DNA of 64,000 nucleotides from Spirochaetia bacterium (GTDB lineage: Bacteria > Spirochaetota > Spirochaetia > SZUA-6 > Bin103), in assembly GCA_965203055.1 (NCBI GenBank), contig OZ241863.1, positions 2,240,001 through 2,304,000 on the forward strand, given 5' to 3'. Position 1 is the first letter of the stretch; every line of letters begins with the position of its first letter. The position numbers were made by a program, and so were the translations under genes. Positions 1 to 64,000 of the stretch are shown in pieces. The notes under the pieces were generated by a model. That model had not been told where the DNA came from, ran no database searches, and saw only the letters and a program-made list of their open reading frames with translations.

Positions 1-1296
1 CTCGGCTGGCTCAGCAACCGCTTCCGCGGCATCGTGCTGCAGCTCACCCTGCGCCGCCTGGGCCGCAGCAGCGGCCAGTACGTGTCGCTGCTGGTGCTGC
101 TGATCCTGACCGTGGCGATGGGCATCTACAACGGCTCGGCGGCGCGCACCCTGCTGGCCAACTTCGAAGACCGCATCCGCTACCAACACGGGGCCGACCT
201 GGTGGTGCGCGAGGCATGGGAGCCGCCGGAGGAGCTGCAGGCGGCCCAGCGCGGCGGGGCCCCCGCGCCCACCTCGCCCGATCAGCCGCGGCCCACCGCG
301 GCCGCGGAGCCGCCATTCTTCAAGCGGCTGGAGATCGACGGCGTGGAAGCCGCGGCGCGGGTACTGATGCGCCGCGCCGAGGCGCGCAACGCCTCGCTGC
401 ACGCCGGCTCGGTCACCATGATGGCGATCATGCCGCACGAGTTCGCGCCGGTCGCCTGGCGCCGCAGCGACCTGTTCGCCCCCTACCACTTCTACGACTA
501 CCTGATTCAGCTCGGCAAGCACCGCGAGGGCGCCCTGGTCAGCTCGGAGCTGCAGCGCCGCGGCAAGCTGAAGCTGGGCGACCGGCTCACCATCAACTAC
601 AACAACCAGCCAATCGAGACCTACGTCGTGGGCACGCTGCCCTATTGGCCGTCGCTGAACCCGGAACGGCGCCCGTTCGTGATCCTCAATCTCGATCACG
701 TGCAGGACTTCACCGCGCTGGAACCGTACGACTCGTGGTACACGGTGGCCTCGCCGGAGCTCATTCCCCAAATCAAGGAGCGGCTGCCGTCGATGGGGGT
801 GTGGCCGCAGGAACTGCTCGATACCGAGAAGATCCTCGCCGAGCTGCACCGGGAGCCGTACCGGCGCGGCTTCTTCGGCATCCTCACGATCGGCTTCCTG
901 GCCGCGGCGGTGGTGGCGGTGCTGGCCTTCGTGGTGTACACCATCTATGCCACCCGCCAGCGGCTGATCCAGTTCGGGGCGCTGCGCGCCAACGGTCTGT
1001 CGCTGTTGCAGACCCTCGGCGTGGTCGGTCTGGAACAGGCGCTGACGGTCGGCATCGGGCTGGCGATCGGCATCGGCGCCGGCAACGCCGCCACCACGCT
1101 GTTCCTGCCGTTCCTGCGCGACCGCGCCAGCGAGACGCAGCCGGTGCCGCCGTTCCTGATCGTCACCGACCTGACCGATCTGACCCGGATCGTGGCCATC
1201 GTCAGCGCCGCGTTTCTGGCCGGCGTGGTCGCCCTGGCGCTGTTCCTGGTGCGCGCCCGGTTGGCCAGCGCCCTGCGGCTCGGCGAGGAGGCGTAG
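1..1296 (+). CDS. FtsX/MacB-like ABC transporter permease (5' partial, frame open from window start)
   Basis: Several TM segments, C-terminal 'RQRLIQFGALRANGLS' permease motif; followed by a LolD-type ATPase. Confidence 0.85.
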   Translation, partial: LGWLSNRFRGIVLQLTLRRLGRSSGQYVSLLVLLILTVAMGIYNGSAARTLLANFEDRIRYQHGADLVVREAWEPPEELQAAQRGGAPAPTSPDQPRPTAAAEPPFFKRLEIDGVEAAARVLMRRAEARNASLHAGSVTMMAIMPHEFAPVAWRRSDLFAPYHFYDYLIQLGKHREGALVSSELQRRGKLKLGDRLTINYNNQPIETYVVGTLPYWPSLNPERRPFVILNLDHVQDFTALEPYDSWYTVASPELIPQIKERLPSMGVWPQELLDTEKILAELHREPYRRGFFGILTIGFLAAAVVAVLAFVVYTIYATRQRLIQFGALRANGLSLLQTLGVVGLEQALTVGIGLAIGIGAGNAATTLFLPFLRDRASETQPVPPFLIVTDLTDLTRIVAIVSAAFLAGVVALALFLVRARLASALRLGEEA

Positions 1297-1305
1297 CGCG
1301 CGAGC

Positions 1306-2298
1306 ATGGCCGCGGACGACTTCATTCGCTGCGAGGGTCTGGTCAAGATCTACAAGATCGAGGACGTGGAGGTGGTGGCGCTGCAGGGGCTGGACCTCAC
1401 CATCCGGCGCGGCGAGGTGATGGGCATCATCGGTCCCAGCGGCAGCGGCAAGACTACCCTGATGAACGTCCTCGGCGGGCTGGACGTGCCGTCCGCCGGC
1501 AAGGCGGTGGTGGACGGCGTCGACCTGATCCGCATCTCGGAGCGGCAGCGGCTGCGCTACCGGCGCCGCAGCGTCGGCTTCGTGTGGCAGAACGTGGGCC
1601 GCAACCTGATCCCCTACCTCAGCGCGCTGGAAAACGTGCAACTGCCGATGATCCTGTCGGGCCGCTTCGACCACCGCCGGGCGCAGCGGCTGCTGGAGCT
1701 GGTCGGTCTCGGCCACCGCCTGAACCACCGGCCGGTGACCATGTCGGGCGGCGAACAGCAGCGGGTGGCGATCGCCATCGGTCTGGCCAACGAGCCGCCG
1801 GTGCTGCTGGCCGACGAGCCTACCGGTTCGCTCGATACCGAGAACACGATCCGGCTGCTGGAGGTGTTCGACACGGTGCGCACCGAGTTGGGGGTGACGG
1901 TGGTGATCGTCACGCACGATACGTCGATGGCGCGGGTGCTGGATCGGTACGTGCAGATCCGGGACGGCAAGACCAGCACCGAGTCGGTGCGGCGGGTGGC
2001 GGTCACCTACACCGAGCGGGGCACCGCCGAAGCGGCGGCGGCGCTGCAGGCCGGCGCGGACGGCGCCGCCGCGGCGGCCGGGGCGGCGAGCGGCGGGGCG
2101 GATGACTCCGGCGCGGCCCAGGCTGACGGCGCCGGCAGCGCGGGCGCGGAGGACGCCAGCCACGAGCACTTCACGTTGCTGGATTCGGCCGGGCGGCTGC
2201 AGATCCCGGCGGACATGCGCGACGCCTACCGTATCGGCGGGCGCGTGAAGCTGGTGGAAGAGGAGGGCCGCATCCTCATCGTCCCCGACGAGCGGTAG
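1306..2298 (+). CDS. ABC transporter ATP-binding protein (LolD/MacB-like) with C-terminal AbrB-like tail
   Basis: Walker A GPSGSGKTT, signature MSGGEQQRV, Walker B LLADEPTG; tail LLDSAGRLQIP. Confidence 0.92.
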   Translation: MAADDFIRCEGLVKIYKIEDVEVVALQGLDLTIRRGEVMGIIGPSGSGKTTLMNVLGGLDVPSAGKAVVDGVDLIRISERQRLRYRRRSVGFVWQNVGRNLIPYLSALENVQLPMILSGRFDHRRAQRLLELVGLGHRLNHRPVTMSGGEQQRVAIAIGLANEPPVLLADEPTGSLDTENTIRLLEVFDTVRTELGVTVVIVTHDTSMARVLDRYVQIRDGKTSTESVRRVAVTYTERGTAEAAAALQAGADGAAAAAGAASGGADDSGAAQADGAGSAGAEDASHEHFTLLDSAGRLQIPADMRDAYRIGGRVKLVEEEGRILIVPDER

Positions 2299-2319
2299 CG
2301 GGCCGCGGGAGCGCGCGCC

Positions 2320-3717
2320 ATGACCCGGTTCCCGGAGCGCTTTCGGCGGGGCGCCGCGGGCGCCGCGCAGCCGCGGCGCGCGGCGCTGGAGGCCTTCTTC
2401 GCCGCCGGGGTGAAGCGCGTCGACCCGGAGGCGATGGTCGCCGCGCGCCTGCGCCTGCAGGGCGGAACCCTTGTCGTAGACGCCGGCGGCGGCCCGCTGA
2501 GCGTCGACCTGGAGCAGTTTCGCGCCCTGCGGCTGCTGGCGGTCGGCAAGGCCGCGGGGGCGATGGCGCGCGGGGTGGAGGCGCTGCTGGGCGAACGGAT
2601 CGGCGGCGGGGTGGCGGTCACCAAACGCGGTCACGAACGCCGCGGCGGCGGGCTGCGCCGCATCCGGCTGCTGGAGGCCGGCCATCCGGTGCCGGACCGG
2701 GACAGCGTAGCCGCGGGCCGGGCGCTGGCCGCCGAGTGCCGGGACGCGGGCGCGGACACGCTGCTGATCAGCGTGCTGTCGGGCGGCGGCTCGGCGCTGC
2801 TGGCAGCTCCGGCCGCGGGCGTCACCCTGGCCGACAAGCAGGAGACCACGCGCCTGCTGCTGGCGGCCGGGGCCACCATCGGGGAGCTGAACTGCGTGCG
2901 CAAGCACCTGTCCGCCCTCAAGGGAGGGCGCCTGGCGGAACTGATGTACCCGGCCCACTCGCTCAACCTGATTCTGTCGGACGTGGTGGGCGACCGGCTC
3001 GACATCATCGCTTCCGGGATTACCGCCCCGGACCCCACCACCTTTGCCGACGCGGCCGCGACCCTGCGCCGCTACGGGCTGTGGGAGGCGGCGCCGGCGG
3101 CGGTGCGCGGCGTCCTGGAGGCCGGCTTGGCCGGCGCCCTGGCCGACACGCCCGGCGCCGCGCATCCGGCCTTCGCGCGCACCCGCAACGTACTCCTCGG
3201 CTCCGGGCGGGCGGCGGTGGCGGCCGCCGCGGACGCCGCCCGCGGCGCCGGCTATGACACGCTGGTGCTGACCACCCAGCTCACCGGCGAGGCGCGCGAG
3301 ATCGCCAAGGTGTTCTACGGCATGGCGCGCGACCTCCGCAGCGGGCGCCTGGCGCTGCGCCTGCCCGCCTGCGTGGTGGCCGGCGGCGAGACCACGGTGA
3401 CCGTCACCGGCAGCGGCCGCGGCGGCCGCTGCCAGGAGCTGGCGGCGGCGTTCCTGGCCGAGCTGGCCGCCGACTCCGACCCGCCGCTCGGCGCCACCCT
3501 GCTGGCCGCCGGCACCGACGGCAACGACGGCCCCACCGACGCCGCCGGCGCCTTCGCCGACGCCGCCGCGCTGGCCGCCGGGGGCGCCTCAGATCCGCGC
3601 GCCGCGCTCGCCGGCAACGACTCCTACCACTTCTGCAAGGCGTGCTCGGCGCTGTTCCAACCGGGCCCGACCAACACCAACGTCGCCGACCTCTACCTGC
3701 TCACCGTCCACCCGTAG
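2320..3717 (+). CDS. Glycerate 2-kinase (DUF4147 + MOFRL family)
   Basis: Motifs VGKAA, EAGHPVPD, LSGGGSAL, RKHLSALKGG, SDVVGD, GGETTV, GTDGNDG, GPTNTNV. Confidence 0.9.
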   Translation: MTRFPERFRRGAAGAAQPRRAALEAFFAAGVKRVDPEAMVAARLRLQGGTLVVDAGGGPLSVDLEQFRALRLLAVGKAAGAMARGVEALLGERIGGGVAVTKRGHERRGGGLRRIRLLEAGHPVPDRDSVAAGRALAAECRDAGADTLLISVLSGGGSALLAAPAAGVTLADKQETTRLLLAAGATIGELNCVRKHLSALKGGRLAELMYPAHSLNLILSDVVGDRLDIIASGITAPDPTTFADAAATLRRYGLWEAAPAAVRGVLEAGLAGALADTPGAAHPAFARTRNVLLGSGRAAVAAAADAARGAGYDTLVLTTQLTGEAREIAKVFYGMARDLRSGRLALRLPACVVAGGETTVTVTGSGRGGRCQELAAAFLAELAADSDPPLGATLLAAGTDGNDGPTDAAGAFADAAALAAGGASDPRAALAGNDSYHFCKACSALFQPGPTNTNVADLYLLTVHP

Positions 3718-3743
3718 CCGGGGGAAGGAATCGGTCACGGCGG

Positions 3744-5030
3744 ATGAAGTGGCACGAGAAGCGCATCGAGGAGATCGCCGAGAAGGTAGCAATGGGTCCG
3801 TTCGGGTCAGCCATTCGCGTCCGTACGTTCGTGCCGGACGGCGTACCGATAATCAGCGGTCAGCATCTCCATGGAATGAGGGTCGACGACAGCCCGGGAT
3901 TCAACTTCATCACTGAAGAACACGCGAAGCGGCTGAGGACCGCGAACGTAGAACGGGGCGACGTAGTATTCACTCACGCTGGAAACATCGGTCAGGTGTC
4001 CTACGTGCCAGAGGCATCTGCCTACGATCGCTACGTTATTTCCCAGCGTCAGTTCTACATGCGCTGTGATCGACGCCAAGTGCTCCCGCAGTTCGTGACG
4101 TATTACTTCAAGACACCTGAAGGCCGGCACAAGTTACTTGCGAACACGTCCCAGGTTGGCGTCCCATCGATAGCGCAGCCGGTCTCCTATCTTCGCTCCA
4201 TATCGATACCGCTGCCGCCCCTCGACGTGCAATGCGCCATCGTCCGCGTACTTGAACCACTTGACGAAAATATCGAGCTGAACCGCCGCATGAACGACAC
4301 GCTGGAGGCAATGGTGCGAGCGCTGTTCAAGTCGTGGTTCGTAGACTACGAGCCGGTACGCGCCAAAGTGGACGGCCGCAGCACCGGCTTGCCGAAGCAG
4401 ATCGCCGATCTGTTCCCCGATGCGATGACCGGCTCCGAAGTCGGGCAGCTCCCGGAAGGGTGGCGCGTTGGCTGCGTTGGGGATGTCGTGAGCGCCAAGC
4501 GCCAGGGCGTAGATACGAAGGTTCTGCGGGCCTGCTTGCCGTACATTGGTCTTGAACACATGCCGCGCCGGTCAATCGCCATAGCTGAATGGGGAAGCTC
4601 AGACGAGGTTTCGAGTAGCAAGTTCGCGTTCTCGAAGGGCGAGCTGCTCTTTGGCAAGCTCAGGCCCTACTTCCGCAAGGCCGGTCTGGCGCCGGTCAGC
4701 GGCGTGTGTTCCACTGATATTGTCGTTATGTGCCCCAAGAAGATCATGTGGTCGGCGTTCGCGTTGATGGTGATTTCGTCAGCCGAGTTCGTCAACTATG
4801 CAGACCGGACTTCAACCGGGACGAGAATGCCCCGAACGAGTTGGAAGACGATGAAGTCCTATCCGCTTGCCTTGCCTTCTGAGCGAGTTGCAAGAGCGTT
4901 CCAGAACGTCGTCGGTCCCATGTTGGAGCGGATCGTTGCCAACGTTCACGGCAATCAGAAATTGCGGGGCATGCGCGACCTGCTGCTCCCGGAACTGGTC
5001 TCCGGAGCGTTGCCGGTGACAGCGAAGTGA
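3744..5030 (+). CDS. hsdS: Type I restriction-modification specificity subunit (orphan)
   Basis: Two TRD-like halves separated by conserved spacer 'IELNRRMNDTLEAMVRALFKSWFVD'; C-terminal 'LRGMRDLLLPELVSG'; ATG 3744 chosen; visibly lower GC than flanks. Confidence 0.9.
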   Translation: MKWHEKRIEEIAEKVAMGPFGSAIRVRTFVPDGVPIISGQHLHGMRVDDSPGFNFITEEHAKRLRTANVERGDVVFTHAGNIGQVSYVPEASAYDRYVISQRQFYMRCDRRQVLPQFVTYYFKTPEGRHKLLANTSQVGVPSIAQPVSYLRSISIPLPPLDVQCAIVRVLEPLDENIELNRRMNDTLEAMVRALFKSWFVDYEPVRAKVDGRSTGLPKQIADLFPDAMTGSEVGQLPEGWRVGCVGDVVSAKRQGVDTKVLRACLPYIGLEHMPRRSIAIAEWGSSDEVSSSKFAFSKGELLFGKLRPYFRKAGLAPVSGVCSTDIVVMCPKKIMWSAFALMVISSAEFVNYADRTSTGTRMPRTSWKTMKSYPLALPSERVARAFQNVVGPMLERIVANVHGNQKLRGMRDLLLPELVSGALPVTAK

Positions 5031-5151
5031 CGAAGGAAGCAGATAGTCGTTCGTTGCCGAGGTGTTGCTACCGGACTGACTCGCGGCGGCCCTCCGGTCG
5101 GCGCACGCTACCGGCTACGGGCCTCGCGACAGCCGCCCGTCAGCCAACCAC

Positions 5152-5180
5152 TTGACAATCTCTGCATGTGCCGATAAGAT
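5152..5180 (+). promoter_or_regulatory. Sigma70-type promoter TTGACA-N17-TAAGAT
   Basis: TTGACA at 5152-5157, TAAGAT at 5175-5180, upstream of the 5202 ORF. Confidence 0.6.
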
Positions 5181-5201
5181 AGCGGCAGGATAACGTTCCA
5201 T

Positions 5202-5636
5202 TTGGGAGAGCAGAATGACAGGGAAGCCAAGGGAGGCAGCGACGACAGAGCATCCATCTTCGGGGTGGCGAAGACGCGGCTGCCGGGGTATTTGGGTACC
5301 TTCTCCCTGGCTTCGGTATCCATGCTCGTCTATTCGATATGGCATGGTTGGGACGGTATTGAGAATATCATAAGGCTCTATTCCGGGCTATTGAGTCGAT
5401 ATATTCCCACGGTTGTCGCGATGCTGATCACCGTGGAGGGAGGCATTATGGGAGGAACAGCTCTTCTACTCAAACTCCAGCGCCGTAAGGCCAGAGAGGA
5501 AGGCAGGGAGGAAGGCCGTCAGCAGGGCCGCCAGGAAGGCCGTCAGGAAGGCATCGAGAGAGCCATCCAGATACTGGAGCAGTCCGGTAAGAGCGACGAA
5601 GCCCGGCTTCTGCGGGAATCCAACGGGAACCCATAG
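5202..5636 (+). CDS. Hypothetical membrane-anchored protein with (E/Q)EGR repeats
   Basis: Hydrophobic N-half then REEGREEGRQQGRQEGRQEG; internal GGAGGGAGG plus ATG at 5448. Confidence 0.6.
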   Translation: MGEQNDREAKGGSDDRASIFGVAKTRLPGYLGTFSLASVSMLVYSIWHGWDGIENIIRLYSGLLSRYIPTVVAMLITVEGGIMGGTALLLKLQRRKAREEGREEGRQQGRQEGRQEGIERAIQILEQSGKSDEARLLRESNGNP

Positions 5637-5690
5637 ATTGTATTGTAGGGCTCTATTCCGGACTGCTGGATCACCGTGGAGGGAGGCATT

Positions 5691-5846
5691 ATGAGAGGAA
5701 CAGATCTTCTACTCAAACTCCAGCGCCGTAAGGCCAGGGAGGAAGGCCGCCAAGAAGGCATCGAGAAGGCGATCCGGATACTGGAGCAGGCCGGTATGAG
5801 CGACGAAGCCCGGCTTCTTCGGGAATTCAACGACTGGCGCCCATAG
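5691..5846 (+). CDS. 51-aa paralog of the C-terminal part of 5202-5636 (MRGTDLLLKLQRRKAREEGRQEGIEKAIRILEQAG...)
   Basis: Diverged tandem copy with the same GGAGGGAGG RBS, ATG and TAG; below ORF-track cutoff. Confidence 0.55.
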   Translation: MRGTDLLLKLQRRKAREEGRQEGIEKAIRILEQAGMSDEARLLREFNDWRP

Positions 5847-5913
5847 CGCCTTCGTGGGCAGATATCGCCGAACAACCCACTGTATGAAAACTGTGGCTGA
5901 AGTGCGGCCACTT

Positions 5914-6630
5914 TCATGTCCTGCGAACTACTAGGATGTAACCAAATCTCAGGCTGTCGACGCGCAGGACTCGGCACGAATTCGACTCGTTCAGATGTTC
6001 CAGAACCACTCTCCAATCGAATCCGAGGTGCTGTCCCCAGCCGTCTGCCTCCGGGTCCCGAAACACCGAGACCGATTTTCCCGTGAGGAGGTGCCGCACA
6101 TAATCGGCTTCGCTCCGCTCACGGAAGAAGCTGTCATAGGGCCGTCGCCGGACGACCTTTCTCGCAACGTACTTGAACAACCCAGGCAGGCCGATCTCGT
6201 TCGGTACCGAGATGATCAGGGTCCCGCCGGGCTTGCATGAGGCGAGCAGCGTTTCAATCGCATTGTGGACCTTGCCTACATGCTCCAAGGTCTCGAAGCA
6301 GGTTACGATGTCGAACAGTCGCTCGCGGGCGCGCGGCGGCTCGTTGAGATCGACGTATCCGAAGACCGCGTTGCGGATGTTGCGGGACCTCGCTGCGGCC
6401 AGCAACTCGGTCGAGTGGTCAAAGCCGAACAGATTCATCGAACCAGCCTCGGGCAGCGCTCGCAACAGCTCGGCGAAGAAGAACCCGTTCGAGCACCCGA
6501 AGTCAGCTATACCCCCCCCCCCCCCCGGTAACGGCAGCGACCGTATCGTGTCGAGAATGCGACGCAGCCGGGTACGATGAAAAAAGCTGAACGGATGGAG
6601 TCCCCGGTATGATCGCTCGTGTACGAACAC
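5914..6630 (-). CDS. Class I SAM-dependent methyltransferase
   Basis: Motif I IADFGCSNG, FGFD, FDIVTCFETLEHV, KPGGTLIISVPN. Confidence 0.88.
   Translation of the reverse strand: MFVHERSYRGLHPFSFFHRTRLRRILDTIRSLPLPGGGGGIADFGCSNGFFFAELLRALPEAGSMNLFGFDHSTELLAAARSRNIRNAVFGYVDLNEPPRARERLFDIVTCFETLEHVGKVHNAIETLLASCKPGGTLIISVPNEIGLPGLFKYVARKVVRRRPYDSFFRERSEADYVRHLLTGKSVSVFRDPEADGWGQHLGFDWRVVLEHLNESNSCRVLRVDSLRFGYILVVRRT
6512..6526 (-). repeat. G15 homopolymer within the methyltransferase 5' region
   Basis: 15 consecutive C on + strand, encodes PGGGGG in frame. Confidence 0.9.
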
Positions 6631-6724
6631 CTCCGGAACCTACCGCACGGCCCGGCAGGCTACAAGGTACGTGCGGCCAGGACCAACGGTGGGAGCGCCG
6701 CCGCCGCCGGGCGGCCGCGTCAGC

Positions 6725-6753
6725 TTGACGGCGGATCGGGCGGCCTCTACCAT
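6725..6753 (+). promoter_or_regulatory. Sigma70-type promoter TTGACG-N17-TACCAT for ABC operon 1
   Basis: Hexamers at 6725-6730 and 6748-6753; RBS TAAGGAG before ATG 6818. Confidence 0.55.
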
Positions 6754-6817
6754 CGGCGGCGGAGCATAGGGCGGCGTACCTGCTTTCGGAACACGCCGCC
6801 TGTAAGGAGATACGACG

Positions 6818-8869
6818 ATGACCTTGATCTGTCGAGTAGCGCTGGCCGCGGGGCTGGCGGCGCTGGCCGCCGGCACGGCGTTCGGCGGCGGCGCGGAGGA
6901 GCAGTCCGGGGCGCAGGCGGGCGCCGAGGCCGCGGCGGCCGCCTCCGGCCTGGAGGTGCTGGTGCCGGGACGCACCGTAGTATGGGGCTCGCAGGCCGCC
7001 TTCGAGGCCGACACCGGCAAGCGGCTGCCGGCCTTTACCGAAGCGCCGGCGCTGGCCGCGCTGGTGGCCGCCGGCGACCTGCCGCCGGTGGAGGATCGGC
7101 TGCCGGACGAGGTGGTGGTCGTCGACCCGCTCGATGAGATGGGCGTGTACGGCGGCGAATACCGCGCCGCAACCACCACGCCCGGGTGCTGCGGCGACTT
7201 CGAAGTGATGTTCACCCGCTTCCAGAACCTGCTCACGGTCAATCCGGAGATCGACGCCACGCTGCCCAACGCGGTGCTCGACTGGGACCTGACCGAGGAC
7301 TTCAGGACCTTGACCCTGACGCTGCGCAACAACATGAAGTGGAGCGACGGCGCGCCGTTCACGGCCGACGACTTCCTGTTCTGGTGGGAGGACTTCACCA
7401 CCAACGACCAGCTCAGCGACGCGGTCAACGTGGCCTGGAAGCCGGGCGGCACGCCGATGACCGTGACCAAGGTGAACGACACCACGGTGCGGATGCAGTT
7501 CGCGGCGCCCTACCCCATCGTGGTGGACAAGATCGCCTTCTCTCCCTACGCCCGCAACCGGGCGACGTTTCCGGTCACCCCCAAGCACTACCTGAGCCGG
7601 TTCCACGCCGATTACAACGCCGAGGCCGACGCCAACGCCAAGGCGGCCGGCTTCGAGGACTGGACGCAGCAGTTCCTGTCGATTCTCGCCGGCGAGTCGG
7701 ACAATCGGAACGACGTCGACTTCCCCACCATCGAGGGTTGGGACTTGGCCCGCGAAGATGAATTCGGCAGCCGCTTCTTCCACCGCAACCCCTACTACTG
7801 GAAGGTGGACAGCGCCGGCCGGCAGCTCCCCTATTTGGACAGCATGGCGCGGATTCTGGTGGAGAACCGCGAGGTGGCGGAGTTGAAGACCATCGCCGGC
7901 GAGTTTCACACCGGACGCGCCCACCTGCAGCTCAAGAACTGGACCCTGTACAAGGAGAACGAGGCCCAGGGCGGGTATCGGGCGCTGCTGTGGAACTCTC
8001 CGGTAGGCAACGAAATGCGCTTCGCCTTCAACCAGCTCTACGAGGACGACCCGGTGCTGCGCGGCCTGTTCCGGGATCTCCGCTTCCGGCAGGCGATGTC
8101 GCTGGCCATCAACCGCGGCGAGATCAACGACCTGGTGTTCTTCGGGCGCGCCGTGCCGAGTCAGGTGGCGCCGCCGCCGCTGGCCACCTACCACGAGCCG
8201 TGGATGACCTCCCACTTCGCCGCCTACGACCTCGACCAGGCGAATGCGCTCCTCGACGAAATCGGCTTGGCCTGGGACGAAAATCGCCAGTGGCGGACCC
8301 GTCCCGACGGCGCCACCCTCAGCCTGCTGCTGGAGTACTACAACCGCGGGGACCGTAAGCCGATCTTCGAGCTGGTCAAGGAGTACTGGGAAGCGGTCGG
8401 CGTCCAAATCACGCTGAAGGAACAGGAGGATCGGCTCTATTCGACGCGCAACGCGACCGGCCTGGTGCAGGTGGCCCATCACCCGGCGCATCTGACCACC
8501 GACGTAGGCTTCGCGTTGCGCGAGGCCGGCCAGTTCCGTCCCGGCGACATCACCAACAACGGCTGGGACGAGTGGTGGACCTCTGGCGGCGCCTCCGGCA
8601 CGCCGCCGCCGCAGGAGGCGCAGGAGATCTACGCGCTGCTCGACCGCTACCTGCAGACCCCGTTGTTCACTCCGGAGTCGACCGCAATCGGCAATGAGTA
8701 TTCCGCCCGGATGGTGCGCCAGCTCTACGGGATCGGCACCGTATCGCAGGCCCCGGTGCCGGTGATCGTGCGCAACGACCTGCGCAACGTGCCCGACGTG
8801 GACTGGTGGTGGCCGGAGGGCCGCTGGTTCAACAACACCATCCCGGAACAGTGGTTCATCCGCCAATAG
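6818..8869 (+). CDS. ABC transporter substrate-binding protein, family 5
   Basis: Signal peptide; EAPALAALVAAGDLPPVEDRLP, KWSDGAPFTADD, RNPYYWKVD, FRQAMSLAINR. Confidence 0.92.
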   Translation: MTLICRVALAAGLAALAAGTAFGGGAEEQSGAQAGAEAAAAASGLEVLVPGRTVVWGSQAAFEADTGKRLPAFTEAPALAALVAAGDLPPVEDRLPDEVVVVDPLDEMGVYGGEYRAATTTPGCCGDFEVMFTRFQNLLTVNPEIDATLPNAVLDWDLTEDFRTLTLTLRNNMKWSDGAPFTADDFLFWWEDFTTNDQLSDAVNVAWKPGGTPMTVTKVNDTTVRMQFAAPYPIVVDKIAFSPYARNRATFPVTPKHYLSRFHADYNAEADANAKAAGFEDWTQQFLSILAGESDNRNDVDFPTIEGWDLAREDEFGSRFFHRNPYYWKVDSAGRQLPYLDSMARILVENREVAELKTIAGEFHTGRAHLQLKNWTLYKENEAQGGYRALLWNSPVGNEMRFAFNQLYEDDPVLRGLFRDLRFRQAMSLAINRGEINDLVFFGRAVPSQVAPPPLATYHEPWMTSHFAAYDLDQANALLDEIGLAWDENRQWRTRPDGATLSLLLEYYNRGDRKPIFELVKEYWEAVGVQITLKEQEDRLYSTRNATGLVQVAHHPAHLTTDVGFALREAGQFRPGDITNNGWDEWWTSGGASGTPPPQEAQEIYALLDRYLQTPLFTPESTAIGNEYSARMVRQLYGIGTVSQAPVPVIVRNDLRNVPDVDWWWPEGRWFNNTIPEQWFIRQ

Positions 8870-8884
8870 CGCGGCGCTGAAGAC

Positions 8885-8918
8885 CATGGGCCGCCCGCCG
8901 GCCGGCGGGCGGCCCATG
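8885..8918. repeat. Perfect 34-bp palindrome between SBP and permease genes
   Basis: catgggccgcccgccggccggcgggcggcccatg equals its reverse complement. Confidence 0.85.
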
Positions 8919-8924
8919 CCGTAA

Positions 8925-9914
8925 ATGCTCAACTACTTCCTGCGGCGTTCGTTCTACCTGCTGCTCACCCTGGCGCTGGTGTCGGTGGTGGCGTTCGTGC
9001 TGATCCAGCTCCCGCCCGGCGACTACCTCACCACCTACGTCATTCAACTCGAAAACCAGGGATCGACCGTGTCCGAGGCGGAGCTGGCGGGCCTGCGGCG
9101 CCAGTTCGGGCTCGACCAGCCCGTGCTGGTGCAGTACCTGCGGTGGATCTGGAACATCGTCAGCCGCGGCAACTTCGGGCGCTCGCTGCTCTGGAACGTG
9201 GCGGTGAGCGAGCTGATCTGGGAGCGCATGGGGTGGACCATGGTGGTCGCCCTGGGCTCGCTGCTGTTCACCTACGCGGCGGCGATTCCGATCGGCATCT
9301 ACTCGGCGCTGCACAAGTATTCGGCGTTCGACTTTTCGTTCACCGTAGTCGGCTACGTCGGCCTGGCGACGCCCAACTTCTTTCTCGCCCTGTTGCTGAT
9401 GTATCTCGGCTTCAAGGTGTTTGGACAGAGCGTCGGGGGATTGTTCTCGCCCGCCTACGCCGACGCTCCGTGGAGCATCGGCAAGCTGCTGGATCTGCTG
9501 TCTCACCTGTGGGTGCCGGTGGTGGTGCTCGGCACCGCCGGCACGGCGTCGATCATCCGCGTGATGCGCGGCATGCTGCTCGACGAGCTCAAGAAGCAGT
9601 ACGTGGTGACCGCCCGCGCCAAGGGGCTGGCGGAGCGGCGGCTGGTGTTCCGCTATCCGGTGCGCATCGCACTCAATCCGATCGTGGCCACGATCGGCTG
9701 GCAGCTCGCCGCCATCATCTCGGGAGCGCCGATCGTCGGCGTGGTGCTGAGCCTGCCCACCACCGGCGCCCTGATGCTGCGCGCCCTGCTGAGCCAGGAC
9801 ATGCTGCTCGCCGGCGCCTTCATCCTGCTGCTGAGCGCGCTGACCGTGGTCGGCACCTTCATCTCCGACCTGCTGCTGGCGGCGCTCGATCCGCGCATTC
9901 GGCTGGAGCAATGA
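8925..9914 (+). CDS. ABC permease (OppB/DppB-like)
   Basis: LPPGDY, FGLDQP, YVVTARAKGL loop, DLLLAALDPRIR. Confidence 0.93.
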   Translation: MLNYFLRRSFYLLLTLALVSVVAFVLIQLPPGDYLTTYVIQLENQGSTVSEAELAGLRRQFGLDQPVLVQYLRWIWNIVSRGNFGRSLLWNVAVSELIWERMGWTMVVALGSLLFTYAAAIPIGIYSALHKYSAFDFSFTVVGYVGLATPNFFLALLLMYLGFKVFGQSVGGLFSPAYADAPWSIGKLLDLLSHLWVPVVVLGTAGTASIIRVMRGMLLDELKKQYVVTARAKGLAERRLVFRYPVRIALNPIVATIGWQLAAIISGAPIVGVVLSLPTTGALMLRALLSQDMLLAGAFILLLSALTVVGTFISDLLLAALDPRIRLEQ

Positions 9915-11017
9915 GCCGCGCGCGCCGCCGGTACGATCCGGAGCAGCTATTCCTTGCCTCCCAGTACCAGCTCATGTGGCAGCGGTTCCGCCGCCACCGG
10001 CTGGCCATCGCCGGCGGCGTGGTACTCGGTCTGTTGTACCTGATCGGCATATTCTGCGAGGTGGTGGCGCCCTACGCCATCCGCACCCGCTTTTCCGACC
10101 TGCCGCTGGCGCCGCCGCAGCGCATCCACTTCATCCACGACGGCCGCTTCCAACTGCGCCCGTTCGTGTACGACTTCACGCTGGTGGAGGATCCGGTTAC
10201 CTGGCGCAAGTCATACGGCGAGGACCGCCGCGCCCGCCGCCCGATCTACCTGTTCGAGGCGGGCGACGAGTACCTGTTCTGGGGGTTGTTTCCCGCCCGC
10301 CTGCACCTGTTTTCGGTCCGGGAAGGGACGCTGCTGCTGCTGGGCACCGACGAGATCGGGCGCGACGTATTCAGCCGGCTGGTGTGCGGCGCGCGCGTGT
10401 CGCTGTCGGTGGGATTGATCGGGGTGCTGCTGAGCTTCGTTCTGGGACTTGGCATCGGGGGAGTATCGGGCTACTTCGGCGGCGCGGTGGACAACCTGAT
10501 TCAACGCGGCATCGAATTTCTGCGCTCCATTCCCGTCCTGCCGCTGTGGATGGCGCTGGCCGCCGCCCTGCCGCCGCAGTGGCCGGCGCTGCGCGTCTAC
10601 TTCGGCATCACCATCATCCTGTCGCTGATCGGATGGACCGGCCTGGCGCGGGTGGTGCGCAGCAAGCTGCTCAGTCTGCGCGAGGAAGACTTCGTGATGG
10701 CCGCGCGCGTGGCCGGCACCAGCGCCGCGCGGATCATCGCCGGGCACCTGATCCCATCGTTTCTCAGCTACGTGATCGTGGCGCTGACCCTGGCGATCCC
10801 GGAGATGATCCTGGCCGAGACCGCCTTGAGCTTCCTCGGTCTGGGCCTGCGCCCGCCGGTGGTGAGCTGGGGCGTGCTGCTCGGCGAGGCGCAGAACATC
10901 CACACCGTCGCCCTGGCGCCGTGGCTGATGCTGCCGGGCGCGTTCATCATCATCACCGTGCTGGCGTTCAACCTGCTTGGCGACGGGCTACGCGACGCCG
11001 CCGATCCCTACCAGTAG
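9911..11017 (+). CDS. ABC permease (OppC/DppC-like)
   Basis: ATG overlaps the previous stop; LGTDEIGRDVFSRL, ETALSFLGLG, FNLLGDGLRDAADP. Confidence 0.93.
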   Translation: MSRARRRYDPEQLFLASQYQLMWQRFRRHRLAIAGGVVLGLLYLIGIFCEVVAPYAIRTRFSDLPLAPPQRIHFIHDGRFQLRPFVYDFTLVEDPVTWRKSYGEDRRARRPIYLFEAGDEYLFWGLFPARLHLFSVREGTLLLLGTDEIGRDVFSRLVCGARVSLSVGLIGVLLSFVLGLGIGGVSGYFGGAVDNLIQRGIEFLRSIPVLPLWMALAAALPPQWPALRVYFGITIILSLIGWTGLARVVRSKLLSLREEDFVMAARVAGTSAARIIAGHLIPSFLSYVIVALTLAIPEMILAETALSFLGLGLRPPVVSWGVLLGEAQNIHTVALAPWLMLPGAFIIITVLAFNLLGDGLRDAADPYQ

Positions 11018-11842
11018 ATGGAGCGCGACGCCGCGCGGCCGCACTGGTCGTTCGATCCTGACCCCGCCGGCCAGCCGCGCTTTGCGGCCGCGCTGCAGGA
11101 TGCCTTGGCTGACCGGCCGGCGGGCGGGCGCGTGGACCCGGCGCTGCGCCGCTACGACGTACTGCCCAACTACCCGGCCGGCCGGGCGCCGGCCGCGCCG
11201 GCCGCCGGCGCTCCCCTGCCGATCGGAACGGCCGTGATCAGCCGCCGCGCGGCCGCGGACGGCAGCGCGCGCTACCGGGTTGCGCACGGCAACGCCGCCA
11301 GCGGCGAGCAGGTGACGCTGCGGTTCCGAACCACCGGCGATCCGCTGCCGCGGCTGGCCGGCGAATGGCAGGTGACGGCGGCCAACCGCGCAGGTGACCG
11401 GTACCGCGGGGTGCGCTGCGCCGGAGCGGCGACCGTGAGCCGCGGGCGCCGGGTGATTACGCTGGCCGTCAACGGCGTACCGATGCGTACCGGGGAGGTC
11501 GACGCGGCGCTGCCGCTGACCTGCTGGTGGGCGCTGTTCGACGGGTTGCCGGCGATCGCGCGCGGCGCCGCGCCGGGTGGTCCGTTCGCGCTGCTGGAAG
11601 ACCTGGAAAAGCTGCGCGCGCCGTGCACCGTGCGCCCGCTCGCCGGACCGGCGGTGGAGGTGGCCGGGCGGCGGTTGCGCGGTTACTGCCAGCACGGCGC
11701 CGGCATGCTGCCGAGCTACTGGTGGATAGACGACCATGACGTGGTGCGCATCGTGGCCAGCGTGTACCACACGCTGGCGCTGCGCGCCGGCGGCGCACCG
11801 CGGCCGGACGAGGCGCCCGCCGCGCCGGCGGCACGGCCATGA
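11018..11842 (+). CDS. Hypothetical protein in the ABC/sulfatase operon
   Basis: Abuts the permease stop, overlaps the sulfatase start (ATGA); no motif recognised. Confidence 0.65.
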   Translation: MERDAARPHWSFDPDPAGQPRFAAALQDALADRPAGGRVDPALRRYDVLPNYPAGRAPAAPAAGAPLPIGTAVISRRAAADGSARYRVAHGNAASGEQVTLRFRTTGDPLPRLAGEWQVTAANRAGDRYRGVRCAGAATVSRGRRVITLAVNGVPMRTGEVDAALPLTCWWALFDGLPAIARGAAPGGPFALLEDLEKLRAPCTVRPLAGPAVEVAGRRLRGYCQHGAGMLPSYWWIDDHDVVRIVASVYHTLALRAGGAPRPDEAPAAPAARP

Positions 11843-13272
11843 GCGGGCGGCCCAACATCCTGTTCATCAGCACCGACCAGCACACCTGGGACGCGCTGTC
11901 CGCGTACGGCAACCGCTGGGTGAGCACCCCGCACCTCGACCGGCTGGCGGCGTCCGGCACCTCGTTCATGCGTTCCTACTGCACCGACCCGGTGTGCGCT
12001 CCGGCGCGTACGAGCTGGGCGACGGGGCGCTACACCTCGGAAGCCGGCGTGCCGTTCAACGGCGGCCGGCTCCACGCCCACCTCCCGGACCTGGGACAGC
12101 TCCTGCGCGCCGGCGGCTACGGCGCGTACCACGCCGGCAAGTGGCACGTCGAGGGGCGCGACGTCACCGGCAGCTTCGACACGCTCTACTTCGGGGCGCG
12201 CCGCATCCTCGCCGGCACCGGCGAGTTCTACGACCCCGCCACCACCCACGCCGCGCTGCAGTTCCTCACCGGCTACGACGGCGCGCGGCCCTTCTATCTG
12301 CAGCTCGGGTTCGTGAATCCGCACGACGTGTGCGAGCACTGGCGCTACCACGCGGAGCGGGAAACGCCCGACCCGGTGGCCCAGGGCATCCTGCGCGAGG
12401 AGGAGCTGCCGCCGCTGCCGGACAACTTCCACTACGATCCGCAGGAAACGCTGCTGCAGCGGGTAGCGCGGCGGGACGACGATTGCCTGATCCACTGGAA
12501 CATCCTGCGCCGCGTGCGAAAGTTCTCCGCGCTGCAGTGGCGTTACCTGGCGTGGAGCCTGTACCGCTTCGTCGAGAAGGTGGACGCCGAGATCGGCCTG
12601 GTGCTGGACGCGCTGGACGCCAGCCGCTGGCGCGACGACACCATCGTGATCTTCAGCGCCGACCACGGCGAAGCGGCCGGCCGGCACCGGATGTTCCAGA
12701 AGTTCACCCTGTACGAGGAGAGCGTGCGCACGCCGCTGGTGGTGGCCACCCTCGGCGACCGGTTGCCGGTGGCGAAGGGCCGGCGCCTCGACCACCTGGT
12801 GTCCGGCGTCGACCTGCCCGCCACGGTGTGCGACTACGCCGGCATCCCCGCTCCCCCGCGCTGTCTCGGGCGCAGCCTGCGGCCCCTGGTCGAGGGCCGC
12901 GGTCTCCCGTGGCGGGACCGCGTCTACCTGGAGTCGAACTACTGGGGCCGCGCCCTGGTCACCGCCACCCACAAGTACGTGACCGAGTACCGGCCGAAGG
13001 CGGTAGAGGATTACGTGCCGCCGGGGCCGGACAGCGCCGAGCGCGGCCTGGAGCAGCTCTTCGACCTGCGGGCGGACCCCGGCGAAACCCGCAACCTCGC
13101 CGGCGCCCCGGCGCAGGCGGCGACCCTGGCCGAGCTGCGGGACGCGCTGGCTGCGGAGGAACGCCGCCTCGATCGGCGGCCGCTCGCGCCGGGCCGCCCG
13201 CGCGCGGTCGTCGACCAGTGGGGCGCCCGCCTCCGCCGGCGCTGGCAGGCTCACCGCCGGCCAGCGCGATGA
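11839..13272 (+). CDS. Cys-type (formylglycine) sulfatase
   Basis: RPNILFISTDQH, CAPARTSWATG (CxPxR), AGKWH, FSADHG, QLFDLRADPGETRNLA. Confidence 0.92.
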   Translation: MSGRPNILFISTDQHTWDALSAYGNRWVSTPHLDRLAASGTSFMRSYCTDPVCAPARTSWATGRYTSEAGVPFNGGRLHAHLPDLGQLLRAGGYGAYHAGKWHVEGRDVTGSFDTLYFGARRILAGTGEFYDPATTHAALQFLTGYDGARPFYLQLGFVNPHDVCEHWRYHAERETPDPVAQGILREEELPPLPDNFHYDPQETLLQRVARRDDDCLIHWNILRRVRKFSALQWRYLAWSLYRFVEKVDAEIGLVLDALDASRWRDDTIVIFSADHGEAAGRHRMFQKFTLYEESVRTPLVVATLGDRLPVAKGRRLDHLVSGVDLPATVCDYAGIPAPPRCLGRSLRPLVEGRGLPWRDRVYLESNYWGRALVTATHKYVTEYRPKAVEDYVPPGPDSAERGLEQLFDLRADPGETRNLAGAPAQAATLAELRDALAAEERRLDRRPLAPGRPRAVVDQWGARLRRRWQAHRRPAR

Positions 13273-13332
13273 GGCTACCCGGCTGGTTCAACCTGCTGTC
13301 GTCGGACGGCTTTTACAACCGCGGCGAGCGCT

Positions 13333-14658
13333 CTACCCGCCGTCGGCGTCGAGGAGGAACCTCCAGATCGGCACCGCGTCGATGCGCCCGCCGCCGGCTT
13401 CGATCCGCTCCCGCTGGTTGCGGGTCACGAGCGTCGCGCTCATCACTCCCAGCTCCTCCATGGCCCGCGCCAGGGCGGCGAGTTCCCGCTTGCGCGTCTG
13501 CGGATGAGCGACCGACTCGCACACCTGCACCAGCAGCGGCGGGCGGCCGCGGCGCGGGACCACGAAGTCGACCTCCCGGCCCGTTCCGGTCCGGTAGTAG
13601 TAGATGCGCTCGTGCCGGCGCCGCAGGGCAGTGAACACCAGGTTCTCCAGGAAATGCCCCGAATTGACCAGAATGCCTGACGCCGCCGACGTGATCAGCG
13701 CGTGGTCGATGCAGTACACCTTCTTGGGATTGGCGTTCCGGCGCGCCGCCGAGGCGTCGAAGATCTGCACCGTGAACAGGAAATAGCAGTCCTCGAACCA
13801 CGCCAGATACTCTGCCACCGCCGCCTTGGGCACCTTGTGGCCGAGCGACTTGAGGTACCCGGTGAGGCTGTTCACGGTATAGAGCGACGCGGCGCAGTCC
13901 ACCAGCCGGTGGGCCAGGTCGGCGACCGCCCGCGGATGAGAAACGTCGTGGCGCTCCACCAGGTCCCGGAACAGGATGGCGTTGAAGTACTCCTGGTGAA
14001 TCCTGAGCCGCAGCTCCCGCCCCACGCCGGCCACCTCCGGAAAGCCTCCCCGCTCCCAGTACTCCTCGAAGGCGTTGGCGACTGCCAGGCGCCGTCCGGT
14101 CGACAGTTCACCCGCGCCGTCGATACCCCGGTAGTCGAGAAACTCACGGAACGAGAACGGGAATATCTCCCATGCCAGCGCCCGCCCCCGCATCTGAGTC
14201 GCGATCTCCCGCGACAACAGGTGCGCCGACGACCCGGTAAGGTAGACTTGGCATCGTTCGGTGCGCAGCAGGCGGTCCACGAACGGCTCCCAGCCGGGAA
14301 CCGCCTGAATCTCATCGAAGAAGCAGTGAACCGTCTCGACCTGTTTCTTCTGCGGGTAGAGCGAGAAGTAGGCATCGATGATCGCGCCCAGGCCGCCGTG
14401 CCGCAGATTGTGCAGCCGGTCATCGAACAGGTTCAGGTACAGGACGTTCTGCCGGGGGATGCCGCGCGCCGCCAGCCGCTCGATCAACTGGTACAGAAAG
14501 GTCGACTTGCCGCTGCGGCGCACGCCGATGCAGACGGTCGCCTTGCCGGGCACCGTCTCGACGCGCAGGCGCCGGGGCACGCCGGTCGCCGGCGCCGCCT
14601 CCTGAAAATCCAGGATCATCGCCTTGAGGGTATCTTGCAGGACGCCTGAATCGGTCAT
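13333..14658 (-). CDS. AAA+ ATPase (AAA_14) with DUF4143 C-terminal domain
   Basis: GVRRSGKST, FFDEIQ, LTGSSA, GGFPE, KKVYCID, REVDFV...QVC. Confidence 0.9.
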   Translation of the reverse strand: MTDSGVLQDTLKAMILDFQEAAPATGVPRRLRVETVPGKATVCIGVRRSGKSTFLYQLIERLAARGIPRQNVLYLNLFDDRLHNLRHGGLGAIIDAYFSLYPQKKQVETVHCFFDEIQAVPGWEPFVDRLLRTERCQVYLTGSSAHLLSREIATQMRGRALAWEIFPFSFREFLDYRGIDGAGELSTGRRLAVANAFEEYWERGGFPEVAGVGRELRLRIHQEYFNAILFRDLVERHDVSHPRAVADLAHRLVDCAASLYTVNSLTGYLKSLGHKVPKAAVAEYLAWFEDCYFLFTVQIFDASAARRNANPKKVYCIDHALITSAASGILVNSGHFLENLVFTALRRRHERIYYYRTGTGREVDFVVPRRGRPPLLVQVCESVAHPQTRKRELAALARAMEELGVMSATLVTRNQRERIEAGGGRIDAVPIWRFLLDADGG

Positions 14659-14744
14659 ATTTCTTACCGGATACTACCACAATCGGTAATAATGGTAACC
14701 GATCGTGACGGCCGGTAGCTGCTTGCCCCACGGTGTAGCCGGCT

Positions 14745-15062
14745 TCAGGCGCGCGGGCTCTCATGCGGGGCGCCGTCGAGTACGTACGCCATCAGTTCTG
14801 GCATGGTTCGCGTCCGGCTTGGCGACAGCCGCGCCACTTCGATCCGGACGGCGGCGCGGCAGGCGCCCTCGAACCAGTTGAGCAGCACGGTCTTGCCGTT
14901 GCCGCGCGGCCCGATCAGCGCCGCGTCGTGCGGCGGCGCCGCGCCGCCGAGCAGGTCCCCCAGACACTGCCTGAGCACCTCCTGTTCCCGCTCGCGCCCG
15001 GTCAGCGCCGGCGGAGCCGCGCCCGTCCCGGGCGTAAACAGGCGTCCCACCGTCGCCGTCAT
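14745..15062 (-). pseudogene. Short remnant of an AAA ATPase (Walker A present, Walker B absent)
   Basis: FTPGTGAAPPALTGRERE and GPRGNGKT, but only 105 aa. Confidence 0.7.
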
Positions 15063-15113
15063 CGCGCCGAATCTGAGCTCGCGATCACCTGTTCCGGTTG
15101 AGCCGCTGCCCGG

Positions 15114-15413
15114 TCAGGATGCCTGACGAAGGGAAGATGCAGGACGAATGCGGTCGATGAGCCCGTGCCGATCCTTGGCGAGCTTGCGGAAATCGCACTC
15201 CACCTGAATTCCATGCCAGAACTGGTCCGACTGACTGAAGAAGGCGCCGAAGCGAATGGACATGGCCGGTGTAATCGACCGCCGGCCATGTACGATTTCA
15301 TTGATCGCGCGCGGAGCAACCCCTGTCGCGCGACTCATGGCGTTCTGAGAAATCCCCATCGGCTTGAGATATTCCTCAAGAAGAATCTCACCCGGTGTAA
15401 TCGGCTCGTCCAT
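15114..15413 (-). CDS. higA: HigA-family antitoxin / HTH regulator
   Basis: [20 protein letters not shown]...[19 protein letters not shown]...FWHGIQ. Confidence 0.88.
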
Positions 15414-15635
15414 GGTAGTAAGCTCCCAACCGCCGCCGCCGGCAGCCTGCCGGCCAGTCCAGCGCGCGCGGCAATACGCAGCCCGATGCTCCGGATTATA
15501 TCTAATATGGCGGTCTCTTACGCGGCTGCCCCCCCGCAGCTCCCTGCTGACCGGTTGCTGACCTCACCCGCACGCACATGGGCGGTTGACAACCGGCGGT
15601 GGTCGGCCCAAGGTGGCGCGCGGAGTGCTGCGCCA

Positions 15636-16796
15636 ATGACCGATCCCAAGATCACCAAGCTCGAGATTCACGAGTTCCGCTACGAGGCGAAGGACCTGGG
15701 CTACGACGAGGATGGCTTCAACGTGGTGTACGAGCCGGGGGGCCGGCTGCCGTCCGGCGGCCACGTCCTGCGCCTGTTCACCGACACCGGCCCGGTGGGC
15801 GAGTGTCTCGCCGGCCGCGCGTCGGAGCTCTCCACCATCCCCCAGTTCTGGCACTACCTCAAGGGCAAGAGCGCCCTGCAGCGGGAGCGGATCAACGACG
15901 ACGTCAAGCGCGCCCTCCGGCAGAGCGCGCGCATCGGCGTGGCGCCGATCGACATCGCGCTGTGGGACATCGCCGGCAAGCTGTTCGACGTACCGATCTA
16001 CCGCCTGCTCGGCGGCTACAAGGAGTCGGTGCCCTGCTACGCGAGCACCTTCCACGGCGATGCGGCCGGCGGCCTGGACTGTCCCGAGGCGTACGCCGAC
16101 TTCGCCCGCCAGTGTCAGGAGATGGGCTACCCGGCGTTCAAGATTCACGGTTGGAGCAAGGCGCCGGTGGCGCAGGAAGCGGCCAACGTGCTGGCGGTGC
16201 GCGCCGCGGTCGGCGACGGCATGGACCTGATGCTCGATCCCGCATGCGAGCTGCGCACCTTCGGCGACGCGGTCAAGGTGGGCCGCGCCTGCGACGAGGC
16301 GCGCTTCTTCTGGTACGAGGATCCGTTCCGCGACGGCGGCATCTCCCAGTTCGCCCACCGCAAGCTGCGCCAGTTGATCAGGACGCCGCTGCTGCAGACC
16401 GAGCACGTGCGCTCCCTGGAGCCGCACATCGACTTCGTGGTGGCCGACGCCACCGACTACGTGCGCGGCGACGTCGGCTACGACGGCATCACCGGCGTGA
16501 TGAAGCTGGCCCACGCCGCCGAGTCGCTGGGCATCGACATCGAATTCCACGGCCCGAGCCCGGCGGCGCGGCAGTGCATGGCGGCAATCCGCAACACCAA
16601 CTACTACGAGATGGGACTGGTGCACCCCAAGGTGGCGGCGTCGCATGCCCCCGACCTGTACCAGGACCATCACGATTCGCTGGCCGCCATCGACCGCCGC
16701 GGCCACGTGCCGGTGGGCCAGACCCCGGGGCTGGGCGCGCAGATCGACTGGGACTGGGTGGCGGCCCACCGCACCGGCATCCGGACCTACGATTGA
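15636..16796 (+). CDS. Mandelate racemase / enolase superfamily enzyme
   Basis: IDIALWDIAGK...PIYRLLGG, AFKIH, LMLD, WYEDP, PGLG; ATG 15636 chosen. Confidence 0.9.
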   Translation: MTDPKITKLEIHEFRYEAKDLGYDEDGFNVVYEPGGRLPSGGHVLRLFTDTGPVGECLAGRASELSTIPQFWHYLKGKSALQRERINDDVKRALRQSARIGVAPIDIALWDIAGKLFDVPIYRLLGGYKESVPCYASTFHGDAAGGLDCPEAYADFARQCQEMGYPAFKIHGWSKAPVAQEAANVLAVRAAVGDGMDLMLDPACELRTFGDAVKVGRACDEARFFWYEDPFRDGGISQFAHRKLRQLIRTPLLQTEHVRSLEPHIDFVVADATDYVRGDVGYDGITGVMKLAHAAESLGIDIEFHGPSPAARQCMAAIRNTNYYEMGLVHPKVAASHAPDLYQDHHDSLAAIDRRGHVPVGQTPGLGAQIDWDWVAAHRTGIRTYD

Positions 16797-16814
16797 AAGA
16801 CGGAGCAACGGCAG

Positions 16815-17645
16815 ATGAAGCACTCCAATTCTCACTCCAATTCAGTAGTCAGCGACCGCCAACGCGAGCAGTTCCGCGAGGAAGGATTGTGCATCCTGGA
16901 GCAGGTGATCGATCCCGAGACGGTGACCATGCTGCGCGAGGAGTGTTCCTACTTCCTGGGGTATCTCGACGCGGTCATGGACGAGCAGGGCGTGACCACC
17001 ATCGGCATCACCCACCGCGGCAGCCGCTACTTCATCGCCAACCGCTACCGCGCCAGCCGGCGTATGCGCGGCTTCCTGTTCGGGGAGCTGATGGCTGAAG
17101 TGACGCGCCGGCTGCTCGGCGGCGAGGTGTATCTGTTCAACGAGCAGTGGGTGGTCAAGGGCCCCGAGCAGGGCATGAAGTTCGCCTGGCACCAGGACTC
17201 CGGCTACGTCCGCACGCGCGACCCGAACGCCGCGCACCCGCCCTATCTGACCTGCTGGTGCGCCCTGGACGACGTAGACGAGTCCAACGGCACCGCCTAC
17301 GTGCTGCCCCACTCCCGCGGCGGCACGCGCAACACCATCTACCCGCACCGGCGCGAGGAGGGCAGCAACGACCTGATCGGCTACGACGGCGATGATCCGG
17401 GCGTGCCGGTGGTGGCCCCGGCCGGCAGCATCGCGGCCTTCAGCAGCTACAACCTGCATCGCAGCGGGGCCAACACCAGCCCCGGCATGCGGCGCGTCTA
17501 CCTGCCCCAGTACAGCAGCGCGCCGATCCGCGGCGGCGGCGGTGAGATGTGGGGCATGGCGGTGCCGTTTCTACGCGGCGGCCGGGTGGTGTACGAACCG
17601 GCGCAGGACACTCCCTCCCGCTACGGCCCGCGCCCGCGCGCGTGA
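16815..17645 (+). CDS. Phytanoyl-CoA dioxygenase (PhyH) family protein
   Basis: WHQD, CWCALDD, NG, LHRSGAN (HxD...H triad). Confidence 0.88.
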   Translation: MKHSNSHSNSVVSDRQREQFREEGLCILEQVIDPETVTMLREECSYFLGYLDAVMDEQGVTTIGITHRGSRYFIANRYRASRRMRGFLFGELMAEVTRRLLGGEVYLFNEQWVVKGPEQGMKFAWHQDSGYVRTRDPNAAHPPYLTCWCALDDVDESNGTAYVLPHSRGGTRNTIYPHRREEGSNDLIGYDGDDPGVPVVAPAGSIAAFSSYNLHRSGANTSPGMRRVYLPQYSSAPIRGGGGEMWGMAVPFLRGGRVVYEPAQDTPSRYGPRPRA

Positions 17646-17730
17646 CGCCCGCGCTCGCGCCCGCGCCTGACGGACCCCGGCGCGCCGTACCCTGCAGCGC
17701 GGCGCGAATCGCGGTATCTTACAGGGCGTC

Positions 17731-18450
17731 ATGAGTAACGAGACCACTTCCCAAGCAGCGGATCGCCCATCGAGGAACAACAAGCGCATCGTCCTGGTGG
17801 TGGTGATCGTGGCCGCGGTTGCGGTCGTCGGGGCCGCCGGCTGGTATCTGGGGTCGCCGCTGTTCATCAACCGGGCGGTCAACGAGGCATTTCCGGTGCA
17901 GGTGCCGAGCGCCGCCGAGATGGAGGGCATGTCCGCCGCGGAGCTGGCCGCGATGGAGCAGCAGATCATGGACGCCCTGCCCTCGCCGGAGGCGCTGGCG
18001 GAGCTGCCCGAGCCGGCGCGGGAGCGCATTCGCCGGGAGGTGGAGCGGTTCGCGGCGGCCATGCCGGAACGCCCGGTGGCGGAGCCGATGCCGGGGCCGG
18101 AGCTGCTGGCCAGCGGCGAGTTTCAGGACGCCGACCGGTTCCACAAGGGCAGCGGCTCGGCCCTGTTGTACCGCATCCCCGGCATGGGGAACGTGCTGCG
18201 CTTCGAGCGGTTCAGCGCCACCAACGGGCCGGACCTGCGCGTGCTGCTGGCCGAGGGCGCCCGCCCCACCAATCGCGGCGAGCTGGGCGAGTATCTGGAG
18301 CTGGGCTCCTTGAAGGGCAACGTCGGCGATCAGAACTACACGCTGCCGGAAGACGCCGACCCGGCGCGCTACGCCAGCGTGGTGATCTACTGCCGCCCGT
18401 TCCAGGTGGTGTTCGCCACCGCGACCCTCACGCCGGCCGGCGGCGAATAG
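17731..18450 (+). CDS. Membrane-anchored DM13-domain protein
   Basis: N-terminal TM; HKGSG, NGPDLRVLL, LKGNVGDQNY, VVIYCRPF. Confidence 0.88.
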   Translation: MSNETTSQAADRPSRNNKRIVLVVVIVAAVAVVGAAGWYLGSPLFINRAVNEAFPVQVPSAAEMEGMSAAELAAMEQQIMDALPSPEALAELPEPARERIRREVERFAAAMPERPVAEPMPGPELLASGEFQDADRFHKGSGSALLYRIPGMGNVLRFERFSATNGPDLRVLLAEGARPTNRGELGEYLELGSLKGNVGDQNYTLPEDADPARYASVVIYCRPFQVVFATATLTPAGGE

Positions 18451-18466
18451 GACCCGGCGGGCAAGC

Positions 18467-19231
18467 GTGCAACGGGAGCGGAAAGCCGCGGCGCAGCCTC
18501 CGGCCCGGACCGCGGTGCAGCGCATTCGCGACATCTCCATCATCGTGCTGGCAGTGTCGATGACGGTGATGTACGGCGCCGTCGTGGCGCTGATCATCGT
18601 GCTGTGGCAGCCGCTGCGGACGACGGTGCAGGCGGTCGCCGCGACCAGCCAGGCGGTCGCCGCTATGTCGGAGACGGCGCGCGCCACGGTGGACGACGTC
18701 GCCGGCCAGATGTCCGGCGTCGCCGCCGAGGTGAGCGCGACGCTGTCCGGCGCGGCCGGCGAACTGTCCGGCGCGGTGGATCAGGTTGCCGCGGAGATGA
18801 CCAGCGCGGCCGGCGCGGCGGGCGCCACGTTGACCGGGGCGGCCGACGAGGTCGCCGCGGAGTTGACCGGGGCGGCCGGCGCCGCCGCGGCCGCGGCGCG
18901 GGAAACCGCTTCGGCGGCCGCCGGCGCGGTGGTGGAGGAGGTCGCCGCAGCCGGTGACGAGGCCGCAGCCGAAGCGGCGGCGGCCGAGGGCGCGGCCACC
19001 GAGGCGATTGCCGGGGCGGTCAGCGGAGCCGCGGCGGCGGTGGATACCGCCGCGGCCGGTGCGATCGCCGGAACCGGCGCCGGCAGCGCGGCGGCCGGGA
19101 CGGCGCGCAGCGACGCGGTGCTGCAGGACGCCGACCGGCTGTTCGCGTACGTGGACCGGCTGTTCGCATATGCCGACCGGCTGCTCGACTACGCCGACCG
19201 TCTCCAGGCCCGGAGCTCCGCGGCGCAGTGA
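18467..19231 (+). CDS. Ala-rich membrane-anchored repeat protein
   Basis: One N-terminal TM, ~11-residue Ala-rich periodicity, C-terminal 7-aa repeats. Confidence 0.65.
   Translation: MQRERKAAAQPPARTAVQRIRDISIIVLAVSMTVMYGAVVALIIVLWQPLRTTVQAVAATSQAVAAMSETARATVDDVAGQMSGVAAEVSATLSGAAGELSGAVDQVAAEMTSAAGAAGATLTGAADEVAAELTGAAGAAAAAARETASAAAGAVVEEVAAAGDEAAAEAAAAEGAATEAIAGAVSGAAAAVDTAAAGAIAGTGAGSAAAGTARSDAVLQDADRLFAYVDRLFAYADRLLDYADRLQARSSAAQ
19130..19204 (+). repeat. 21-bp coding tandem repeat, about 3.5 copies (ADRLFAY)
   Basis: gccgaccggctgttcgcgtac / gtggaccggctgttcgcatat / gccgaccggctgctcgactac / gccgaccgtctc. Confidence 0.8.
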
Positions 19232-19348
19232 CCGGCTGACCACCCCCAGCGGCCCACGTGGTGCCGCGGCGCGCAGCGCCGGCGCGGCCGGCGCCTCCCG
19301 TCGGTTGGAGCGCCCTGCCGAAGCTGCTACTATGAGACGACGCACGCC

Positions 19349-20503
19349 ATGGCGACGCAACCATCCGAGCCAGACCGACGCGCGGCTGCGGACGTCTCCC
19401 CGCGCAAGCGGCTGGCGAACTTCGTGCAGCGCGCGCGGGAGCGAGCCGAACAGGCCAAGGCCCAGTTCTCCGTTCACGGCATTTCCTACTGCGCCGTCAA
19501 CGGCCTGCTTGCACTGATCAACCTGCTGACCTCGCCCGGCTTTCTCTGGTTTCTGTTCCCCGCCGCCGGTTGGGGAATCGGCCTGTTGCATCACTACATC
19601 AAGGCGCGCACCCGGGCGCAGGAGGCGCGCGAGGCCGCGGCGCTGCCGCCCGCCGGCAAACGCGAGTTGGAGCTGGTGCGCAAGCTGTTTCGTTCCCGCC
19701 GCGGCCTCCGGCACCACTTGGCCACCACCGCCGGCATTTCTGCGCTGCTGGCCGGCATCAACCTCTTCCTGTCGCCGGAAGCGGGCCAATGGTTTCTCAT
19801 CCCGAGCTTCGCGCTTGGCGTTCCCCTCGCCATTCACGCCGGCGCAGCGCGCGTACGCAGCCGCCGCTTGCGCGCTCAATTGCAGGATGCGGGGGTGGTG
19901 CCCGGCCGCTGGGCCGCGGAGCTCGCCGCGCTGGAGGCTGACGACGAGACGGCCGTGCCGGCCGCGCACGCTCCGCTCCTGGCGGAGGCGGCGGAATTGC
20001 GTACCGCGATCCTCTCCGAACTTGAGGATGGCGGGGAGGACGCGGCGCGTTGGCGGTCGGAGTTGCAACCGGAACTCGCTGCCTATACCGGCCACATCAG
20101 CGCCCTGCTGCAGGAGCGCGGCAACCTGGAGCGGGCCGCGGCGCGGGTCTCGGCCGCGGACGTTACCCGCCAGCTCGACGACCTGCGCGGCAAGTTGGAG
20201 GCCGCCAAGTCGGCCGAACTTCGACGCGAATATCAGCACACGGCGGCGCAGTATGAAGGCCAGCTCAAGTCGCTGCACGACCTGCAGGAACGGATCGAAA
20301 CAATCGATTTGCGCGCCAGGTCGGCGGTACTGGCCTTGCAGCAGCTCGCGCTCGACCTGCCGCGCCTGCGCGCCGCGCCGGCGGAGGAGCCGGGCGCCTT
20401 GCTGTCTCTGCGCGGCAAGGCGCAGGAGCTGACGCAGTATCTCGACGACCTGCGCGCCGGCCGCAACGAACTGGAAGAAGCCGGCCTCCGCGTCAGCGGG
20501 TAG
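19349..20503 (+). CDS. Protein with two 2TM-like hairpin domains and a C-terminal helical bundle
   Basis: Repeated H...LxxINL...WFLxP...G unit, then a charged helical region. Confidence 0.75.
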   Translation: MATQPSEPDRRAAADVSPRKRLANFVQRARERAEQAKAQFSVHGISYCAVNGLLALINLLTSPGFLWFLFPAAGWGIGLLHHYIKARTRAQEAREAAALPPAGKRELELVRKLFRSRRGLRHHLATTAGISALLAGINLFLSPEAGQWFLIPSFALGVPLAIHAGAARVRSRRLRAQLQDAGVVPGRWAAELAALEADDETAVPAAHAPLLAEAAELRTAILSELEDGGEDAARWRSELQPELAAYTGHISALLQERGNLERAAARVSAADVTRQLDDLRGKLEAAKSAELRREYQHTAAQYEGQLKSLHDLQERIETIDLRARSAVLALQQLALDLPRLRAAPAEEPGALLSLRGKAQELTQYLDDLRAGRNELEEAGLRVSG

Positions 20504-20518
20504 GCGGCGACCGGCAAG

Positions 20519-22246
20519 GTGACGCAGCCGCCGCGCGGCGTAGATGGCCGCCTGACCGACTACGGCGATCCCGGGTTCAGCGCCTTCCTGCGGCGCGCGT
20601 TCCTGGCCTCCGCCGGCTACGACCGCAGCGACCTGGCGCGCCCGGTGGTGGCCATCGTCGATACCAGCTCCGATTACGCCACCTGCCACCGCGACATGCC
20701 GGCGTTGGTGGCGGCCGCACGCCGCGGCGTGCTGCAGGGCGGCGCGCTGCCCCTCACCCTGCCGACGCTGGCGCTGGGCGAAATCCTGATGACGCCGACC
20801 TCCATGTTGTACCGCAACCTGCTGGCGCTGGAGACGGAAGAGGCGCTTACCGCGTACCCGATGGACGCGGCGGTGCTGGTGGGCGGCTGCGACAAGACGG
20901 TGCCGGCGCAGTTGATGGCCGCGGCGTCGGCCAACGTGCCGGCGGTGGCGCTGGTCACCGGCCCGATGCGCACCGGCTTCTGGCGCGGCGCGCGGCTCGG
21001 CGCCTGCACCGACTGCCGGGCTCATTGGCAGCAGTTCCGGGCCGGCGCGCTGAACCAGGCCGAGCTGGAGCAGGTGCAGCAGGAGCTGTGCCCGACCGGC
21101 GGCACCTGCATGGTGATGGGCACGGCGTCCACCATGGCCTGCTTGAGCGAAGCGTTGGGAATGATGCTGCCGGGCGGCGCCACCGCGCCGTCCGGCTCCG
21201 GCGAGCGGCTGCGCCAGGCGGCGGCGGCCGGGCGCCGCGCCGCGGCCTTGGCGCGCGCGCCGCTGCGCCCGCGCGAGCTGCTCACCCCGGCCGCATTCGC
21301 CAACGCGGTGACCTGCCTGCTGGCGCTCGGCGGCTCCACCAACGCCATCATCCACCTGCTGGCCATTGCCCGCCGCGCCGGCGTCCCGCTGACCTTGGCC
21401 GCCTTCGAGCAGGCCGCGGCGCGCGTCCCGCTGCTGGTCAACTGCAAGCCCAGCGGCAGCCTGTGGCTGGAGGACCTGCATCACGCCGGCGGCATGCCGG
21501 CGCTGCTGGCCGAGCTGCGGCCGCTGCTGCAGCTCGAAGCGCGCTGCGTCAGCGGCGCAACCTTGGATGAGCAGCTCGCCGGCGGGGCGGCGCGCCCCGC
21601 CGGCGCCGGGCGAGCCGCGCCGCCTGAGCCGGTGATCGGCACGCTGGCCGAGCCGATCGGCGGCCCGGGCGCGCTGGTGGTGCTGCGCGGCTCGCTGGCG
21701 CCGGACGGCGCCATCATCAAGGCCGCGGCGGCCTCCCCCGAGTTGCTGCGCCACCGCGGCCCGGCGCTGGTGTTCGAGTCGCCCGCCGAGCTGACAGCGC
21801 GCATCGACGACCCGGCGCTGCCGGTCACGCCCGGCCACGTGCTGGTGCTGCGCAACAGCGGCCCCGCGGCCGCGGGGATGCCGGAAACCGGTTCCCTGCC
21901 GATTCCGCGCAAGCTGGCCAGAGCGGGCGTGCGCGACATGGTGCGCGTGTCGGACGCGCGCATGAGCGGCACGGCCGGCGGCACGGTGGTGCTGCACTGC
22001 TCGCCGGAGGCGGCGCGCGGCGGGCCGCTGGCGCTGGTGCGGGACGGCGACCTGATCGAGCTGGACGCGCGCGCCGGGCGCATCGACCTGCTGGTGCCCG
22101 CGCCCGAGTTGGCGGCGCGCCGCGCGCGCGCCGCCAACTCGCGGCCGCCGCTGCCCGCCCGCGGCTGGCGGCGGCTGCACGCCGGCCACGTGCTGCCGGC
22201 CCACCTGGGCGCCGACCTCGACTTCCTCGCCCCCGACCCGCCCTGA
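20519..22246 (+). CDS. Dihydroxy-acid / sugar-acid dehydratase (IlvD/Edd family)
   Basis: GGCDKTVPA, GTCMVMGTASTM, GGSTNA, SDARMSGT, HCSPEA. Confidence 0.92.
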   Translation: MTQPPRGVDGRLTDYGDPGFSAFLRRAFLASAGYDRSDLARPVVAIVDTSSDYATCHRDMPALVAAARRGVLQGGALPLTLPTLALGEILMTPTSMLYRNLLALETEEALTAYPMDAAVLVGGCDKTVPAQLMAAASANVPAVALVTGPMRTGFWRGARLGACTDCRAHWQQFRAGALNQAELEQVQQELCPTGGTCMVMGTASTMACLSEALGMMLPGGATAPSGSGERLRQAAAAGRRAAALARAPLRPRELLTPAAFANAVTCLLALGGSTNAIIHLLAIARRAGVPLTLAAFEQAAARVPLLVNCKPSGSLWLEDLHHAGGMPALLAELRPLLQLEARCVSGATLDEQLAGGAARPAGAGRAAPPEPVIGTLAEPIGGPGALVVLRGSLAPDGAIIKAAAASPELLRHRGPALVFESPAELTARIDDPALPVTPGHVLVLRNSGPAAAGMPETGSLPIPRKLARAGVRDMVRVSDARMSGTAGGTVVLHCSPEAARGGPLALVRDGDLIELDARAGRIDLLVPAPELAARRARAANSRPPLPARGWRRLHAGHVLPAHLGADLDFLAPDPP

Positions 22247-22267
22247 CCGGCCGCGCGCGGCCGGTCA
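22244..22267. terminator. Perfect 24-bp palindrome spanning two convergent stop codons
   Basis: tgaccggccgcgcgcggccggtca; no U-tract. Confidence 0.45.
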
Positions 22268-23143
22268 GTCGATGATCTTGTTCAGGGGATACTCGACGAT
22301 GCCGCTGGCCCCCGCTTCCTTGAGCCGGGGAATCAGGTCGCGCACCGCGGCCTCGTCGATCACCGTGTTCACCGCGATCCAGCCGCCGTTGGCCAACGCC
22401 GACACGGTCGGCTTGCGCAGCGCCGGCAACGCTTCGACCACCTCATCCAGGCGCGCCTCGGGGACGTTCATCATCAGCCCCACCTTGCCCTCGGCGGCAA
22501 TCGCGCCGCGCAGCATCAGGGCCAGGTTCTCGATCTTCTTGCGCTTCCATCGATCCTGCCAAGACGCTTCGTTGGCGATCAGGCGCGGGGTGCTTTCGAG
22601 AATCGTGTCCACGATGCGGAGATTGTTGGCGCGCAGCGAGCTGCCGGTCTCGGTGACCTCCACGATCGCGTCCGCGAGCCGCGGCGGCTTTACCTCGGTG
22701 GCGCCCCAGGAAAACTCCACGTGCGCCTGCACGCCATGCCGCCTCAGGTAGTCGGTAGTCAGATTGACCGCCTCGGTGGCGATGTGCCTGCCCTGCAGAT
22801 CGTTCGGACCGCGAATCGGCGAGCCCTCCGGCACCGCCAGCACCCAGCGCGTCGGCCGGCGGCTCACCTTCGAGTACACCAGCTCGGTGACCTCGACTAC
22901 CTGCGCGCGATTCTCGGTGATCCAATCGTGCCCGGTCAGGCCGGCGTCCATCACCCGATCCTGCACGTAGCGCGCCATCTCCTGCGCCCGAATCAGAATG
23001 CACTCGATCTCCGGATCGTCTATCTCCGGATAGTAGGAGCGGCTGGGGAAGGTGATGCGATAACCGGCCTGGCGAAACAGGCCGGCGGTCGCCTCCTGCA
23101 GACTGCCGGCCGGAATGCCCAGCTTGAGAACGGGTGATTCCAT
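22265..23143 (-). CDS. hisG: ATP phosphoribosyltransferase (long form)
   Basis: [43 protein letters not shown]-terminal regulatory domain. Confidence 0.95.
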
Positions 23144-23153
23144 GAGCGCTCAG

Positions 23154-23573
23154 CTACGACGCGCCGCCGTAGACCTGGCGCGGATCGAACACCCGTTCCG
23201 CCACGACTTGCAGCTCGCCATCCGCCACCTTGCGGAAGAAGCAACTGCGGTAGCCGTCGTGACAGGCGCCGCCGCCGATCTGGCGCACCTTGACCAGCAG
23301 CGCGTCGCCGTCGCAATCCAGGTAGATGCCGCGCACTTCCTGCACGTTGCCGCTCTCCTCGCCCTTGCGCCACAGGCGGTTGCGGCTGCGCGAGAAATAG
23401 CATACGCGGCCGGTGCGCAAGGTCTCGCCGAACGCTTCGCGATCCATGAACGCCACCATCAACACGTCCCCGGTTTCCTCATCCTGGGCGATCACCGGGA
23501 CCACGCCGCCCATCTTGTCGAAGTCGATCATCTGCTCCAATTCAGCCACTGGTAGTAAATCCTCCTGCTGCAA
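23154..23573 (-). CDS. hisI: Phosphoribosyl-AMP cyclohydrolase
   Basis: [36 protein letters not shown]. Confidence 0.95.
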
Positions 23574-23639
23574 TTCGTGTTCCTGCGCTGTGGTCCGCCG
23601 GGCCGGCGGGTCAGCCGCGGCCGCCGAGAGGCCGAGCCG

Positions 23640-24674
23640 TCACTGCAAGATCCCGGTCTCGCCGCCGGGCGCCGCAGGCGGAAACCCCGCCGCCGCGGCG
23701 GTGAACTCCGGCCACACCTCGTCCGCCAGAGAAGCGGTCGCGTGGCGGTAGCTGGCGTCGATCTCGGCGGCGTCGCGGCTGCCCACCAGGGTCGAGGCGA
23801 TGCCGTGATGCCGGAGACTGAACTGCATCGCCAGCGCGCCCACGTCGATCCCGCGCTGCCGGCACCAGGCGTGAATCGCGGCCGCGCACGCCACGTCCGG
23901 CGCCTCCTGCGAGCCGTAGCGCGCCTGCGCCGCGGGATCCGGCCCCGCCAGCAACCCGCGCAGGTAGGGCGATGCGTTCACCACGCCCACCCCGCGCGCC
24001 TGCGCCAGCTCGATCAGAGGCCGGGCGCTGTCCCGCGCCAAGTTATAGTCGTAGGGCAACAGCAGCACGTCGAAGCGTCCATCCTCGAGGCAGCGCCGCT
24101 GCCAGCGGTGGGTGCGCACGCCAAGGCCGAGCGCGCCCACGCTGCCCGCCGCCTTCAGCTCCAGAATCGCGTCCGCGGCCCCGCCGGGACCGAGGATCGC
24201 GTCGATCTGCGCGTCCGATTGCGGATCGTGCACGAAGACGATATCCAGGTACTCCCGGCCCAGCGCCTCGCGGCTCTGCTCCAGGGAGGCGAACACCGAG
24301 GCGCGGTCGTAGCGGCCCACCATGCCGGGGCGCGTCCCCACCTTGGTGGAAACGTGCCACCGCTCCCGCTCCGCCGCGCTCAGCTCGCCCAGGGCGAATC
24401 CCAGGCTGCGCTCCGCCACGCCGCTCTGGTACAGCGGCGAGGTGTCGACGTAGTTGATCCCCAGCGCAACCGCCCGGCGCACCGTGCGGGCCGCGATGAC
24501 GCCGCGTTCCTGCGGACTCGTGTCCCGATCCCGTGCCTCACCGATGAATGCGCCGCCAAGCCCCAGTACCGTCAGCTCCGGACCGGCCCGCCCGAGGCGC
24601 CGGCGCGGCAGCCGCGCGGCCCCCGGTTCCGGCGCCGCTCCCAGTTCTCGTCCCACGCCCATACCGTAGCACAT
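23640..24674 (-). CDS. Aldo/keto reductase (start uncertain)
   Basis: LGLGGA, GINYVDTSPLY, STKVG, DIVFVHD. Confidence 0.88.
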   Translation of the reverse strand: MCYGMGVGRELGAAPEPGAARLPRRRLGRAGPELTVLGLGGAFIGEARDRDTSPQERGVIAARTVRRAVALGINYVDTSPLYQSGVAERSLGFALGELSAAERERWHVSTKVGTRPGMVGRYDRASVFASLEQSREALGREYLDIVFVHDPQSDAQIDAILGPGGAADAILELKAAGSVGALGLGVRTHRWQRRCLEDGRFDVLLLPYDYNLARDSARPLIELAQARGVGVVNASPYLRGLLAGPDPAAQARYGSQEAPDVACAAAIHAWCRQRGIDVGALAMQFSLRHHGIASTLVGSRDAAEIDASYRHATASLADEVWPEFTAAAAGFPPAAPGGETGILQ

Positions 24675-24771
24675 GCGGCGCCGTCTGGCAGGCAGGGCCG
24701 GGAAGCCGGCAAGCCGGCCGGCAACGCGAGCCCTTGCCCGCGCCGGCGGGCCGGCGCTATGATCCGGCGGC

Positions 24772-25083
24772 GTGACTGAGACCGAAGCCCCTCCGGCAGA
24801 CCGCCGGGCGGCAGCGGATTCCCTGCTTCTGGAAGCCGGCGACCGGCTGACGCGGACCGAGTTCGAACGCCGCTACTCCGCCCGCCCGCAGCTCAAGAAG
24901 GCGGAGTTGATCGAAGGAGTCGTGTACGTGCCCTCCCCCGTGCGCTACGACGGTCATGGTCTGGCCCACGCCGCCATGCTCGGGGCGCTGCAGGGCGATG
25001 CCGCGGCGGCGCTGGCGACGGCGCAAGCCGGCGTCGGCAGCCGTGCCCACCGGGCGTTCGCGGCGCGCGCCGGCGGCGGCTGA
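24772..25083 (+). pseudogene. Uma2-family endonuclease with large in-frame internal deletion
   Basis: N-terminus LEAGDRLTRTEFERRY...KKAELIEGVVYVPSPVR joined directly to a C-terminal-type segment; 103 aa. Confidence 0.7.
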
Positions 25084-25124
25084 AGCGCGCGTAGCGGACC
25101 GTTCACGGGCAGGTCGTTTTCTCC

Positions 25125-26339
25125 ATGTCCGGCCTGCCGCGGCTGCCGCGCGTACCGGCGCGGTTTCGCTCGCTCTACCTCGGCCTGCTGGCCGTTACCA
25201 TCCTGTTCGGCGCCAACCTGACGGTGGTGGGCGCCGTGCTGCCGGAGATGATCCGGTCGTTCGGCTGGAGCTACACCGCCGCGGCGGTAGTGTTGGCGGC
25301 GGCCGCGGTCGGCTACTTCGCCGCGACCTTCGCCAGCGGGTTCGTGGTGCGCCGCCTCGGGCCGCGCGCGACGGTGGTGACCGGTCTGGGGCTGATGGCC
25401 GCGGCCCTGGCCCTGTTCGGCGCGGCGCCGTCGGTGCTGCTCAACGTGCTGCTGCACGCGCTGATCGGGATCGGCAGCGGCGCCGTCGAAGTAGTGATGA
25501 ACTACGGCGCGGTGCGCATCGAGCGCGACGGCCGCAGCCAACTGATGAACCTGCTCCACGCCTCCTTCTCCGTCGGCGCGGTGGCGTTCCCGTTGCTGGC
25601 CGCCCGGCTGCTGGAGAGCGGCGCGCCCTGGCAGCTCGCGTTTCGCGCGGTGGCAGCGGGCGCGGCCGTACTGGCCGTGTGGCTGGCGCTGCTCCCCTTC
25701 CGGCGCCTGGAAGAGGGAGTCGGCAGCGGGCGCCGGGAGCGCGCCGGCCGCGCCGAGCTGCCCCTGGACCGCGGCCTGGTGGCAATCAGCGTGGCCCTGC
25801 TGTTTCTCTACGTCGGCGCGGAGGTGGGCGTGTCGTCCTGGCTGGGGGAATACTTCGTCGGCTTCCTGGGCACCAGCCCGGCGCAGGGCGCGCTGATGGT
25901 GGTGCTGTTCTGGAGCGGCGTGCTCGGCGGCCGCCTGCTGCTGGCGTTCTGCTACCGCGGGACCCGCGCCGCGGAGGCGATCCTGCTGCTGGCCGCGGTC
26001 GCTACGGCAGGGTTGATCGGCGCCGTGGCGGCAACCGGCCGCGCCGCGGCGGCGGTCGGCTTCGCGGCGACCGGATTCGGGTTCTCGTCGATCTATCCGC
26101 TGGTGATGTCGATGGTGGGCCGCTTCTTCGCGCCGCGCCATCAGAGCATGGTGATCGGCTTTGCCGCCACCGGCGGCGGCGTTGGCGCGTTCCTGTTTCC
26201 GTTCGCCATGGCGCTGGTGGCGCAACAGATCGGGATTCGCCGCGGCTACCTGCTCTACGTGGCGCTGGCGGCGCTGCTGATGCTGCTGGCCTGCGGCGCG
26301 GTCCTCAAGACCCGCGCCGCCGCGGCGCGCAACGCCTGA
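25125..26339 (+). CDS. MFS transporter (FucP/TsgA-like)
   Basis: About 12 TMs, MNLLHASFSVGA, FLYVGAE. Confidence 0.88.
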   Translation: MSGLPRLPRVPARFRSLYLGLLAVTILFGANLTVVGAVLPEMIRSFGWSYTAAAVVLAAAAVGYFAATFASGFVVRRLGPRATVVTGLGLMAAALALFGAAPSVLLNVLLHALIGIGSGAVEVVMNYGAVRIERDGRSQLMNLLHASFSVGAVAFPLLAARLLESGAPWQLAFRAVAAGAAVLAVWLALLPFRRLEEGVGSGRRERAGRAELPLDRGLVAISVALLFLYVGAEVGVSSWLGEYFVGFLGTSPAQGALMVVLFWSGVLGGRLLLAFCYRGTRAAEAILLLAAVATAGLIGAVAATGRAAAAVGFAATGFGFSSIYPLVMSMVGRFFAPRHQSMVIGFAATGGGVGAFLFPFAMALVAQQIGIRRGYLLYVALAALLMLLACGAVLKTRAAAARNA

Positions 26340-26352
26340 CGCGTCGGCGGCG

Positions 26353-26766
26353 CTACGCCCCGGCGCCGTTCCCGGTGCCGCCGGCCGCCGCCGGCGCCAC
26401 GCGCAGGATACGGCTCGCAACCAGCTCGTCGGCGATCTCCACGGTAATCAGGTGCACCCCGAAGTGCTTGAAGGTGCAGGTCACCGGCACCACCAGCTCC
26501 AGGTCCTCGCGCTCCCGCCGGATGCGAATTTCTCCGCGCCGCGAGAACACCTCGTCGGAGGATTGCCCGTGGGTGATGCCGATGCTGAAGTCGTGCGTGC
26601 CGCGCGTCACGCTGCCCGCCGCGCAGTAGATGAACCACTGCGGACTGGCGGCGGGGACACTCGGGAACTGAAAGGAGTGAAATACGCCGATCAGCCCCTT
26701 CTTGCCGTTGTCCTCGGTGATGATGCGGTCGCAGCACAGCAGCGCGTGGACTACCATCTCGAACAT
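26353..26766 (-). CDS. Small beta-sandwich hypothetical protein (DUF6941-like)
   Basis: ALLCCDRII...GKKGLIGVF; 3' part of the 616-aa track ORF; alternative GTG start 26787. Confidence 0.7.
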   Translation of the reverse strand: MFEMVVHALLCCDRIITEDNGKKGLIGVFHSFQFPSVPAASPQWFIYCAAGSVTRGTHDFSIGITHGQSSDEVFSRRGEIRIRREREDLELVVPVTCTFKHFGVHLITVEIADELVASRILRVAPAAAGGTGNGAGA

Positions 26767-26837
26767 GTCGGTCTCGTCGCGCGTCACCCTACCCTGTCTT
26801 CGCCGCGGCGCGCTATCGCGCGGGACGCCGCCAACGC

Positions 26838-28076
26838 TCAGCTCAGGCGCCGCAGCCGGCGATTGGCCAGCAGCGCCGCGGAAACCAGCAGCATGAAGCC
26901 GCCCATGACCGCGCCGGCCACCTGGCCGCCGAACGCCTCCGCGAGCGCGCCGGCCGGGAGCGCGCCGAGGGGCACCAGCCCGAACGAGATCATGAACACG
27001 CTGGCGACCCGGCCATGGTACTCCTCGGCGGCGATCTCCAGCGTCACCGCCTGATTCAGCGCCTTGCGGATGGCATCGCCGATGCCCAAGACGAACATGC
27101 CCGCCATCCCGACCCAGAACAGCGCCACGCCCGCCATCACCAGAATGGCCACGCTGGCGAGCATCGCGCCGCACACCAGGATCAGGCCTCGCCGCCCCGG
27201 CGCCGTACCCGCCACCGCCACCGCGGCCGCCACCGAACCGACCCCCATCGAGCTGACCAGCAGGCCGAGCACCTCCGGGCCCATGCCGTAGAGGTCGACC
27301 ACGAACACCGGCAGGATGAGACGAAACGGCATCGCCACCAGGGCGTACACCACCGAGATCAGGAACAGCAGGACGATGTCCGGTTGGCGGCGGATGTAGG
27401 AGAGTCCTTCGCGAATCGCCGCGCCGTGCGAGACGCCGGTTGCCGCCGGCGCGCCCACCGCGGTGATGCGCCCGGTGAGGATCACCGCCAGCACCCCCAT
27501 GGCGGCGACGAAGTAGTAGGTGGCCGCCGGCCCGCCGAAGCCGTACAGCCAGCCGCCCACGGCCGGGCCGAGCAGCGTAGTCATGCTGAACGCCGCGGCC
27601 ATGAGGGCCAGGGCATTGGTGGTGAGCTTGCGCCCGACGATGCCGGGAATCATCGCCTGCCGGGCCGGCACCAGGATCGACCACAGCGCTCCCTGCAGCG
27701 CCGAGGCGATCAACAGGTGCATCCAGGTGACCGCCCCCAGTTGGATCGATACGCCCACGAACAGCGCCACCGCCGAGAACATCCCCTGCGCGGCCTGCAC
27801 CAGCCGGCGCCGCTCGAAGCGGTCCGCCACCACGCCGCCCACCAGCGCCAAGGTCAGCATCGGCACCGCGTAACCCACCGCCACCACGCTGAGCAGGAGC
27901 GGCGAGCTGGTCAGCTCGTACGCCAGGTACCCGGAGGCGACCATGCGGATCTGGGAGGCGCCGAACAGCACGATCAGCCCGCCCCACAACAGCCGGTAGT
28001 CGCGCACCGCCAGCGCCGCGAACGTGCCACGCGCCGCGCGGCGGCCCGCGCTCCGGAACCGTTCCGCTACCTGCAC
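26838..28076 (-). CDS. MFS transporter (MFS_3/EntS-like)
   Basis: RDYRLLW, GGVVADRFERRRL, PARQAMIP, EYHGRV. Confidence 0.9.
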   Translation of the reverse strand: MQVAERFRSAGRRAARGTFAALAVRDYRLLWGGLIVLFGASQIRMVASGYLAYELTSSPLLLSVVAVGYAVPMLTLALVGGVVADRFERRRLVQAAQGMFSAVALFVGVSIQLGAVTWMHLLIASALQGALWSILVPARQAMIPGIVGRKLTTNALALMAAAFSMTTLLGPAVGGWLYGFGGPAATYYFVAAMGVLAVILTGRITAVGAPAATGVSHGAAIREGLSYIRRQPDIVLLFLISVVYALVAMPFRLILPVFVVDLYGMGPEVLGLLVSSMGVGSVAAAVAVAGTAPGRRGLILVCGAMLASVAILVMAGVALFWVGMAGMFVLGIGDAIRKALNQAVTLEIAAEEYHGRVASVFMISFGLVPLGALPAGALAEAFGGQVAGAVMGGFMLLVSAALLANRRLRRLS

Positions 28077-28213
28077 GAATCAGGATCGGTGTGTGACATA
28101 CCCCATCATACACCACCGCCGCTAATTCCGCCGCCGCTGCCCTTGCCGTGGGCGCACTTCCAAAATGCAGGTAAGCGTCGGGCCGCTTGGCGGCCAAGCC
28201 CAAGTCCCAGTGA

Positions 28214-29570
28214 TCACCGGTCTACCGGCGCCTGACGATCCTCGCCAGGGCGCCCGAATCCGGCGCCGGCGTGGCGGTAGCGGTGATGGGCGGCGCACAG
28301 CAGTCGGAGATTGTTCGGCTCGGCGGCGCCGCCGCAGGCATGCGGCACCACGTGATCGATCTGCAGCAGGTGTTGGGAGCCGCAGCGGCGCCCGCTGGTG
28401 CGGTCCACGTAGCGGCAGCGGCCCCCGTCGCGCCGCCACACCTCGCGCTTGACCGCCGCCGGGATGGCGCGGCCGGTCACACCCGTCTTCGCTGCCGAAG
28501 TCCGGGTCCGCGGCGGCGCAGCCGGCGGCGCGCAGGCCGCAGCCGGCCGGCCGAGGCGCCGCGTCTTCGGCGCCGAAGTGGTGTCGGTCGCCGGCTTGGC
28601 TACCGAAGTGTCCGGGCGGTCAGCGGCTGCGTCTCCCGGCTGCGCCGGCGCCTGAGCCGATACCTTCGCCGCCGAAGGAGCGGCGCTGTCCGCGCCGGCC
28701 TCCTGCTTCGCTGCCGAGGCGGCGCCGCGAGCCGAGGCCGCCTGCGTCTTCGGCGCCGAAGTTTGCTCGGCGCCTTTGGCCGGCGCGGCGCGCCGCCCGC
28801 GCGGCGGCCGGGCCGGGTCGTGGCGGTCGAGCCCTTCTCGCACCAGCCGCCCCAGGAGCTGCCCCATCGTCAGGTGCGGATCGACGTGGGAAAGGAGACC
28901 CTTGAGCCGCTCCAAGCCGCGCCGGCACTCATCGTCGATCACCGCCTTGAGCTCCCAGCGCCCGCCGCCCAGGGGCCGCACCCGATCCGCCGGCGGCGCC
29001 AGCTCCGGGTCCACCTCGGCCAGCAACTGCATCACCTCCCGGCTGCTCTTGCCCGACGCCTGCTCCACCAGCTCCCGCCGCGCCTCCGAGTCCAGCACCG
29101 GCGCGGCCGCCGGCTTCCGCTCCGCCGGCCGCAGCGGCGCCGCGCCGTCCTGCGACTGAGCGGCAGCCCCGCACCCGGTCCCGCCCGGCGCGCTACGCGC
29201 CGCGCGCTCCTTCCTGCGCTCCTGCCGGTCGAACGCGTTCTGCAACTGCGCGGCCGCGTTCAGCGTCATCGAGCCATTCTGCAGGCGCTCGCGCACCCCG
29301 TCGACCTCCGAGCAGAGCCGCATCGCCTTGATGCGCCGCCACGCCGCGGCGTCGCTGTAACCCAGTTCGCGCACCGCGTAATCGAACAGGGCTCGAAAAC
29401 CCGCGGCGCAGGTACAGGCGGCGTTTCTGAATCTCGCGCAGGTGGTCGATCACGACCACTTCGAGATGGTGTTCGATGCCGGAAAGTTCCTTGGTCCGCT
29501 CCAGCAGACGGTCGTCTGAGAGAGCGGATACGGTAGTCGTGAACGCCTCGTCAGAGGCATGGTCGTTCAT
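28214..29570 (-). pseudogene. HNH endonuclease with long N-terminal region, frameshift at about 29390
   Basis: LYLRRGFSS continues as LFDYAVRELGYS in another frame (one extra base); C-terminal RDGGRC...IDHVVP...GG...NNLRLLCAAHH. Confidence 0.8.
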
Positions 29571-29576
29571 GGCATA

Positions 29577-29605
29577 AGTATAATCATGGAAACTACTTGA
29601 GTCAA
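29577..29605 (-). promoter_or_regulatory. Sigma70 promoter TTGACT-N17-TATACT, 6 nt before the HNH ATG
   Basis: -35 at 29605-29600, -10 at 29582-29577; palindrome acttgagtcaagt (29595-29607) overlaps -35. Confidence 0.7.
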
Positions 29606-29867
29606 GTTATTCGGGCCGGAATATGCCACCTGCTGGCGTGACTCGGCGGGGCATTTCCAAGCGGCTAGCCGTTCCGTCAGATGCTACTGGAAGCGGTGGT
29701 ATATCTTGGTCATCCTCCTCGTTGTTGTTTCACCATGAGCGCGGCGCGGTACTCGTAGTACGCCTTTCCGGCAGCTTCGAGGGCGGAATCGGTACCAATT
29801 CACGGCAAGGGGGCGCACTTCCAATTTGTTGCCAACCTGAGTAACTTTACTCACAAGGTTAATCACG

Positions 29868-31132
29868 ATGGCAGGCATCTTCGAACGCCGTCAGGTAGAC
29901 ACGCTCTGCCGGCGACTCGCCGAACCTCCGAACCGGATCATCGCCCTGTTCGGACCGCGGCGGACGGGCAAGACGACCATTGCGCAGCAGGCGCTGCGCC
30001 GAATCGACCGCCACAGCCGCTACTTGGCGATCGATGAGCCGGACTCCGCCGCAGTCCGCCCGCCGTTCGACACGGCGGACCCGCTGGTCCCGGTATCGCA
30101 CGAGCGGAACGCGCCGTGGCTGGTGCGCAACTGGGAAGCAGCGCGCCTCGAGGCGGAACGGCGGAACGGCTTCGTGCTGGTGCTGGACGAAATTCAGAAG
30201 ATTCCTCAGTGGTCCGCAACGGTCAAGGGATTGTGGGATGCCGACCGTGCCAGAGGCTGCCCGTTGCACGTCGTGATCATCTGTTCCGCGCCGCTGCTGA
30301 TGCAGTCGGGATTGAGCGAGAGCCTGGCCGGCCGCTTCGAGCCGATTCGCGTTACCCATTGGTCGTTCGCGGAAATGGCGGCCGCGTTCGACTTCGACCT
30401 GCAGGACTACCTGTACTACGGCGGCTACCCGGAAGCCGCCGGGCTGATCGGCGACGAGGAGCGCTGGCGCGACTACGTGCTCGGAGCGGTCGTGGAGCCG
30501 AACATCGAGCGCGACATCCTCGCGTTGACGCGGGTCGACAAGCCGGCGCTCCTGAAGCGGCTCTTCGAGTTGGGCGCCGCCTGGTCCGGGCAGATCCTGG
30601 CGTTCAACAAGATGCTCGGCCAACTCGACGACGCCGGCAACACGACCACGCTGGCGCGTACCTCGACCTGCTGGCCGCGGCCGGGCTGGTCGCCGGCCTG
30701 CCGAAATACGTCGGCACCGCGGCCGGGCGCCGCGCCTCCAGTCCCAAGCTCAACGTGCTCAACACCGCCCTGATGACCGCCGGCTCCGGCTACTCCTTCG
30801 ACGAAGCCGCGGCAGACCGGACCTTCCGGGGACGGATCGTCGAGAGCGCGGTTGGCGCCCACCTGTACAACACCGCGGCGTCCAACGTGCGCCTGCACTA
30901 TTGGCGGCACGGTTCGGACGAGGTCGACTTCGTCCTGCAGCGCGGCCCGACACTGGTCGCCATCGAGGTCAAGAGCCACGCCCGGCGCGGCGGTATGGCC
31001 GTTACGCCGGCCGGCATGAAGGCGTTCGAACAGCGGTATCGCCCGCGCCGCTCCCTGCTTGTCGGAGGGGACGGCATACCGCTGGAAGAGTTCCTGACGC
31101 AACCCGCCGGCCATTGGTTCGAAGAAGCATGA
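29868..31132 (+). pseudogene. AAA_14 + DUF4143 ATPase, frameshift at about 30657
   Basis: GPRRTGKTT, VLDEIQK, YGGYP; GNTTTLAR continues as YLDLL...EVDFVL...AIEVKS in another frame. Confidence 0.85.
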
Positions 31133-32460
31133 GCCGAATCGTCCCGCGCACCTGCACCGATCTCCGGGCCGCGAACGCTTCCGCGGATGCGTCACTCAGT
31201 CCGGCCGATGCCGGTCAGCCCCTGGAGCGCTTCCGTTCCACCCCCGCCTACGTGTTGCTGGGCGACCCCGGCGCCGGCAAGACCACCGCCTTCAAGTGCG
31301 AACGCGCGGCTCTGGGCGACGAGGCCTGTTACGTAACGGCACGCGACTTCCTGACCTTCGCACCGGCCGACCATCCCGAATGGCGCGACAAGACGCTGTT
31401 CATCGACGGCCTGGACGAAAGCCGCGCCGGAACGCAGGACAAGCGCACGCCGTTCGACCATATCCGCGGGCGGCTCGACCAACTGGGAAAACCGCGCTTC
31501 CGCTTGTCCTGCCGCACGGCCGATTGGCTGGGCACGAACGACCGCCGGCATCTTGCTTCCGTCACGCCGCAAGGCTCGGAGGTAACCGTCCTGCGGCTCG
31601 ACCCGTTGACGGACGCCGATGCCAAGACCGTGCTGGCCGAGCGGTCGGACATCACCGACCCCGATACGTTCATCAGCGATGCCAGAGCGCGCGGTCTCGA
31701 TGGACTGCTGAGCAATCCGCAGAGCCTGGGCCTGCTGGCGAAGGTAGTCGCGCAGAACGGGACTTGGCCGCAGAGCCGGCGGCAGACCTTCGAGGAGGCG
31801 TGCCGGCAGTTGGCGGCCGAGCACAACGAGGAACACCGGGCCGCCGGGCAGCCGCCCGAGGTGGAGGCTGCGCTGGACGCCGCCGGGCGTCTGTGCGCGA
31901 TGCTCCTCATCACCGGCAGCGCCGGCTTCACGACCGACCAGGATCACCCGGACGGCGACTATCTGGACATCGACCAGTGCGCGCATGACTCGTGCGCCGC
32001 CCACGATCCGTACAACCGGAACGCGCTGCTGCCGGCGCTGTCCACGAAGCTGTTCACAGCCGGGACCGAGCGGCGGTTCATCCCGGTGCACCGCCACTTG
32101 GCCGAGTTCCTTGGCGCCCGCCACTTGGCGCGGCTCATCGCCGACGGCCTCCCTGCGCGGCGTGTCCTGGCGCTGATAACCGGCGAGGATGGCGGCGTGG
32201 TGACGCTGCTTCGCGGACTGGCCGCGTGGCTGGCGGCGCTCTGCAAGGACGCTCGGCGGGACCTCGTCGAGCGCGACCCGATCGGCGTCCTCCTGTACGG
32301 CGACGTTCACGACTTCACTATCGATGAGAAGCGCACACTCCTGTCGCGTACGGGCCTGCTAAAGGAACTGAAGTTCACCGGTGAGAAGCGCATGCTCCTG
32401 TTGCGATCGAGTAAGGATCTGCTAATGGGACTGCAAGCCGGCCCCGCTACCGACAAACTG
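31129..32460 (+). pseudogene. NACHT/STAND-like NTPase truncated by ISL3
   Basis: ATGA-coupled to the upstream gene; LLGDPGAGKTT, LFIDGLDE, LSCR, NP, HRHLAEFLGA; frame runs into the IS end. Confidence 0.8.
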
Positions 32461-33792
32461 GGGTCTTCAGGATTTCGTGTGGACGAGGTGGTCACGGACG
32501 ACACCGGCGGGGTAGAGGTCAAGGCCGCCGAGGTGAAAGTAGATGGCGTTGCGGAACCTCTGCCGGTTGCGAAAGCCGTGCGCTGCGTACTTCAACCGCT
32601 GCACCCCCGCGTTGATCGACTCCGCCCGCGCGTTGCTCACCCTCTGCACCACCGCCGTCACGATCCCTTCCAGATGCCGCTTGACCATCCGCGCTACCCG
32701 CTTGACCGGCTCCAGCCGACACCGGATCGCCGACTGGTACCACCTCTGCCACGCCTCGCGCGCCCACCCGCGGGTGCGATAGCTCCACAGCGTCATCGCA
32801 TGTTCCTTGTAGCTCCAGGCGCGCGCGGTCTGCAGCGCGCTGTCGCGCAAGGCAGCGAACCGCTCCCAACGCTCGGCGTCCATGTGTTCGGGGTTGGTCA
32901 GCCACGCATAGCGGCTGCCCTTCAGCCGATCGTCACCGCTGCCGGCCAGCCGGCGGCTCTCGGCTCGCCGCACCTGGTCAACGGCGTCGCCGAGGTGCTT
33001 GGCGACGTGGAACTTGTCGAACGCGATCTTGAGCTGCGCCTCCGGCACGTAGGCGGCGGTCGCGCTGATGTACGGCTCCCACATGTCCTGGCGACCGTCT
33101 CGACCCCAGCCAACTGCTCATCGTCAAACTGCTGGTAGAACTGCTCCAACACCTCCTTGCGGCGGCCATCGGCCACGTGCACGACGTGCCCGTCCAGATC
33201 GTTGATCACCGTCACGTACTCATGGCGCTTCTGAAACGACGTCTCGTCCACCCCGATCCGCGGCGGCAACTGCACCGCACGCCGGCGTAAGCCGCGTTGC
33301 ACCGCGCGCTGCATCACCCCGTCGACTTCGTCCCAGCTGAGCCGCATCTGCTGCGCTACTGCCGCGATCGTGGCGTGCTGCAGCCAGTCGATCACGACCG
33401 CTTCACACAGCGCTGTCAGCCGCGAGCGGCCTTCGCTCCACGGCACCTCGATCTGCTTGACGCCGTGCTGCCGGCACTGAGACCGCGGTACGTCGGCGGC
33501 CAGCACCGTGCGGTACTGGCAGGTGTCCAGATGGCGCCACCGCCGGTGCCGGCTGTCGTAGCGGCGCGCGGCTTGGCCGCAGTGCGGGCAGGTGAGAGGC
33601 CCGTCGTGCTCGACGTGGACCACGATCTCGCCCTCCTGAAGGTTCAGTTCGACGTCGGCCACTCGCCACGGCGCCTCGACGCCCAGAATCCTGCCGTACA
33701 GTTCCTTGTCACGCATGGCGCCAACGTAGCCTTGCTCGCGGCGGCACCGCTACCCGTCAGGCCCCTTTACCCACACGAAACCCCGAAGCCCC
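32461..33792 (-). mobile_element. ISL3-family insertion sequence (1332 bp)
   Basis: 22-bp terminal IRs gggtcttcaggatttcgtgtgg / ccacacgaaaccccgaagcccc (19/22 match) enclosing the transposase. Confidence 0.9.
32467..33716 (-). pseudogene. ISL3 transposase, frameshift at about 33088
   Basis: CPHCG zinc finger, IGVDETSF, DMWEPY, FDKFHV, SNARAESIN, GFRN; one base missing in the expected VAMDMW. Confidence 0.88.
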
Positions 33793-33911
33793 GAAAAGGA
33801 TACTTGTCACGGACCGGCTGCCCTCCGCGCGCAAACTGCAAGCGAGGCCCCTCCTGCAGGACTGCGCAGCGGACGGACTCCAAACGCCGGTGCTACAGGG
33901 AGGTCTCTACC

Positions 33912-35915
33912 ATGACATATCGATCCCTATGGGCTGCGCGCTTCGCTCCCGTAGCGGCGCTGATGATGTTGGCGGTTACTCCGCTTGCCGTCGCCGGCGG
34001 CGAGGAGGAGCAGAGCGCGGCCGAGGGCGCGGCCGAGATGAGCATGGAGGCCGCCGACTTCGGTGGCCGTGAACAGGAACCGAGCGCCAGGGCGGCCGGC
34101 GTCACCTCGTTTGCCGAGGCGCCCATGCTGGCGGCGCGGGTAGCTGCCGGCGAGCTGCCGGCGCTCGAAGAGCGCCTGCCGGCGGACCCGGCGGTGGTGT
34201 TTCCGGTTCACAGCGTCGGCGTCTACGGCGGCGAGCTGCGCCGCATGGACATCGGCGGGCGCGATCAGATGCTGAACCACGAGCCCCTCACCCGCTGGAG
34301 CCGCAACTTCGTCGACGTACTGCCGAATCTGGTGGACAGTTGGGAGTTCAGCGCCGACGGCACGGTCCTGACCTACCACTACAAGCCGGGGGTCAAGTGG
34401 TCCGACGGCGCGCCTCACACCGTCGACGACTTCCTGTTCTACTGGAATGACATCGTGCTGTCCGACGACATCGGCCGCGCGCCGGAGGCGTTCATGCGCT
34501 TCGGCGGCGAGTTGATGGAGGTAGACAAGATCGACGACTACACGCTGCAGTTCACGTTCGCGGCGCCCAACCCGCTCTTCAACCGCTTCATGAACCGCGG
34601 CTTCTACCACTCGGCGCGGTTCAACGTGCCGGCGCACTACATGAAGCAGTTCCATCCGGCGTACACCGAAGGCGCCTCCGGCAACGACCTGATCGACCGC
34701 ATGAACGAGCCGTTCAAGTTCACCGACATGCCGCAGCTCACGGCCTGGATCTCGGTCGACTACCAACCGGACCAGGTGCTGGTCTCGGAGCGCAACCCCT
34801 ACTACTGGAAGGTCGATCCGCAGGGCCAGCAGCTCCCGTACGTCGACCGGCTGATCACCAACGAGATCCCGCCGGACCAGCCGGAGATCCGCCTCTTGAA
34901 GGTGATCAACGGCGAGGTGGACCTCGGGCTGCGGCCCTGGTTCGGCAACGTCGACGACATCCCCGTGGTGATCGAAAATGCCGAGAAAGCCGGCTACACG
35001 GTGTACCGCTACTCGGTCGGGACGGTCGCTTCCGGCGGTCTGGTCATTCCCAAGTTCGAGCATCCCGATCCCAAGGTGAGCGCGTTGATGTTCGACCGCA
35101 ACTTCCGGCAGGCGCTGTCGCACGCCATCAACCGCGACCGCATTCTGCAGGTAATCTTCAAGGGTTTCGGCAAGCCGCGCCAGTTCTCCCTGCCCGGCAT
35201 CGGCCCGCAGTTTCAGACCCCCGAGGGCGAGGCATTCATCGAGGAGTGGGGGCAGTCGTACATCGAGTACGACCCGGAGCTGGCCAAGCGGTTGCTGGAC
35301 GAAGCGGGAATCACGGACCGCGACGGCGACGGCTGGCGCGAATATCCCGATGGCAGCGAGCTGGACATTCTGGTGGACGCGGCGATTACCACCGCGACGA
35401 CGGCCGAACTGGTGGAGCAGGATTGGGAGGCCGTCGGCCTCAAGATCAGCCTCAACGTAGTGGCCGGCGAGCTGTGGGCGCAGCGCGCGCTGAACGCGGA
35501 AGCGATGATCAGCCTGCGCGGCGGCGGCGCCTCCTCCGGCATGGTGGTGGCCAACGCCCACTGGGTGCCGACCCAATATGCATCCTGGGCGCTCGCGCCG
35601 CAGGTAGGATTGTGGTACGCCACCGGCGGCGAACAGGGCTTCGATCCGCGCGGCACCTTCCTGGAGGAACTGTACGAACTGTACGCCAAGGCGATCAGCA
35701 CGGTGGACGAGGATGAGCGCAATCGGCTGGGGCTGGAAGCCGCCCGGCTGCACGTCACCGAGGGTCCGATTCAGATCAGCATGATCGACAACATCCCGGC
35801 GGCGGCGATTGCCCGCAAGGACGTGCGCAACATCCAGGAATTCGCGCTGGTCGGCTCCTGGCATCTGAACTATCCGGGGATCATCAGCCCGGAGCAGTTC
35901 TATATCGAGCAATAA
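33912..35915 (+). CDS. ABC transporter substrate-binding protein, family 5
   Basis: Signal peptide, EAPMLAARVAAGELPALEERLP, KWSDGAP, RNPYYWKVD, FRQALSHAINR; RBS GGAGG before ATG 33912. Confidence 0.92.
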   Translation: MTYRSLWAARFAPVAALMMLAVTPLAVAGGEEEQSAAEGAAEMSMEAADFGGREQEPSARAAGVTSFAEAPMLAARVAAGELPALEERLPADPAVVFPVHSVGVYGGELRRMDIGGRDQMLNHEPLTRWSRNFVDVLPNLVDSWEFSADGTVLTYHYKPGVKWSDGAPHTVDDFLFYWNDIVLSDDIGRAPEAFMRFGGELMEVDKIDDYTLQFTFAAPNPLFNRFMNRGFYHSARFNVPAHYMKQFHPAYTEGASGNDLIDRMNEPFKFTDMPQLTAWISVDYQPDQVLVSERNPYYWKVDPQGQQLPYVDRLITNEIPPDQPEIRLLKVINGEVDLGLRPWFGNVDDIPVVIENAEKAGYTVYRYSVGTVASGGLVIPKFEHPDPKVSALMFDRNFRQALSHAINRDRILQVIFKGFGKPRQFSLPGIGPQFQTPEGEAFIEEWGQSYIEYDPELAKRLLDEAGITDRDGDGWREYPDGSELDILVDAAITTATTAELVEQDWEAVGLKISLNVVAGELWAQRALNAEAMISLRGGGASSGMVVANAHWVPTQYASWALAPQVGLWYATGGEQGFDPRGTFLEELYELYAKAISTVDEDERNRLGLEAARLHVTEGPIQISMIDNIPAAAIARKDVRNIQEFALVGSWHLNYPGIISPEQFYIEQ

Positions 35916-35957
35916 GCTCGATCAGGGAAACGGCAGCGCCCGCGCGCAACCGCGGGC

Positions 35958-35997
35958 GGGCTTGAGCGGGTGGCCGCGGTGGCGCCCGCTCAAGCCC
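35958..35997. repeat. 13-bp-stem hairpin between SBP and permease genes
   Basis: gggcttgagcggg ... cccgctcaagccc. Confidence 0.8.
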
Positions 35998-36007
35998 TCG
36001 TTTGCTC

Positions 36008-36994
36008 ATGACGCATTACATCATCCGCCGTGCGCTGCACGCCATACCGCTGCTGATGATGGTATCGGTAGTCGGTTTCATCCTCATCAACCTGCCGCCG
36101 GGAGACTATCTGAACACCTACCTCATCCGGCTGCAGAGCGAAGGGACGACCGCGGCGCAGGAAATGATATCCGGCCTGAAGCAGCGCTTCGGCCTCGACC
36201 GCCCGCTGCATCAGCAGTATCTGATGTGGATCAGCAACTTCCTGCAGGGGGACATGGGCGAGTCGTTCCAGCAGCGCCGGCCGGTGCTGGACATCGTGCG
36301 CGACCGCCTGCCGGTGACCCTGCTGCTCACCGTTACCACGCTGATCTTCACCTGGGTGGTGGCGATTCCCATTGGCATCTACTCGGCGACTCACCAGTAC
36401 ACCTGGCAGGACAATCTGTTCACCGTGCTCGGCTTCTTTGGACTGGCGGTACCCAACTTCCTGTTCGCGCTGGTGCTGCTGGTCGGCGGGTTCACTCTGT
36501 TCGGGCGGGCGCCGCTGGGGCTGTTCTCGCCGGAGTTTCAGGACGCCCCATGGAGCCTGGCGCGGCTGATCGACATGTTGAAGCACATCTGGATCCCGGT
36601 GCTGGTGATCGGCACCTCCGGGACGGCGGGACTGATCCGGGTGATGCGTGGGAACCTGCTCGACGTGCTGGAGCAGCAGTACGTGCAGACGGCGCGTTCC
36701 AAGGGACTCACCGAACGGGTGGTGGTGTACAAGCATGCGGCGCGCAACGCGCTGCATCCGCTGGTCATGCAACTCGGCATGCAGCTACCGGAAATCTTCT
36801 CCGGGGCCGCGATCACCAGCGTGGTGCTCAACCTGCCGACCCTCGGCGAGGCCTACCTGATCGCGGTCCAGTCGCAGGACATGTTCCTGGCCGGTTCCTT
36901 TCTGTTGATCATCACCGCCCTGCTGATCATCGGCAACATCGTGGCTGACGTGCTGCTTGCGATTCTCGACCCGCGCGTCAGCTACGACGAATGA
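36008..36994 (+). CDS. ABC permease (OppB/DppB-like)
   Basis: LPPGDY, FGLDRP, YVQTARSKGL, DVLLAILDPRV. Confidence 0.93.
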   Translation: MTHYIIRRALHAIPLLMMVSVVGFILINLPPGDYLNTYLIRLQSEGTTAAQEMISGLKQRFGLDRPLHQQYLMWISNFLQGDMGESFQQRRPVLDIVRDRLPVTLLLTVTTLIFTWVVAIPIGIYSATHQYTWQDNLFTVLGFFGLAVPNFLFALVLLVGGFTLFGRAPLGLFSPEFQDAPWSLARLIDMLKHIWIPVLVIGTSGTAGLIRVMRGNLLDVLEQQYVQTARSKGLTERVVVYKHAARNALHPLVMQLGMQLPEIFSGAAITSVVLNLPTLGEAYLIAVQSQDMFLAGSFLLIITALLIIGNIVADVLLAILDPRVSYDE

Positions 36995-38151
36995 CCGGAG
37001 GCATGCCGATGGCGTCCGAAACCTCGAACCAGACCGCGGCGGCCGCCGCCGGCAAGGCTCCGCCGGCGGCGCCGGCCGGGGTCTCGCAGTGGCAGCTCAT
37101 CGCCCGCAAGTTCTTCCGCAACCGCCTGGCGATCGTCGGCATGGTGCTGGTGGGGGTGATGTACTTCATCGCCCTGTTCGCGGAGGTGCTGTCGCCCTAC
37201 TACGTCAACACCATCCACGATCAGTACGTGCAGGCGCCGCCGCAGCTTCCGCGGTTCGTCGACCTCGGCGGGCGCGTCCATCTGCGGCCGTTCGTGTACG
37301 GCCTGGAAAAGAAGCAGGACCTGGCCGCGTTCCGCATCTACTACGAACCCGATCCGGAGCGGATCTATCCGCTGCGGCTGTTCGCGCGCGGCGACCGCTA
37401 CCGGTGGTGGGGCCTGTTCGAAAGCGACCTCCATCTGCTGGGCGTAGACCAGCCGGGCGTGTGGTTTCCGCTGGGAACCGACAACACCGGCAAGGACCTG
37501 CTGTCGCGCATCTTCTACGGCGCCCGCGTGTCGCTGACGGTCGGCCTGCTCGGGGTGCTGTTCAGCATCATGCTGGGGACGCTGCTCGGGATCGTGTCCG
37601 GCTATTTCGGCGGCCTGACAGACAATCTGATCCAACGCTTCATCAAGCTGATGCTGGCGTTTCCGCGCATTCCCCTGTGGATGGCGCTGGCCGCGGCGCT
37701 GCCGCCGCGCTGGCACCCGCTCATGGTGTACTTCGGCATCACCATCGTGCTGTCGCTGGCGAGTTGGGGCGGACTGGCGCGCCAGTTGCGAGCCAAGACC
37801 CTGGCGTTGCGCCGGCAGGAGTTCGTGCTCGCGGCGCGCGCCAGCGGCGTCTCGACGCTGCCCATCATCGTCCGGCATCTGATGCCCGACACGCTGAGCC
37901 ACATCATCGTCATCGGCACGCTGTCGATTCCGTTCATGATTCTCGGCGAGACCGCGCTGAGCTTCCTGGGGCTGGGCATCAGGCCGCCGATGACCAGTTG
38001 GGGCGTGCTGTTGAACCAGGCGCAACGGGTCAACGTCCTGCTGCACGCGCCGTGGCTGGCCATACCCGTGTTCTTCGTGATCATCGCGGTGCTGGCGTTC
38101 AACTTCCTGGGCGACGGGCTGCGCGACGCGGCCGACCCCTACTCCCTGTGA
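36991..38151 (+). CDS. ABC permease (OppC/DppC-like)
   Basis: LGTDNTGKDLLSRI, ETALSFLGLG, FNFLGDGLRDAADP. Confidence 0.93.
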   Translation: MTGGMPMASETSNQTAAAAAGKAPPAAPAGVSQWQLIARKFFRNRLAIVGMVLVGVMYFIALFAEVLSPYYVNTIHDQYVQAPPQLPRFVDLGGRVHLRPFVYGLEKKQDLAAFRIYYEPDPERIYPLRLFARGDRYRWWGLFESDLHLLGVDQPGVWFPLGTDNTGKDLLSRIFYGARVSLTVGLLGVLFSIMLGTLLGIVSGYFGGLTDNLIQRFIKLMLAFPRIPLWMALAAALPPRWHPLMVYFGITIVLSLASWGGLARQLRAKTLALRRQEFVLAARASGVSTLPIIVRHLMPDTLSHIIVIGTLSIPFMILGETALSFLGLGIRPPMTSWGVLLNQAQRVNVLLHAPWLAIPVFFVIIAVLAFNFLGDGLRDAADPYSL

Positions 38152-38160
38152 GGCGCTGAA

Positions 38161-40266
<2,106 letters not shown>

Positions 40267-40387
40267 TTCGTGCAGGTGGGCCGGCCAAGCGCGCGCGCAC
40301 CCACCCAAACCCGCCAACCCGCCCGACACGGGTGTTGTCAGCGGTCTCGCCTTCGTCCTAACGTAGCCGGAGGAGGAGCACAACACT

Positions 40388-40924
40388 ATGGCAGATGACA
40401 AGCTGCGCAAGATTCCGGTCATGGAGACCGACTCGCCCCAGTTCGCCAAGGTGGCGCGCAAGGTGTCCTGGCCGCAGCGGGACAGCGACCGGCCGTCGCA
40501 GTTCTGGCCGGCGATGAGCGGCTTCAACATCGGCGCCGGATCGGACGTCGACATCTCCTACCTGGAGTCGACCAGGACCGAGCCGTCCAACGGATTCGAC
40601 CGCCACCTGAACACCGAGGAGCTGTTCGTGTGCCTGGAAGGCGAGTACCTGATGCCGATGGCGCCGTGCCGCCGGTCCGATGATCCCGACGATGAACCGC
40701 AGGTCGAGGACCTGATCGCGTTCCGCGTCCGGGCCGGCGACGCCTACGTGCTGAAGCCCAACGTCTGGCACAACGGCGGCTGGCCCACCGGCAGCGCCGG
40801 CAAGATGCGCTACATCATGGTGCTGTCCGGCCACCGCGCCGGCGAGGGCCATCAGGGCCGGGTCGATCACATCATGAAGACGCTGCCCGGCGGCCGGCAG
40901 GTCATCCCGGAGCGGCTCGTCTAG
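40388..40924 (+). CDS. Ureidoglycolate-lyase-like cupin protein
   Basis: DRHLNTEELF...YVLKPNVWH pattern; strong RBS GGAGGAGG. Confidence 0.7.
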   Translation: MADDKLRKIPVMETDSPQFAKVARKVSWPQRDSDRPSQFWPAMSGFNIGAGSDVDISYLESTRTEPSNGFDRHLNTEELFVCLEGEYLMPMAPCRRSDDPDDEPQVEDLIAFRVRAGDAYVLKPNVWHNGGWPTGSAGKMRYIMVLSGHRAGEGHQGRVDHIMKTLPGGRQVIPERLV

Positions 40925-40935
40925 GGCGGTTCGGC

Positions 40936-41613
40936 ATGGCCACGAATCTCCCCGACACCGGCAACCTCAAGGCCGCGGTGATCGTCGGCGGACACGGCTA
41001 CGACGTGCCCGGCTTCAAGGCGCTGCTCGACGGGCTGGACGGCGTGGACTGGTATCTGCAGGACCTCGACAACTGGGCCGGATCCCCGGTTGCCGACCAG
41101 TACGACCTATTCATCTTCTACCACATGGTGGCCTGGGGCATCGCGAGCCTGCGCCGGGACATGGACGAGCGGATCGGCGCCGCGATCGAACGGATCGGGA
41201 CGACCGGCCAGGGGTGGTTCGTGTGGCATCACGCGCTGCTGTCGTTTCCCGACGACCCGGCCTACGACCGGGTGTGCAACTCCACCGACCGTACCTTGAA
41301 GAAGCCGGGGCGCTTCGAGCCGCTCATCGACATGAACGTCCACGTGGAGCATCCCGAGCATCCGGTCACCCGCGGGGTCTCGGACTTCGCCCTCTCCGGC
41401 GAGGGCTTCGCGCTGCCGCCCTGCGGCGCGGACAGCACCGTCCTGCTGACCCACGACCACGACCGCAACATCCCCACTCTGGCATGGTGCCACGAACTGC
41501 GGCGCTCGCGCGTACTGTGCTGGCAATCGGGCCACGACGCCGGCGAGTGGACCAACCCCGCCTTCCGGCAAATCTTCCAGCAAGGAATCGAGTGGCTCGC
41601 CCGCCGCCGGTAG
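40936..41613 (+). CDS. ThuA-like domain protein
   Basis: VGGHGYD, GWFVWHH, HPVTRGVSDF, RVLCWQSGHD. Confidence 0.8.
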   Translation: MATNLPDTGNLKAAVIVGGHGYDVPGFKALLDGLDGVDWYLQDLDNWAGSPVADQYDLFIFYHMVAWGIASLRRDMDERIGAAIERIGTTGQGWFVWHHALLSFPDDPAYDRVCNSTDRTLKKPGRFEPLIDMNVHVEHPEHPVTRGVSDFALSGEGFALPPCGADSTVLLTHDHDRNIPTLAWCHELRRSRVLCWQSGHDAGEWTNPAFRQIFQQGIEWLARRR

Positions 41614-41622
41614 CATCGTTCC

Positions 41623-42642
41623 GTGCAGTATGGGACGCTGGCCGGGGTCGACAAGCCGGTCGCGCGGCTGGTGTGCGGGACCATGGTGGTTACCGATGAG
41701 GAAGCGGCGCGGCCCAAAGGGCCGTGGGGTGACCTCAACCGGGAACGGAGCTTCGCGTTGCTGGATGCGGTCGCGGCGCTGGGGGGCAACGCCTTCGACA
41801 CCGCGCACGTGTACGGCATCGGCGGCGCCGGCGAGACCGGCCTGGGACTGTGGATGGCCGAGCGCGGCAACCGCGAGCGGCTGGTCCTCATCGGCAAGGG
41901 CGGTATCCGGCGTTCGCCGCCGGCGCCCCACAAGGCGATGCCGAGCTTCATCGACGCCGACCTGTTCGAGAGTCTGGCGCGGCTGCAGACCAGCTACGTC
42001 GACCTGTACCTGCTACACTACGACGATCCGACCGCTCCCATCGGCCCGCTGCTGGAGTGCCTCAACGGCCATCTCGCGGCCGGCCGCATCCGCGAGATCG
42101 GCTGCTCCAACATGACCCACCGCAGGTTCGACGAGGCCAACGAGTACGCGGCGCGGCATGGGTTGCGGCCCCTGGCGGCGTCCCAGCCGCAATACTCCCT
42201 GGCCGAGCAGGGCGCGATCTACCTGCCCGGCTCGGTGACCATCTCCGGGCCGCGGCAGCGCGCCGCGCGCGACTGGTATGCCGCCAACCGGATGCCGTTG
42301 ATCCCCTACTCCAGCCTCGGCAGCGGTTTCTTCTCCGGTACGTTGCGGCCCGGCAACTTCGAGCAGGTCAAGGAAGTCATGAACCCCACCGCGCTCCGGG
42401 TGTACGCCTGCCAGCCCAACTTCGAGCGCCTGGCGCGGGTCGCGGCGTTGGCAGAACGGAAGGGGGCGAGCATTGCCCAGGTGGCGCTGGCGTTCCTCCT
42501 TACCGGGCCGCTGAACGTATTTGCCCTTACCGGACCCCGGTCCGGCGCCGAGTTTGCCGACAACGCCGGCGCGCTGGAGCTCGGCCTCAACGCGGAAGAA
42601 CGCGCCTGGCTCGACCTGGAAAGCGCCGAACCGCCCCTCTGA
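41623..42642 (+). CDS. Aldo/keto reductase
   Basis: FDTAHVYG, ESLARLQTSYVDLYLLH, IGCSN, YSSLGSG. Confidence 0.9.
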   Translation: MQYGTLAGVDKPVARLVCGTMVVTDEEAARPKGPWGDLNRERSFALLDAVAALGGNAFDTAHVYGIGGAGETGLGLWMAERGNRERLVLIGKGGIRRSPPAPHKAMPSFIDADLFESLARLQTSYVDLYLLHYDDPTAPIGPLLECLNGHLAAGRIREIGCSNMTHRRFDEANEYAARHGLRPLAASQPQYSLAEQGAIYLPGSVTISGPRQRAARDWYAANRMPLIPYSSLGSGFFSGTLRPGNFEQVKEVMNPTALRVYACQPNFERLARVAALAERKGASIAQVALAFLLTGPLNVFALTGPRSGAEFADNAGALELGLNAEERAWLDLESAEPPL

Positions 42643-42700
42643 CCGTGCAAGCCGGCCTCTACATTGTACAGCGCAGGCGGCTCGCCTACACTCCACGGCC

Positions 42701-43456
42701 ATGAAGCTGCAGGGAAAGTGCGCGCTGGTGACGGGGGGCGCGTCGGGGATCGGCAAGGCGAGCTGTGAGCTGTTCGCCCGCGAGGGCGCCAAGGTGGCGG
42801 TGGTGGACGTGAACGGGCCGGGCGCGGAGGAGACGGCGCACGCCATCGCCGCACGCGGGGGGACTGCGCTGGCGTTGACCGCCGACGTCACCGACGAAGG
42901 GCAGGTGCAGCGCGCGGTGACGCAGGCGGCCGAGCGGTTCGGGCCGATCGACGTACTGCACAACCACGCCGGGCTGCTGCCTCCCAACGACGCCTCGATC
43001 TTCGACATCGACGCCGCCACCATCGATCAGGCGCTGGCGATCAACGTCAAGGGGATGATCCTGGTGGGCAAGCACGTGAGCCGGGTAATGCGCGATGCCG
43101 GGCGCGGCGCCATAGTCAACACCGCCTCCGACCTCTCCTACATCGCCCTGGGCGGGCTCACCACCTACGTCACCTCGAAGAGCGCGATTCCGGGATTGAC
43201 GCGGGTGATGGCCGCCGATCTGGCCGATCACGGCGTGCGCGTCAACGCGGTGGCGCCCGGCTTCGTCTACAGCGGCATGACGGCCGGGTTGCTGGACCAG
43301 CCGGAGGTGCTGGAACCGATGCGGGAAACCTATCTGATCAAGGAGCTGGGCCAGCCGCTCGACGTCGCCAACTGCGTGCTGTTCCTGGCCTCCGACGAGG
43401 CCCGCTTCGTCACCGGCGCGGTGCTCGTGGTCGACGGCGGCCACACCGTCCGCTAG
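42701..43456 (+). CDS. Short-chain dehydrogenase/reductase
   Basis: TGGASGIG, YVTSK, GVRVNAVAPG, VDGG. Confidence 0.92.
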   Translation: MKLQGKCALVTGGASGIGKASCELFAREGAKVAVVDVNGPGAEETAHAIAARGGTALALTADVTDEGQVQRAVTQAAERFGPIDVLHNHAGLLPPNDASIFDIDAATIDQALAINVKGMILVGKHVSRVMRDAGRGAIVNTASDLSYIALGGLTTYVTSKSAIPGLTRVMAADLADHGVRVNAVAPGFVYSGMTAGLLDQPEVLEPMRETYLIKELGQPLDVANCVLFLASDEARFVTGAVLVVDGGHTVR

Positions 43457-43469
43457 CAGTGTCCGCCGA

Positions 43470-44294
43470 ATGCGCGCTGACTGGACGCCGGCCGACGAGC
43501 GGCAGGTACGCGCCCGCTACCCGCGCATGGTGGAGTGCCCGCCGCCCGCGCTTCACGCCCGCATCGAGCTGCTCGGCAGGGCCTGCACGGTGACCGACCT
43601 GAGCCATGAGATCGCGGCGACCAACCCCACCTTCAAGGGCCATCAGCGCACCGTGATGTGGCAACACCTGTCGCACGAGGAGGTGCAGCGGTTCGGCTTG
43701 ACCGAGCCGCCCTACTCCTACGAGGTGGTGGCGTTCACCCTGTGCGGCCACACCTCCACCCATTGCGACTCGATCAGCCACGTGGTGCCGGAGCAGGGCG
43801 CCCGGACGATCGACCGGAGCCCCTTGCAGTGGCACTTCGCGCCGGGGCTGTGGCTCGACTTCCGCGCCAAGGAACCGAACTCCTACATCACCCGCGCCGA
43901 CCTGGAAGCGCAGCTCGCCGAGTTGCGCCTGGAGATCAAGCCGAACTCGGTGCTGCTCTACGCCACCGGTTGGAGCGACAAGTGGGCCGGCGATCCCAAC
44001 GACTACATAACCGGCTACCCCGGGCTCGACGCCGAGGCCAGCCAGTTCCTGGCCGACGCCGGCGTGATCGCCTTCGGCGCCGACGCGCCGAGCGTCGATT
44101 CCTACCACGAAGTGGCGGTGCGCCGCGTGCAGCCGGCGCACATGACGTGCCGGGAACGCGGCATCCTCAACCTCGAGAACCTGGCCAACGTGCACTGCAT
44201 TCCCAAGCGCGCCTTCACCTTCATCGGCCTGCCGCTGAAGATCAGGAACGGCGCCGGCTCGCCGCTGCGCGCCGTGGCGGTCACCGAGGATTGA
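43470..44294 (+). CDS. Cyclase-family metal-dependent hydrolase (KynB-like fold)
   Basis: HTSTHCD, GADAPSVD, LENLAN, PLKIRNGAGSPLRA. Confidence 0.88.
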   Translation: MRADWTPADERQVRARYPRMVECPPPALHARIELLGRACTVTDLSHEIAATNPTFKGHQRTVMWQHLSHEEVQRFGLTEPPYSYEVVAFTLCGHTSTHCDSISHVVPEQGARTIDRSPLQWHFAPGLWLDFRAKEPNSYITRADLEAQLAELRLEIKPNSVLLYATGWSDKWAGDPNDYITGYPGLDAEASQFLADAGVIAFGADAPSVDSYHEVAVRRVQPAHMTCRERGILNLENLANVHCIPKRAFTFIGLPLKIRNGAGSPLRAVAVTED

Positions 44295-44299
44295 CGGCA

Positions 44300-45361
44300 A
44301 TGCAGGCGCTGGTGCTGACCGCCCCCAACCGGTTCTCGGTGACCGAGGTACCGCGCCCCGTACCGGGCCGCGAGGACGTGCTGGTGCGGGTGGATACGAC
44401 CTGCATCTGCGGTACCGATCCGCACATCATCGCCGGCGACTTCCCCGGCTTCTGGCCCAGGTCCTATCCCTTCGTCCCCGGCCACGAGTGGTCCGGCACC
44501 GTGACCGCGGCCGGGGAGGTGGCGGCCGGTCTCGGCTACCGCGCCGGCGACCGCGTGTGCGCCACCTCGCATTGCGGCTGCGGGTTCTGCCGCATGTGCC
44601 TGACCGGTCGCTACAACCTGTGCCTGAACTACGGCAACGAAGCGGTCGGCCACCGCCAGTACGGGCACTACACCGCGGGCGGCTACGCCGAGTACGTGGC
44701 CGCCAGCGTCAAGAGCGTGCACCGCATCCCCGACCAGCTCCCGCTGGCCTGCGCCGCGGCCATCGATCCGCTGTCGATCGCGCTGTACACCGTCAAGCGC
44801 ACGCGCCTGCAGCCGGGCGCCGACCTGGTCATCCTGGGCACCGGCCCGCAGGGCCTGCTGGCGATTCTGTGCGCCGCCGCGCTCGGCGCCGGGCGCATCA
44901 TCGCCGCCGGCAGCGGCGCGCGCCTGCAGCGGGCGCGGGACCTGGGGGCAGTCGGCATCGACTACCGCACGGCAGACGTGGTGGCCGAAGTGCGCCGGCT
45001 CACCGGCGGACTCGGGGCGCCGCACGTGGTGGAGTGCGCCGGCACTGCGGCCGCGTTCCGCCAAGCCTGCGAGCTGGCGGCCAAGGGCGGCGTGATCTCG
45101 GCGATCGGCCTGCCGGCGGAGGACGCCGCGGTACCGGTGCGGCGCCTGGTGCTGGACGAAGTGGAGATCCGCGGCGGGCGCGCCAACCCCAACACCGCCG
45201 CGGAGGCGCTGGCGCTGGTGGTCAACGGGCGCATCGACCTGGCGCCGTTGTTCACCCACCGCTTCGCGCTGCGCGACTTCGCCGAGGCGCTGCGCACCTT
45301 CACCGGCCGGATCGACGGCGCCATCAAGGTGGCGGTCTGCCCCGCGCTCGGCGGCGCTTGA
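44300..45361 (+). CDS. Zn-dependent alcohol/polyol dehydrogenase
   Basis: ICGTD, GHE, CGFCRMC...C, GTGPQG. Confidence 0.92.
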   Translation: MQALVLTAPNRFSVTEVPRPVPGREDVLVRVDTTCICGTDPHIIAGDFPGFWPRSYPFVPGHEWSGTVTAAGEVAAGLGYRAGDRVCATSHCGCGFCRMCLTGRYNLCLNYGNEAVGHRQYGHYTAGGYAEYVAASVKSVHRIPDQLPLACAAAIDPLSIALYTVKRTRLQPGADLVILGTGPQGLLAILCAAALGAGRIIAAGSGARLQRARDLGAVGIDYRTADVVAEVRRLTGGLGAPHVVECAGTAAAFRQACELAAKGGVISAIGLPAEDAAVPVRRLVLDEVEIRGGRANPNTAAEALALVVNGRIDLAPLFTHRFALRDFAEALRTFTGRIDGAIKVAVCPALGGA

Positions 45362-45400
45362 CCGCGGCGGCCGGGTTCCGTACTTTCCTGCGCTACTGCC

Positions 45401-46453
45401 ATGGCATTCGAATCACGGGTCTACGCACTGCGGATCGAACCGCACCCCAACGCCGACCGCCTGGAACTGGCCGCCATCGGCGGCTTCCGCTGCGTGGTCG
45501 GCAAGGACAGCTTCGTCGACGGCGACCTGGCCGCCTACATCCCGGAAGGCGCCGTCTGCCCCGAGTGGCTGATCACCGAGCTGGGGCTGGAAGGCAAGCT
45601 GGCCGGCAGCAAGAAGAACCGCGTCAAGGCGGTGCAACTGCGCGGCGCGCTGTCGCAGGGTCTGGTGTACCCGGTCCGCGACGGGATGATTCGCGGGCGC
45701 CCGGTCAGCGCCGGCGACGAGGTGACGGAGCTGCTGGAGCTGGTCAAGTACGAGCCGCCGATCCCCATCTCCATGCAGGGCGAGGTGCAGGCGGCGCACG
45801 GCGCGACCATCCACTATGACATCGAGGACTTCAAGAAGTACCCGCAGGAGTTCCGCGACGGGGAACCGGTGATGGTCACCGAGAAGCTGCACGGCACCTG
45901 GTGCTGCCTGGGCTGGCACCCCGACCACGGCCCGATCGTCACCTCCAAGGGCATGTCGGACAAGGGCTTGGCGCTGCGGCTCAACGACGCCAACGAAGGC
46001 AACCTGTACGTGCGCACCTGGGCCGCGCACCGGGAGGCGTTCGAGGCGGCGCGCGCCCGCGTGGCCGGCGGCGGTGAGCCGTGCTACGTCCTGGGGGAGG
46101 TGTATGGGCGCGGCGTGCAGGACCTGCACTACGGCCAACCCAACCCGTCGTTCGCGGTGTTCGATGCCTACGTGGGCGAACCGGGCATGGGCCGCTACCT
46201 GAGCCCGGATGAACTGGCCGAGTCGCTGAGCGATCTGTTTCCGCTGGTGCCGGCGCTCTACCGGGGGCCGTTCAGCCTGGCAAAGCTGCAGGAGCTGACC
46301 GACGGCGCCACTACCCTGGGCGGCGCGCACGTGCGCGAAGGCGTGGTGGTCAGGCCGGCCGCCGAACGGGTGTCGTCCGAGTTCGGGCGGGTGATTCTGA
46401 AGAGCGTCTCCGGCAAGTATCTGACCCGCAAGGGCGGAACCGAGTTCAACTGA
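45401..46453 (+). CDS. ATP-dependent RNA ligase, DRB0094-type
   Basis: N-terminal IEPHPNADRLEL...LRGALSQGL module; motif I TEKLHG, LGEVYG, AVFD, REGVVVR, LKSVS. Confidence 0.9.
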   Translation: MAFESRVYALRIEPHPNADRLELAAIGGFRCVVGKDSFVDGDLAAYIPEGAVCPEWLITELGLEGKLAGSKKNRVKAVQLRGALSQGLVYPVRDGMIRGRPVSAGDEVTELLELVKYEPPIPISMQGEVQAAHGATIHYDIEDFKKYPQEFRDGEPVMVTEKLHGTWCCLGWHPDHGPIVTSKGMSDKGLALRLNDANEGNLYVRTWAAHREAFEAARARVAGGGEPCYVLGEVYGRGVQDLHYGQPNPSFAVFDAYVGEPGMGRYLSPDELAESLSDLFPLVPALYRGPFSLAKLQELTDGATTLGGAHVREGVVVRPAAERVSSEFGRVILKSVSGKYLTRKGGTEFN

Positions 46454-46514
46454 CCTCCGTTCGCGGCCGGGAGCCCGGCCCCGGCTTCCCCCGGCGGCTG
46501 GCCGGCGGGCGGCT

Positions 46515-46724
46515 TCAGTGCTCGGCTTCCCGGTCCTGCCAGCCCCGCGCCAGGGTTCGCGTCCGGGCGGCGTCGTCCAGTACGCGGGCGCATGACTCCC
46601 AGTCGACGGGGCTGACTTCGCGGTAGCGCAGCTCGAAGGGGTGCTGCCGCGGCCTCGACGAGAATACGTACCGTGGTCCTGGAATCTGCGCGACAATTCC
46701 AGCCGGAGACCAATCCCGAACCAA
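46515..46724 (-). CDS. Small hypothetical protein downstream of hipA
   Basis: TTG start preceded by GAGGAGG; 69 aa; no motif recognised. Confidence 0.35.
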   Translation of the reverse strand: MVRDWSPAGIVAQIPGPRYVFSSRPRQHPFELRYREVSPVDWESCARVLDDAARTRTLARGWQDREAEH

Positions 46725-46763
46725 CTTTCCTCCTCGCTCGATGAGTCTGACCTGACTTGACGG

Positions 46764-48065
46764 TCAGACGATAAGATCGGTTCGGTGGGCGGCGGCCAGG
46801 CGGCGGGCGGCGGCGGCCGGCACCCCCGCCAGCGCGGCGAACTCGGGCCAGCGCCGCACGGCGTCCCGGACCTGACGGAGGATGTCGGCGGCGCGGCCCC
46901 GACGCATGGCGGCGTTGCGGGCGCAGGCCGCGAAGTCGCCGGCGGCGAAGCCTTCGCGTTTGCCGTTCAGCGACATCTGGTGCGCGCCGGTCCATCGCCC
47001 GGCGGGATTGTAGCTGTAGGTAAGGTCGAACGCCGGCGCCAGCGACCAGCGTCCCGACCGATCCATCAGGAAGGCGATGTTCTTGACGTGATCATCCTGA
47101 TTGCGCGCCACGACATTGAACGCCATGCGCCGAAACTGCTCTTCCACCGCCGGCTTGCCGAGGCCCAGTCGCTGAATCACGCCGAGCGCCTGCTCGTAGG
47201 AGTTTGCGCCGGGTTGATTGAAGTCGTAGTGGGCCAACGCGCCCAGTGACTGCATGTGAATCTTGTCGCCCGCGGGCGTGCGGTCGAACCGGCGGGTCAT
47301 GAAGTGATTGCGCCCGCCCTCGCGCAGGATGCGGCACTCGGCCATGGTGATGCCCGCGGCCTGCGCCATGATGTGATAGGCGTATTCGATCAGCCCATAG
47401 CCCTGCGGATCATCGAGCTCGCGGTCGCGGTTGCCCGCTACGCCGTCGAACTTCAGGAGCCAGTAGGAAAACCCGTCGCCGGCGGCGATCTGCCCGGAGC
47501 GCACCGCGCCGGTGGCGGGGTTCCAGGCGATGATCGCCTTGGCGCGGGCGCCGCCGGCCGACGTGCCCACGCGCAGGATGCTCTGCAGCGCCTGCTGCCG
47601 CTGCGGGGTCCGGAGCGATCCGGTGAGCGCACCGCGGTGGTCGAGTATCTCGCCGGCCAGCTCGACCAGGGCGGCCACCTCCACCGCGGACTGGCGGTAC
47701 TCCGGCCCGGTGGCGGGGACGAACTCCAGCGCCCCCATGCCGCGCACGCCGACGTAGCAGAGCCGTTCCACCGAGTTGAAGTCGCCGGGGATGCGGCCCT
47801 GCGCGGCCAGCCAAGCGTCGATGACGGCATTTCCGAACCGGTCCGGGAGCGAGTCGGCCAGCAGTCCCGGCAGCCCGTGGAACGTCTCCTGCGCCAGTGC
47901 CGGGAAGGAGTAGATGGCAGTGCCCAGAGGCATGGTGAGCGGGGCAACCTGCCGTCCGCTGCGCAGGAACGACGAGTTGTACTCGAAGTTGGCACTGCCG
48001 CGGCCGTCATCCCAGCTCACCGCGCCGATAGTGGTTCCCCACAGTTTCACTTCGGCCACGGTCAT
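46764..48065 (-). CDS. hipA: HipA-family toxin kinase
   Basis: DSLPDRFG, GTSAGGARAK, WLLKFD, RRFDR, NQDDHVKN, LAPAFD. Confidence 0.93.
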   Translation of the reverse strand: MTVAEVKLWGTTIGAVSWDDGRGSANFEYNSSFLRSGRQVAPLTMPLGTAIYSFPALAQETFHGLPGLLADSLPDRFGNAVIDAWLAAQGRIPGDFNSVERLCYVGVRGMGALEFVPATGPEYRQSAVEVAALVELAGEILDHRGALTGSLRTPQRQQALQSILRVGTSAGGARAKAIIAWNPATGAVRSGQIAAGDGFSYWLLKFDGVAGNRDRELDDPQGYGLIEYAYHIMAQAAGITMAECRILREGGRNHFMTRRFDRTPAGDKIHMQSLGALAHYDFNQPGANSYEQALGVIQRLGLGKPAVEEQFRRMAFNVVARNQDDHVKNIAFLMDRSGRWSLAPAFDLTYSYNPAGRWTGAHQMSLNGKREGFAAGDFAACARNAAMRRGRAADILRQVRDAVRRWPEFAALAGVPAAAARRLAAAHRTDLIV

Positions 48066-48418
48066 GGTTCATCGCCCCAGGTCCACGTGCCGGGCGTCTC
48101 GCGGATGACGGTGGTGGCAGGCGACGAAGCGCGCTGGCGCAGCTTGCCGGCCATTCTGAGCTGCTGAATCGGGCTGGGGGCCGGCTCGGGCACGAGCAGG
48201 TCGAGATAGTCGAGCAGCCGGAGGGCGCGCAGGATCCGAATCAGGCTCGAAGCCTGGCACGACTTGCCCTGCTCCAGGCGCTGCACGGTCGGCGCCGACA
48301 CCCCGGCCTCAACGGCGAGCGCCGCCTGGGTAAGGTTGCGGTTCAACCGCTGGCGGGCAAGGCGGTTGCCAAGCTCCTGCATTGCGGCAGTATCGGAGGT
48401 ATGGTGGGTGATCGTCAT
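48062..48418 (-). CDS. HipB-like XRE HTH antitoxin
   Basis: RLNRNLTQAALAVEAGVSAPTVQRLEQG; stop overlaps the hipA ATG. Confidence 0.88.
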   Translation of the reverse strand: MTITHHTSDTAAMQELGNRLARQRLNRNLTQAALAVEAGVSAPTVQRLEQGKSCQASSLIRILRALRLLDYLDLLVPEPAPSPIQQLRMAGKLRQRASSPATTVIRETPGTWTWGDEP

Positions 48419-48532
48419 TATAAGATCCCTGTTTTGATTTCTTACGCGACATTTCGCCAAGCAATCAATCAAATATAGTGGCTTGCAAGGTAATCTCAAA
48501 CCGTGAAATGGTCAACGTCCGATCGGGCGCGT

Positions 48533-48554
48533 TATACATCTAATTTGATGTATA
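48533..48554. promoter_or_regulatory. Inverted repeat TATACATC-N6-GATGTATA, candidate operator
   Basis: Perfect 8-bp arms in the AT-rich region upstream of hipBA. Confidence 0.55.
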
Positions 48555-48683
48555 TTGCCTAATTTCAGCCATTGCACATCACCTTCGATTAGTTAATTGG
48601 AGATCGGCGCCGGGCAGGCGAGCTGCCGCCGGCGGCGCCAGGCCCGGCGCCGCCGGCGTCCTGCCCGGCGCCGCGCTTGGCGT

Positions 48684-49841
48684 TTACTCGTCGTCTCCGG
48701 TCAGGATCTCGAGGTACTCGTGGTAGGCGTAGGCGCGGCCGCGGCGGTTGCCGGTGATCTCGCGCAGTACGCCCAGGCTCTCGAGCAGGGCGATCGCCTT
48801 GCGAGTCGGAGGCGGGGTGAGGTCGAGCAGCTCGCACGCCCGGGGAACGGTCACCACCGGGCTGGCCGGAAGGCACTCCAGCAGCCGGATGGCGGCAACG
48901 GTCGGGCGGTCGTGGGCGATGATGCGGCGGCGGTGGCGCTCGACCAGGGCATACAGTTCCCGCGCGGCGCGGACGCCGTCGTCGGCCGCCTCGCGCACGC
49001 ATGCCAGAAAGAATGCGGTCCAGCCCTCCCAGTCGCCGCCGGTGCGCACCGCGTCCAGCCGCGCGTAGTATTCCGCCTGGGCGCGGCGGAACGCCAGGCT
49101 GAGGTAGAGCAGCGGCTGGTCGAGCAACCGCCAATGCTCGATGAGCAGCGCGATCAGCAGCCGGCCAATGCGGCCGTTGCCGTCCAGGAACGGGTGGATC
49201 GTCTCGAACTGCACGTGCGCGAGTCCAGCGCGCACCAACGGCGGCAAACCGCAATCGGCGTGCCACCAGCGCTCCAGCGCCGCCAGCGCGTCCGGCACCT
49301 CTTCCGGCGGCGGAGGTACGAACCGGGCGTTGCCGGGCCGGCTGCCGCCGATCCAGTTCTGCGAGCGGCGCAGCTCGCCCGGCTGCTTGTCCGCGCCGCG
49401 CGCTCCGCTCATGAGGAGGCGGTGCGCGTCGCGCAGCAGGCGGATGCTGAGCGGCAGGCCGTTCGGGTCGGCGAGCTGCTCGCGGGCGTAGGTGAGGGCT
49501 GCCACGTAGTTGACGACCTCCTGCACGTCGTCAGGGCGGTCGGCGCGAGCGGTCCTCTCGTAGGTAACGGCGTCCCGGAGCGTGGCCTGCGTCCCCTCGA
49601 TCCGCGAAGTGACGACCGCCTCCTTCCGCACGAACCCGTAGAGGAACCAGTCGGTGTCCGGCACCATCGCGCCCGCAACCGCCAGGCGGGACAGCGCGTG
49701 CTGCGCGCCGGCGTGGAGCTCCGCCATCGGCCCGTCCAGCGCCAGGGGAGGCTCCCGCGGCGGCAGCGGGCAGGGAACGAACGCGCGAACCTGCTCTCCC
49801 AGGGTGCTGGTGATGCGGTATCGACCGGTTCGGCGCTCCAC
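48684..49841 (-). CDS. Fic-family protein with C-terminal HTH
   Basis: Canonical HPFLDGNGRIGR; N-terminal TSRIEG. Confidence 0.93.
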   Translation of the reverse strand: MERRTGRYRITSTLGEQVRAFVPCPLPPREPPLALDGPMAELHAGAQHALSRLAVAGAMVPDTDWFLYGFVRKEAVVTSRIEGTQATLRDAVTYERTARADRPDDVQEVVNYVAALTYAREQLADPNGLPLSIRLLRDAHRLLMSGARGADKQPGELRRSQNWIGGSRPGNARFVPPPPEEVPDALAALERWWHADCGLPPLVRAGLAHVQFETIHPFLDGNGRIGRLLIALLIEHWRLLDQPLLYLSLAFRRAQAEYYARLDAVRTGGDWEGWTAFFLACVREAADDGVRAARELYALVERHRRRIIAHDRPTVAAIRLLECLPASPVVTVPRACELLDLTPPPTRKAIALLESLGVLREITGNRRGRAYAYHEYLEILTGDDE

Positions 49842-49912
49842 GCTGAGTATCTATAAGCAACGATCGTTTCTTTATCAAGGAGGATAAGAAACAATCGTTT
49901 CCCAAGCGGTCG

Positions 49913-50695
49913 TCAGCCGCGGCCGATGTAGGGCATCCTGGTGGCCATCACCGTGAGAAAGGGAACGTTGGCATCGAGCGGCAGGCGCGCCATGTAGAGC
50001 ACCGCGTCGGCAACGTGCTGCACGTCCATGGTCGGCTCCACCATGGTGGTGCCGTTGGCCTGCGCCACGCCCTCGGACATTCGCTCCGTCATCGGCGTAG
50101 CGGCGTTGCCGATGTCGATCTGGCCGCAGGTAATGTCGAAGGGGCGGCCGTCGAGGGCGGTCGACCTGGTAAGTCCGGTGATGGCGTGCTTGGTGGCGGT
50201 GTAGGGCGCCGAGTCGGGCCGCGGCACGTGGGCCGAGATGGAACCGTTGTTGATGATCCGCCCGCCTGCCGGCCGCTGCGCCTTCATGACCTTGAACGCC
50301 TCTTGGGTGCAGAGAAAGGAACCGGTCAGGTTGGTGTCCACCACCTGTTGCCAGTCCTGCAGACTGAGTTCCTCCAGCGGCACCTTCGGCGCGCCCATCC
50401 CGGCGTTGTTGAATACCAGGTCCACGCGGCCGAACGCGCCGCGCGCGGCGGCGAACAGCGCCCGGACCGAAGCCTGGTCGGCGACGTCCGTCGGCACGAC
50501 CAGCGTTCGGGCCGGCGGCCGCGGCGGGCCGGAAGCCGCCGCCGCCGTCAGCTCCGCAGTCTCCTCCAGCGCCGGGCGGCGGCGCCCGGCCAGGACTACG
50601 GCGTAGCCGTTGGCATGCAGGGTAACCGCAGCCGCCCGCCCCACGCCGCTGCCGGCGCCGGTCACTACCGCCACTCTCATCACAGCCTCCGCCAC
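49913..50695 (-). CDS. Short-chain dehydrogenase/reductase
   Basis: [26 protein letters not shown]. Confidence 0.92.
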
Positions 50696-50716
50696 GTTTG
50701 CCGGTCTCCCGGCCCG

Positions 50717-51403
50717 CTACGATGGTTCCTCGACGCGGACGTAGCGCGCGAGTTCCTGGGAGATGGTCACCGCGTCCTGCGCGTTTTGCGCGTCCTCGCG
50801 CTCCACGATCACCTCTTCATCGGTCACGCTGGTCAACTTGATCGCCACGCCGGGCAGCAGCCGATTTTCGTGCAGCAGTTGCATCAGAGCGGAGTTCTCC
50901 TCCGCCTCCTCGGTGATACGCAGAATCCGGGTGGCCTCACCCGCCTCCACGTCCGACAGCCGCCGGGCATCCAACAGCCGCCGCTCGTCGCGGGAGCCGG
51001 GGAACGGATTGCCGTGCGGGCAGGTCGTGGGCCGCCCCAGCCGCTCGAACAGGTGCGCTTCCAGGCGCGGCGACAGCGAGTGCTCCAACCGGTCAGCCTC
51101 TTCGTCGACGTTCACCCAGTCGAATCCCAATTCGTCGACCAGCAGCCGCTCCAGCAGGTAATGCCGCCGGATGATGCGCTCCGCCTGACTGCGCCCGCGC
51201 GGCGTCAACCGCATTCCGTCGTCGGGATCGAGCACCGCCAGGCCGTGTTGCGCCAGCCGCTTCATCCCCTGGGTGACCGCCGGCGGCGACACCCCCATGC
51301 GCTCGGCGATGCGCGCGCCGACAACCGGCCGGCCTTCGCGCAGCAGCAGGTAGAGTTGGACGAGGTATTCGTTTTCGGTAGCGGAGGAGCGCGTCGCAGT
51401 CAC
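50717..51403 (-). CDS. DtxR/MntR-family metal-dependent regulator with FeoA-like domain
   Basis: NEYL, RRHYLLE, EEADRLEH, CPHGNPFP; GTG 51403 chosen, TTGACC-N18-TATCAT upstream. Confidence 0.9.
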   Translation of the reverse strand: MTATRSSATENEYLVQLYLLLREGRPVVGARIAERMGVSPPAVTQGMKRLAQHGLAVLDPDDGMRLTPRGRSQAERIIRRHYLLERLLVDELGFDWVNVDEEADRLEHSLSPRLEAHLFERLGRPTTCPHGNPFPGSRDERRLLDARRLSDVEAGEATRILRITEEAEENSALMQLLHENRLLPGVAIKLTSVTDEEVIVEREDAQNAQDAVTISQELARYVRVEEPS

Positions 51404-51506
51404 AGCAGCAGTACCAGTCAACCGGCCCGGATGATAGACCGCCTCCGCCGCCCCGGTCAAGGAACCGGGCGCGCGCGCCCGCCGGTACGGCCGGTTCGTT
51501 CGCTCG

Positions 51507-53867
51507 TCACCCCGCGGCGAGCGGCGGCAGGACGCGCCGGCCACCGCCGGTCAGCCCCATGACCACCGGCAGGATGACCAGCGAACCGACCAGCGTAGAC
51601 AGCACCAGCACCCCCAGCAGCAGCCCCGACACGGCGATAGGCGGGAACGTGGACGCGGCCAACATCAGCAGACCGGCGGCCAGCGACAGCGCGCTGATCA
51701 GAATCGAACGGCCCGACCGCACCAGCGTGAGAGCAATCGCTCCGGCGCTGGGCGCCGCGGGGCCGGCCGCCTGAGGTCCGCCGGCCTCGCGCCGGTAGGC
51801 CAGCAGCAAGTGAATGGCATGATCCACGCCGACGCCGATCGACAGCGCCGACAGCATCATGGTCACCCCGTCGAGCGGTATGTCGGCCAGCGCCATGAGC
51901 GTGAAGTTGGTCATGAGGCCGGCAACCACCGGAATCAGGGTGTAGGCGCCGAACAGCAGCGAGCGGAAGCCGACCGCGGTCACCAGGAAGACCAACACCA
52001 CCGAAACGATGGCCGAGCGCACGTGGTCGAGCAGCAAGTCGTCGGCCACCGACAGAATCGCCATCCCGTTGCTCCAGATCTCCACTTCCAGATCGGCCGG
52101 CACGATGGCATGCACCAGCTCCTCGATCCGGGCCGCGGTCTCCCGGAACTCCTGCTCGTTGACCAGCCGTCCGCCATCCGCCGCTTCCGTGATCCGCACG
52201 TTCACGGTGAGGCTGGAAGCCTCCCGGTCGATGGTGGATTGCAACATCGCGTCGGAGGCGCGGTCCTGCGGGAGCTCGTGCAGCAGCCGCGCGAACACAC
52301 CGATGAGCGCCCGGTTGCGCGGCACCTGATAGCTCCCGCGCACGGCCAGGTTCATCCGGCTGAGCTGGGTCACGAACGAGGCCACGTAAGCGACGTCCGG
52401 ATCATCCCGAAGGGCCTGTTCCAGATCGGCGACGCGCTGCAGTCGTTCGGGATCGAGAAAGTATCTTCGCGCCGCCGCGGGAGCGGTCAGCGTGATGTTG
52501 ACGTCGAGCGCGCCGACCAGCTCGCGTCCGACGAACAGGTTGTCCTGGATGAGCTGCGAGTCGCGGCCGAACATGCGCGTGATGTCGGTGTCATATCTGA
52601 GGCGGCCCAGCGACGCGAAGCAGACCACGGCCAACGCCGCGGCGGCCGCGAGCACCACGAACTTCCAGCGCGTCTCTCCCAATCGAGCCAGCGCGCTCAG
52701 GATCGGCGGCGCCTTGGGCGGCTTGCGGGACCGGCTTGGAGGCGGCAGCAGCGTCAGGCAAGCCGGCAGAAAGAACAGCGCCAGCAGCGCGCAGTGGGCA
52801 ATTCCGACCGCCGTGATCAGGCCAAACTCGCGCACCTGGACGAGCGATCCGGTGAGCAGGCTGCTGAACCCGATGATGGTGGTAACGGCGGCCAGCACGA
52901 TGGTGGCGGTAACCCGGGCCATCGCCCACCTGACGCTGGCTTTCAGCAGTCCCTGGCGGCTGGCGCTGGTATGGTAATCGGTCAGCACGTGCACGCTGTA
53001 GGCGCTGCCGAGGCTGAGAACGAGCGGCGGCGTCATGATGCTGGTTATCGTGAAGGAGAGCCCCAGGAGACGCATCGTGCCGATGGTCCAGACCGTCCCT
53101 ACCAGCACCACGAGGAGCGGCATCGCTACCGTCAGAGCGCCGCGAAAGGTCGCGTAGTAGGCGAGCATGATCACCACCAGCGCGGCAATCAGGAGGCGTG
53201 GAAGATCAGTGGTAAGCCGCTGCTTCAAGCGGTAGTCGAAGGTCGGATTGCCGCCCCAGCGAATGGTGTAGTAGTCAGCGACGGGAGCCGTGATGCGCTC
53301 CAGTTCAGTGAACAGGGCGTGATAATCGTCGCGCCGCGGAACGTTGAATACCGCGCCGATCGTGTTGCCGTCGGGCGCCACGAGCAACTTGCGGCTCGCC
53401 GGATCCTCCAGCAGTCTGCGCTTGAGGAGCGCCGCCTCGCCGGCGGTGCCGGGCGCGCGCCCGCCGGCCGCGATCGGTGTGATCGAAATAACCCCGCGTT
53501 CGGTGGTGCGAAACGTCAGCAGGTTGAAGGGCGTGATGCTGCCGGTAACTTCGTCCAGCGCTTCGATTTGCCGAATGGCGCCGTCCAGCGCCGCGAGCGC
53601 GTCCACCGCAAACGCATCGCCGCTCTCGACGGCCATTATCAGAAAGTCGCGTTCGGTGCGCGATTGGCCGCGCTCCCGGAGCAGGCGCGCGACCTCATCC
53701 GGAAACAGCTCGTCGAGATTGGAGCTGACGTCGACGCCGGCGGCCAATACGCCAAACACCAGGGTCAGAACCAGCACCGCGGCGATTACCTGCCAGGCAC
53801 GGCGCTGAGCGAACCCGACGATGCGGAATGCCAGTCCGGCGAGCGGTACGCGAGATTCCTGTGTCAC
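51507..53867 (-). CDS. MMPL/RND-family transporter
   Basis: Two repeats of TM + large loop + 5 TM; LGSAYSVH and IGVGVDHAIH, TTIIGFSSL. Confidence 0.88.
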   Translation of the reverse strand: MTQESRVPLAGLAFRIVGFAQRRAWQVIAAVLVLTLVFGVLAAGVDVSSNLDELFPDEVARLLRERGQSRTERDFLIMAVESGDAFAVDALAALDGAIRQIEALDEVTGSITPFNLLTFRTTERGVISITPIAAGGRAPGTAGEAALLKRRLLEDPASRKLLVAPDGNTIGAVFNVPRRDDYHALFTELERITAPVADYYTIRWGGNPTFDYRLKQRLTTDLPRLLIAALVVIMLAYYATFRGALTVAMPLLVVLVGTVWTIGTMRLLGLSFTITSIMTPPLVLSLGSAYSVHVLTDYHTSASRQGLLKASVRWAMARVTATIVLAAVTTIIGFSSLLTGSLVQVREFGLITAVGIAHCALLALFFLPACLTLLPPPSRSRKPPKAPPILSALARLGETRWKFVVLAAAAALAVVCFASLGRLRYDTDITRMFGRDSQLIQDNLFVGRELVGALDVNITLTAPAAARRYFLDPERLQRVADLEQALRDDPDVAYVASFVTQLSRMNLAVRGSYQVPRNRALIGVFARLLHELPQDRASDAMLQSTIDREASSLTVNVRITEAADGGRLVNEQEFRETAARIEELVHAIVPADLEVEIWSNGMAILSVADDLLLDHVRSAIVSVVLVFLVTAVGFRSLLFGAYTLIPVVAGLMTNFTLMALADIPLDGVTMMLSALSIGVGVDHAIHLLLAYRREAGGPQAAGPAAPSAGAIALTLVRSGRSILISALSLAAGLLMLAASTFPPIAVSGLLLGVLVLSTLVGSLVILPVVMGLTGGGRRVLPPLAAG

Positions 53868-54090
53868 GAAGTGAGCATGCCAGTGGAGCGGGGCCCCTAG
53901 TATCGTATGTTGCGCCGCCGCCGGTCAATCCCGGCCCCGGCGCCGAAAGCGCGGAAAGCGCGGAGCACGCGCACCGGAGAGCGCGGCGCGGCCGGGCGCG
54001 GCCGGCACCGGCGCGGCAGCCGGCACTGTACAGCGCCGGTATCGTGATCTATAGTGATGGCCGGCTCGCTTTGGCGAGCGCCAATGTCTC

Positions 54091-55377
54091 ATGCGCATCT
54101 GCATGGTCGCCCTCGGCACCCAAGGCGATGTCCGGCCGCTGCTTGCCCTCGCCGCGGGGTTGCGAAGCGCCGGCGAGCACGTGACCGTCGCCACGCACCG
54201 CTACTTCGAGCGGATGGTCGTCGAGCGCGGCCTCGGCTTTGAGCCGATCGAAGGGAATCCGCGCGACATCATAGACAGCCGCCTCGGCCGCGGCTGGGTG
54301 CAGTCGGGCACCAATCCGCTGCGGTTCACCCGCTACCTGCGGGCGCTGGCCGGCTCGCTGGGCCAGGAGCTGATGGGCGACTGCTACCGCGCCTGCCGCG
54401 GCGCGCAAGCGATCATCACCGGGCTGCTCGGCTACTTCGCCGCCGGCCACGTCGCCGAACGGCTCGAAGTGCCGTTGGCGGCGGCGTTTCTGCAGCCGGT
54501 CACCCCCAGCCGCCACCTGCCCTCGGTATTCTTCGCCGACGTACGCGCCCCGGCGCCGGCGCGCCGCTACTACAACTTCGCCAGCCACGTGCTCGTCGAG
54601 CTGATGTTCTGGAGCATGCTGCGGCGGGAAGTGAACCGCGCGCGGGCCGCGGTCCTCGGACTGCCGGAAGTGCCGCGGCTGCGCACCTTTGCGCGCAACC
54701 TGCGCGGCAACCCGGTGCTGTACGGGTTCAGCCCGACGGTGCTTCCCCCGCCGGCGGACTGGCCGCCCGAGGTACGGGTAACCGGTTACTGGTTCCTCGA
54801 TGAGAGCGGCGCCGGCCGGCAGCCGGAGGCCGCCCTCGCCGCCTTCCTGCAGCGCGGCGCGGCGCCGGTCTACGTCGGGTTCGGCAGCATGAGCGGCAGC
54901 CACGAGGAGGCCCTCACCGCCATCGTGCTCACCGCGTTGCGCCGCTGCGGGCTGCGCGGCGTCCTTGCCACCGGCTGGGGCGGCCTCGGCGCCGCCCGGC
55001 TCCCGGACGACATGCTGATGCTGGATTGGGCGCCCCACGACTGGCTGTTCCCGCGCAGCGCGGCGATCATCCATCACGGCGGCGCCGGTACCACGGCCGC
55101 CGGGCTGCGCTGCGGCGTGCCGCAGGTCATCGTGCCGTTCTTCGGCGATCAACACTTCTGGGGGCAGCGGGTGCACGAGCTGGGCGCCGGTCCGGCCCCG
55201 GTGGCGCGGCGCCGGCTCACCGCGGCGCGCCTGACCGCGGCGCTGGCCGAAGCGGCCGGCGATCCCCGGATGCGGGCGCGCGCGGCCGCCGCCGGGGCGC
55301 GCATCCGCGCCGAGGACGGCGTCGGGAACGCGGTGGCGGAGGTGCGCCGCGCGCTGCGGGAACGGGTTCCGGCGTGA
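54091..55377 (+). CDS. GT1 glycosyltransferase (sterol/lipid glucosyltransferase-like)
   Basis: GTQGDVRP; WAPHDWLF...HHGGAGTT...PFFGDQHFWG. Confidence 0.92.
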   Translation: MRICMVALGTQGDVRPLLALAAGLRSAGEHVTVATHRYFERMVVERGLGFEPIEGNPRDIIDSRLGRGWVQSGTNPLRFTRYLRALAGSLGQELMGDCYRACRGAQAIITGLLGYFAAGHVAERLEVPLAAAFLQPVTPSRHLPSVFFADVRAPAPARRYYNFASHVLVELMFWSMLRREVNRARAAVLGLPEVPRLRTFARNLRGNPVLYGFSPTVLPPPADWPPEVRVTGYWFLDESGAGRQPEAALAAFLQRGAAPVYVGFGSMSGSHEEALTAIVLTALRRCGLRGVLATGWGGLGAARLPDDMLMLDWAPHDWLFPRSAAIIHHGGAGTTAAGLRCGVPQVIVPFFGDQHFWGQRVHELGAGPAPVARRRLTAARLTAALAEAAGDPRMRARAAAAGARIRAEDGVGNAVAEVRRALRERVPA

Positions 55378-56390
55378 GCGGCGCGCGCGGGCAGGCGCCG
55401 GTGGCGCTGGTCACCGGCGCCTCCGGCATGATCGGCGGCGAGCTGGCGGCGCAACTCGCCGCCGGCGGCCGGCGGGTGCGCTGCCTGCTGCGGCCGGCGA
55501 GCGCCGGCGACCGGCTCGCGGCGCTGCCGGTCGAGGTGGTGCGCGCCGATTTCGATGACCCGGCCGCCCTCGCCGCGGCGATGGCCGGAGTCTCCCGCGT
55601 CTACCACCTCGCCGGCTATCTGCACGCCGGGGCGCCGTTCAGCGGCGGCGAGGACTACGCCCCCTATCGCGCCGCCAACGTCGACTTGACGGACCGCCTG
55701 CTGGCCGCCAGCGCGCGCGCCGGCGTCGAGCGGTTCCTGTTCGCCAGCACCACCGGCGTCTACGGGGCGGCGGCCGCCGCGCCGATCGCCGAAGATGACC
55801 CCACCGAGCCATTCTCGGCCTACGGCCGCTCCAAGCTGGAGGCCGAAGGGCTGGTGCGCGCCTGGGCCCGGCGCGGCCTCGACGTCACCATCGTGCGGCC
55901 CAGCGCCACCTACGGAGCAGGCGATCGGCACTTCCTGCCGGCCGCCCTGGCGCTGGCGCGCATGCGGCGGATACCGCTGGTCGACGGCGGGCGCCATCTG
56001 GTCGACTTCGGCCACGTCAGCGACGTCGCGCGCCTCATGCTGCTGGCCGGCGAGTCGCCGGCGGCCCGCGGCAAGACCTACAACGCCGCCTCCGGGCATC
56101 CGCAGCCGCTGCGCGACCTGTTCTCCGAGTACGCTTCCCTGACCGGCAAGCCGGCCCCCGTGATCGTGCCGGTGCCGGCCGGCCTGTGCCGGGCGCTCGG
56201 GCCGCTGCTGCAGGCGGCGGTAGGCGTCTGCGCGCCCGCGCTGCGGCACCTCGTTACCCGTGACGGGCTGGCCTATCTGGCGCGGGACGTAAGCTACGAC
56301 ATGACCCGCGCCGGCGAGGACCTTGGCTTTCGCCCGCGGGTGGACTTTCGCACCGGCCTGGCGCTGACGCTGCCGGCGGCCCGCGCCTGA
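55374..56390 (+). CDS. Extended SDR (NAD-dependent epimerase / 3-beta-HSD-like)
   Basis: GTGA overlap with the GT; TGASGMIG, YHLAG, YGRSK. Confidence 0.88.
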   Translation: MSGARGQAPVALVTGASGMIGGELAAQLAAGGRRVRCLLRPASAGDRLAALPVEVVRADFDDPAALAAAMAGVSRVYHLAGYLHAGAPFSGGEDYAPYRAANVDLTDRLLAASARAGVERFLFASTTGVYGAAAAAPIAEDDPTEPFSAYGRSKLEAEGLVRAWARRGLDVTIVRPSATYGAGDRHFLPAALALARMRRIPLVDGGRHLVDFGHVSDVARLMLLAGESPAARGKTYNAASGHPQPLRDLFSEYASLTGKPAPVIVPVPAGLCRALGPLLQAAVGVCAPALRHLVTRDGLAYLARDVSYDMTRAGEDLGFRPRVDFRTGLALTLPAARA

Positions 56391-56436
56391 GCAGACCGCC
56401 CGCCAGGCCGGAGCCTGCCTGCCGCGCGCCGCGCTT

Positions 56437-58467
56437 TCAGAACCGGTAGCTGGCGCAGGCCACCTCGATGCCGGGACCGACGGCCAGAAACAGGCCCAGG
56501 GCGCCGGGCTGCGCGGCGCGCGCCGGGATCGCCTCCCAGCCGGCGGCCGCGGCGGAAGTAAACAGATCCTCCGTCCCGCAGGCCACCAGCCGTGCCGGGT
56601 CCAGTTCCAGGGCGGCGGCGAGGCGGGCCAGAAACCGGGGCGAGATCTGCGGCGGCAGGATCACCGCGAAGTCGTCCAGGGTACGCTGCTCCTCGCGCAG
56701 CAGCGCGCCTACGCCGGCGGCCAGCGCATCCAGATAGTAGTCCTGCAGGCGGGGGTCGCTGACGACGCGCAGCCGCGGCGGGCCGGAGGTGTCGGTCTGC
56801 GCGTACGCATGATACCGCTCCAGGTGCTCCGGCCGACTGGCGAAGTAGAAGCTGCGAAATCCCGTCGCGTCCCCGCTGCGCTCCAGCCGCAAAGCCGATC
56901 CGGCGCTGGCCGCGGCCAGCGGGGGCTGCCCCGCCACCGGCGTCTCGCCATACTCCGAGGTGGCCACCACGCCGGTGCCGCCGCGCGACAACAGCAGCCG
57001 CCCGGCCACCTGACAGGCCATGAGCACGCCCGGCGGCCCGTTCATCAGGTCGAACGCCAGCAACTGGCGCGTGCCGGCGTCGGCGCAGGATCCCTTGAGC
57101 CCCATCTCGCGCGCCACCAGCGTGGCCAGCGCCGGTTCGGAAACGAACGCTTCGCGGTACACGCCGGAGTACACCAGCAGTGCCAGATCCGGGGCGGCGC
57201 CGGAGGCCAGCACGCGCGCCGCGGCGCGCGCCGCCAGGGCGACGCTGCCGCCGGTGCCCTCGCCCGCGGGGCGGCAGGTGGCGGCCGCGGCGATGCGAAC
57301 CCGTTCGCCGGCCGGGATGGCGCGGTAATAGTCGCCCGCAGCGCCCGCCCCGACGCGCGGCTCCGGCGCCGGGGCAGGCGCCGCGGGCGCCGGCGGCGGA
57401 GCCCCGCGCCCGTTGGCGCCGGCGGCGAACTCCCCCACTCGATACTGCGCCACGCCGATGGTGATTCCGGACGCCTGGATGCTGAACATCACGCGCTGGC
57501 CGGGCCGCACCGCGGTGCCGTCGATCAGGTCCTTGAGCGCCACCCAGTGCGAGGTGGTGGCCGTGTTGCCGCGGTGCTTGAGGTTGTCCACCATGTTGCC
57601 GGTGTGGCACATCTTGCGCCCGAAGCGGCGGTTCATCAGGCGGGTGGCTTCCTTGATCGAGTTGGAGGAAGTCTGATGCGGGATGTAGTAGAGCGGATCG
57701 TCCACTACCCGGCCGCCGGTCATCAGCGCGTGAAAGTGGGCGACGATGTCGCGCAGCGCCGCCCGCGCCAGCGCCACCGAATCGGTGAACATGATGGCGC
57801 CGTAGGTCTCCGCCGCATGAGCGGTGCACAGGTCGGCGTGCTCCGGCACGGTATACAGGTCGAGGAACTCGAACCCCGTCCCCTGCTCCAGCAGCAGGCA
57901 GACGCCGGCGTCGCCCAGCGTCAGGCACGCCAGGCGCTGGTCATGGCTGCCCTCCAGTTCCCGTTGCGCGGTGGCGGTGAGATGGGTGATGTACTCGCCG
58001 CTCACCACCAGCGCGCGGCGGATGTCGCCGCGGCGGATCAGCTCGTCCACCACCAGGATCGCCGTGAACACCCCGGCGCAGGCGTTGCCGAGGTCGAACG
58101 CCGCGGCGCCGTGCAGCCCGAAGTGCTTGCGCAGCACGGTGGCCGTGGTCGGCTCGATGTTGTAGTTGAGCGGCGCGTCCTGCTTGGAGATGTTGGCCGC
58201 GACGACCAGATCGATGGCCGACGGGTGATGGCGCGACTGCGCCAGACATCGCGCTACCGCGGCCTTGGCCAGGTCGACCGAGAATTCGCCGTCGCCGGCC
58301 ATCCGCCGGGTGGCAATGCCGGTCATTCGCTCCAGCGGCACCCGCGGCCGCCGCCGGCACCCGTTGAGCACCGTCCGGGTAGTCACTTCCCGCTCCGGGA
58401 GATAGACGCCGAGGCTCTCGACGCTGGTGTTGGCGGTCGTCCCCCAGGCAGCCGGCTCCGCGCTCAC
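56437..58467 (-). CDS. Didomain FabH/OleA-like condensing enzyme (active + degenerate domain)
   Basis: Domain 1: IEP, FDLGNACAG, TLGDAG, IPHQ, RGNT. Pro/Ala linker. Domain 2: SEP, FDLMNGPPG, LPPQ, AVGPG. GTG 58467 after GAGGA. Confidence 0.85.
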   Translation of the reverse strand: MSAEPAAWGTTANTSVESLGVYLPEREVTTRTVLNGCRRRPRVPLERMTGIATRRMAGDGEFSVDLAKAAVARCLAQSRHHPSAIDLVVAANISKQDAPLNYNIEPTTATVLRKHFGLHGAAAFDLGNACAGVFTAILVVDELIRRGDIRRALVVSGEYITHLTATAQRELEGSHDQRLACLTLGDAGVCLLLEQGTGFEFLDLYTVPEHADLCTAHAAETYGAIMFTDSVALARAALRDIVAHFHALMTGGRVVDDPLYYIPHQTSSNSIKEATRLMNRRFGRKMCHTGNMVDNLKHRGNTATTSHWVALKDLIDGTAVRPGQRVMFSIQASGITIGVAQYRVGEFAAGANGRGAPPPAPAAPAPAPEPRVGAGAAGDYYRAIPAGERVRIAAAATCRPAGEGTGGSVALAARAAARVLASGAAPDLALLVYSGVYREAFVSEPALATLVAREMGLKGSCADAGTRQLLAFDLMNGPPGVLMACQVAGRLLLSRGGTGVVATSEYGETPVAGQPPLAAASAGSALRLERSGDATGFRSFYFASRPEHLERYHAYAQTDTSGPPRLRVVSDPRLQDYYLDALAAGVGALLREEQRTLDDFAVILPPQISPRFLARLAAALELDPARLVACGTEDLFTSAAAAGWEAIPARAAQPGALGLFLAVGPGIEVACASYRF

Positions 58468-58587
58468 GAATAGGTCCTCTTGTCGTTCACCAATGCTCCA
58501 GTTCGCCGCGGCCACCATACCACAACCGCGCACGTTAGTCGCCGGTCCGCCCGCCCCCGGCTCCGCGCGCTCCCGCCGCCGTTCCCG

Positions 58588-58616
58588 TTGACCGGGAGCG
58601 GCAACAAGTGTAGCGT
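58588..58616 (+). promoter_or_regulatory. Candidate sigma70 promoter TTGACC-N17-TAGCGT
   Basis: In the divergent intergenic region upstream of the luxE-like gene. Confidence 0.45.
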
Positions 58617-58643
58617 GGCGCCCGCCTGGGAACACCGCGCCCG

Positions 58644-60056
58644 ATGTCCGATCACTCAGCCCGAATTCGCGCCCTCCACGACCGGCTCAGAGGCATCGCG
58701 CTGCGCTGGGCCATGGGCAGACCGGTCGACGACGCGGCCGCCCGCGCGGTCCGGCGGGCCGCCATCAGCGCCAATCACCGCCACTACTTCGAACGCATTC
58801 CTATCTACCGCCGGCTTGCCGACCAGGCCGGGATACCGGCGGAGGCGACCTTCGAGCAGATCAGCCGCGAGCTGATGTCCACCGACCACATCTTCAAGTC
58901 CTACCCGCAGGCCCTGCTGGACGGCAACGATTACGGCGCCATGAACGAGTGGCTGCGGCAGGTGTTCGACCGCCCGGTGGAGGTGCCGGTCGCCGGCCTC
59001 GACTCGGTGGACGGGTGGCTGGAGCGGCTGCGCGCGGGCGGGATTCACACGGTGTTCAGTTCCGGCACCAGCGGCCAGATCTCCTTCGTCCCGCGCGACG
59101 GGTATACCTGGTCGCTGCTCACCGGGCTGAGCACCTCCTACGTTCCGCTGTTCCAGATGCGCCAGGGCATTGCGCGCGGGTGGGAGCGGCTGGCGGCGCG
59201 CAGCGCGGCGCGGCTGCTGGCGCCGCAGCGCTTCACGCAGTTCTTTCAACGCCGCGGGCTGCGCAGCTTCGACGGGTTCTTCCTCTCCTTCTCCGGCGGC
59301 ACCCAGGGCACCCAGGTGGTGGGGCAGGTGCTCGCCGGCATGGTCGCCCGCGCCACCTTCCTGTTCGACCTGCAGCTTTCGGCCACCGCGGTGCGGGCGC
59401 TGGTGCGCGGGGCGGCCAGCGACCTCGAGCAGCGCCTGGCCGACGAATTCCTGGAAGCGACGGTGCAGCGCCGGGAGGAAAACTACCGCCGGATGCTGGC
59501 GGCGATGCGCGCCTCGGTCGCCTCCCGCCGGCGCGCGCTGGTGTTCGGCGCGCCGTTCATGATCAAGGAGTTCTGCGACTGGCTGGTCGCCGCCGGCGAG
59601 GAGCTCGCGCTGCGTCCCGGCAGCATGCTGTTCCACGGCGGCGGCTGGAAGAGCTTCGAGGGCGACCGCATCGACGAGTCGGCGCTGCTCGCCCTGGTGG
59701 AGCAGGCCACCGGCGTGACCCCCGGCAACGTCAGCGAAGGCTACTCCATGACCGAGGCGCAGGTGGTGTTTCCGCGCTGCCGGGAGGGACGCTTCCACGT
59801 ACCGCCGATCACCGAGACGGTGATCTTCGACGACGCGCTGGAGCCTCTGGAGGGCGATGACGTGTATGGCGCGCTCGGCTTCCTCGATCCCTTCGCCGCC
59901 TGCTATCCGGGGTTCATCATCACCGGCGACAACGTGCGCCGGCGGACGCAGGAGTGTCCCTGCGGCGTCAGCGGACTCACCATCACCGACGTCGCCCGCG
60001 CCGCGGGCCGCGAGGTGAAGGGATGCGGCGGCATCATGGCCGCCATGCAGGGCTGA
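58644..60056 (+). CDS. LuxE-like acyl-protein synthetase
   Basis: FSSGTSG, GGGWK, YSMTE, FIITGD, C-terminal EVKGCG. Confidence 0.82.
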   Translation: MSDHSARIRALHDRLRGIALRWAMGRPVDDAAARAVRRAAISANHRHYFERIPIYRRLADQAGIPAEATFEQISRELMSTDHIFKSYPQALLDGNDYGAMNEWLRQVFDRPVEVPVAGLDSVDGWLERLRAGGIHTVFSSGTSGQISFVPRDGYTWSLLTGLSTSYVPLFQMRQGIARGWERLAARSAARLLAPQRFTQFFQRRGLRSFDGFFLSFSGGTQGTQVVGQVLAGMVARATFLFDLQLSATAVRALVRGAASDLEQRLADEFLEATVQRREENYRRMLAAMRASVASRRRALVFGAPFMIKEFCDWLVAAGEELALRPGSMLFHGGGWKSFEGDRIDESALLALVEQATGVTPGNVSEGYSMTEAQVVFPRCREGRFHVPPITETVIFDDALEPLEGDDVYGALGFLDPFAACYPGFIITGDNVRRRTQECPCGVSGLTITDVARAAGREVKGCGGIMAAMQG

Positions 60057-60058
60057 CG

Positions 60059-61681
60059 TTGACCGCCCCGACCAGTGGCCGCGCGCCGGCCATCAGCGTC
60101 GACTCCGAGGGAGTGATCCGGCTGCCCGCGCTGGTGCGCGGCCGGTTGATCATGCCGCCGGCGGTGCCCCGCCGGGAGATCGAGGCCGCCTTCGCCGGCG
60201 CCGCGAACGGGCCGGCTGCGGAGCCGCCGGCGCTGGTCAAGTTGCCGGAGGCGTGGGTGTTGCGCGAACCGATCCTGGACCGCGCCGCGATGCGCGCCAC
60301 CGGCGGCTACCAGTATCAGGTCCTGCCGGCGGTGAATCCGCGGCAGTTGCCGGAGGACGATCTCGACGCGCTGGCGGAGGAGCTGTACGAGCTCCCGTTC
60401 GCCGAAGTGCTGAGCTATCTCGACGGCCTGCGGCAGGCCTACGCCGGCGACCGCGAGCTGCAGCGGCAGGTCAAGGCGCTGGCGCGGCAGACCTCGGAGG
60501 CGCCCGATCCCTACGTCGACGCCGGCTTCGCGGTGTTCCCGGCGATGCTGGAGCGCGGCGTGGCCGAGGCGATGGTGGACGCCGAGCTGGCGGCCTGGCA
60601 GATTCCGGGGCGCCGCTTCCTGGACGGTTGGGTCGAGGTGCCGGGCACCCTCTACCCGGCGCCGGTGCACCTGATCCATGCCGGGAACCTGCCGCCGATT
60701 GCCGACTACGACCCGGCGCAGGCGGCGCCGCGCATCCGCGCGCTGCCGACGCGCCAGCTTCACGTCACCGCCGGCAACTCGCCGCTGGTGCCGCTGGCCT
60801 CGCTGCTGCGCGCCCTCTGGACCAAGTCCGCGGCCACCGTCAAGCTGCCCTACGGGGCGACTCTGGCCGGCGCCTACCTGGCCCAGTTGGCCGCCCACAC
60901 CTTTCCCGACCACCCGCTCACCCGCCACCTGTCGGTGCTCTACTGGCCGGGCGGCGACCGGCAGTTCGAGGCGCCGCTGTTCCTGCCGGGACGCTACGAC
61001 CGCATCGTGGTGTGGGGCGCTCCCAACGCGGTGCAGTCGGTCACCGAGCGCGCGGCCTTCACCAAGACGGTCACCTTCAACCCGCGCTACGGGGTCAGCC
61101 TGATCGGCCGCGAGGCGTTCGCGCACCTGGAACAGGTGGTGAGCCGCGCGGTGTGCGACACCCTGATCCAGGGTCAGAAGGCGTGCATCGCCTCGCAGAT
61201 CCACTATCTGGAAGGAGATCAGGCGCAGGCGGAACGCTACGCCGCGGCGTTGCGCGACGAGTTGGGGCGCTGGGACGGCTTCGCGCCGGCCGCGCTGAGC
61301 CGGTCGCAGCAGGGGCAACTGCGGCGCATGAAGCGCGGCAGCTTTCTGGGCGCCACCTGGTTCGAGAATCAGGCCGGCGGGCAGTTTCGCTCCGCGGTGG
61401 CGGTGATGCCGAACGAGTTCAACATCATGGAGCATCCGCTGTGCCGGCTGATCGTGGTGCGTCCGGTGCCGGAGCTGGAGCAGGCGCTGCAGTACCTGCA
61501 TCCGGGGGTGGCCACCGCCGGCGTGTTCCCGGAGGCGCGGCGCCGGGCGCTGAGCGTGCGCATCGGGACGCGCGGCGTCAGCAACGTGCCGCCGCTGGGA
61601 CAGGCCGGCTACACCTGGCCGGGGATGCCGCACGACGGCATGCTGGTGCTCAGCGAACTGGTGGACTGGAAGACCGCCTAG
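60059..61681 (+). CDS. LuxC-like acyl-CoA reductase
   Basis: HVTAGNSP, VKLP, YWPGG, IVVWG, FNPRYG, QKACIAS, HDGMLVLSELV; TTG start approximate. Confidence 0.85.
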   Translation: MTAPTSGRAPAISVDSEGVIRLPALVRGRLIMPPAVPRREIEAAFAGAANGPAAEPPALVKLPEAWVLREPILDRAAMRATGGYQYQVLPAVNPRQLPEDDLDALAEELYELPFAEVLSYLDGLRQAYAGDRELQRQVKALARQTSEAPDPYVDAGFAVFPAMLERGVAEAMVDAELAAWQIPGRRFLDGWVEVPGTLYPAPVHLIHAGNLPPIADYDPAQAAPRIRALPTRQLHVTAGNSPLVPLASLLRALWTKSAATVKLPYGATLAGAYLAQLAAHTFPDHPLTRHLSVLYWPGGDRQFEAPLFLPGRYDRIVVWGAPNAVQSVTERAAFTKTVTFNPRYGVSLIGREAFAHLEQVVSRAVCDTLIQGQKACIASQIHYLEGDQAQAERYAAALRDELGRWDGFAPAALSRSQQGQLRRMKRGSFLGATWFENQAGGQFRSAVAVMPNEFNIMEHPLCRLIVVRPVPELEQALQYLHPGVATAGVFPEARRRALSVRIGTRGVSNVPPLGQAGYTWPGMPHDGMLVLSELVDWKTA

Positions 61682-62685
61682 TCGCCGGCCGGCGGGGCCG
61701 CCGCCCAGGAGCGCGCCAGGCGCCGCAGCCCCTCGGCGATCGACACCGGCGGCGCATAGCCGAGATCGCGGCGCGCGGCGCTGATGTCGAACCAGTGCGA
61801 CGAGGAGATCTCCCGCACCAGGAAGCGGGTCAACGGCGGGGCCGCGGCGGGCCGCAGCAGGCGGCCCGCCCCCTCCGCCAGACCGGCCGCGGCCAGCGCC
61901 AGCCAGCGCGGCACGCGGCGCCGCACCGGCGGCGCGCCGGCCAGTCGCAGCAGCCGGCCCACGAACTGCCACAGGTCCACCGGCTCGCCCTGGGAGATGA
62001 AGTAGGCGCGGCCCGCGGGGCGCGCGCCCGGCGCGAGCCGCTCCACCGCCAGCGCGTGCGCTTCCGCGGCGCTGTCGATGTAGGTCACGTCGATGCGAAA
62101 CGGACCGCGCCCGATCCGCACCAGGCGCCCGCGCCGGGCGCGGGCGATCAGCGCCGGCACCAAGTGGCGGTCGCCGGGGCCCCAGATCAGGTGCGGGCGC
62201 AGCGCCGCGGCGGCCAGCGCGCCGTCGTTGGCCGCCAGCACCGCCTGCTCCGCCAGGGCCTTGGTCCGCGCATAGGGCGAGTCGTAGTGGTCGGGATAGG
62301 GTATCGACTCATCGACGCCGCGCAGGTCGCGGCCGGCGAACACCACGCTCGGCGAGCTGGCGAACACCAGCCGCTCCACCCGGTGGGCGCGGCAGCCGGC
62401 GATTACCGCCTCGGTGCCGGCCACGTTTACCTCGTGGAAGCGGCGCGCGGTGCCCGGAGTGCCGGGTACCAGCGCCGCGGCGTGCACTACCGCCCGGCAG
62501 CCGGCGCAGGCCGCGGCGGTGGCGCGCGGGTCCGCCAGGTCGCCGCGCACCTGCTCCACGCCGCAGGCCGCCAGCGCCGGGTAGCTGCCCCGCGCGTAGC
62601 TGCGCACCTGATGGCCGCGGCGCAGCAGCCGCTCCACCACGGCGCGTCCCAGGAAGCCGCCGCCGCCGGTCACCAGCACCTTCAC
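61678..62685 (-). CDS. OleD-like extended SDR (2-alkyl-3-oxoalkanoate reductase-like)
   Basis: VLVTGGGGFLG...RGSYPAL...GVEQVRGDLAD, SSPSVV, YARTK, LRPHLIWGPGD, AYFISQGEP. Confidence 0.82.
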   Translation of the reverse strand: MKVLVTGGGGFLGRAVVERLLRRGHQVRSYARGSYPALAACGVEQVRGDLADPRATAAACAGCRAVVHAAALVPGTPGTARRFHEVNVAGTEAVIAGCRAHRVERLVFASSPSVVFAGRDLRGVDESIPYPDHYDSPYARTKALAEQAVLAANDGALAAAALRPHLIWGPGDRHLVPALIARARRGRLVRIGRGPFRIDVTYIDSAAEAHALAVERLAPGARPAGRAYFISQGEPVDLWQFVGRLLRLAGAPPVRRRVPRWLALAAAGLAEGAGRLLRPAAAPPLTRFLVREISSSHWFDISAARRDLGYAPPVSIAEGLRRLARSWAAAPPAGD

Positions 62686-62693
62686 GGCGCGGC

Positions 62694-63188
62694 CTAGGCG
62701 GGGTCGGAGCGCGCCGGCGCCGGTCCCGCCGGCCCCCCGCTCGTCGGCCCCCCGCGGCCGGCCAACTTGCGCCACGTGGCGTACAGGAACCAGCAGATGA
62801 GGAGGTTGGCCGGCAGCGTGACGAGCAGCGCAGCGGTGCCGAACGGCGTGATGCTCTCGGCGAAGACCAGATAGGTCCAGTCGGCGAACAGCTCGCTGAG
62901 GCGGATGCCGGTCACCAGCAGCAGCCAATGCGCGGCGCGGCGCCAGCGCGGCAGGGCCAGAATCTGCACCGCGGCGAACGCGGCCCAGATGGCGCCGGTG
63001 CGGCGCAGCAGCCCCTGCGGGTCGACGTAGGCGGCGTCGTGCAGGAGGCGGTACCAGATCTGCGGCAGCAGGAACGCCCCCACCGCGACCAGCAGGTCGA
63101 ACGCCACCAGCGCGATCAGGATCACGTCCACCAGCCGCCCGCGCGCGGCGCCGATCCGGGCATTACTCACGTAGGTCGATGACAACAT
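62694..63188 (-). CDS. Small 4-TM hypothetical membrane protein
   Basis: Four hydrophobic segments; ends 8 nt before the oleD-like start; start uncertain (63188 or 63170). Confidence 0.7.
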   Translation of the reverse strand: MLSSTYVSNARIGAARGRLVDVILIALVAFDLLVAVGAFLLPQIWYRLLHDAAYVDPQGLLRRTGAIWAAFAAVQILALPRWRRAAHWLLLVTGIRLSELFADWTYLVFAESITPFGTAALLVTLPANLLICWFLYATWRKLAGRGGPTSGGPAGPAPARSDPA

Positions 63189-63249
63189 GGGCGTGCGCCT
63201 GAGTATAGCGAGAGACGGGCGCGCGCCGCCGGTGTAGAGTGGCGGCGTC

Positions 63250-64000
63250 ATGTTCGCCTGGGTATTGCACGGGCGGCGCGACCTGCGCCGCGAGCGGCGG
63301 CCCGATCCGGCGCCGGCCGCCCACGAAGTGGTACTGCGCGTCGAGCGGGTCGGGATCTGCGGCAGCGACGTCCACTACTACCGCGACGGCCGGGTGGGGG
63401 CGTTCGTGCCGTCCGGCCCGTTCGTGCTCGGCCACGAAGTCGCCGGCGAGGTGGTGGCGGCCGGGAGCGCGGTGGAGCGGCTGCGGGCCGGCGACCGGGT
63501 GGCGGTCGATCCCTCGCAGGCGTGTCTGCGCTGCTCCTGGTGCCGGAGCGGGCGCAGCAACCTGTGCCCGGAGATGCGCTACTTCGGCAGCGCGGCCAGC
63601 GATCCGCCGACCGACGGCGCGCTGTGCGAACTGAAGGCGGTGCCGGCCGCCAACTGCCATCGGCTCGGCGACGGCCTGAGCTACGCCTGCGGCGCGCTGC
63701 TGGAACCGCTGGCGGTGGCGTGCCACGCCGTGCTGCGCGCCGGCAGCCTGGCCGGGCGCCGGGTCGCGGTCAGCGGCGGCGGGACCATCGGCCAGCTCGT
63801 GGCCGCGGTTGCGCGCGCCCTCGGCGCCGGCCACGTGACGCTGGCCGACCCGCGCCCCGCGGCGCGCGCCGCGGCCGCGCAGCGCGCCGACGAGGTACTC
63901 GATCCCGCCGCCGGCGAGGCGCCGGCGGGCGGCCCTGCGCAGGTGACCTTCGAAGCGGCCGGAGCCGCGGACTCGCTGCGCTGGGCGCTGGCGCATACCG
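63250..64000 (+). CDS. Zn-dependent polyol/sugar-acid dehydrogenase (3' partial)
   Basis: Own translation from ATG 63250: GICGSDVHYY, VLGHE, CLRCSWC...NLC, LEPLAV, GGGTIG; runs off the window. Confidence 0.9.
   Translation, partial: MFAWVLHGRRDLRRERRPDPAPAAHEVVLRVERVGICGSDVHYYRDGRVGAFVPSGPFVLGHEVAGEVVAAGSAVERLRAGDRVAVDPSQACLRCSWCRSGRSNLCPEMRYFGSAASDPPTDGALCELKAVPAANCHRLGDGLSYACGALLEPLAVACHAVLRAGSLAGRRVAVSGGGTIGQLVAAVARALGAGHVTLADPRPAARAAAAQRADEVLDPAAGEAPAGGPAQVTFEAAGAADSLRWALAHT

Follow-up and report, generated by a model that had tools for sequence, protein, structure and literature searches.

The gene cluster described here, from a diderm, high-GC Spirochaetia bacterium that is probably sponge-associated, is organized in two layers: a core comprising a fused condensing enzyme (diFabH), an extended SDR, and a GT1 glycosyltransferase, and an add-on comprising a LuxE/LuxC pair, an OleD-type reductase, and a four-transmembrane (4-TM) protein. 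We favor the reading that the core and the OleD/LuxCE layer together would yield a glycoside whose lipid part, an alcohol or diol, arises by head-to-head condensation, and we hold it with about as much confidence as doubt. The cluster lies in a stretch of 64,000 nucleotides (the window) of a genome that forms one 4.56 Mb contig, is 95.9% complete, and has a GC content of 70%; the cluster DNA is also present in runs labelled sponge metagenome. Gene families were assigned with Pfam and NCBIfam models, and the features are as follows:

51507-53867, minus strand, putative MMPL / HAE3-type RND lipid exporter (Pfam MMPL, 94.3 bits)
54091-55377, plus strand, GT1 resembling UGT51, a sterol 3-beta-glucosyltransferase (Pfam EryCIII-like_C, Glyco_transf_28, UDPGT)
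about 55401-56390, plus strand, HpnA-like extended SDR of the 3-beta-HSD family (Pfam Epimerase, 154 bits; 3Beta_HSD, 53 bits)
56437-58467, minus strand, diFabH, two KAS III units fused in one chain, the N-half active and the C-half degenerate (N-half Pfam matches, ACP_syn_III and ACP_syn_III_C)
58468..58643, no strand, divergent intergenic region between diFabH and the LuxE-like gene (176 bp; start-codon survey)
58644-60056, plus strand, LuxE-like acyl-protein synthetase (Pfam LuxE, 62 bits)
60023-61681, plus strand, LuxC-like acyl-thioester reductase, long form (Pfam LuxC, 131.5 bits)
61678-62685, minus strand, OleD-type 2-alkyl-3-oxoalkanoate reductase-like SDR, 335 aa (NF042422, 396.7 bits)
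62694-63251, minus strand, 4-TM membrane protein of no known family (GC3 0.94)
63250..64000, plus strand, Zn-dependent alcohol dehydrogenase that leaves the window (Pfam ADH_N, 95.8 bits)

The preliminary description of this DNA had listed eight contiguous lipid-related genes in alternating transcription units, without luxABD, OleB, or OleC, and this account stands. All eight are present and contiguous in coding frames with GC3 of 0.85-0.94, and the alternation is evident from gene strands and spacing: GT1 and the SDR converge on diFabH, and LuxE and LuxC converge on the OleD-like and 4-TM genes, which run toward them. No other open reading frame with a family match occurs between the eight genes, and the cluster is therefore without luxA, luxB, luxD, OleB, and OleC. 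Several long frames overshoot their true starts (SDR, 454 aa; LuxC, 575 aa; OleD, 416 aa). The SDR starts at GTG 55401 or 55374, LuxC-like has 552 aa from ATG 60023, and diFabH has 676 aa from GTG 58467 (58518 and 58635 are possible alternatives), the same length as the database protein P0002. Over 62800-62928, substitutions between relatives occur at third codon positions when read in the 4-TM frame, which places the start of OleD at GTG 62685, immediately beyond the 4-TM stop.

hhalign (probability 99.9) shows the C-half of diFabH to be an internal duplication of the N-half; the C-half has Pro at the positions of both the catalytic Cys and His, and the Asn is lost. Glu462-Pro463 of this otherwise dead half aligns with Glu123-Pro124 of the N-half, and Cys148, His282, Asn319, Glu462, and Pro463 are invariant in 67/67 family members, whose shared identity is only 37-83%; the housekeeping FabH of the host has Phe-Pro where diFabH has Glu-Pro. 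The AF2 model is a single compact body (pLDDT 90.5, pTM 0.93). PMC7064751 describes OleA proteins as marked by Glu at position 117 followed by Pro, this Glu reaching into the active site of the other subunit and being essential to the Claisen step, and in the lipstatin KAS III heterodimer, LstA carries C128/H271/N305, while E60A in LstB abolishes activity (PMC12141560). An invariant Glu-Pro in a dead half, at the OleA Glu117-Pro position, suggests that diFabH is a single-chain analogue of LstA/LstB, a likeness drawn from published residue roles, with the triad in one partner and the essential Glu in the other, although LstA/LstB are two chains and diFabH is one polypeptide. NltA/NltB is another name placed beside this heterodimer. 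OleA of Xanthomonas campestris (3row, 5vxd) shares with diFabH the KAS III fold, the Cys-His-Asn triad, and a Glu-Pro that precedes the catalytic Cys by about 25 residues and in OleA supplies the base in trans; OleA is a homodimer, whereas diFabH joins its two halves in one chain and has a single active one. The earlier label of a didomain OleA/FabH-like enzyme needs qualifying: the OleA Glu-Pro signature is found in both halves, but diFabH is closer to FabH than to OleA in overall sequence and fold. Its N-half matches FabH (1ub7) at E 4e-14 and OleA (3row) only partially, at E 1e-5; in Foldseek, FabH is the top match (TMt 0.86) and OleA comes 36th (TMt 0.82), and no NCBIfam OleA model was among its matches. 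We infer its OleA membership from the signature residues.

The nearest solved structure to GT1 is the yeast sterol 3-beta-glucosyltransferase (5xvm/5gl5; E 5e-67 over residues 5-421, essentially full length), followed by GtfA (E 9e-35), and because that nearest relative glycosylates a lipid secondary alcohol, the proposed lipid-alcohol type is borne out. The UGT51 acceptor is a sterol, whereas that of the cluster GT1 is predicted to be, probably, an acyclic two-tailed alcohol. The extended SDR matches NCBIfam models for HpnA (136 bits), OleD (118 bits), and a thioester-reductase domain (69 bits), as well as SdmB, and PF01073 is matched by both it and the OleD-like SDR. The MMPL protein has weaker Pfam matches to the sterol-sensing domain and Patched, and in NCBIfam it matches TIGR00921 HAE3 (193 bits; cut-off 352), HpnN (98 bits), and, weakly, BstA. 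It is a variable accessory gene, present in 3/7 full same-genus clusters (the window and, at the same place, L003 with 81% and L001 with 41% identity) and not found in the other 4/7 (L004, G082, G192, and L037).

In the add-on layer, the proposed OleD-type reductase is supported by an end-to-end match to NF042422 (positions 1-328 of 329), though below the cut-off of 580; the next unrelated family scores 131 bits. Its relatives (59-64% identity) reach 444-478 bits, and JGI annotates one as 2-alkyl-3-oxoalkanoate reductase. The 4-TM gene lies directly upstream, in one operon with it; its product has no Pfam or NCBIfam match, its Atlas matches are only to clusters named 'hypothetical protein', and its copies at same-genus loci are 64-82% identical. 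Divergent from it is the Zn-dependent alcohol dehydrogenase, also near the cluster in L001 (about 2.4 kb off), L003, L004, G082, G192, and L037, all close kin; it is a possible aldehyde reductase of the pathway whose cluster membership is uncertain. LuxE-like, which would be the adenylating component of a carboxylic acid reductase divided between two proteins, matches 7xc6_E (E 4e-11). The LuxE motif TRxxKGCxLS corresponds to REVKGCGG in its C-terminal end, where the Cys is the tenth residue from the C-terminus, like Cys364 (PMC9157457). LuxC-like matches 7xc6_A (E 3e-14), its GQKAC aligning with DQQAC at the active-site Cys296. The retained acyl-transfer and reductase cysteines point to thioester transfer and reduction. 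The Photobacterium phosphoreum LuxC-LuxE genes (7XC6) are likewise adjacent and in the same orientation, but the alignments cover only the C-terminal two thirds (LuxC) and 40% (LuxE), the cluster proteins are about 65-100 residues longer, luxA, luxB, and luxD do not accompany them, and the scores fall far below the curated NCBIfam equivalog cut-offs (LuxC, 80 against 750 bits; LuxE, 53 against 550).

Comparison with other genomes separates the layers. The full combination is contiguous at 7/8 same-genus loci examined, all close kin, and the back-to-back order of diFabH and LuxE is kept at every same-genus locus with both genes. G353, of the same genus, has diFabH and neither LuxC nor OleD, and GT1 and the SDR are also missing from its diFabH locus. 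The preliminary description had asked for co-occurrence elsewhere, which was found for the full set within the genus, but beyond it only for diFabH, SDR, and GT1. The distant spirochaete G010 (56% GC) has this trio in the same tail-to-tail order at 45% identity, with two GT1 copies and a 45%-identical SDR, and neither LuxC nor OleD was found in it; L042 has a 46%-identical SDR in that position. Among 79 distant metagenome loci, GT1 homologues (37-49% identity) adjoin diFabH in 8, a glycosyltransferase in 15, and an SDR-type reductase in 24, whereas LuxE/LuxC adjoin it in none; beside diFabH, LuxE/LuxC, the OleD-type gene, and the 4-TM gene were seen only in this genus. The retained cysteines support the proposed LuxE/LuxC reductase pair; its putative link to the diFabH pathway would apply to this genus. 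The glycosyltransferase-linked loci spread over several separate tree clades, comparable pairings occur in soil and marine metagenome contigs, and in L084, L098, and L108, from unrelated environments, GT1 homologues lie downstream of FAAL-ACP-diFabH fusions.

What is observed is the gene content, the synteny, the domain duplication, and the catalytic residues; from these we infer substrates, order of steps, and product, including the aldehyde or diol. The N-half triad of the pseudo-heterodimer would load a fatty acyl group on Cys148, and Glu462, reaching across the domain interface, would act as the base that takes a proton from the alpha-carbon of a second thioester-bound acyl group. The two acyl groups would then join head-to-head in a Claisen condensation without decarboxylation, of the kind known from OleA and LstA/LstB, and form a 2-alkyl-3-oxo acid. 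The keto group that the extended SDR reduces would belong to this acid or, if CO2 has been lost first, to the derived ketone, and GT1 would glycosylate the resulting secondary alcohol. In this genus only, OleD would give the 2-alkyl-3-hydroxy acid, which LuxE may adenylate and hand over, through the cysteine in its tail, to that of LuxC for NAD(P)H-dependent reduction to the aldehyde; the extended SDR or the Zn-dependent dehydrogenase could then form a 2-alkyl-1,3-diol that retains the carboxyl carbon. MMPL, where present, may export the glycolipid towards the outer membrane. The branched-glycolipid interpretation offered earlier is right in outline and partly supported, its OleA and LuxCE elements being the conditional ones. 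A route that combines such condensation, reduction, and sugar attachment, as this cluster most likely does, is not known to have been described.

An unlikely, though the strongest, competing explanation is that two unrelated modules are neighbours: a core making a glycolipid, and LuxE/LuxC with the Zn-dependent dehydrogenase converting ordinary fatty acids to aldehydes or alcohols, the OleD-like and 4-TM proteins acting on another substrate. The 0/79 count, the bare core of G010, and LuxE-LuxC pairs that other Spirochaetota (G587, G611, G606) carry in unrelated surroundings fit it, as do long-form LuxC homologues at about 50% identity in several other phyla and only 26-32% within Spirochaetota, which suggest a separately acquired cassette. 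Contiguity within the genus and the short divergent spacer argue otherwise, and in G353 the parts seem to have been lost together. Moreover, an OleD-type enzyme depends on a supply of 2-alkyl-3-oxo acid, for which diFabH is the only candidate source, FabH being the one other KAS III that the genome encodes. It is rather improbable that diFabH is instead a decarboxylative KAS III primer, a PpyS/DarB-type pyrone or resorcinol ketosynthase, or an acyltransferase, giving a glycosylated polyketide-like lipid. Its proximity to FabH favors this, pyrone synthases also have Glu at the OleA Glu-Pro position, and in most other clades diFabH partners FAAL/ACP or ends NRPS/PKS megasynthases, its relatives being fused to or beside FAAL, ACP, PPTase, P450, NRPS, or PKS modules like natural-product ketosynthases, such that the chemistry of the family may exceed that of OleA. 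Here, however, the genome has one ACP, AcpP-like and far from the cluster, FAAL and PPTase are absent from the cluster, an OleD-type partner is adjacent, and the invariant Glu-Pro is hard to square with a decarboxylative enzyme.

Sterol handling, in which MMPL, with its sterol-sensing domain, imports or exports host sponge sterols, the two 3-beta-HSD-family SDRs oxidize or reduce them, and GT1 glucosylates them, is improbable to a greater degree. The structural relative of GT1, the PF01073 matches of both SDRs, the SdmB and HpnA matches of the extended SDR, the weak sterol-sensing, HpnN, and BstA matches of MMPL, and the sponge-labelled runs speak for it; yet it leaves diFabH and LuxE/LuxC without a role, GT1 homologues follow FAAL-ACP-diFabH fusions elsewhere, the OleD model scores three-fold above the sterol and hopanoid models, and the genome has neither a squalene cyclase nor an oxidosqualene cyclase. 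We consider it very improbable that LuxE-like stands in for OleC, with the adenylated 2-alkyl-3-hydroxy acid closing to a lipstatin- or nocardiolactone-like beta-lactone. OleA-like and OleD-like genes do lie with an adenylating enzyme in a cluster without OleC or OleB, and beta-lactone pathways use OleA, OleD, and OleC homologues (PMC7064751), but both catalytic cysteines are kept and GT1 requires a free hydroxyl.

The favored glycolipid reading also differs from the closest known systems in its tailoring. A PF00501 search of the genome gave five matches in four open reading frames, assigned to acetyl-CoA synthetase, a FadD11-like ligase, an acetoacetate-CoA-ligase-like protein, and MenE, and no OleC-like enzyme is among them. 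As in OleABCD, an OleD-type reductase is encoded nearby, but LuxCE, SDR, and GT1 would tailor the product instead; an OleD homologue follows the condensing enzyme in the lipstatin route too, but the pathway here would not continue to a beta-lactone synthetase. If true, the route could explain orphan two-tailed glycolipids of sponges, with simplexides as the lead. Simplexides, like clathrosides, are orphan glycolipids of marine sponges, and the published simplexide skeleton matches the core product predicted from the genes, a two-tailed long-chain secondary alcohol bearing sugar(s) (PMC4229102), although simplexide synthesis would not need the OleD/LuxCE present in the cluster. Simplexide tails may terminate in the iso or anteiso branching that is typical of bacteria (PMC4229102).

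A fused, two-domain KAS III condensing enzyme (diFabH, 676 aa) lies at the center of the cluster, within a conserved core (diFabH, an HpnA-like extended SDR and a UGT51-like GT1) that is separable from a genus-specific LuxCE/OleD add-on. The eight genes of the preliminary description were all confirmed by codon-position GC, Pfam and NCBIfam; one frame per gene was picked by codon-position GC, and names were taken from Pfam and NCBIfam.

Genes of the cluster and the gene that follows (window coordinates, strand, identity, basis)
51507-53867, minus, MMPL/HAE3 (Pfam/NCBIfam)
54091-55377, plus, GT1 (Pfam/NCBIfam)
~55401-56390, plus, extended SDR (Pfam/NCBIfam)
56437-58467, minus, diFabH, two-domain KAS III (Pfam/NCBIfam)
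58644-60056, plus, LuxE-like (Pfam/NCBIfam)
60023-61681, plus, LuxC-like (Pfam/NCBIfam)
61678-62685, minus, OleD-like (Pfam/NCBIfam)
62694-63251, minus, 4-TM protein (codon-position GC)
63250 onward, plus, Zn-ADH (Pfam)

Three true starts were overshot by long ORFs. Specifically, across 62800-62928 substitutions among six relatives are most numerous at the third codon position of the 4-TM frame (60 vs 33 and 18), which sets the OleD start at GTG 62685, a few bases past the 4-TM stop. Pfam searches at E up to 10 matched neither the 4-TM protein nor the N-terminal portions of LuxE and LuxC, and the Protein Atlas returned only generic names for the 4-TM protein.

The earlier claim of an OleA-like enzyme stands for the KAS III fold, the Cys-His-Asn triad and the Glu-Pro motif with its position, but not for sequence affinity, model membership or subunit form. 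Pfam ACP_syn_III and ACP_syn_III_C match diFabH, in keeping with a KAS III/thiolase fold. In aligned sequences of 67 family members, which share 37-83% identity with the query, the N-half triad Cys148/His282/Asn319 is invariant (67/67), Glu123 is kept in at least 90% and Pro124 is invariant; in the C-half, Pro replaces the catalytic Cys, Pro replaces the His and the Asn is lost, while Glu462-Pro463-Ala464 is invariant in the same alignment. Glu-Pro stands 25 residues ahead of the Cys position in both halves, and a profile-profile comparison of the halves (probability 99.9, E 1e-34) pairs Glu123-Pro124 with Glu462-Pro463. The genome's own FabH, an internal control, has Phe-Pro there. Nearly all OleA proteins carry "a glutamate at position 117 followed by a proline", and this Glu117 acts in the other subunit's active site and is essential for Claisen condensation (PMC7064751, in excerpt). 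In LstAB, C128/H271/N305 sit in LstA, and LstB E60A abolishes activity (PMC12141560, in excerpt). With an invariant triad in its N-half and Glu-Pro in a dead C-half, diFabH thus resembles LstA and LstB joined into a single chain, that is, a fused LstAB-like architecture bearing the OleA Glu-Pro signature, for which placement of the Glu in trans is predicted.

An AF2 model of diFabH was compact and confident (pLDDT 90.5, pTM 0.93). In phmmer searches of the PDB, FabH 1ub7 came first (3.7e-14) and OleA 3row matched at 1.1e-5 over part of the domain only; the C-half alone gave one weak match (5by7, E 0.015). Foldseek likewise ranked FabH first and OleA 36th, with TMt of 0.82-0.88 across both, and because both match well, the fold search does not discriminate between them. 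The NCBIfam matches of diFabH were generic KAS III models alone, with no OleA model among them, and the Protein Atlas returned only generic names. Unlike OleA, which is a homodimer of single-domain subunits, diFabH is one fused chain, closer in sequence to FabH.

diFabH occurs in 8 of 401 class genomes, the source genome included: all six other genus members, none of five sister-genus genomes, and one distant spirochaete, G010. At seven of the eight same-genus loci (the window, L001, L002, L003, L004, G082, G192 and L037), GT1, SDR, diFabH, LuxE, LuxC, OleD and 4TM follow in conserved order; at L002 (genome G353), diFabH is alone. At one of the seven, L003 (10001-12232; G371:C1:1344158-1346263), diFabH is split into two overlapping frames, covering residues 13-431 and 410-694; the cause is a frameshift or else an error in long-read assembly. 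MMPL is found at three of the same-genus loci, the copy at L001 being only a 41%-identical paralogue. LuxC and the OleD-type gene are absent genome-wide from G353 and from G010; in the latter (2.3 Mb, GC 56%), diFabH is convergent with SDR-GT1-GT1, with unrelated genes flanking. A FastTree phylogeny of 75 rows (seven having been dropped because they contained a stop, aligned over fewer than 600 residues or repeated a locus) grouped the window with the same-genus locus L037 and G010, with local support of 96-100 and long branches, and placed as their sister L042/L043/L078, loci with an SDR context without FAAL. The proposed co-localization holds in gene order within the genus and, for the core, in G010, but not for LuxE/LuxC at distant loci.

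Whole diFabH had 234 relatives at E<=1e-5 among 8000 scored candidates, most of ~670 aa, and the C-half alone had 625 representatives at 50% clustering, 323 of them at E<=1e-10. C-half homologues are C-terminally placed in every case, whether in ~670-aa didomain proteins or at the end of 1200-3900-aa synthetases; further carriers of ~270-300 aa may be fragments or stand-alone partners. Three synthetases read C-A-T-diKS, FAAL-T-C-A-T-diKS and FAAL-T-KS-AT-MT-T-C-A-T-diKS. Such NRPS and PKS-NRPS megasynthases ending in a didomain KAS III (database proteins P0254, P0268 and P0303, 1809-3854 aa) suggest that it could act in chain termination as a condensing domain. That this enzyme family is large and found in varied contexts is among the strongest new points of our analysis, together with the fused LstAB-like architecture bearing Glu-Pro and the division into a conserved core and a genus-specific add-on. 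A metagenome scan for diFabH yielded 246 loci, of which 80 were kept, 79 of them distant (35-43% identity).

Neighbors of diFabH at the 79 distant loci, counted within available flanks; many loci are short, so that the counts are lower bounds
FAAL-like, 44/79 (30 at >=30% identity)
any SDR-type reductase, 24/79
PPTase, 23/79
P450, 23/79
ACP, 21/79
luciferase-like monooxygenase, 17/79
any GT, 15/79
FabG-type KR, 14/79
HpnA-like SDR, 8/79 (plus 3 scored OleD-like)
GT1, 8/79
MGDG-synthase-like GT, 7/79
LuxE or LuxC, 0/79

Two arrangements recur. One is a low-GC (35-46%) cluster, complete or partial in at least 10 metagenome loci (L041, L044, L046, L052, L083, L088, L090, L116 and others), in which ACP, a luciferase-like monooxygenase and FAAL are divergent from diFabH, a cytochrome P450 and a PPTase; we know of no description of it. 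The other, FAAL(-ACP) ... ANL-like - diFabH - (PPTase) - KR - MGDG-synthase-like glycosyltransferase, was seen at L058, L059, L064, L065, L073, L089 and L097 and is a second, independent link between diFabH and a glycosyltransferase.

Among solved structures, the GT1 is nearest to yeast sterol 3-beta-glucosyltransferase (E 5e-67; next 9e-35), an enzyme whose acceptor is the secondary alcohol of a bulky lipid, and by similarity it is probably of that type. The SDRs beside diFabH, in the window and at other loci, are HpnA/SdmB/OleD-like and belong to the 3-beta-HSD family, which acts on beta-hydroxy/beta-keto-acid motifs. The MMPL protein scored 94.3 bits against PF03176 (cut-off 20.5) and 193 bits against its subfamily model TIGR00921, below the 352 cut-off. 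The conserved left-hand backbone (49913-51544) consists of a classical SDR and a metal regulator of the DtxR/IdeR family whose C-terminal domain is FeoA, and it directly abuts GT1 in relatives without MMPL; in the window, the start of the regulator and the stop of MMPL overlap by 38 nt.

Within the add-on, the OleD-like protein scored 396.7 bits against NF042422 over positions 1-328 of 329, below the 580-bit cut-off, and 131 bits against HpnA, its best non-OleD model; the five nearest outside relatives tested (444-478 bits) likewise fell under 580. Relatives at 59-64% identity include Geotalea/Geobacteraceae proteins, and JGI names one 2-alkyl-3-oxoalkanoate reductase. For LuxC, an excerpt of the Photobacterium phosphoreum structure report gives Cys296 as the active-site residue, and for LuxE a C-terminal TRxxKGCxLS with Cys364 (PMC9157457). 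In alignment with 7xc6_A, "GQKAC" of the LuxC-like protein falls on "DQQAC" at chain index 285 (Cys296 of the 488-residue protein), and in alignment with 7xc6_E, the LuxE-like C-terminus "REVKGCGG...", with Cys tenth from the end, matches 358-TRxxKGCxLS-367 and Cys364. With both cysteines kept, the pair looks like a working split carboxylic-acid reductase, a prediction made from residue conservation; the equivalog scores fall below cut-off (80 bits vs 750 for LuxC; 52.6 vs 550 for LuxE). The active cysteines are common to the Photobacterium pair, but the luxAB/luxD partners are missing: Pfam found no luciferase or LuxD gene in the cluster, as the preliminary description had it. Long-form LuxC has ~50%-identical homologues in several phyla, whereas the 401 genomes of its own phylum hold only 26-32%-identical proteins in unrelated contexts (four distant pairs were found, and the three examined were all so placed), which suggests that the cassette was acquired. 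At one Spirochaetota locus, L124 (9522-12789; G606:C8), LuxC-like, luciferase-like monooxygenase and LuxE-like genes lie in a row; to our knowledge, this lineage is not known as luminous.

We infer the product and every substrate of the cluster. In the most likely reading, a two-layer pathway whose chances we judge about even, diFabH would condense acyl groups head-to-head, and the condensed keto product would undergo ketoreduction and glycosylation; in this genus, OleD and LuxE/LuxC (with an alcohol dehydrogenase) would in addition retain the carboxyl carbon in reduced form, yielding a 2-alkyl-1,3-diol glycoside, with MMPL as an optional exporter. That the genes are instead independent neighboring modules is possible but on the unlikely side; the core of G010, without LuxC or an OleD-type gene, is compatible with it, and the order shared within the genus speaks for a unit. 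Non-OleA ketosynthase or acyltransferase chemistry for diFabH would suit its FabH-leaning sequence, but given the invariant Glu-Pro in the dead C-half, we consider it improbable.

Sterol handling, to which the GT1 and SDR similarities might point, seems very improbable, as it would leave diFabH and LuxE/LuxC without a role. A hopanoid reading was rejected, as no squalene cyclase, squalene-hopene cyclase included, was matched in the genome. LuxE acting as a beta-lactone synthetase would fill the place of OleC, which the OleABCD pathway has and the source genome lacks, but with its acyl-transfer cysteine kept, it merits hardly any credence. The check for oleC elsewhere, put forward in the preliminary description, showed no ordinary olefin pathway completed in the genome: a whole-genome PF00501 search gave five matches in four ORFs, identifiable as acetyl-CoA synthetase, a FadD11-like ligase, an acetoacetate-CoA-ligase-like protein and MenE, none an OleC-like ANL enzyme. 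Further, PF08541 matched only housekeeping FabH and both diFabH halves genome-wide, and the genome has one ACP. The finding is real and interesting, and the original outline holds in part: its gene content is real, and OleA membership by sequence or model is not found.

The predicted core product offers a possible lead to sponge glycolipids. Simplexides combine a Glc-Gal disaccharide with two alkyl chains, many of which bear a methyl branch on the second- or third-to-last carbon (PMC4229102). By analogy, their skeleton is what OleA-type condensation, CO2 loss, ketoreduction and glycosylation would be expected to give, and G010 carries two GT1 genes. Among the literature matches listed, subscription journals being outside their scope, there was no account of simplexide biosynthesis, and the literature searched held nothing relevant linking a long-chain secondary-alcohol glycolipid to OleA. 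No description was found of OleA, LuxC and LuxE together, the matches concerning biofuel, lux-reporter and bacterial-signalling topics by title and abstract; among the matches listed, none was relevant for FAAL, KAS III and glycolipid (by title and abstract) or for a FabH-like, didomain or head-to-head enzyme. Quite tentatively, and as a combination unlikely to hold in every part at once, we propose that the core is the missing route by which symbionts such as these spirochaetes make orphan "atypical" sponge glycolipids (simplexide-type glycosides of long-chain alcohols with a secondary, mid-chain hydroxyl, and related glycosides of very-long-chain alcohols), that the OleD/LuxCE add-on channels the core's intermediate into a new glycolipid built on a 2-alkyl-1,3-diol ("carba-ceramide-like"), and that the didomain KAS III family is a general device, not described so far, for terminal head-to-head condensation, often behind FAAL-ACP or ending NRPS/PKS lines. 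If true, diFabH would be a third architecture, a single-chain pseudo-heterodimer beside the OleA homodimer and LstAB heterodimer, and would connect that form with a large enzyme family so far unstudied. Fatty acids condensed head-to-head would then be reduced and given a sugar instead of ending as olefin or beta-lactone; glycolipids with two tails and no ester, the immunoactive simplexides among them, would gain a genetic hypothesis for their origin; and a new class of membrane lipid would be defined for spirochaetes, which depend on glycolipids in their outer membranes.

The source contig is single (4.56 Mb, 95.9% complete), with the window at 2240001-2304000 and a window GC of ~70%. Four related genome contigs carry the label "MAG: Spirochaetia bacterium", and one homologous protein is named Spirochaetaceae. 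Public runs containing cluster DNA are labeled sponge metagenome or marine metagenome; of the 21 listed, eight contain half or more of the words sampled, and none is an RNA run. The best-matching runs may be the source sample itself, so that these labels are only a habitat lead. Just past the right window end, after the ADH, two tandem OMP beta-barrel/surface-antigen genes (L021 338-1829; G000:C1:2304338-2305829) indicate a diderm envelope. These genes and the Spirochaetia labels led us to reject an actinobacterial source, to which GC and MMPL might point. The remaining window holds ordinary transport and metabolic genes, among them a sulfatase (11740-13272) and several peptide ABC transporters, along with an ISL3-family transposase fragment (32467-33117) and two AAA_14/DUF4143 ATPase genes (13333-14673; 29841-30773). 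Left of the cluster backbone, a HipA-type kinase toxin gene (433 aa) is followed immediately by a small ORF on its own strand (46764-48499), and a Fic/DOC protein containing Fic_N and HTH domains is encoded separately (48684-49841). Adjoining these toxin genes is an RNA ligase with a PHA02142-type OB-fold domain (45401-46453), a pairing typical of phages.
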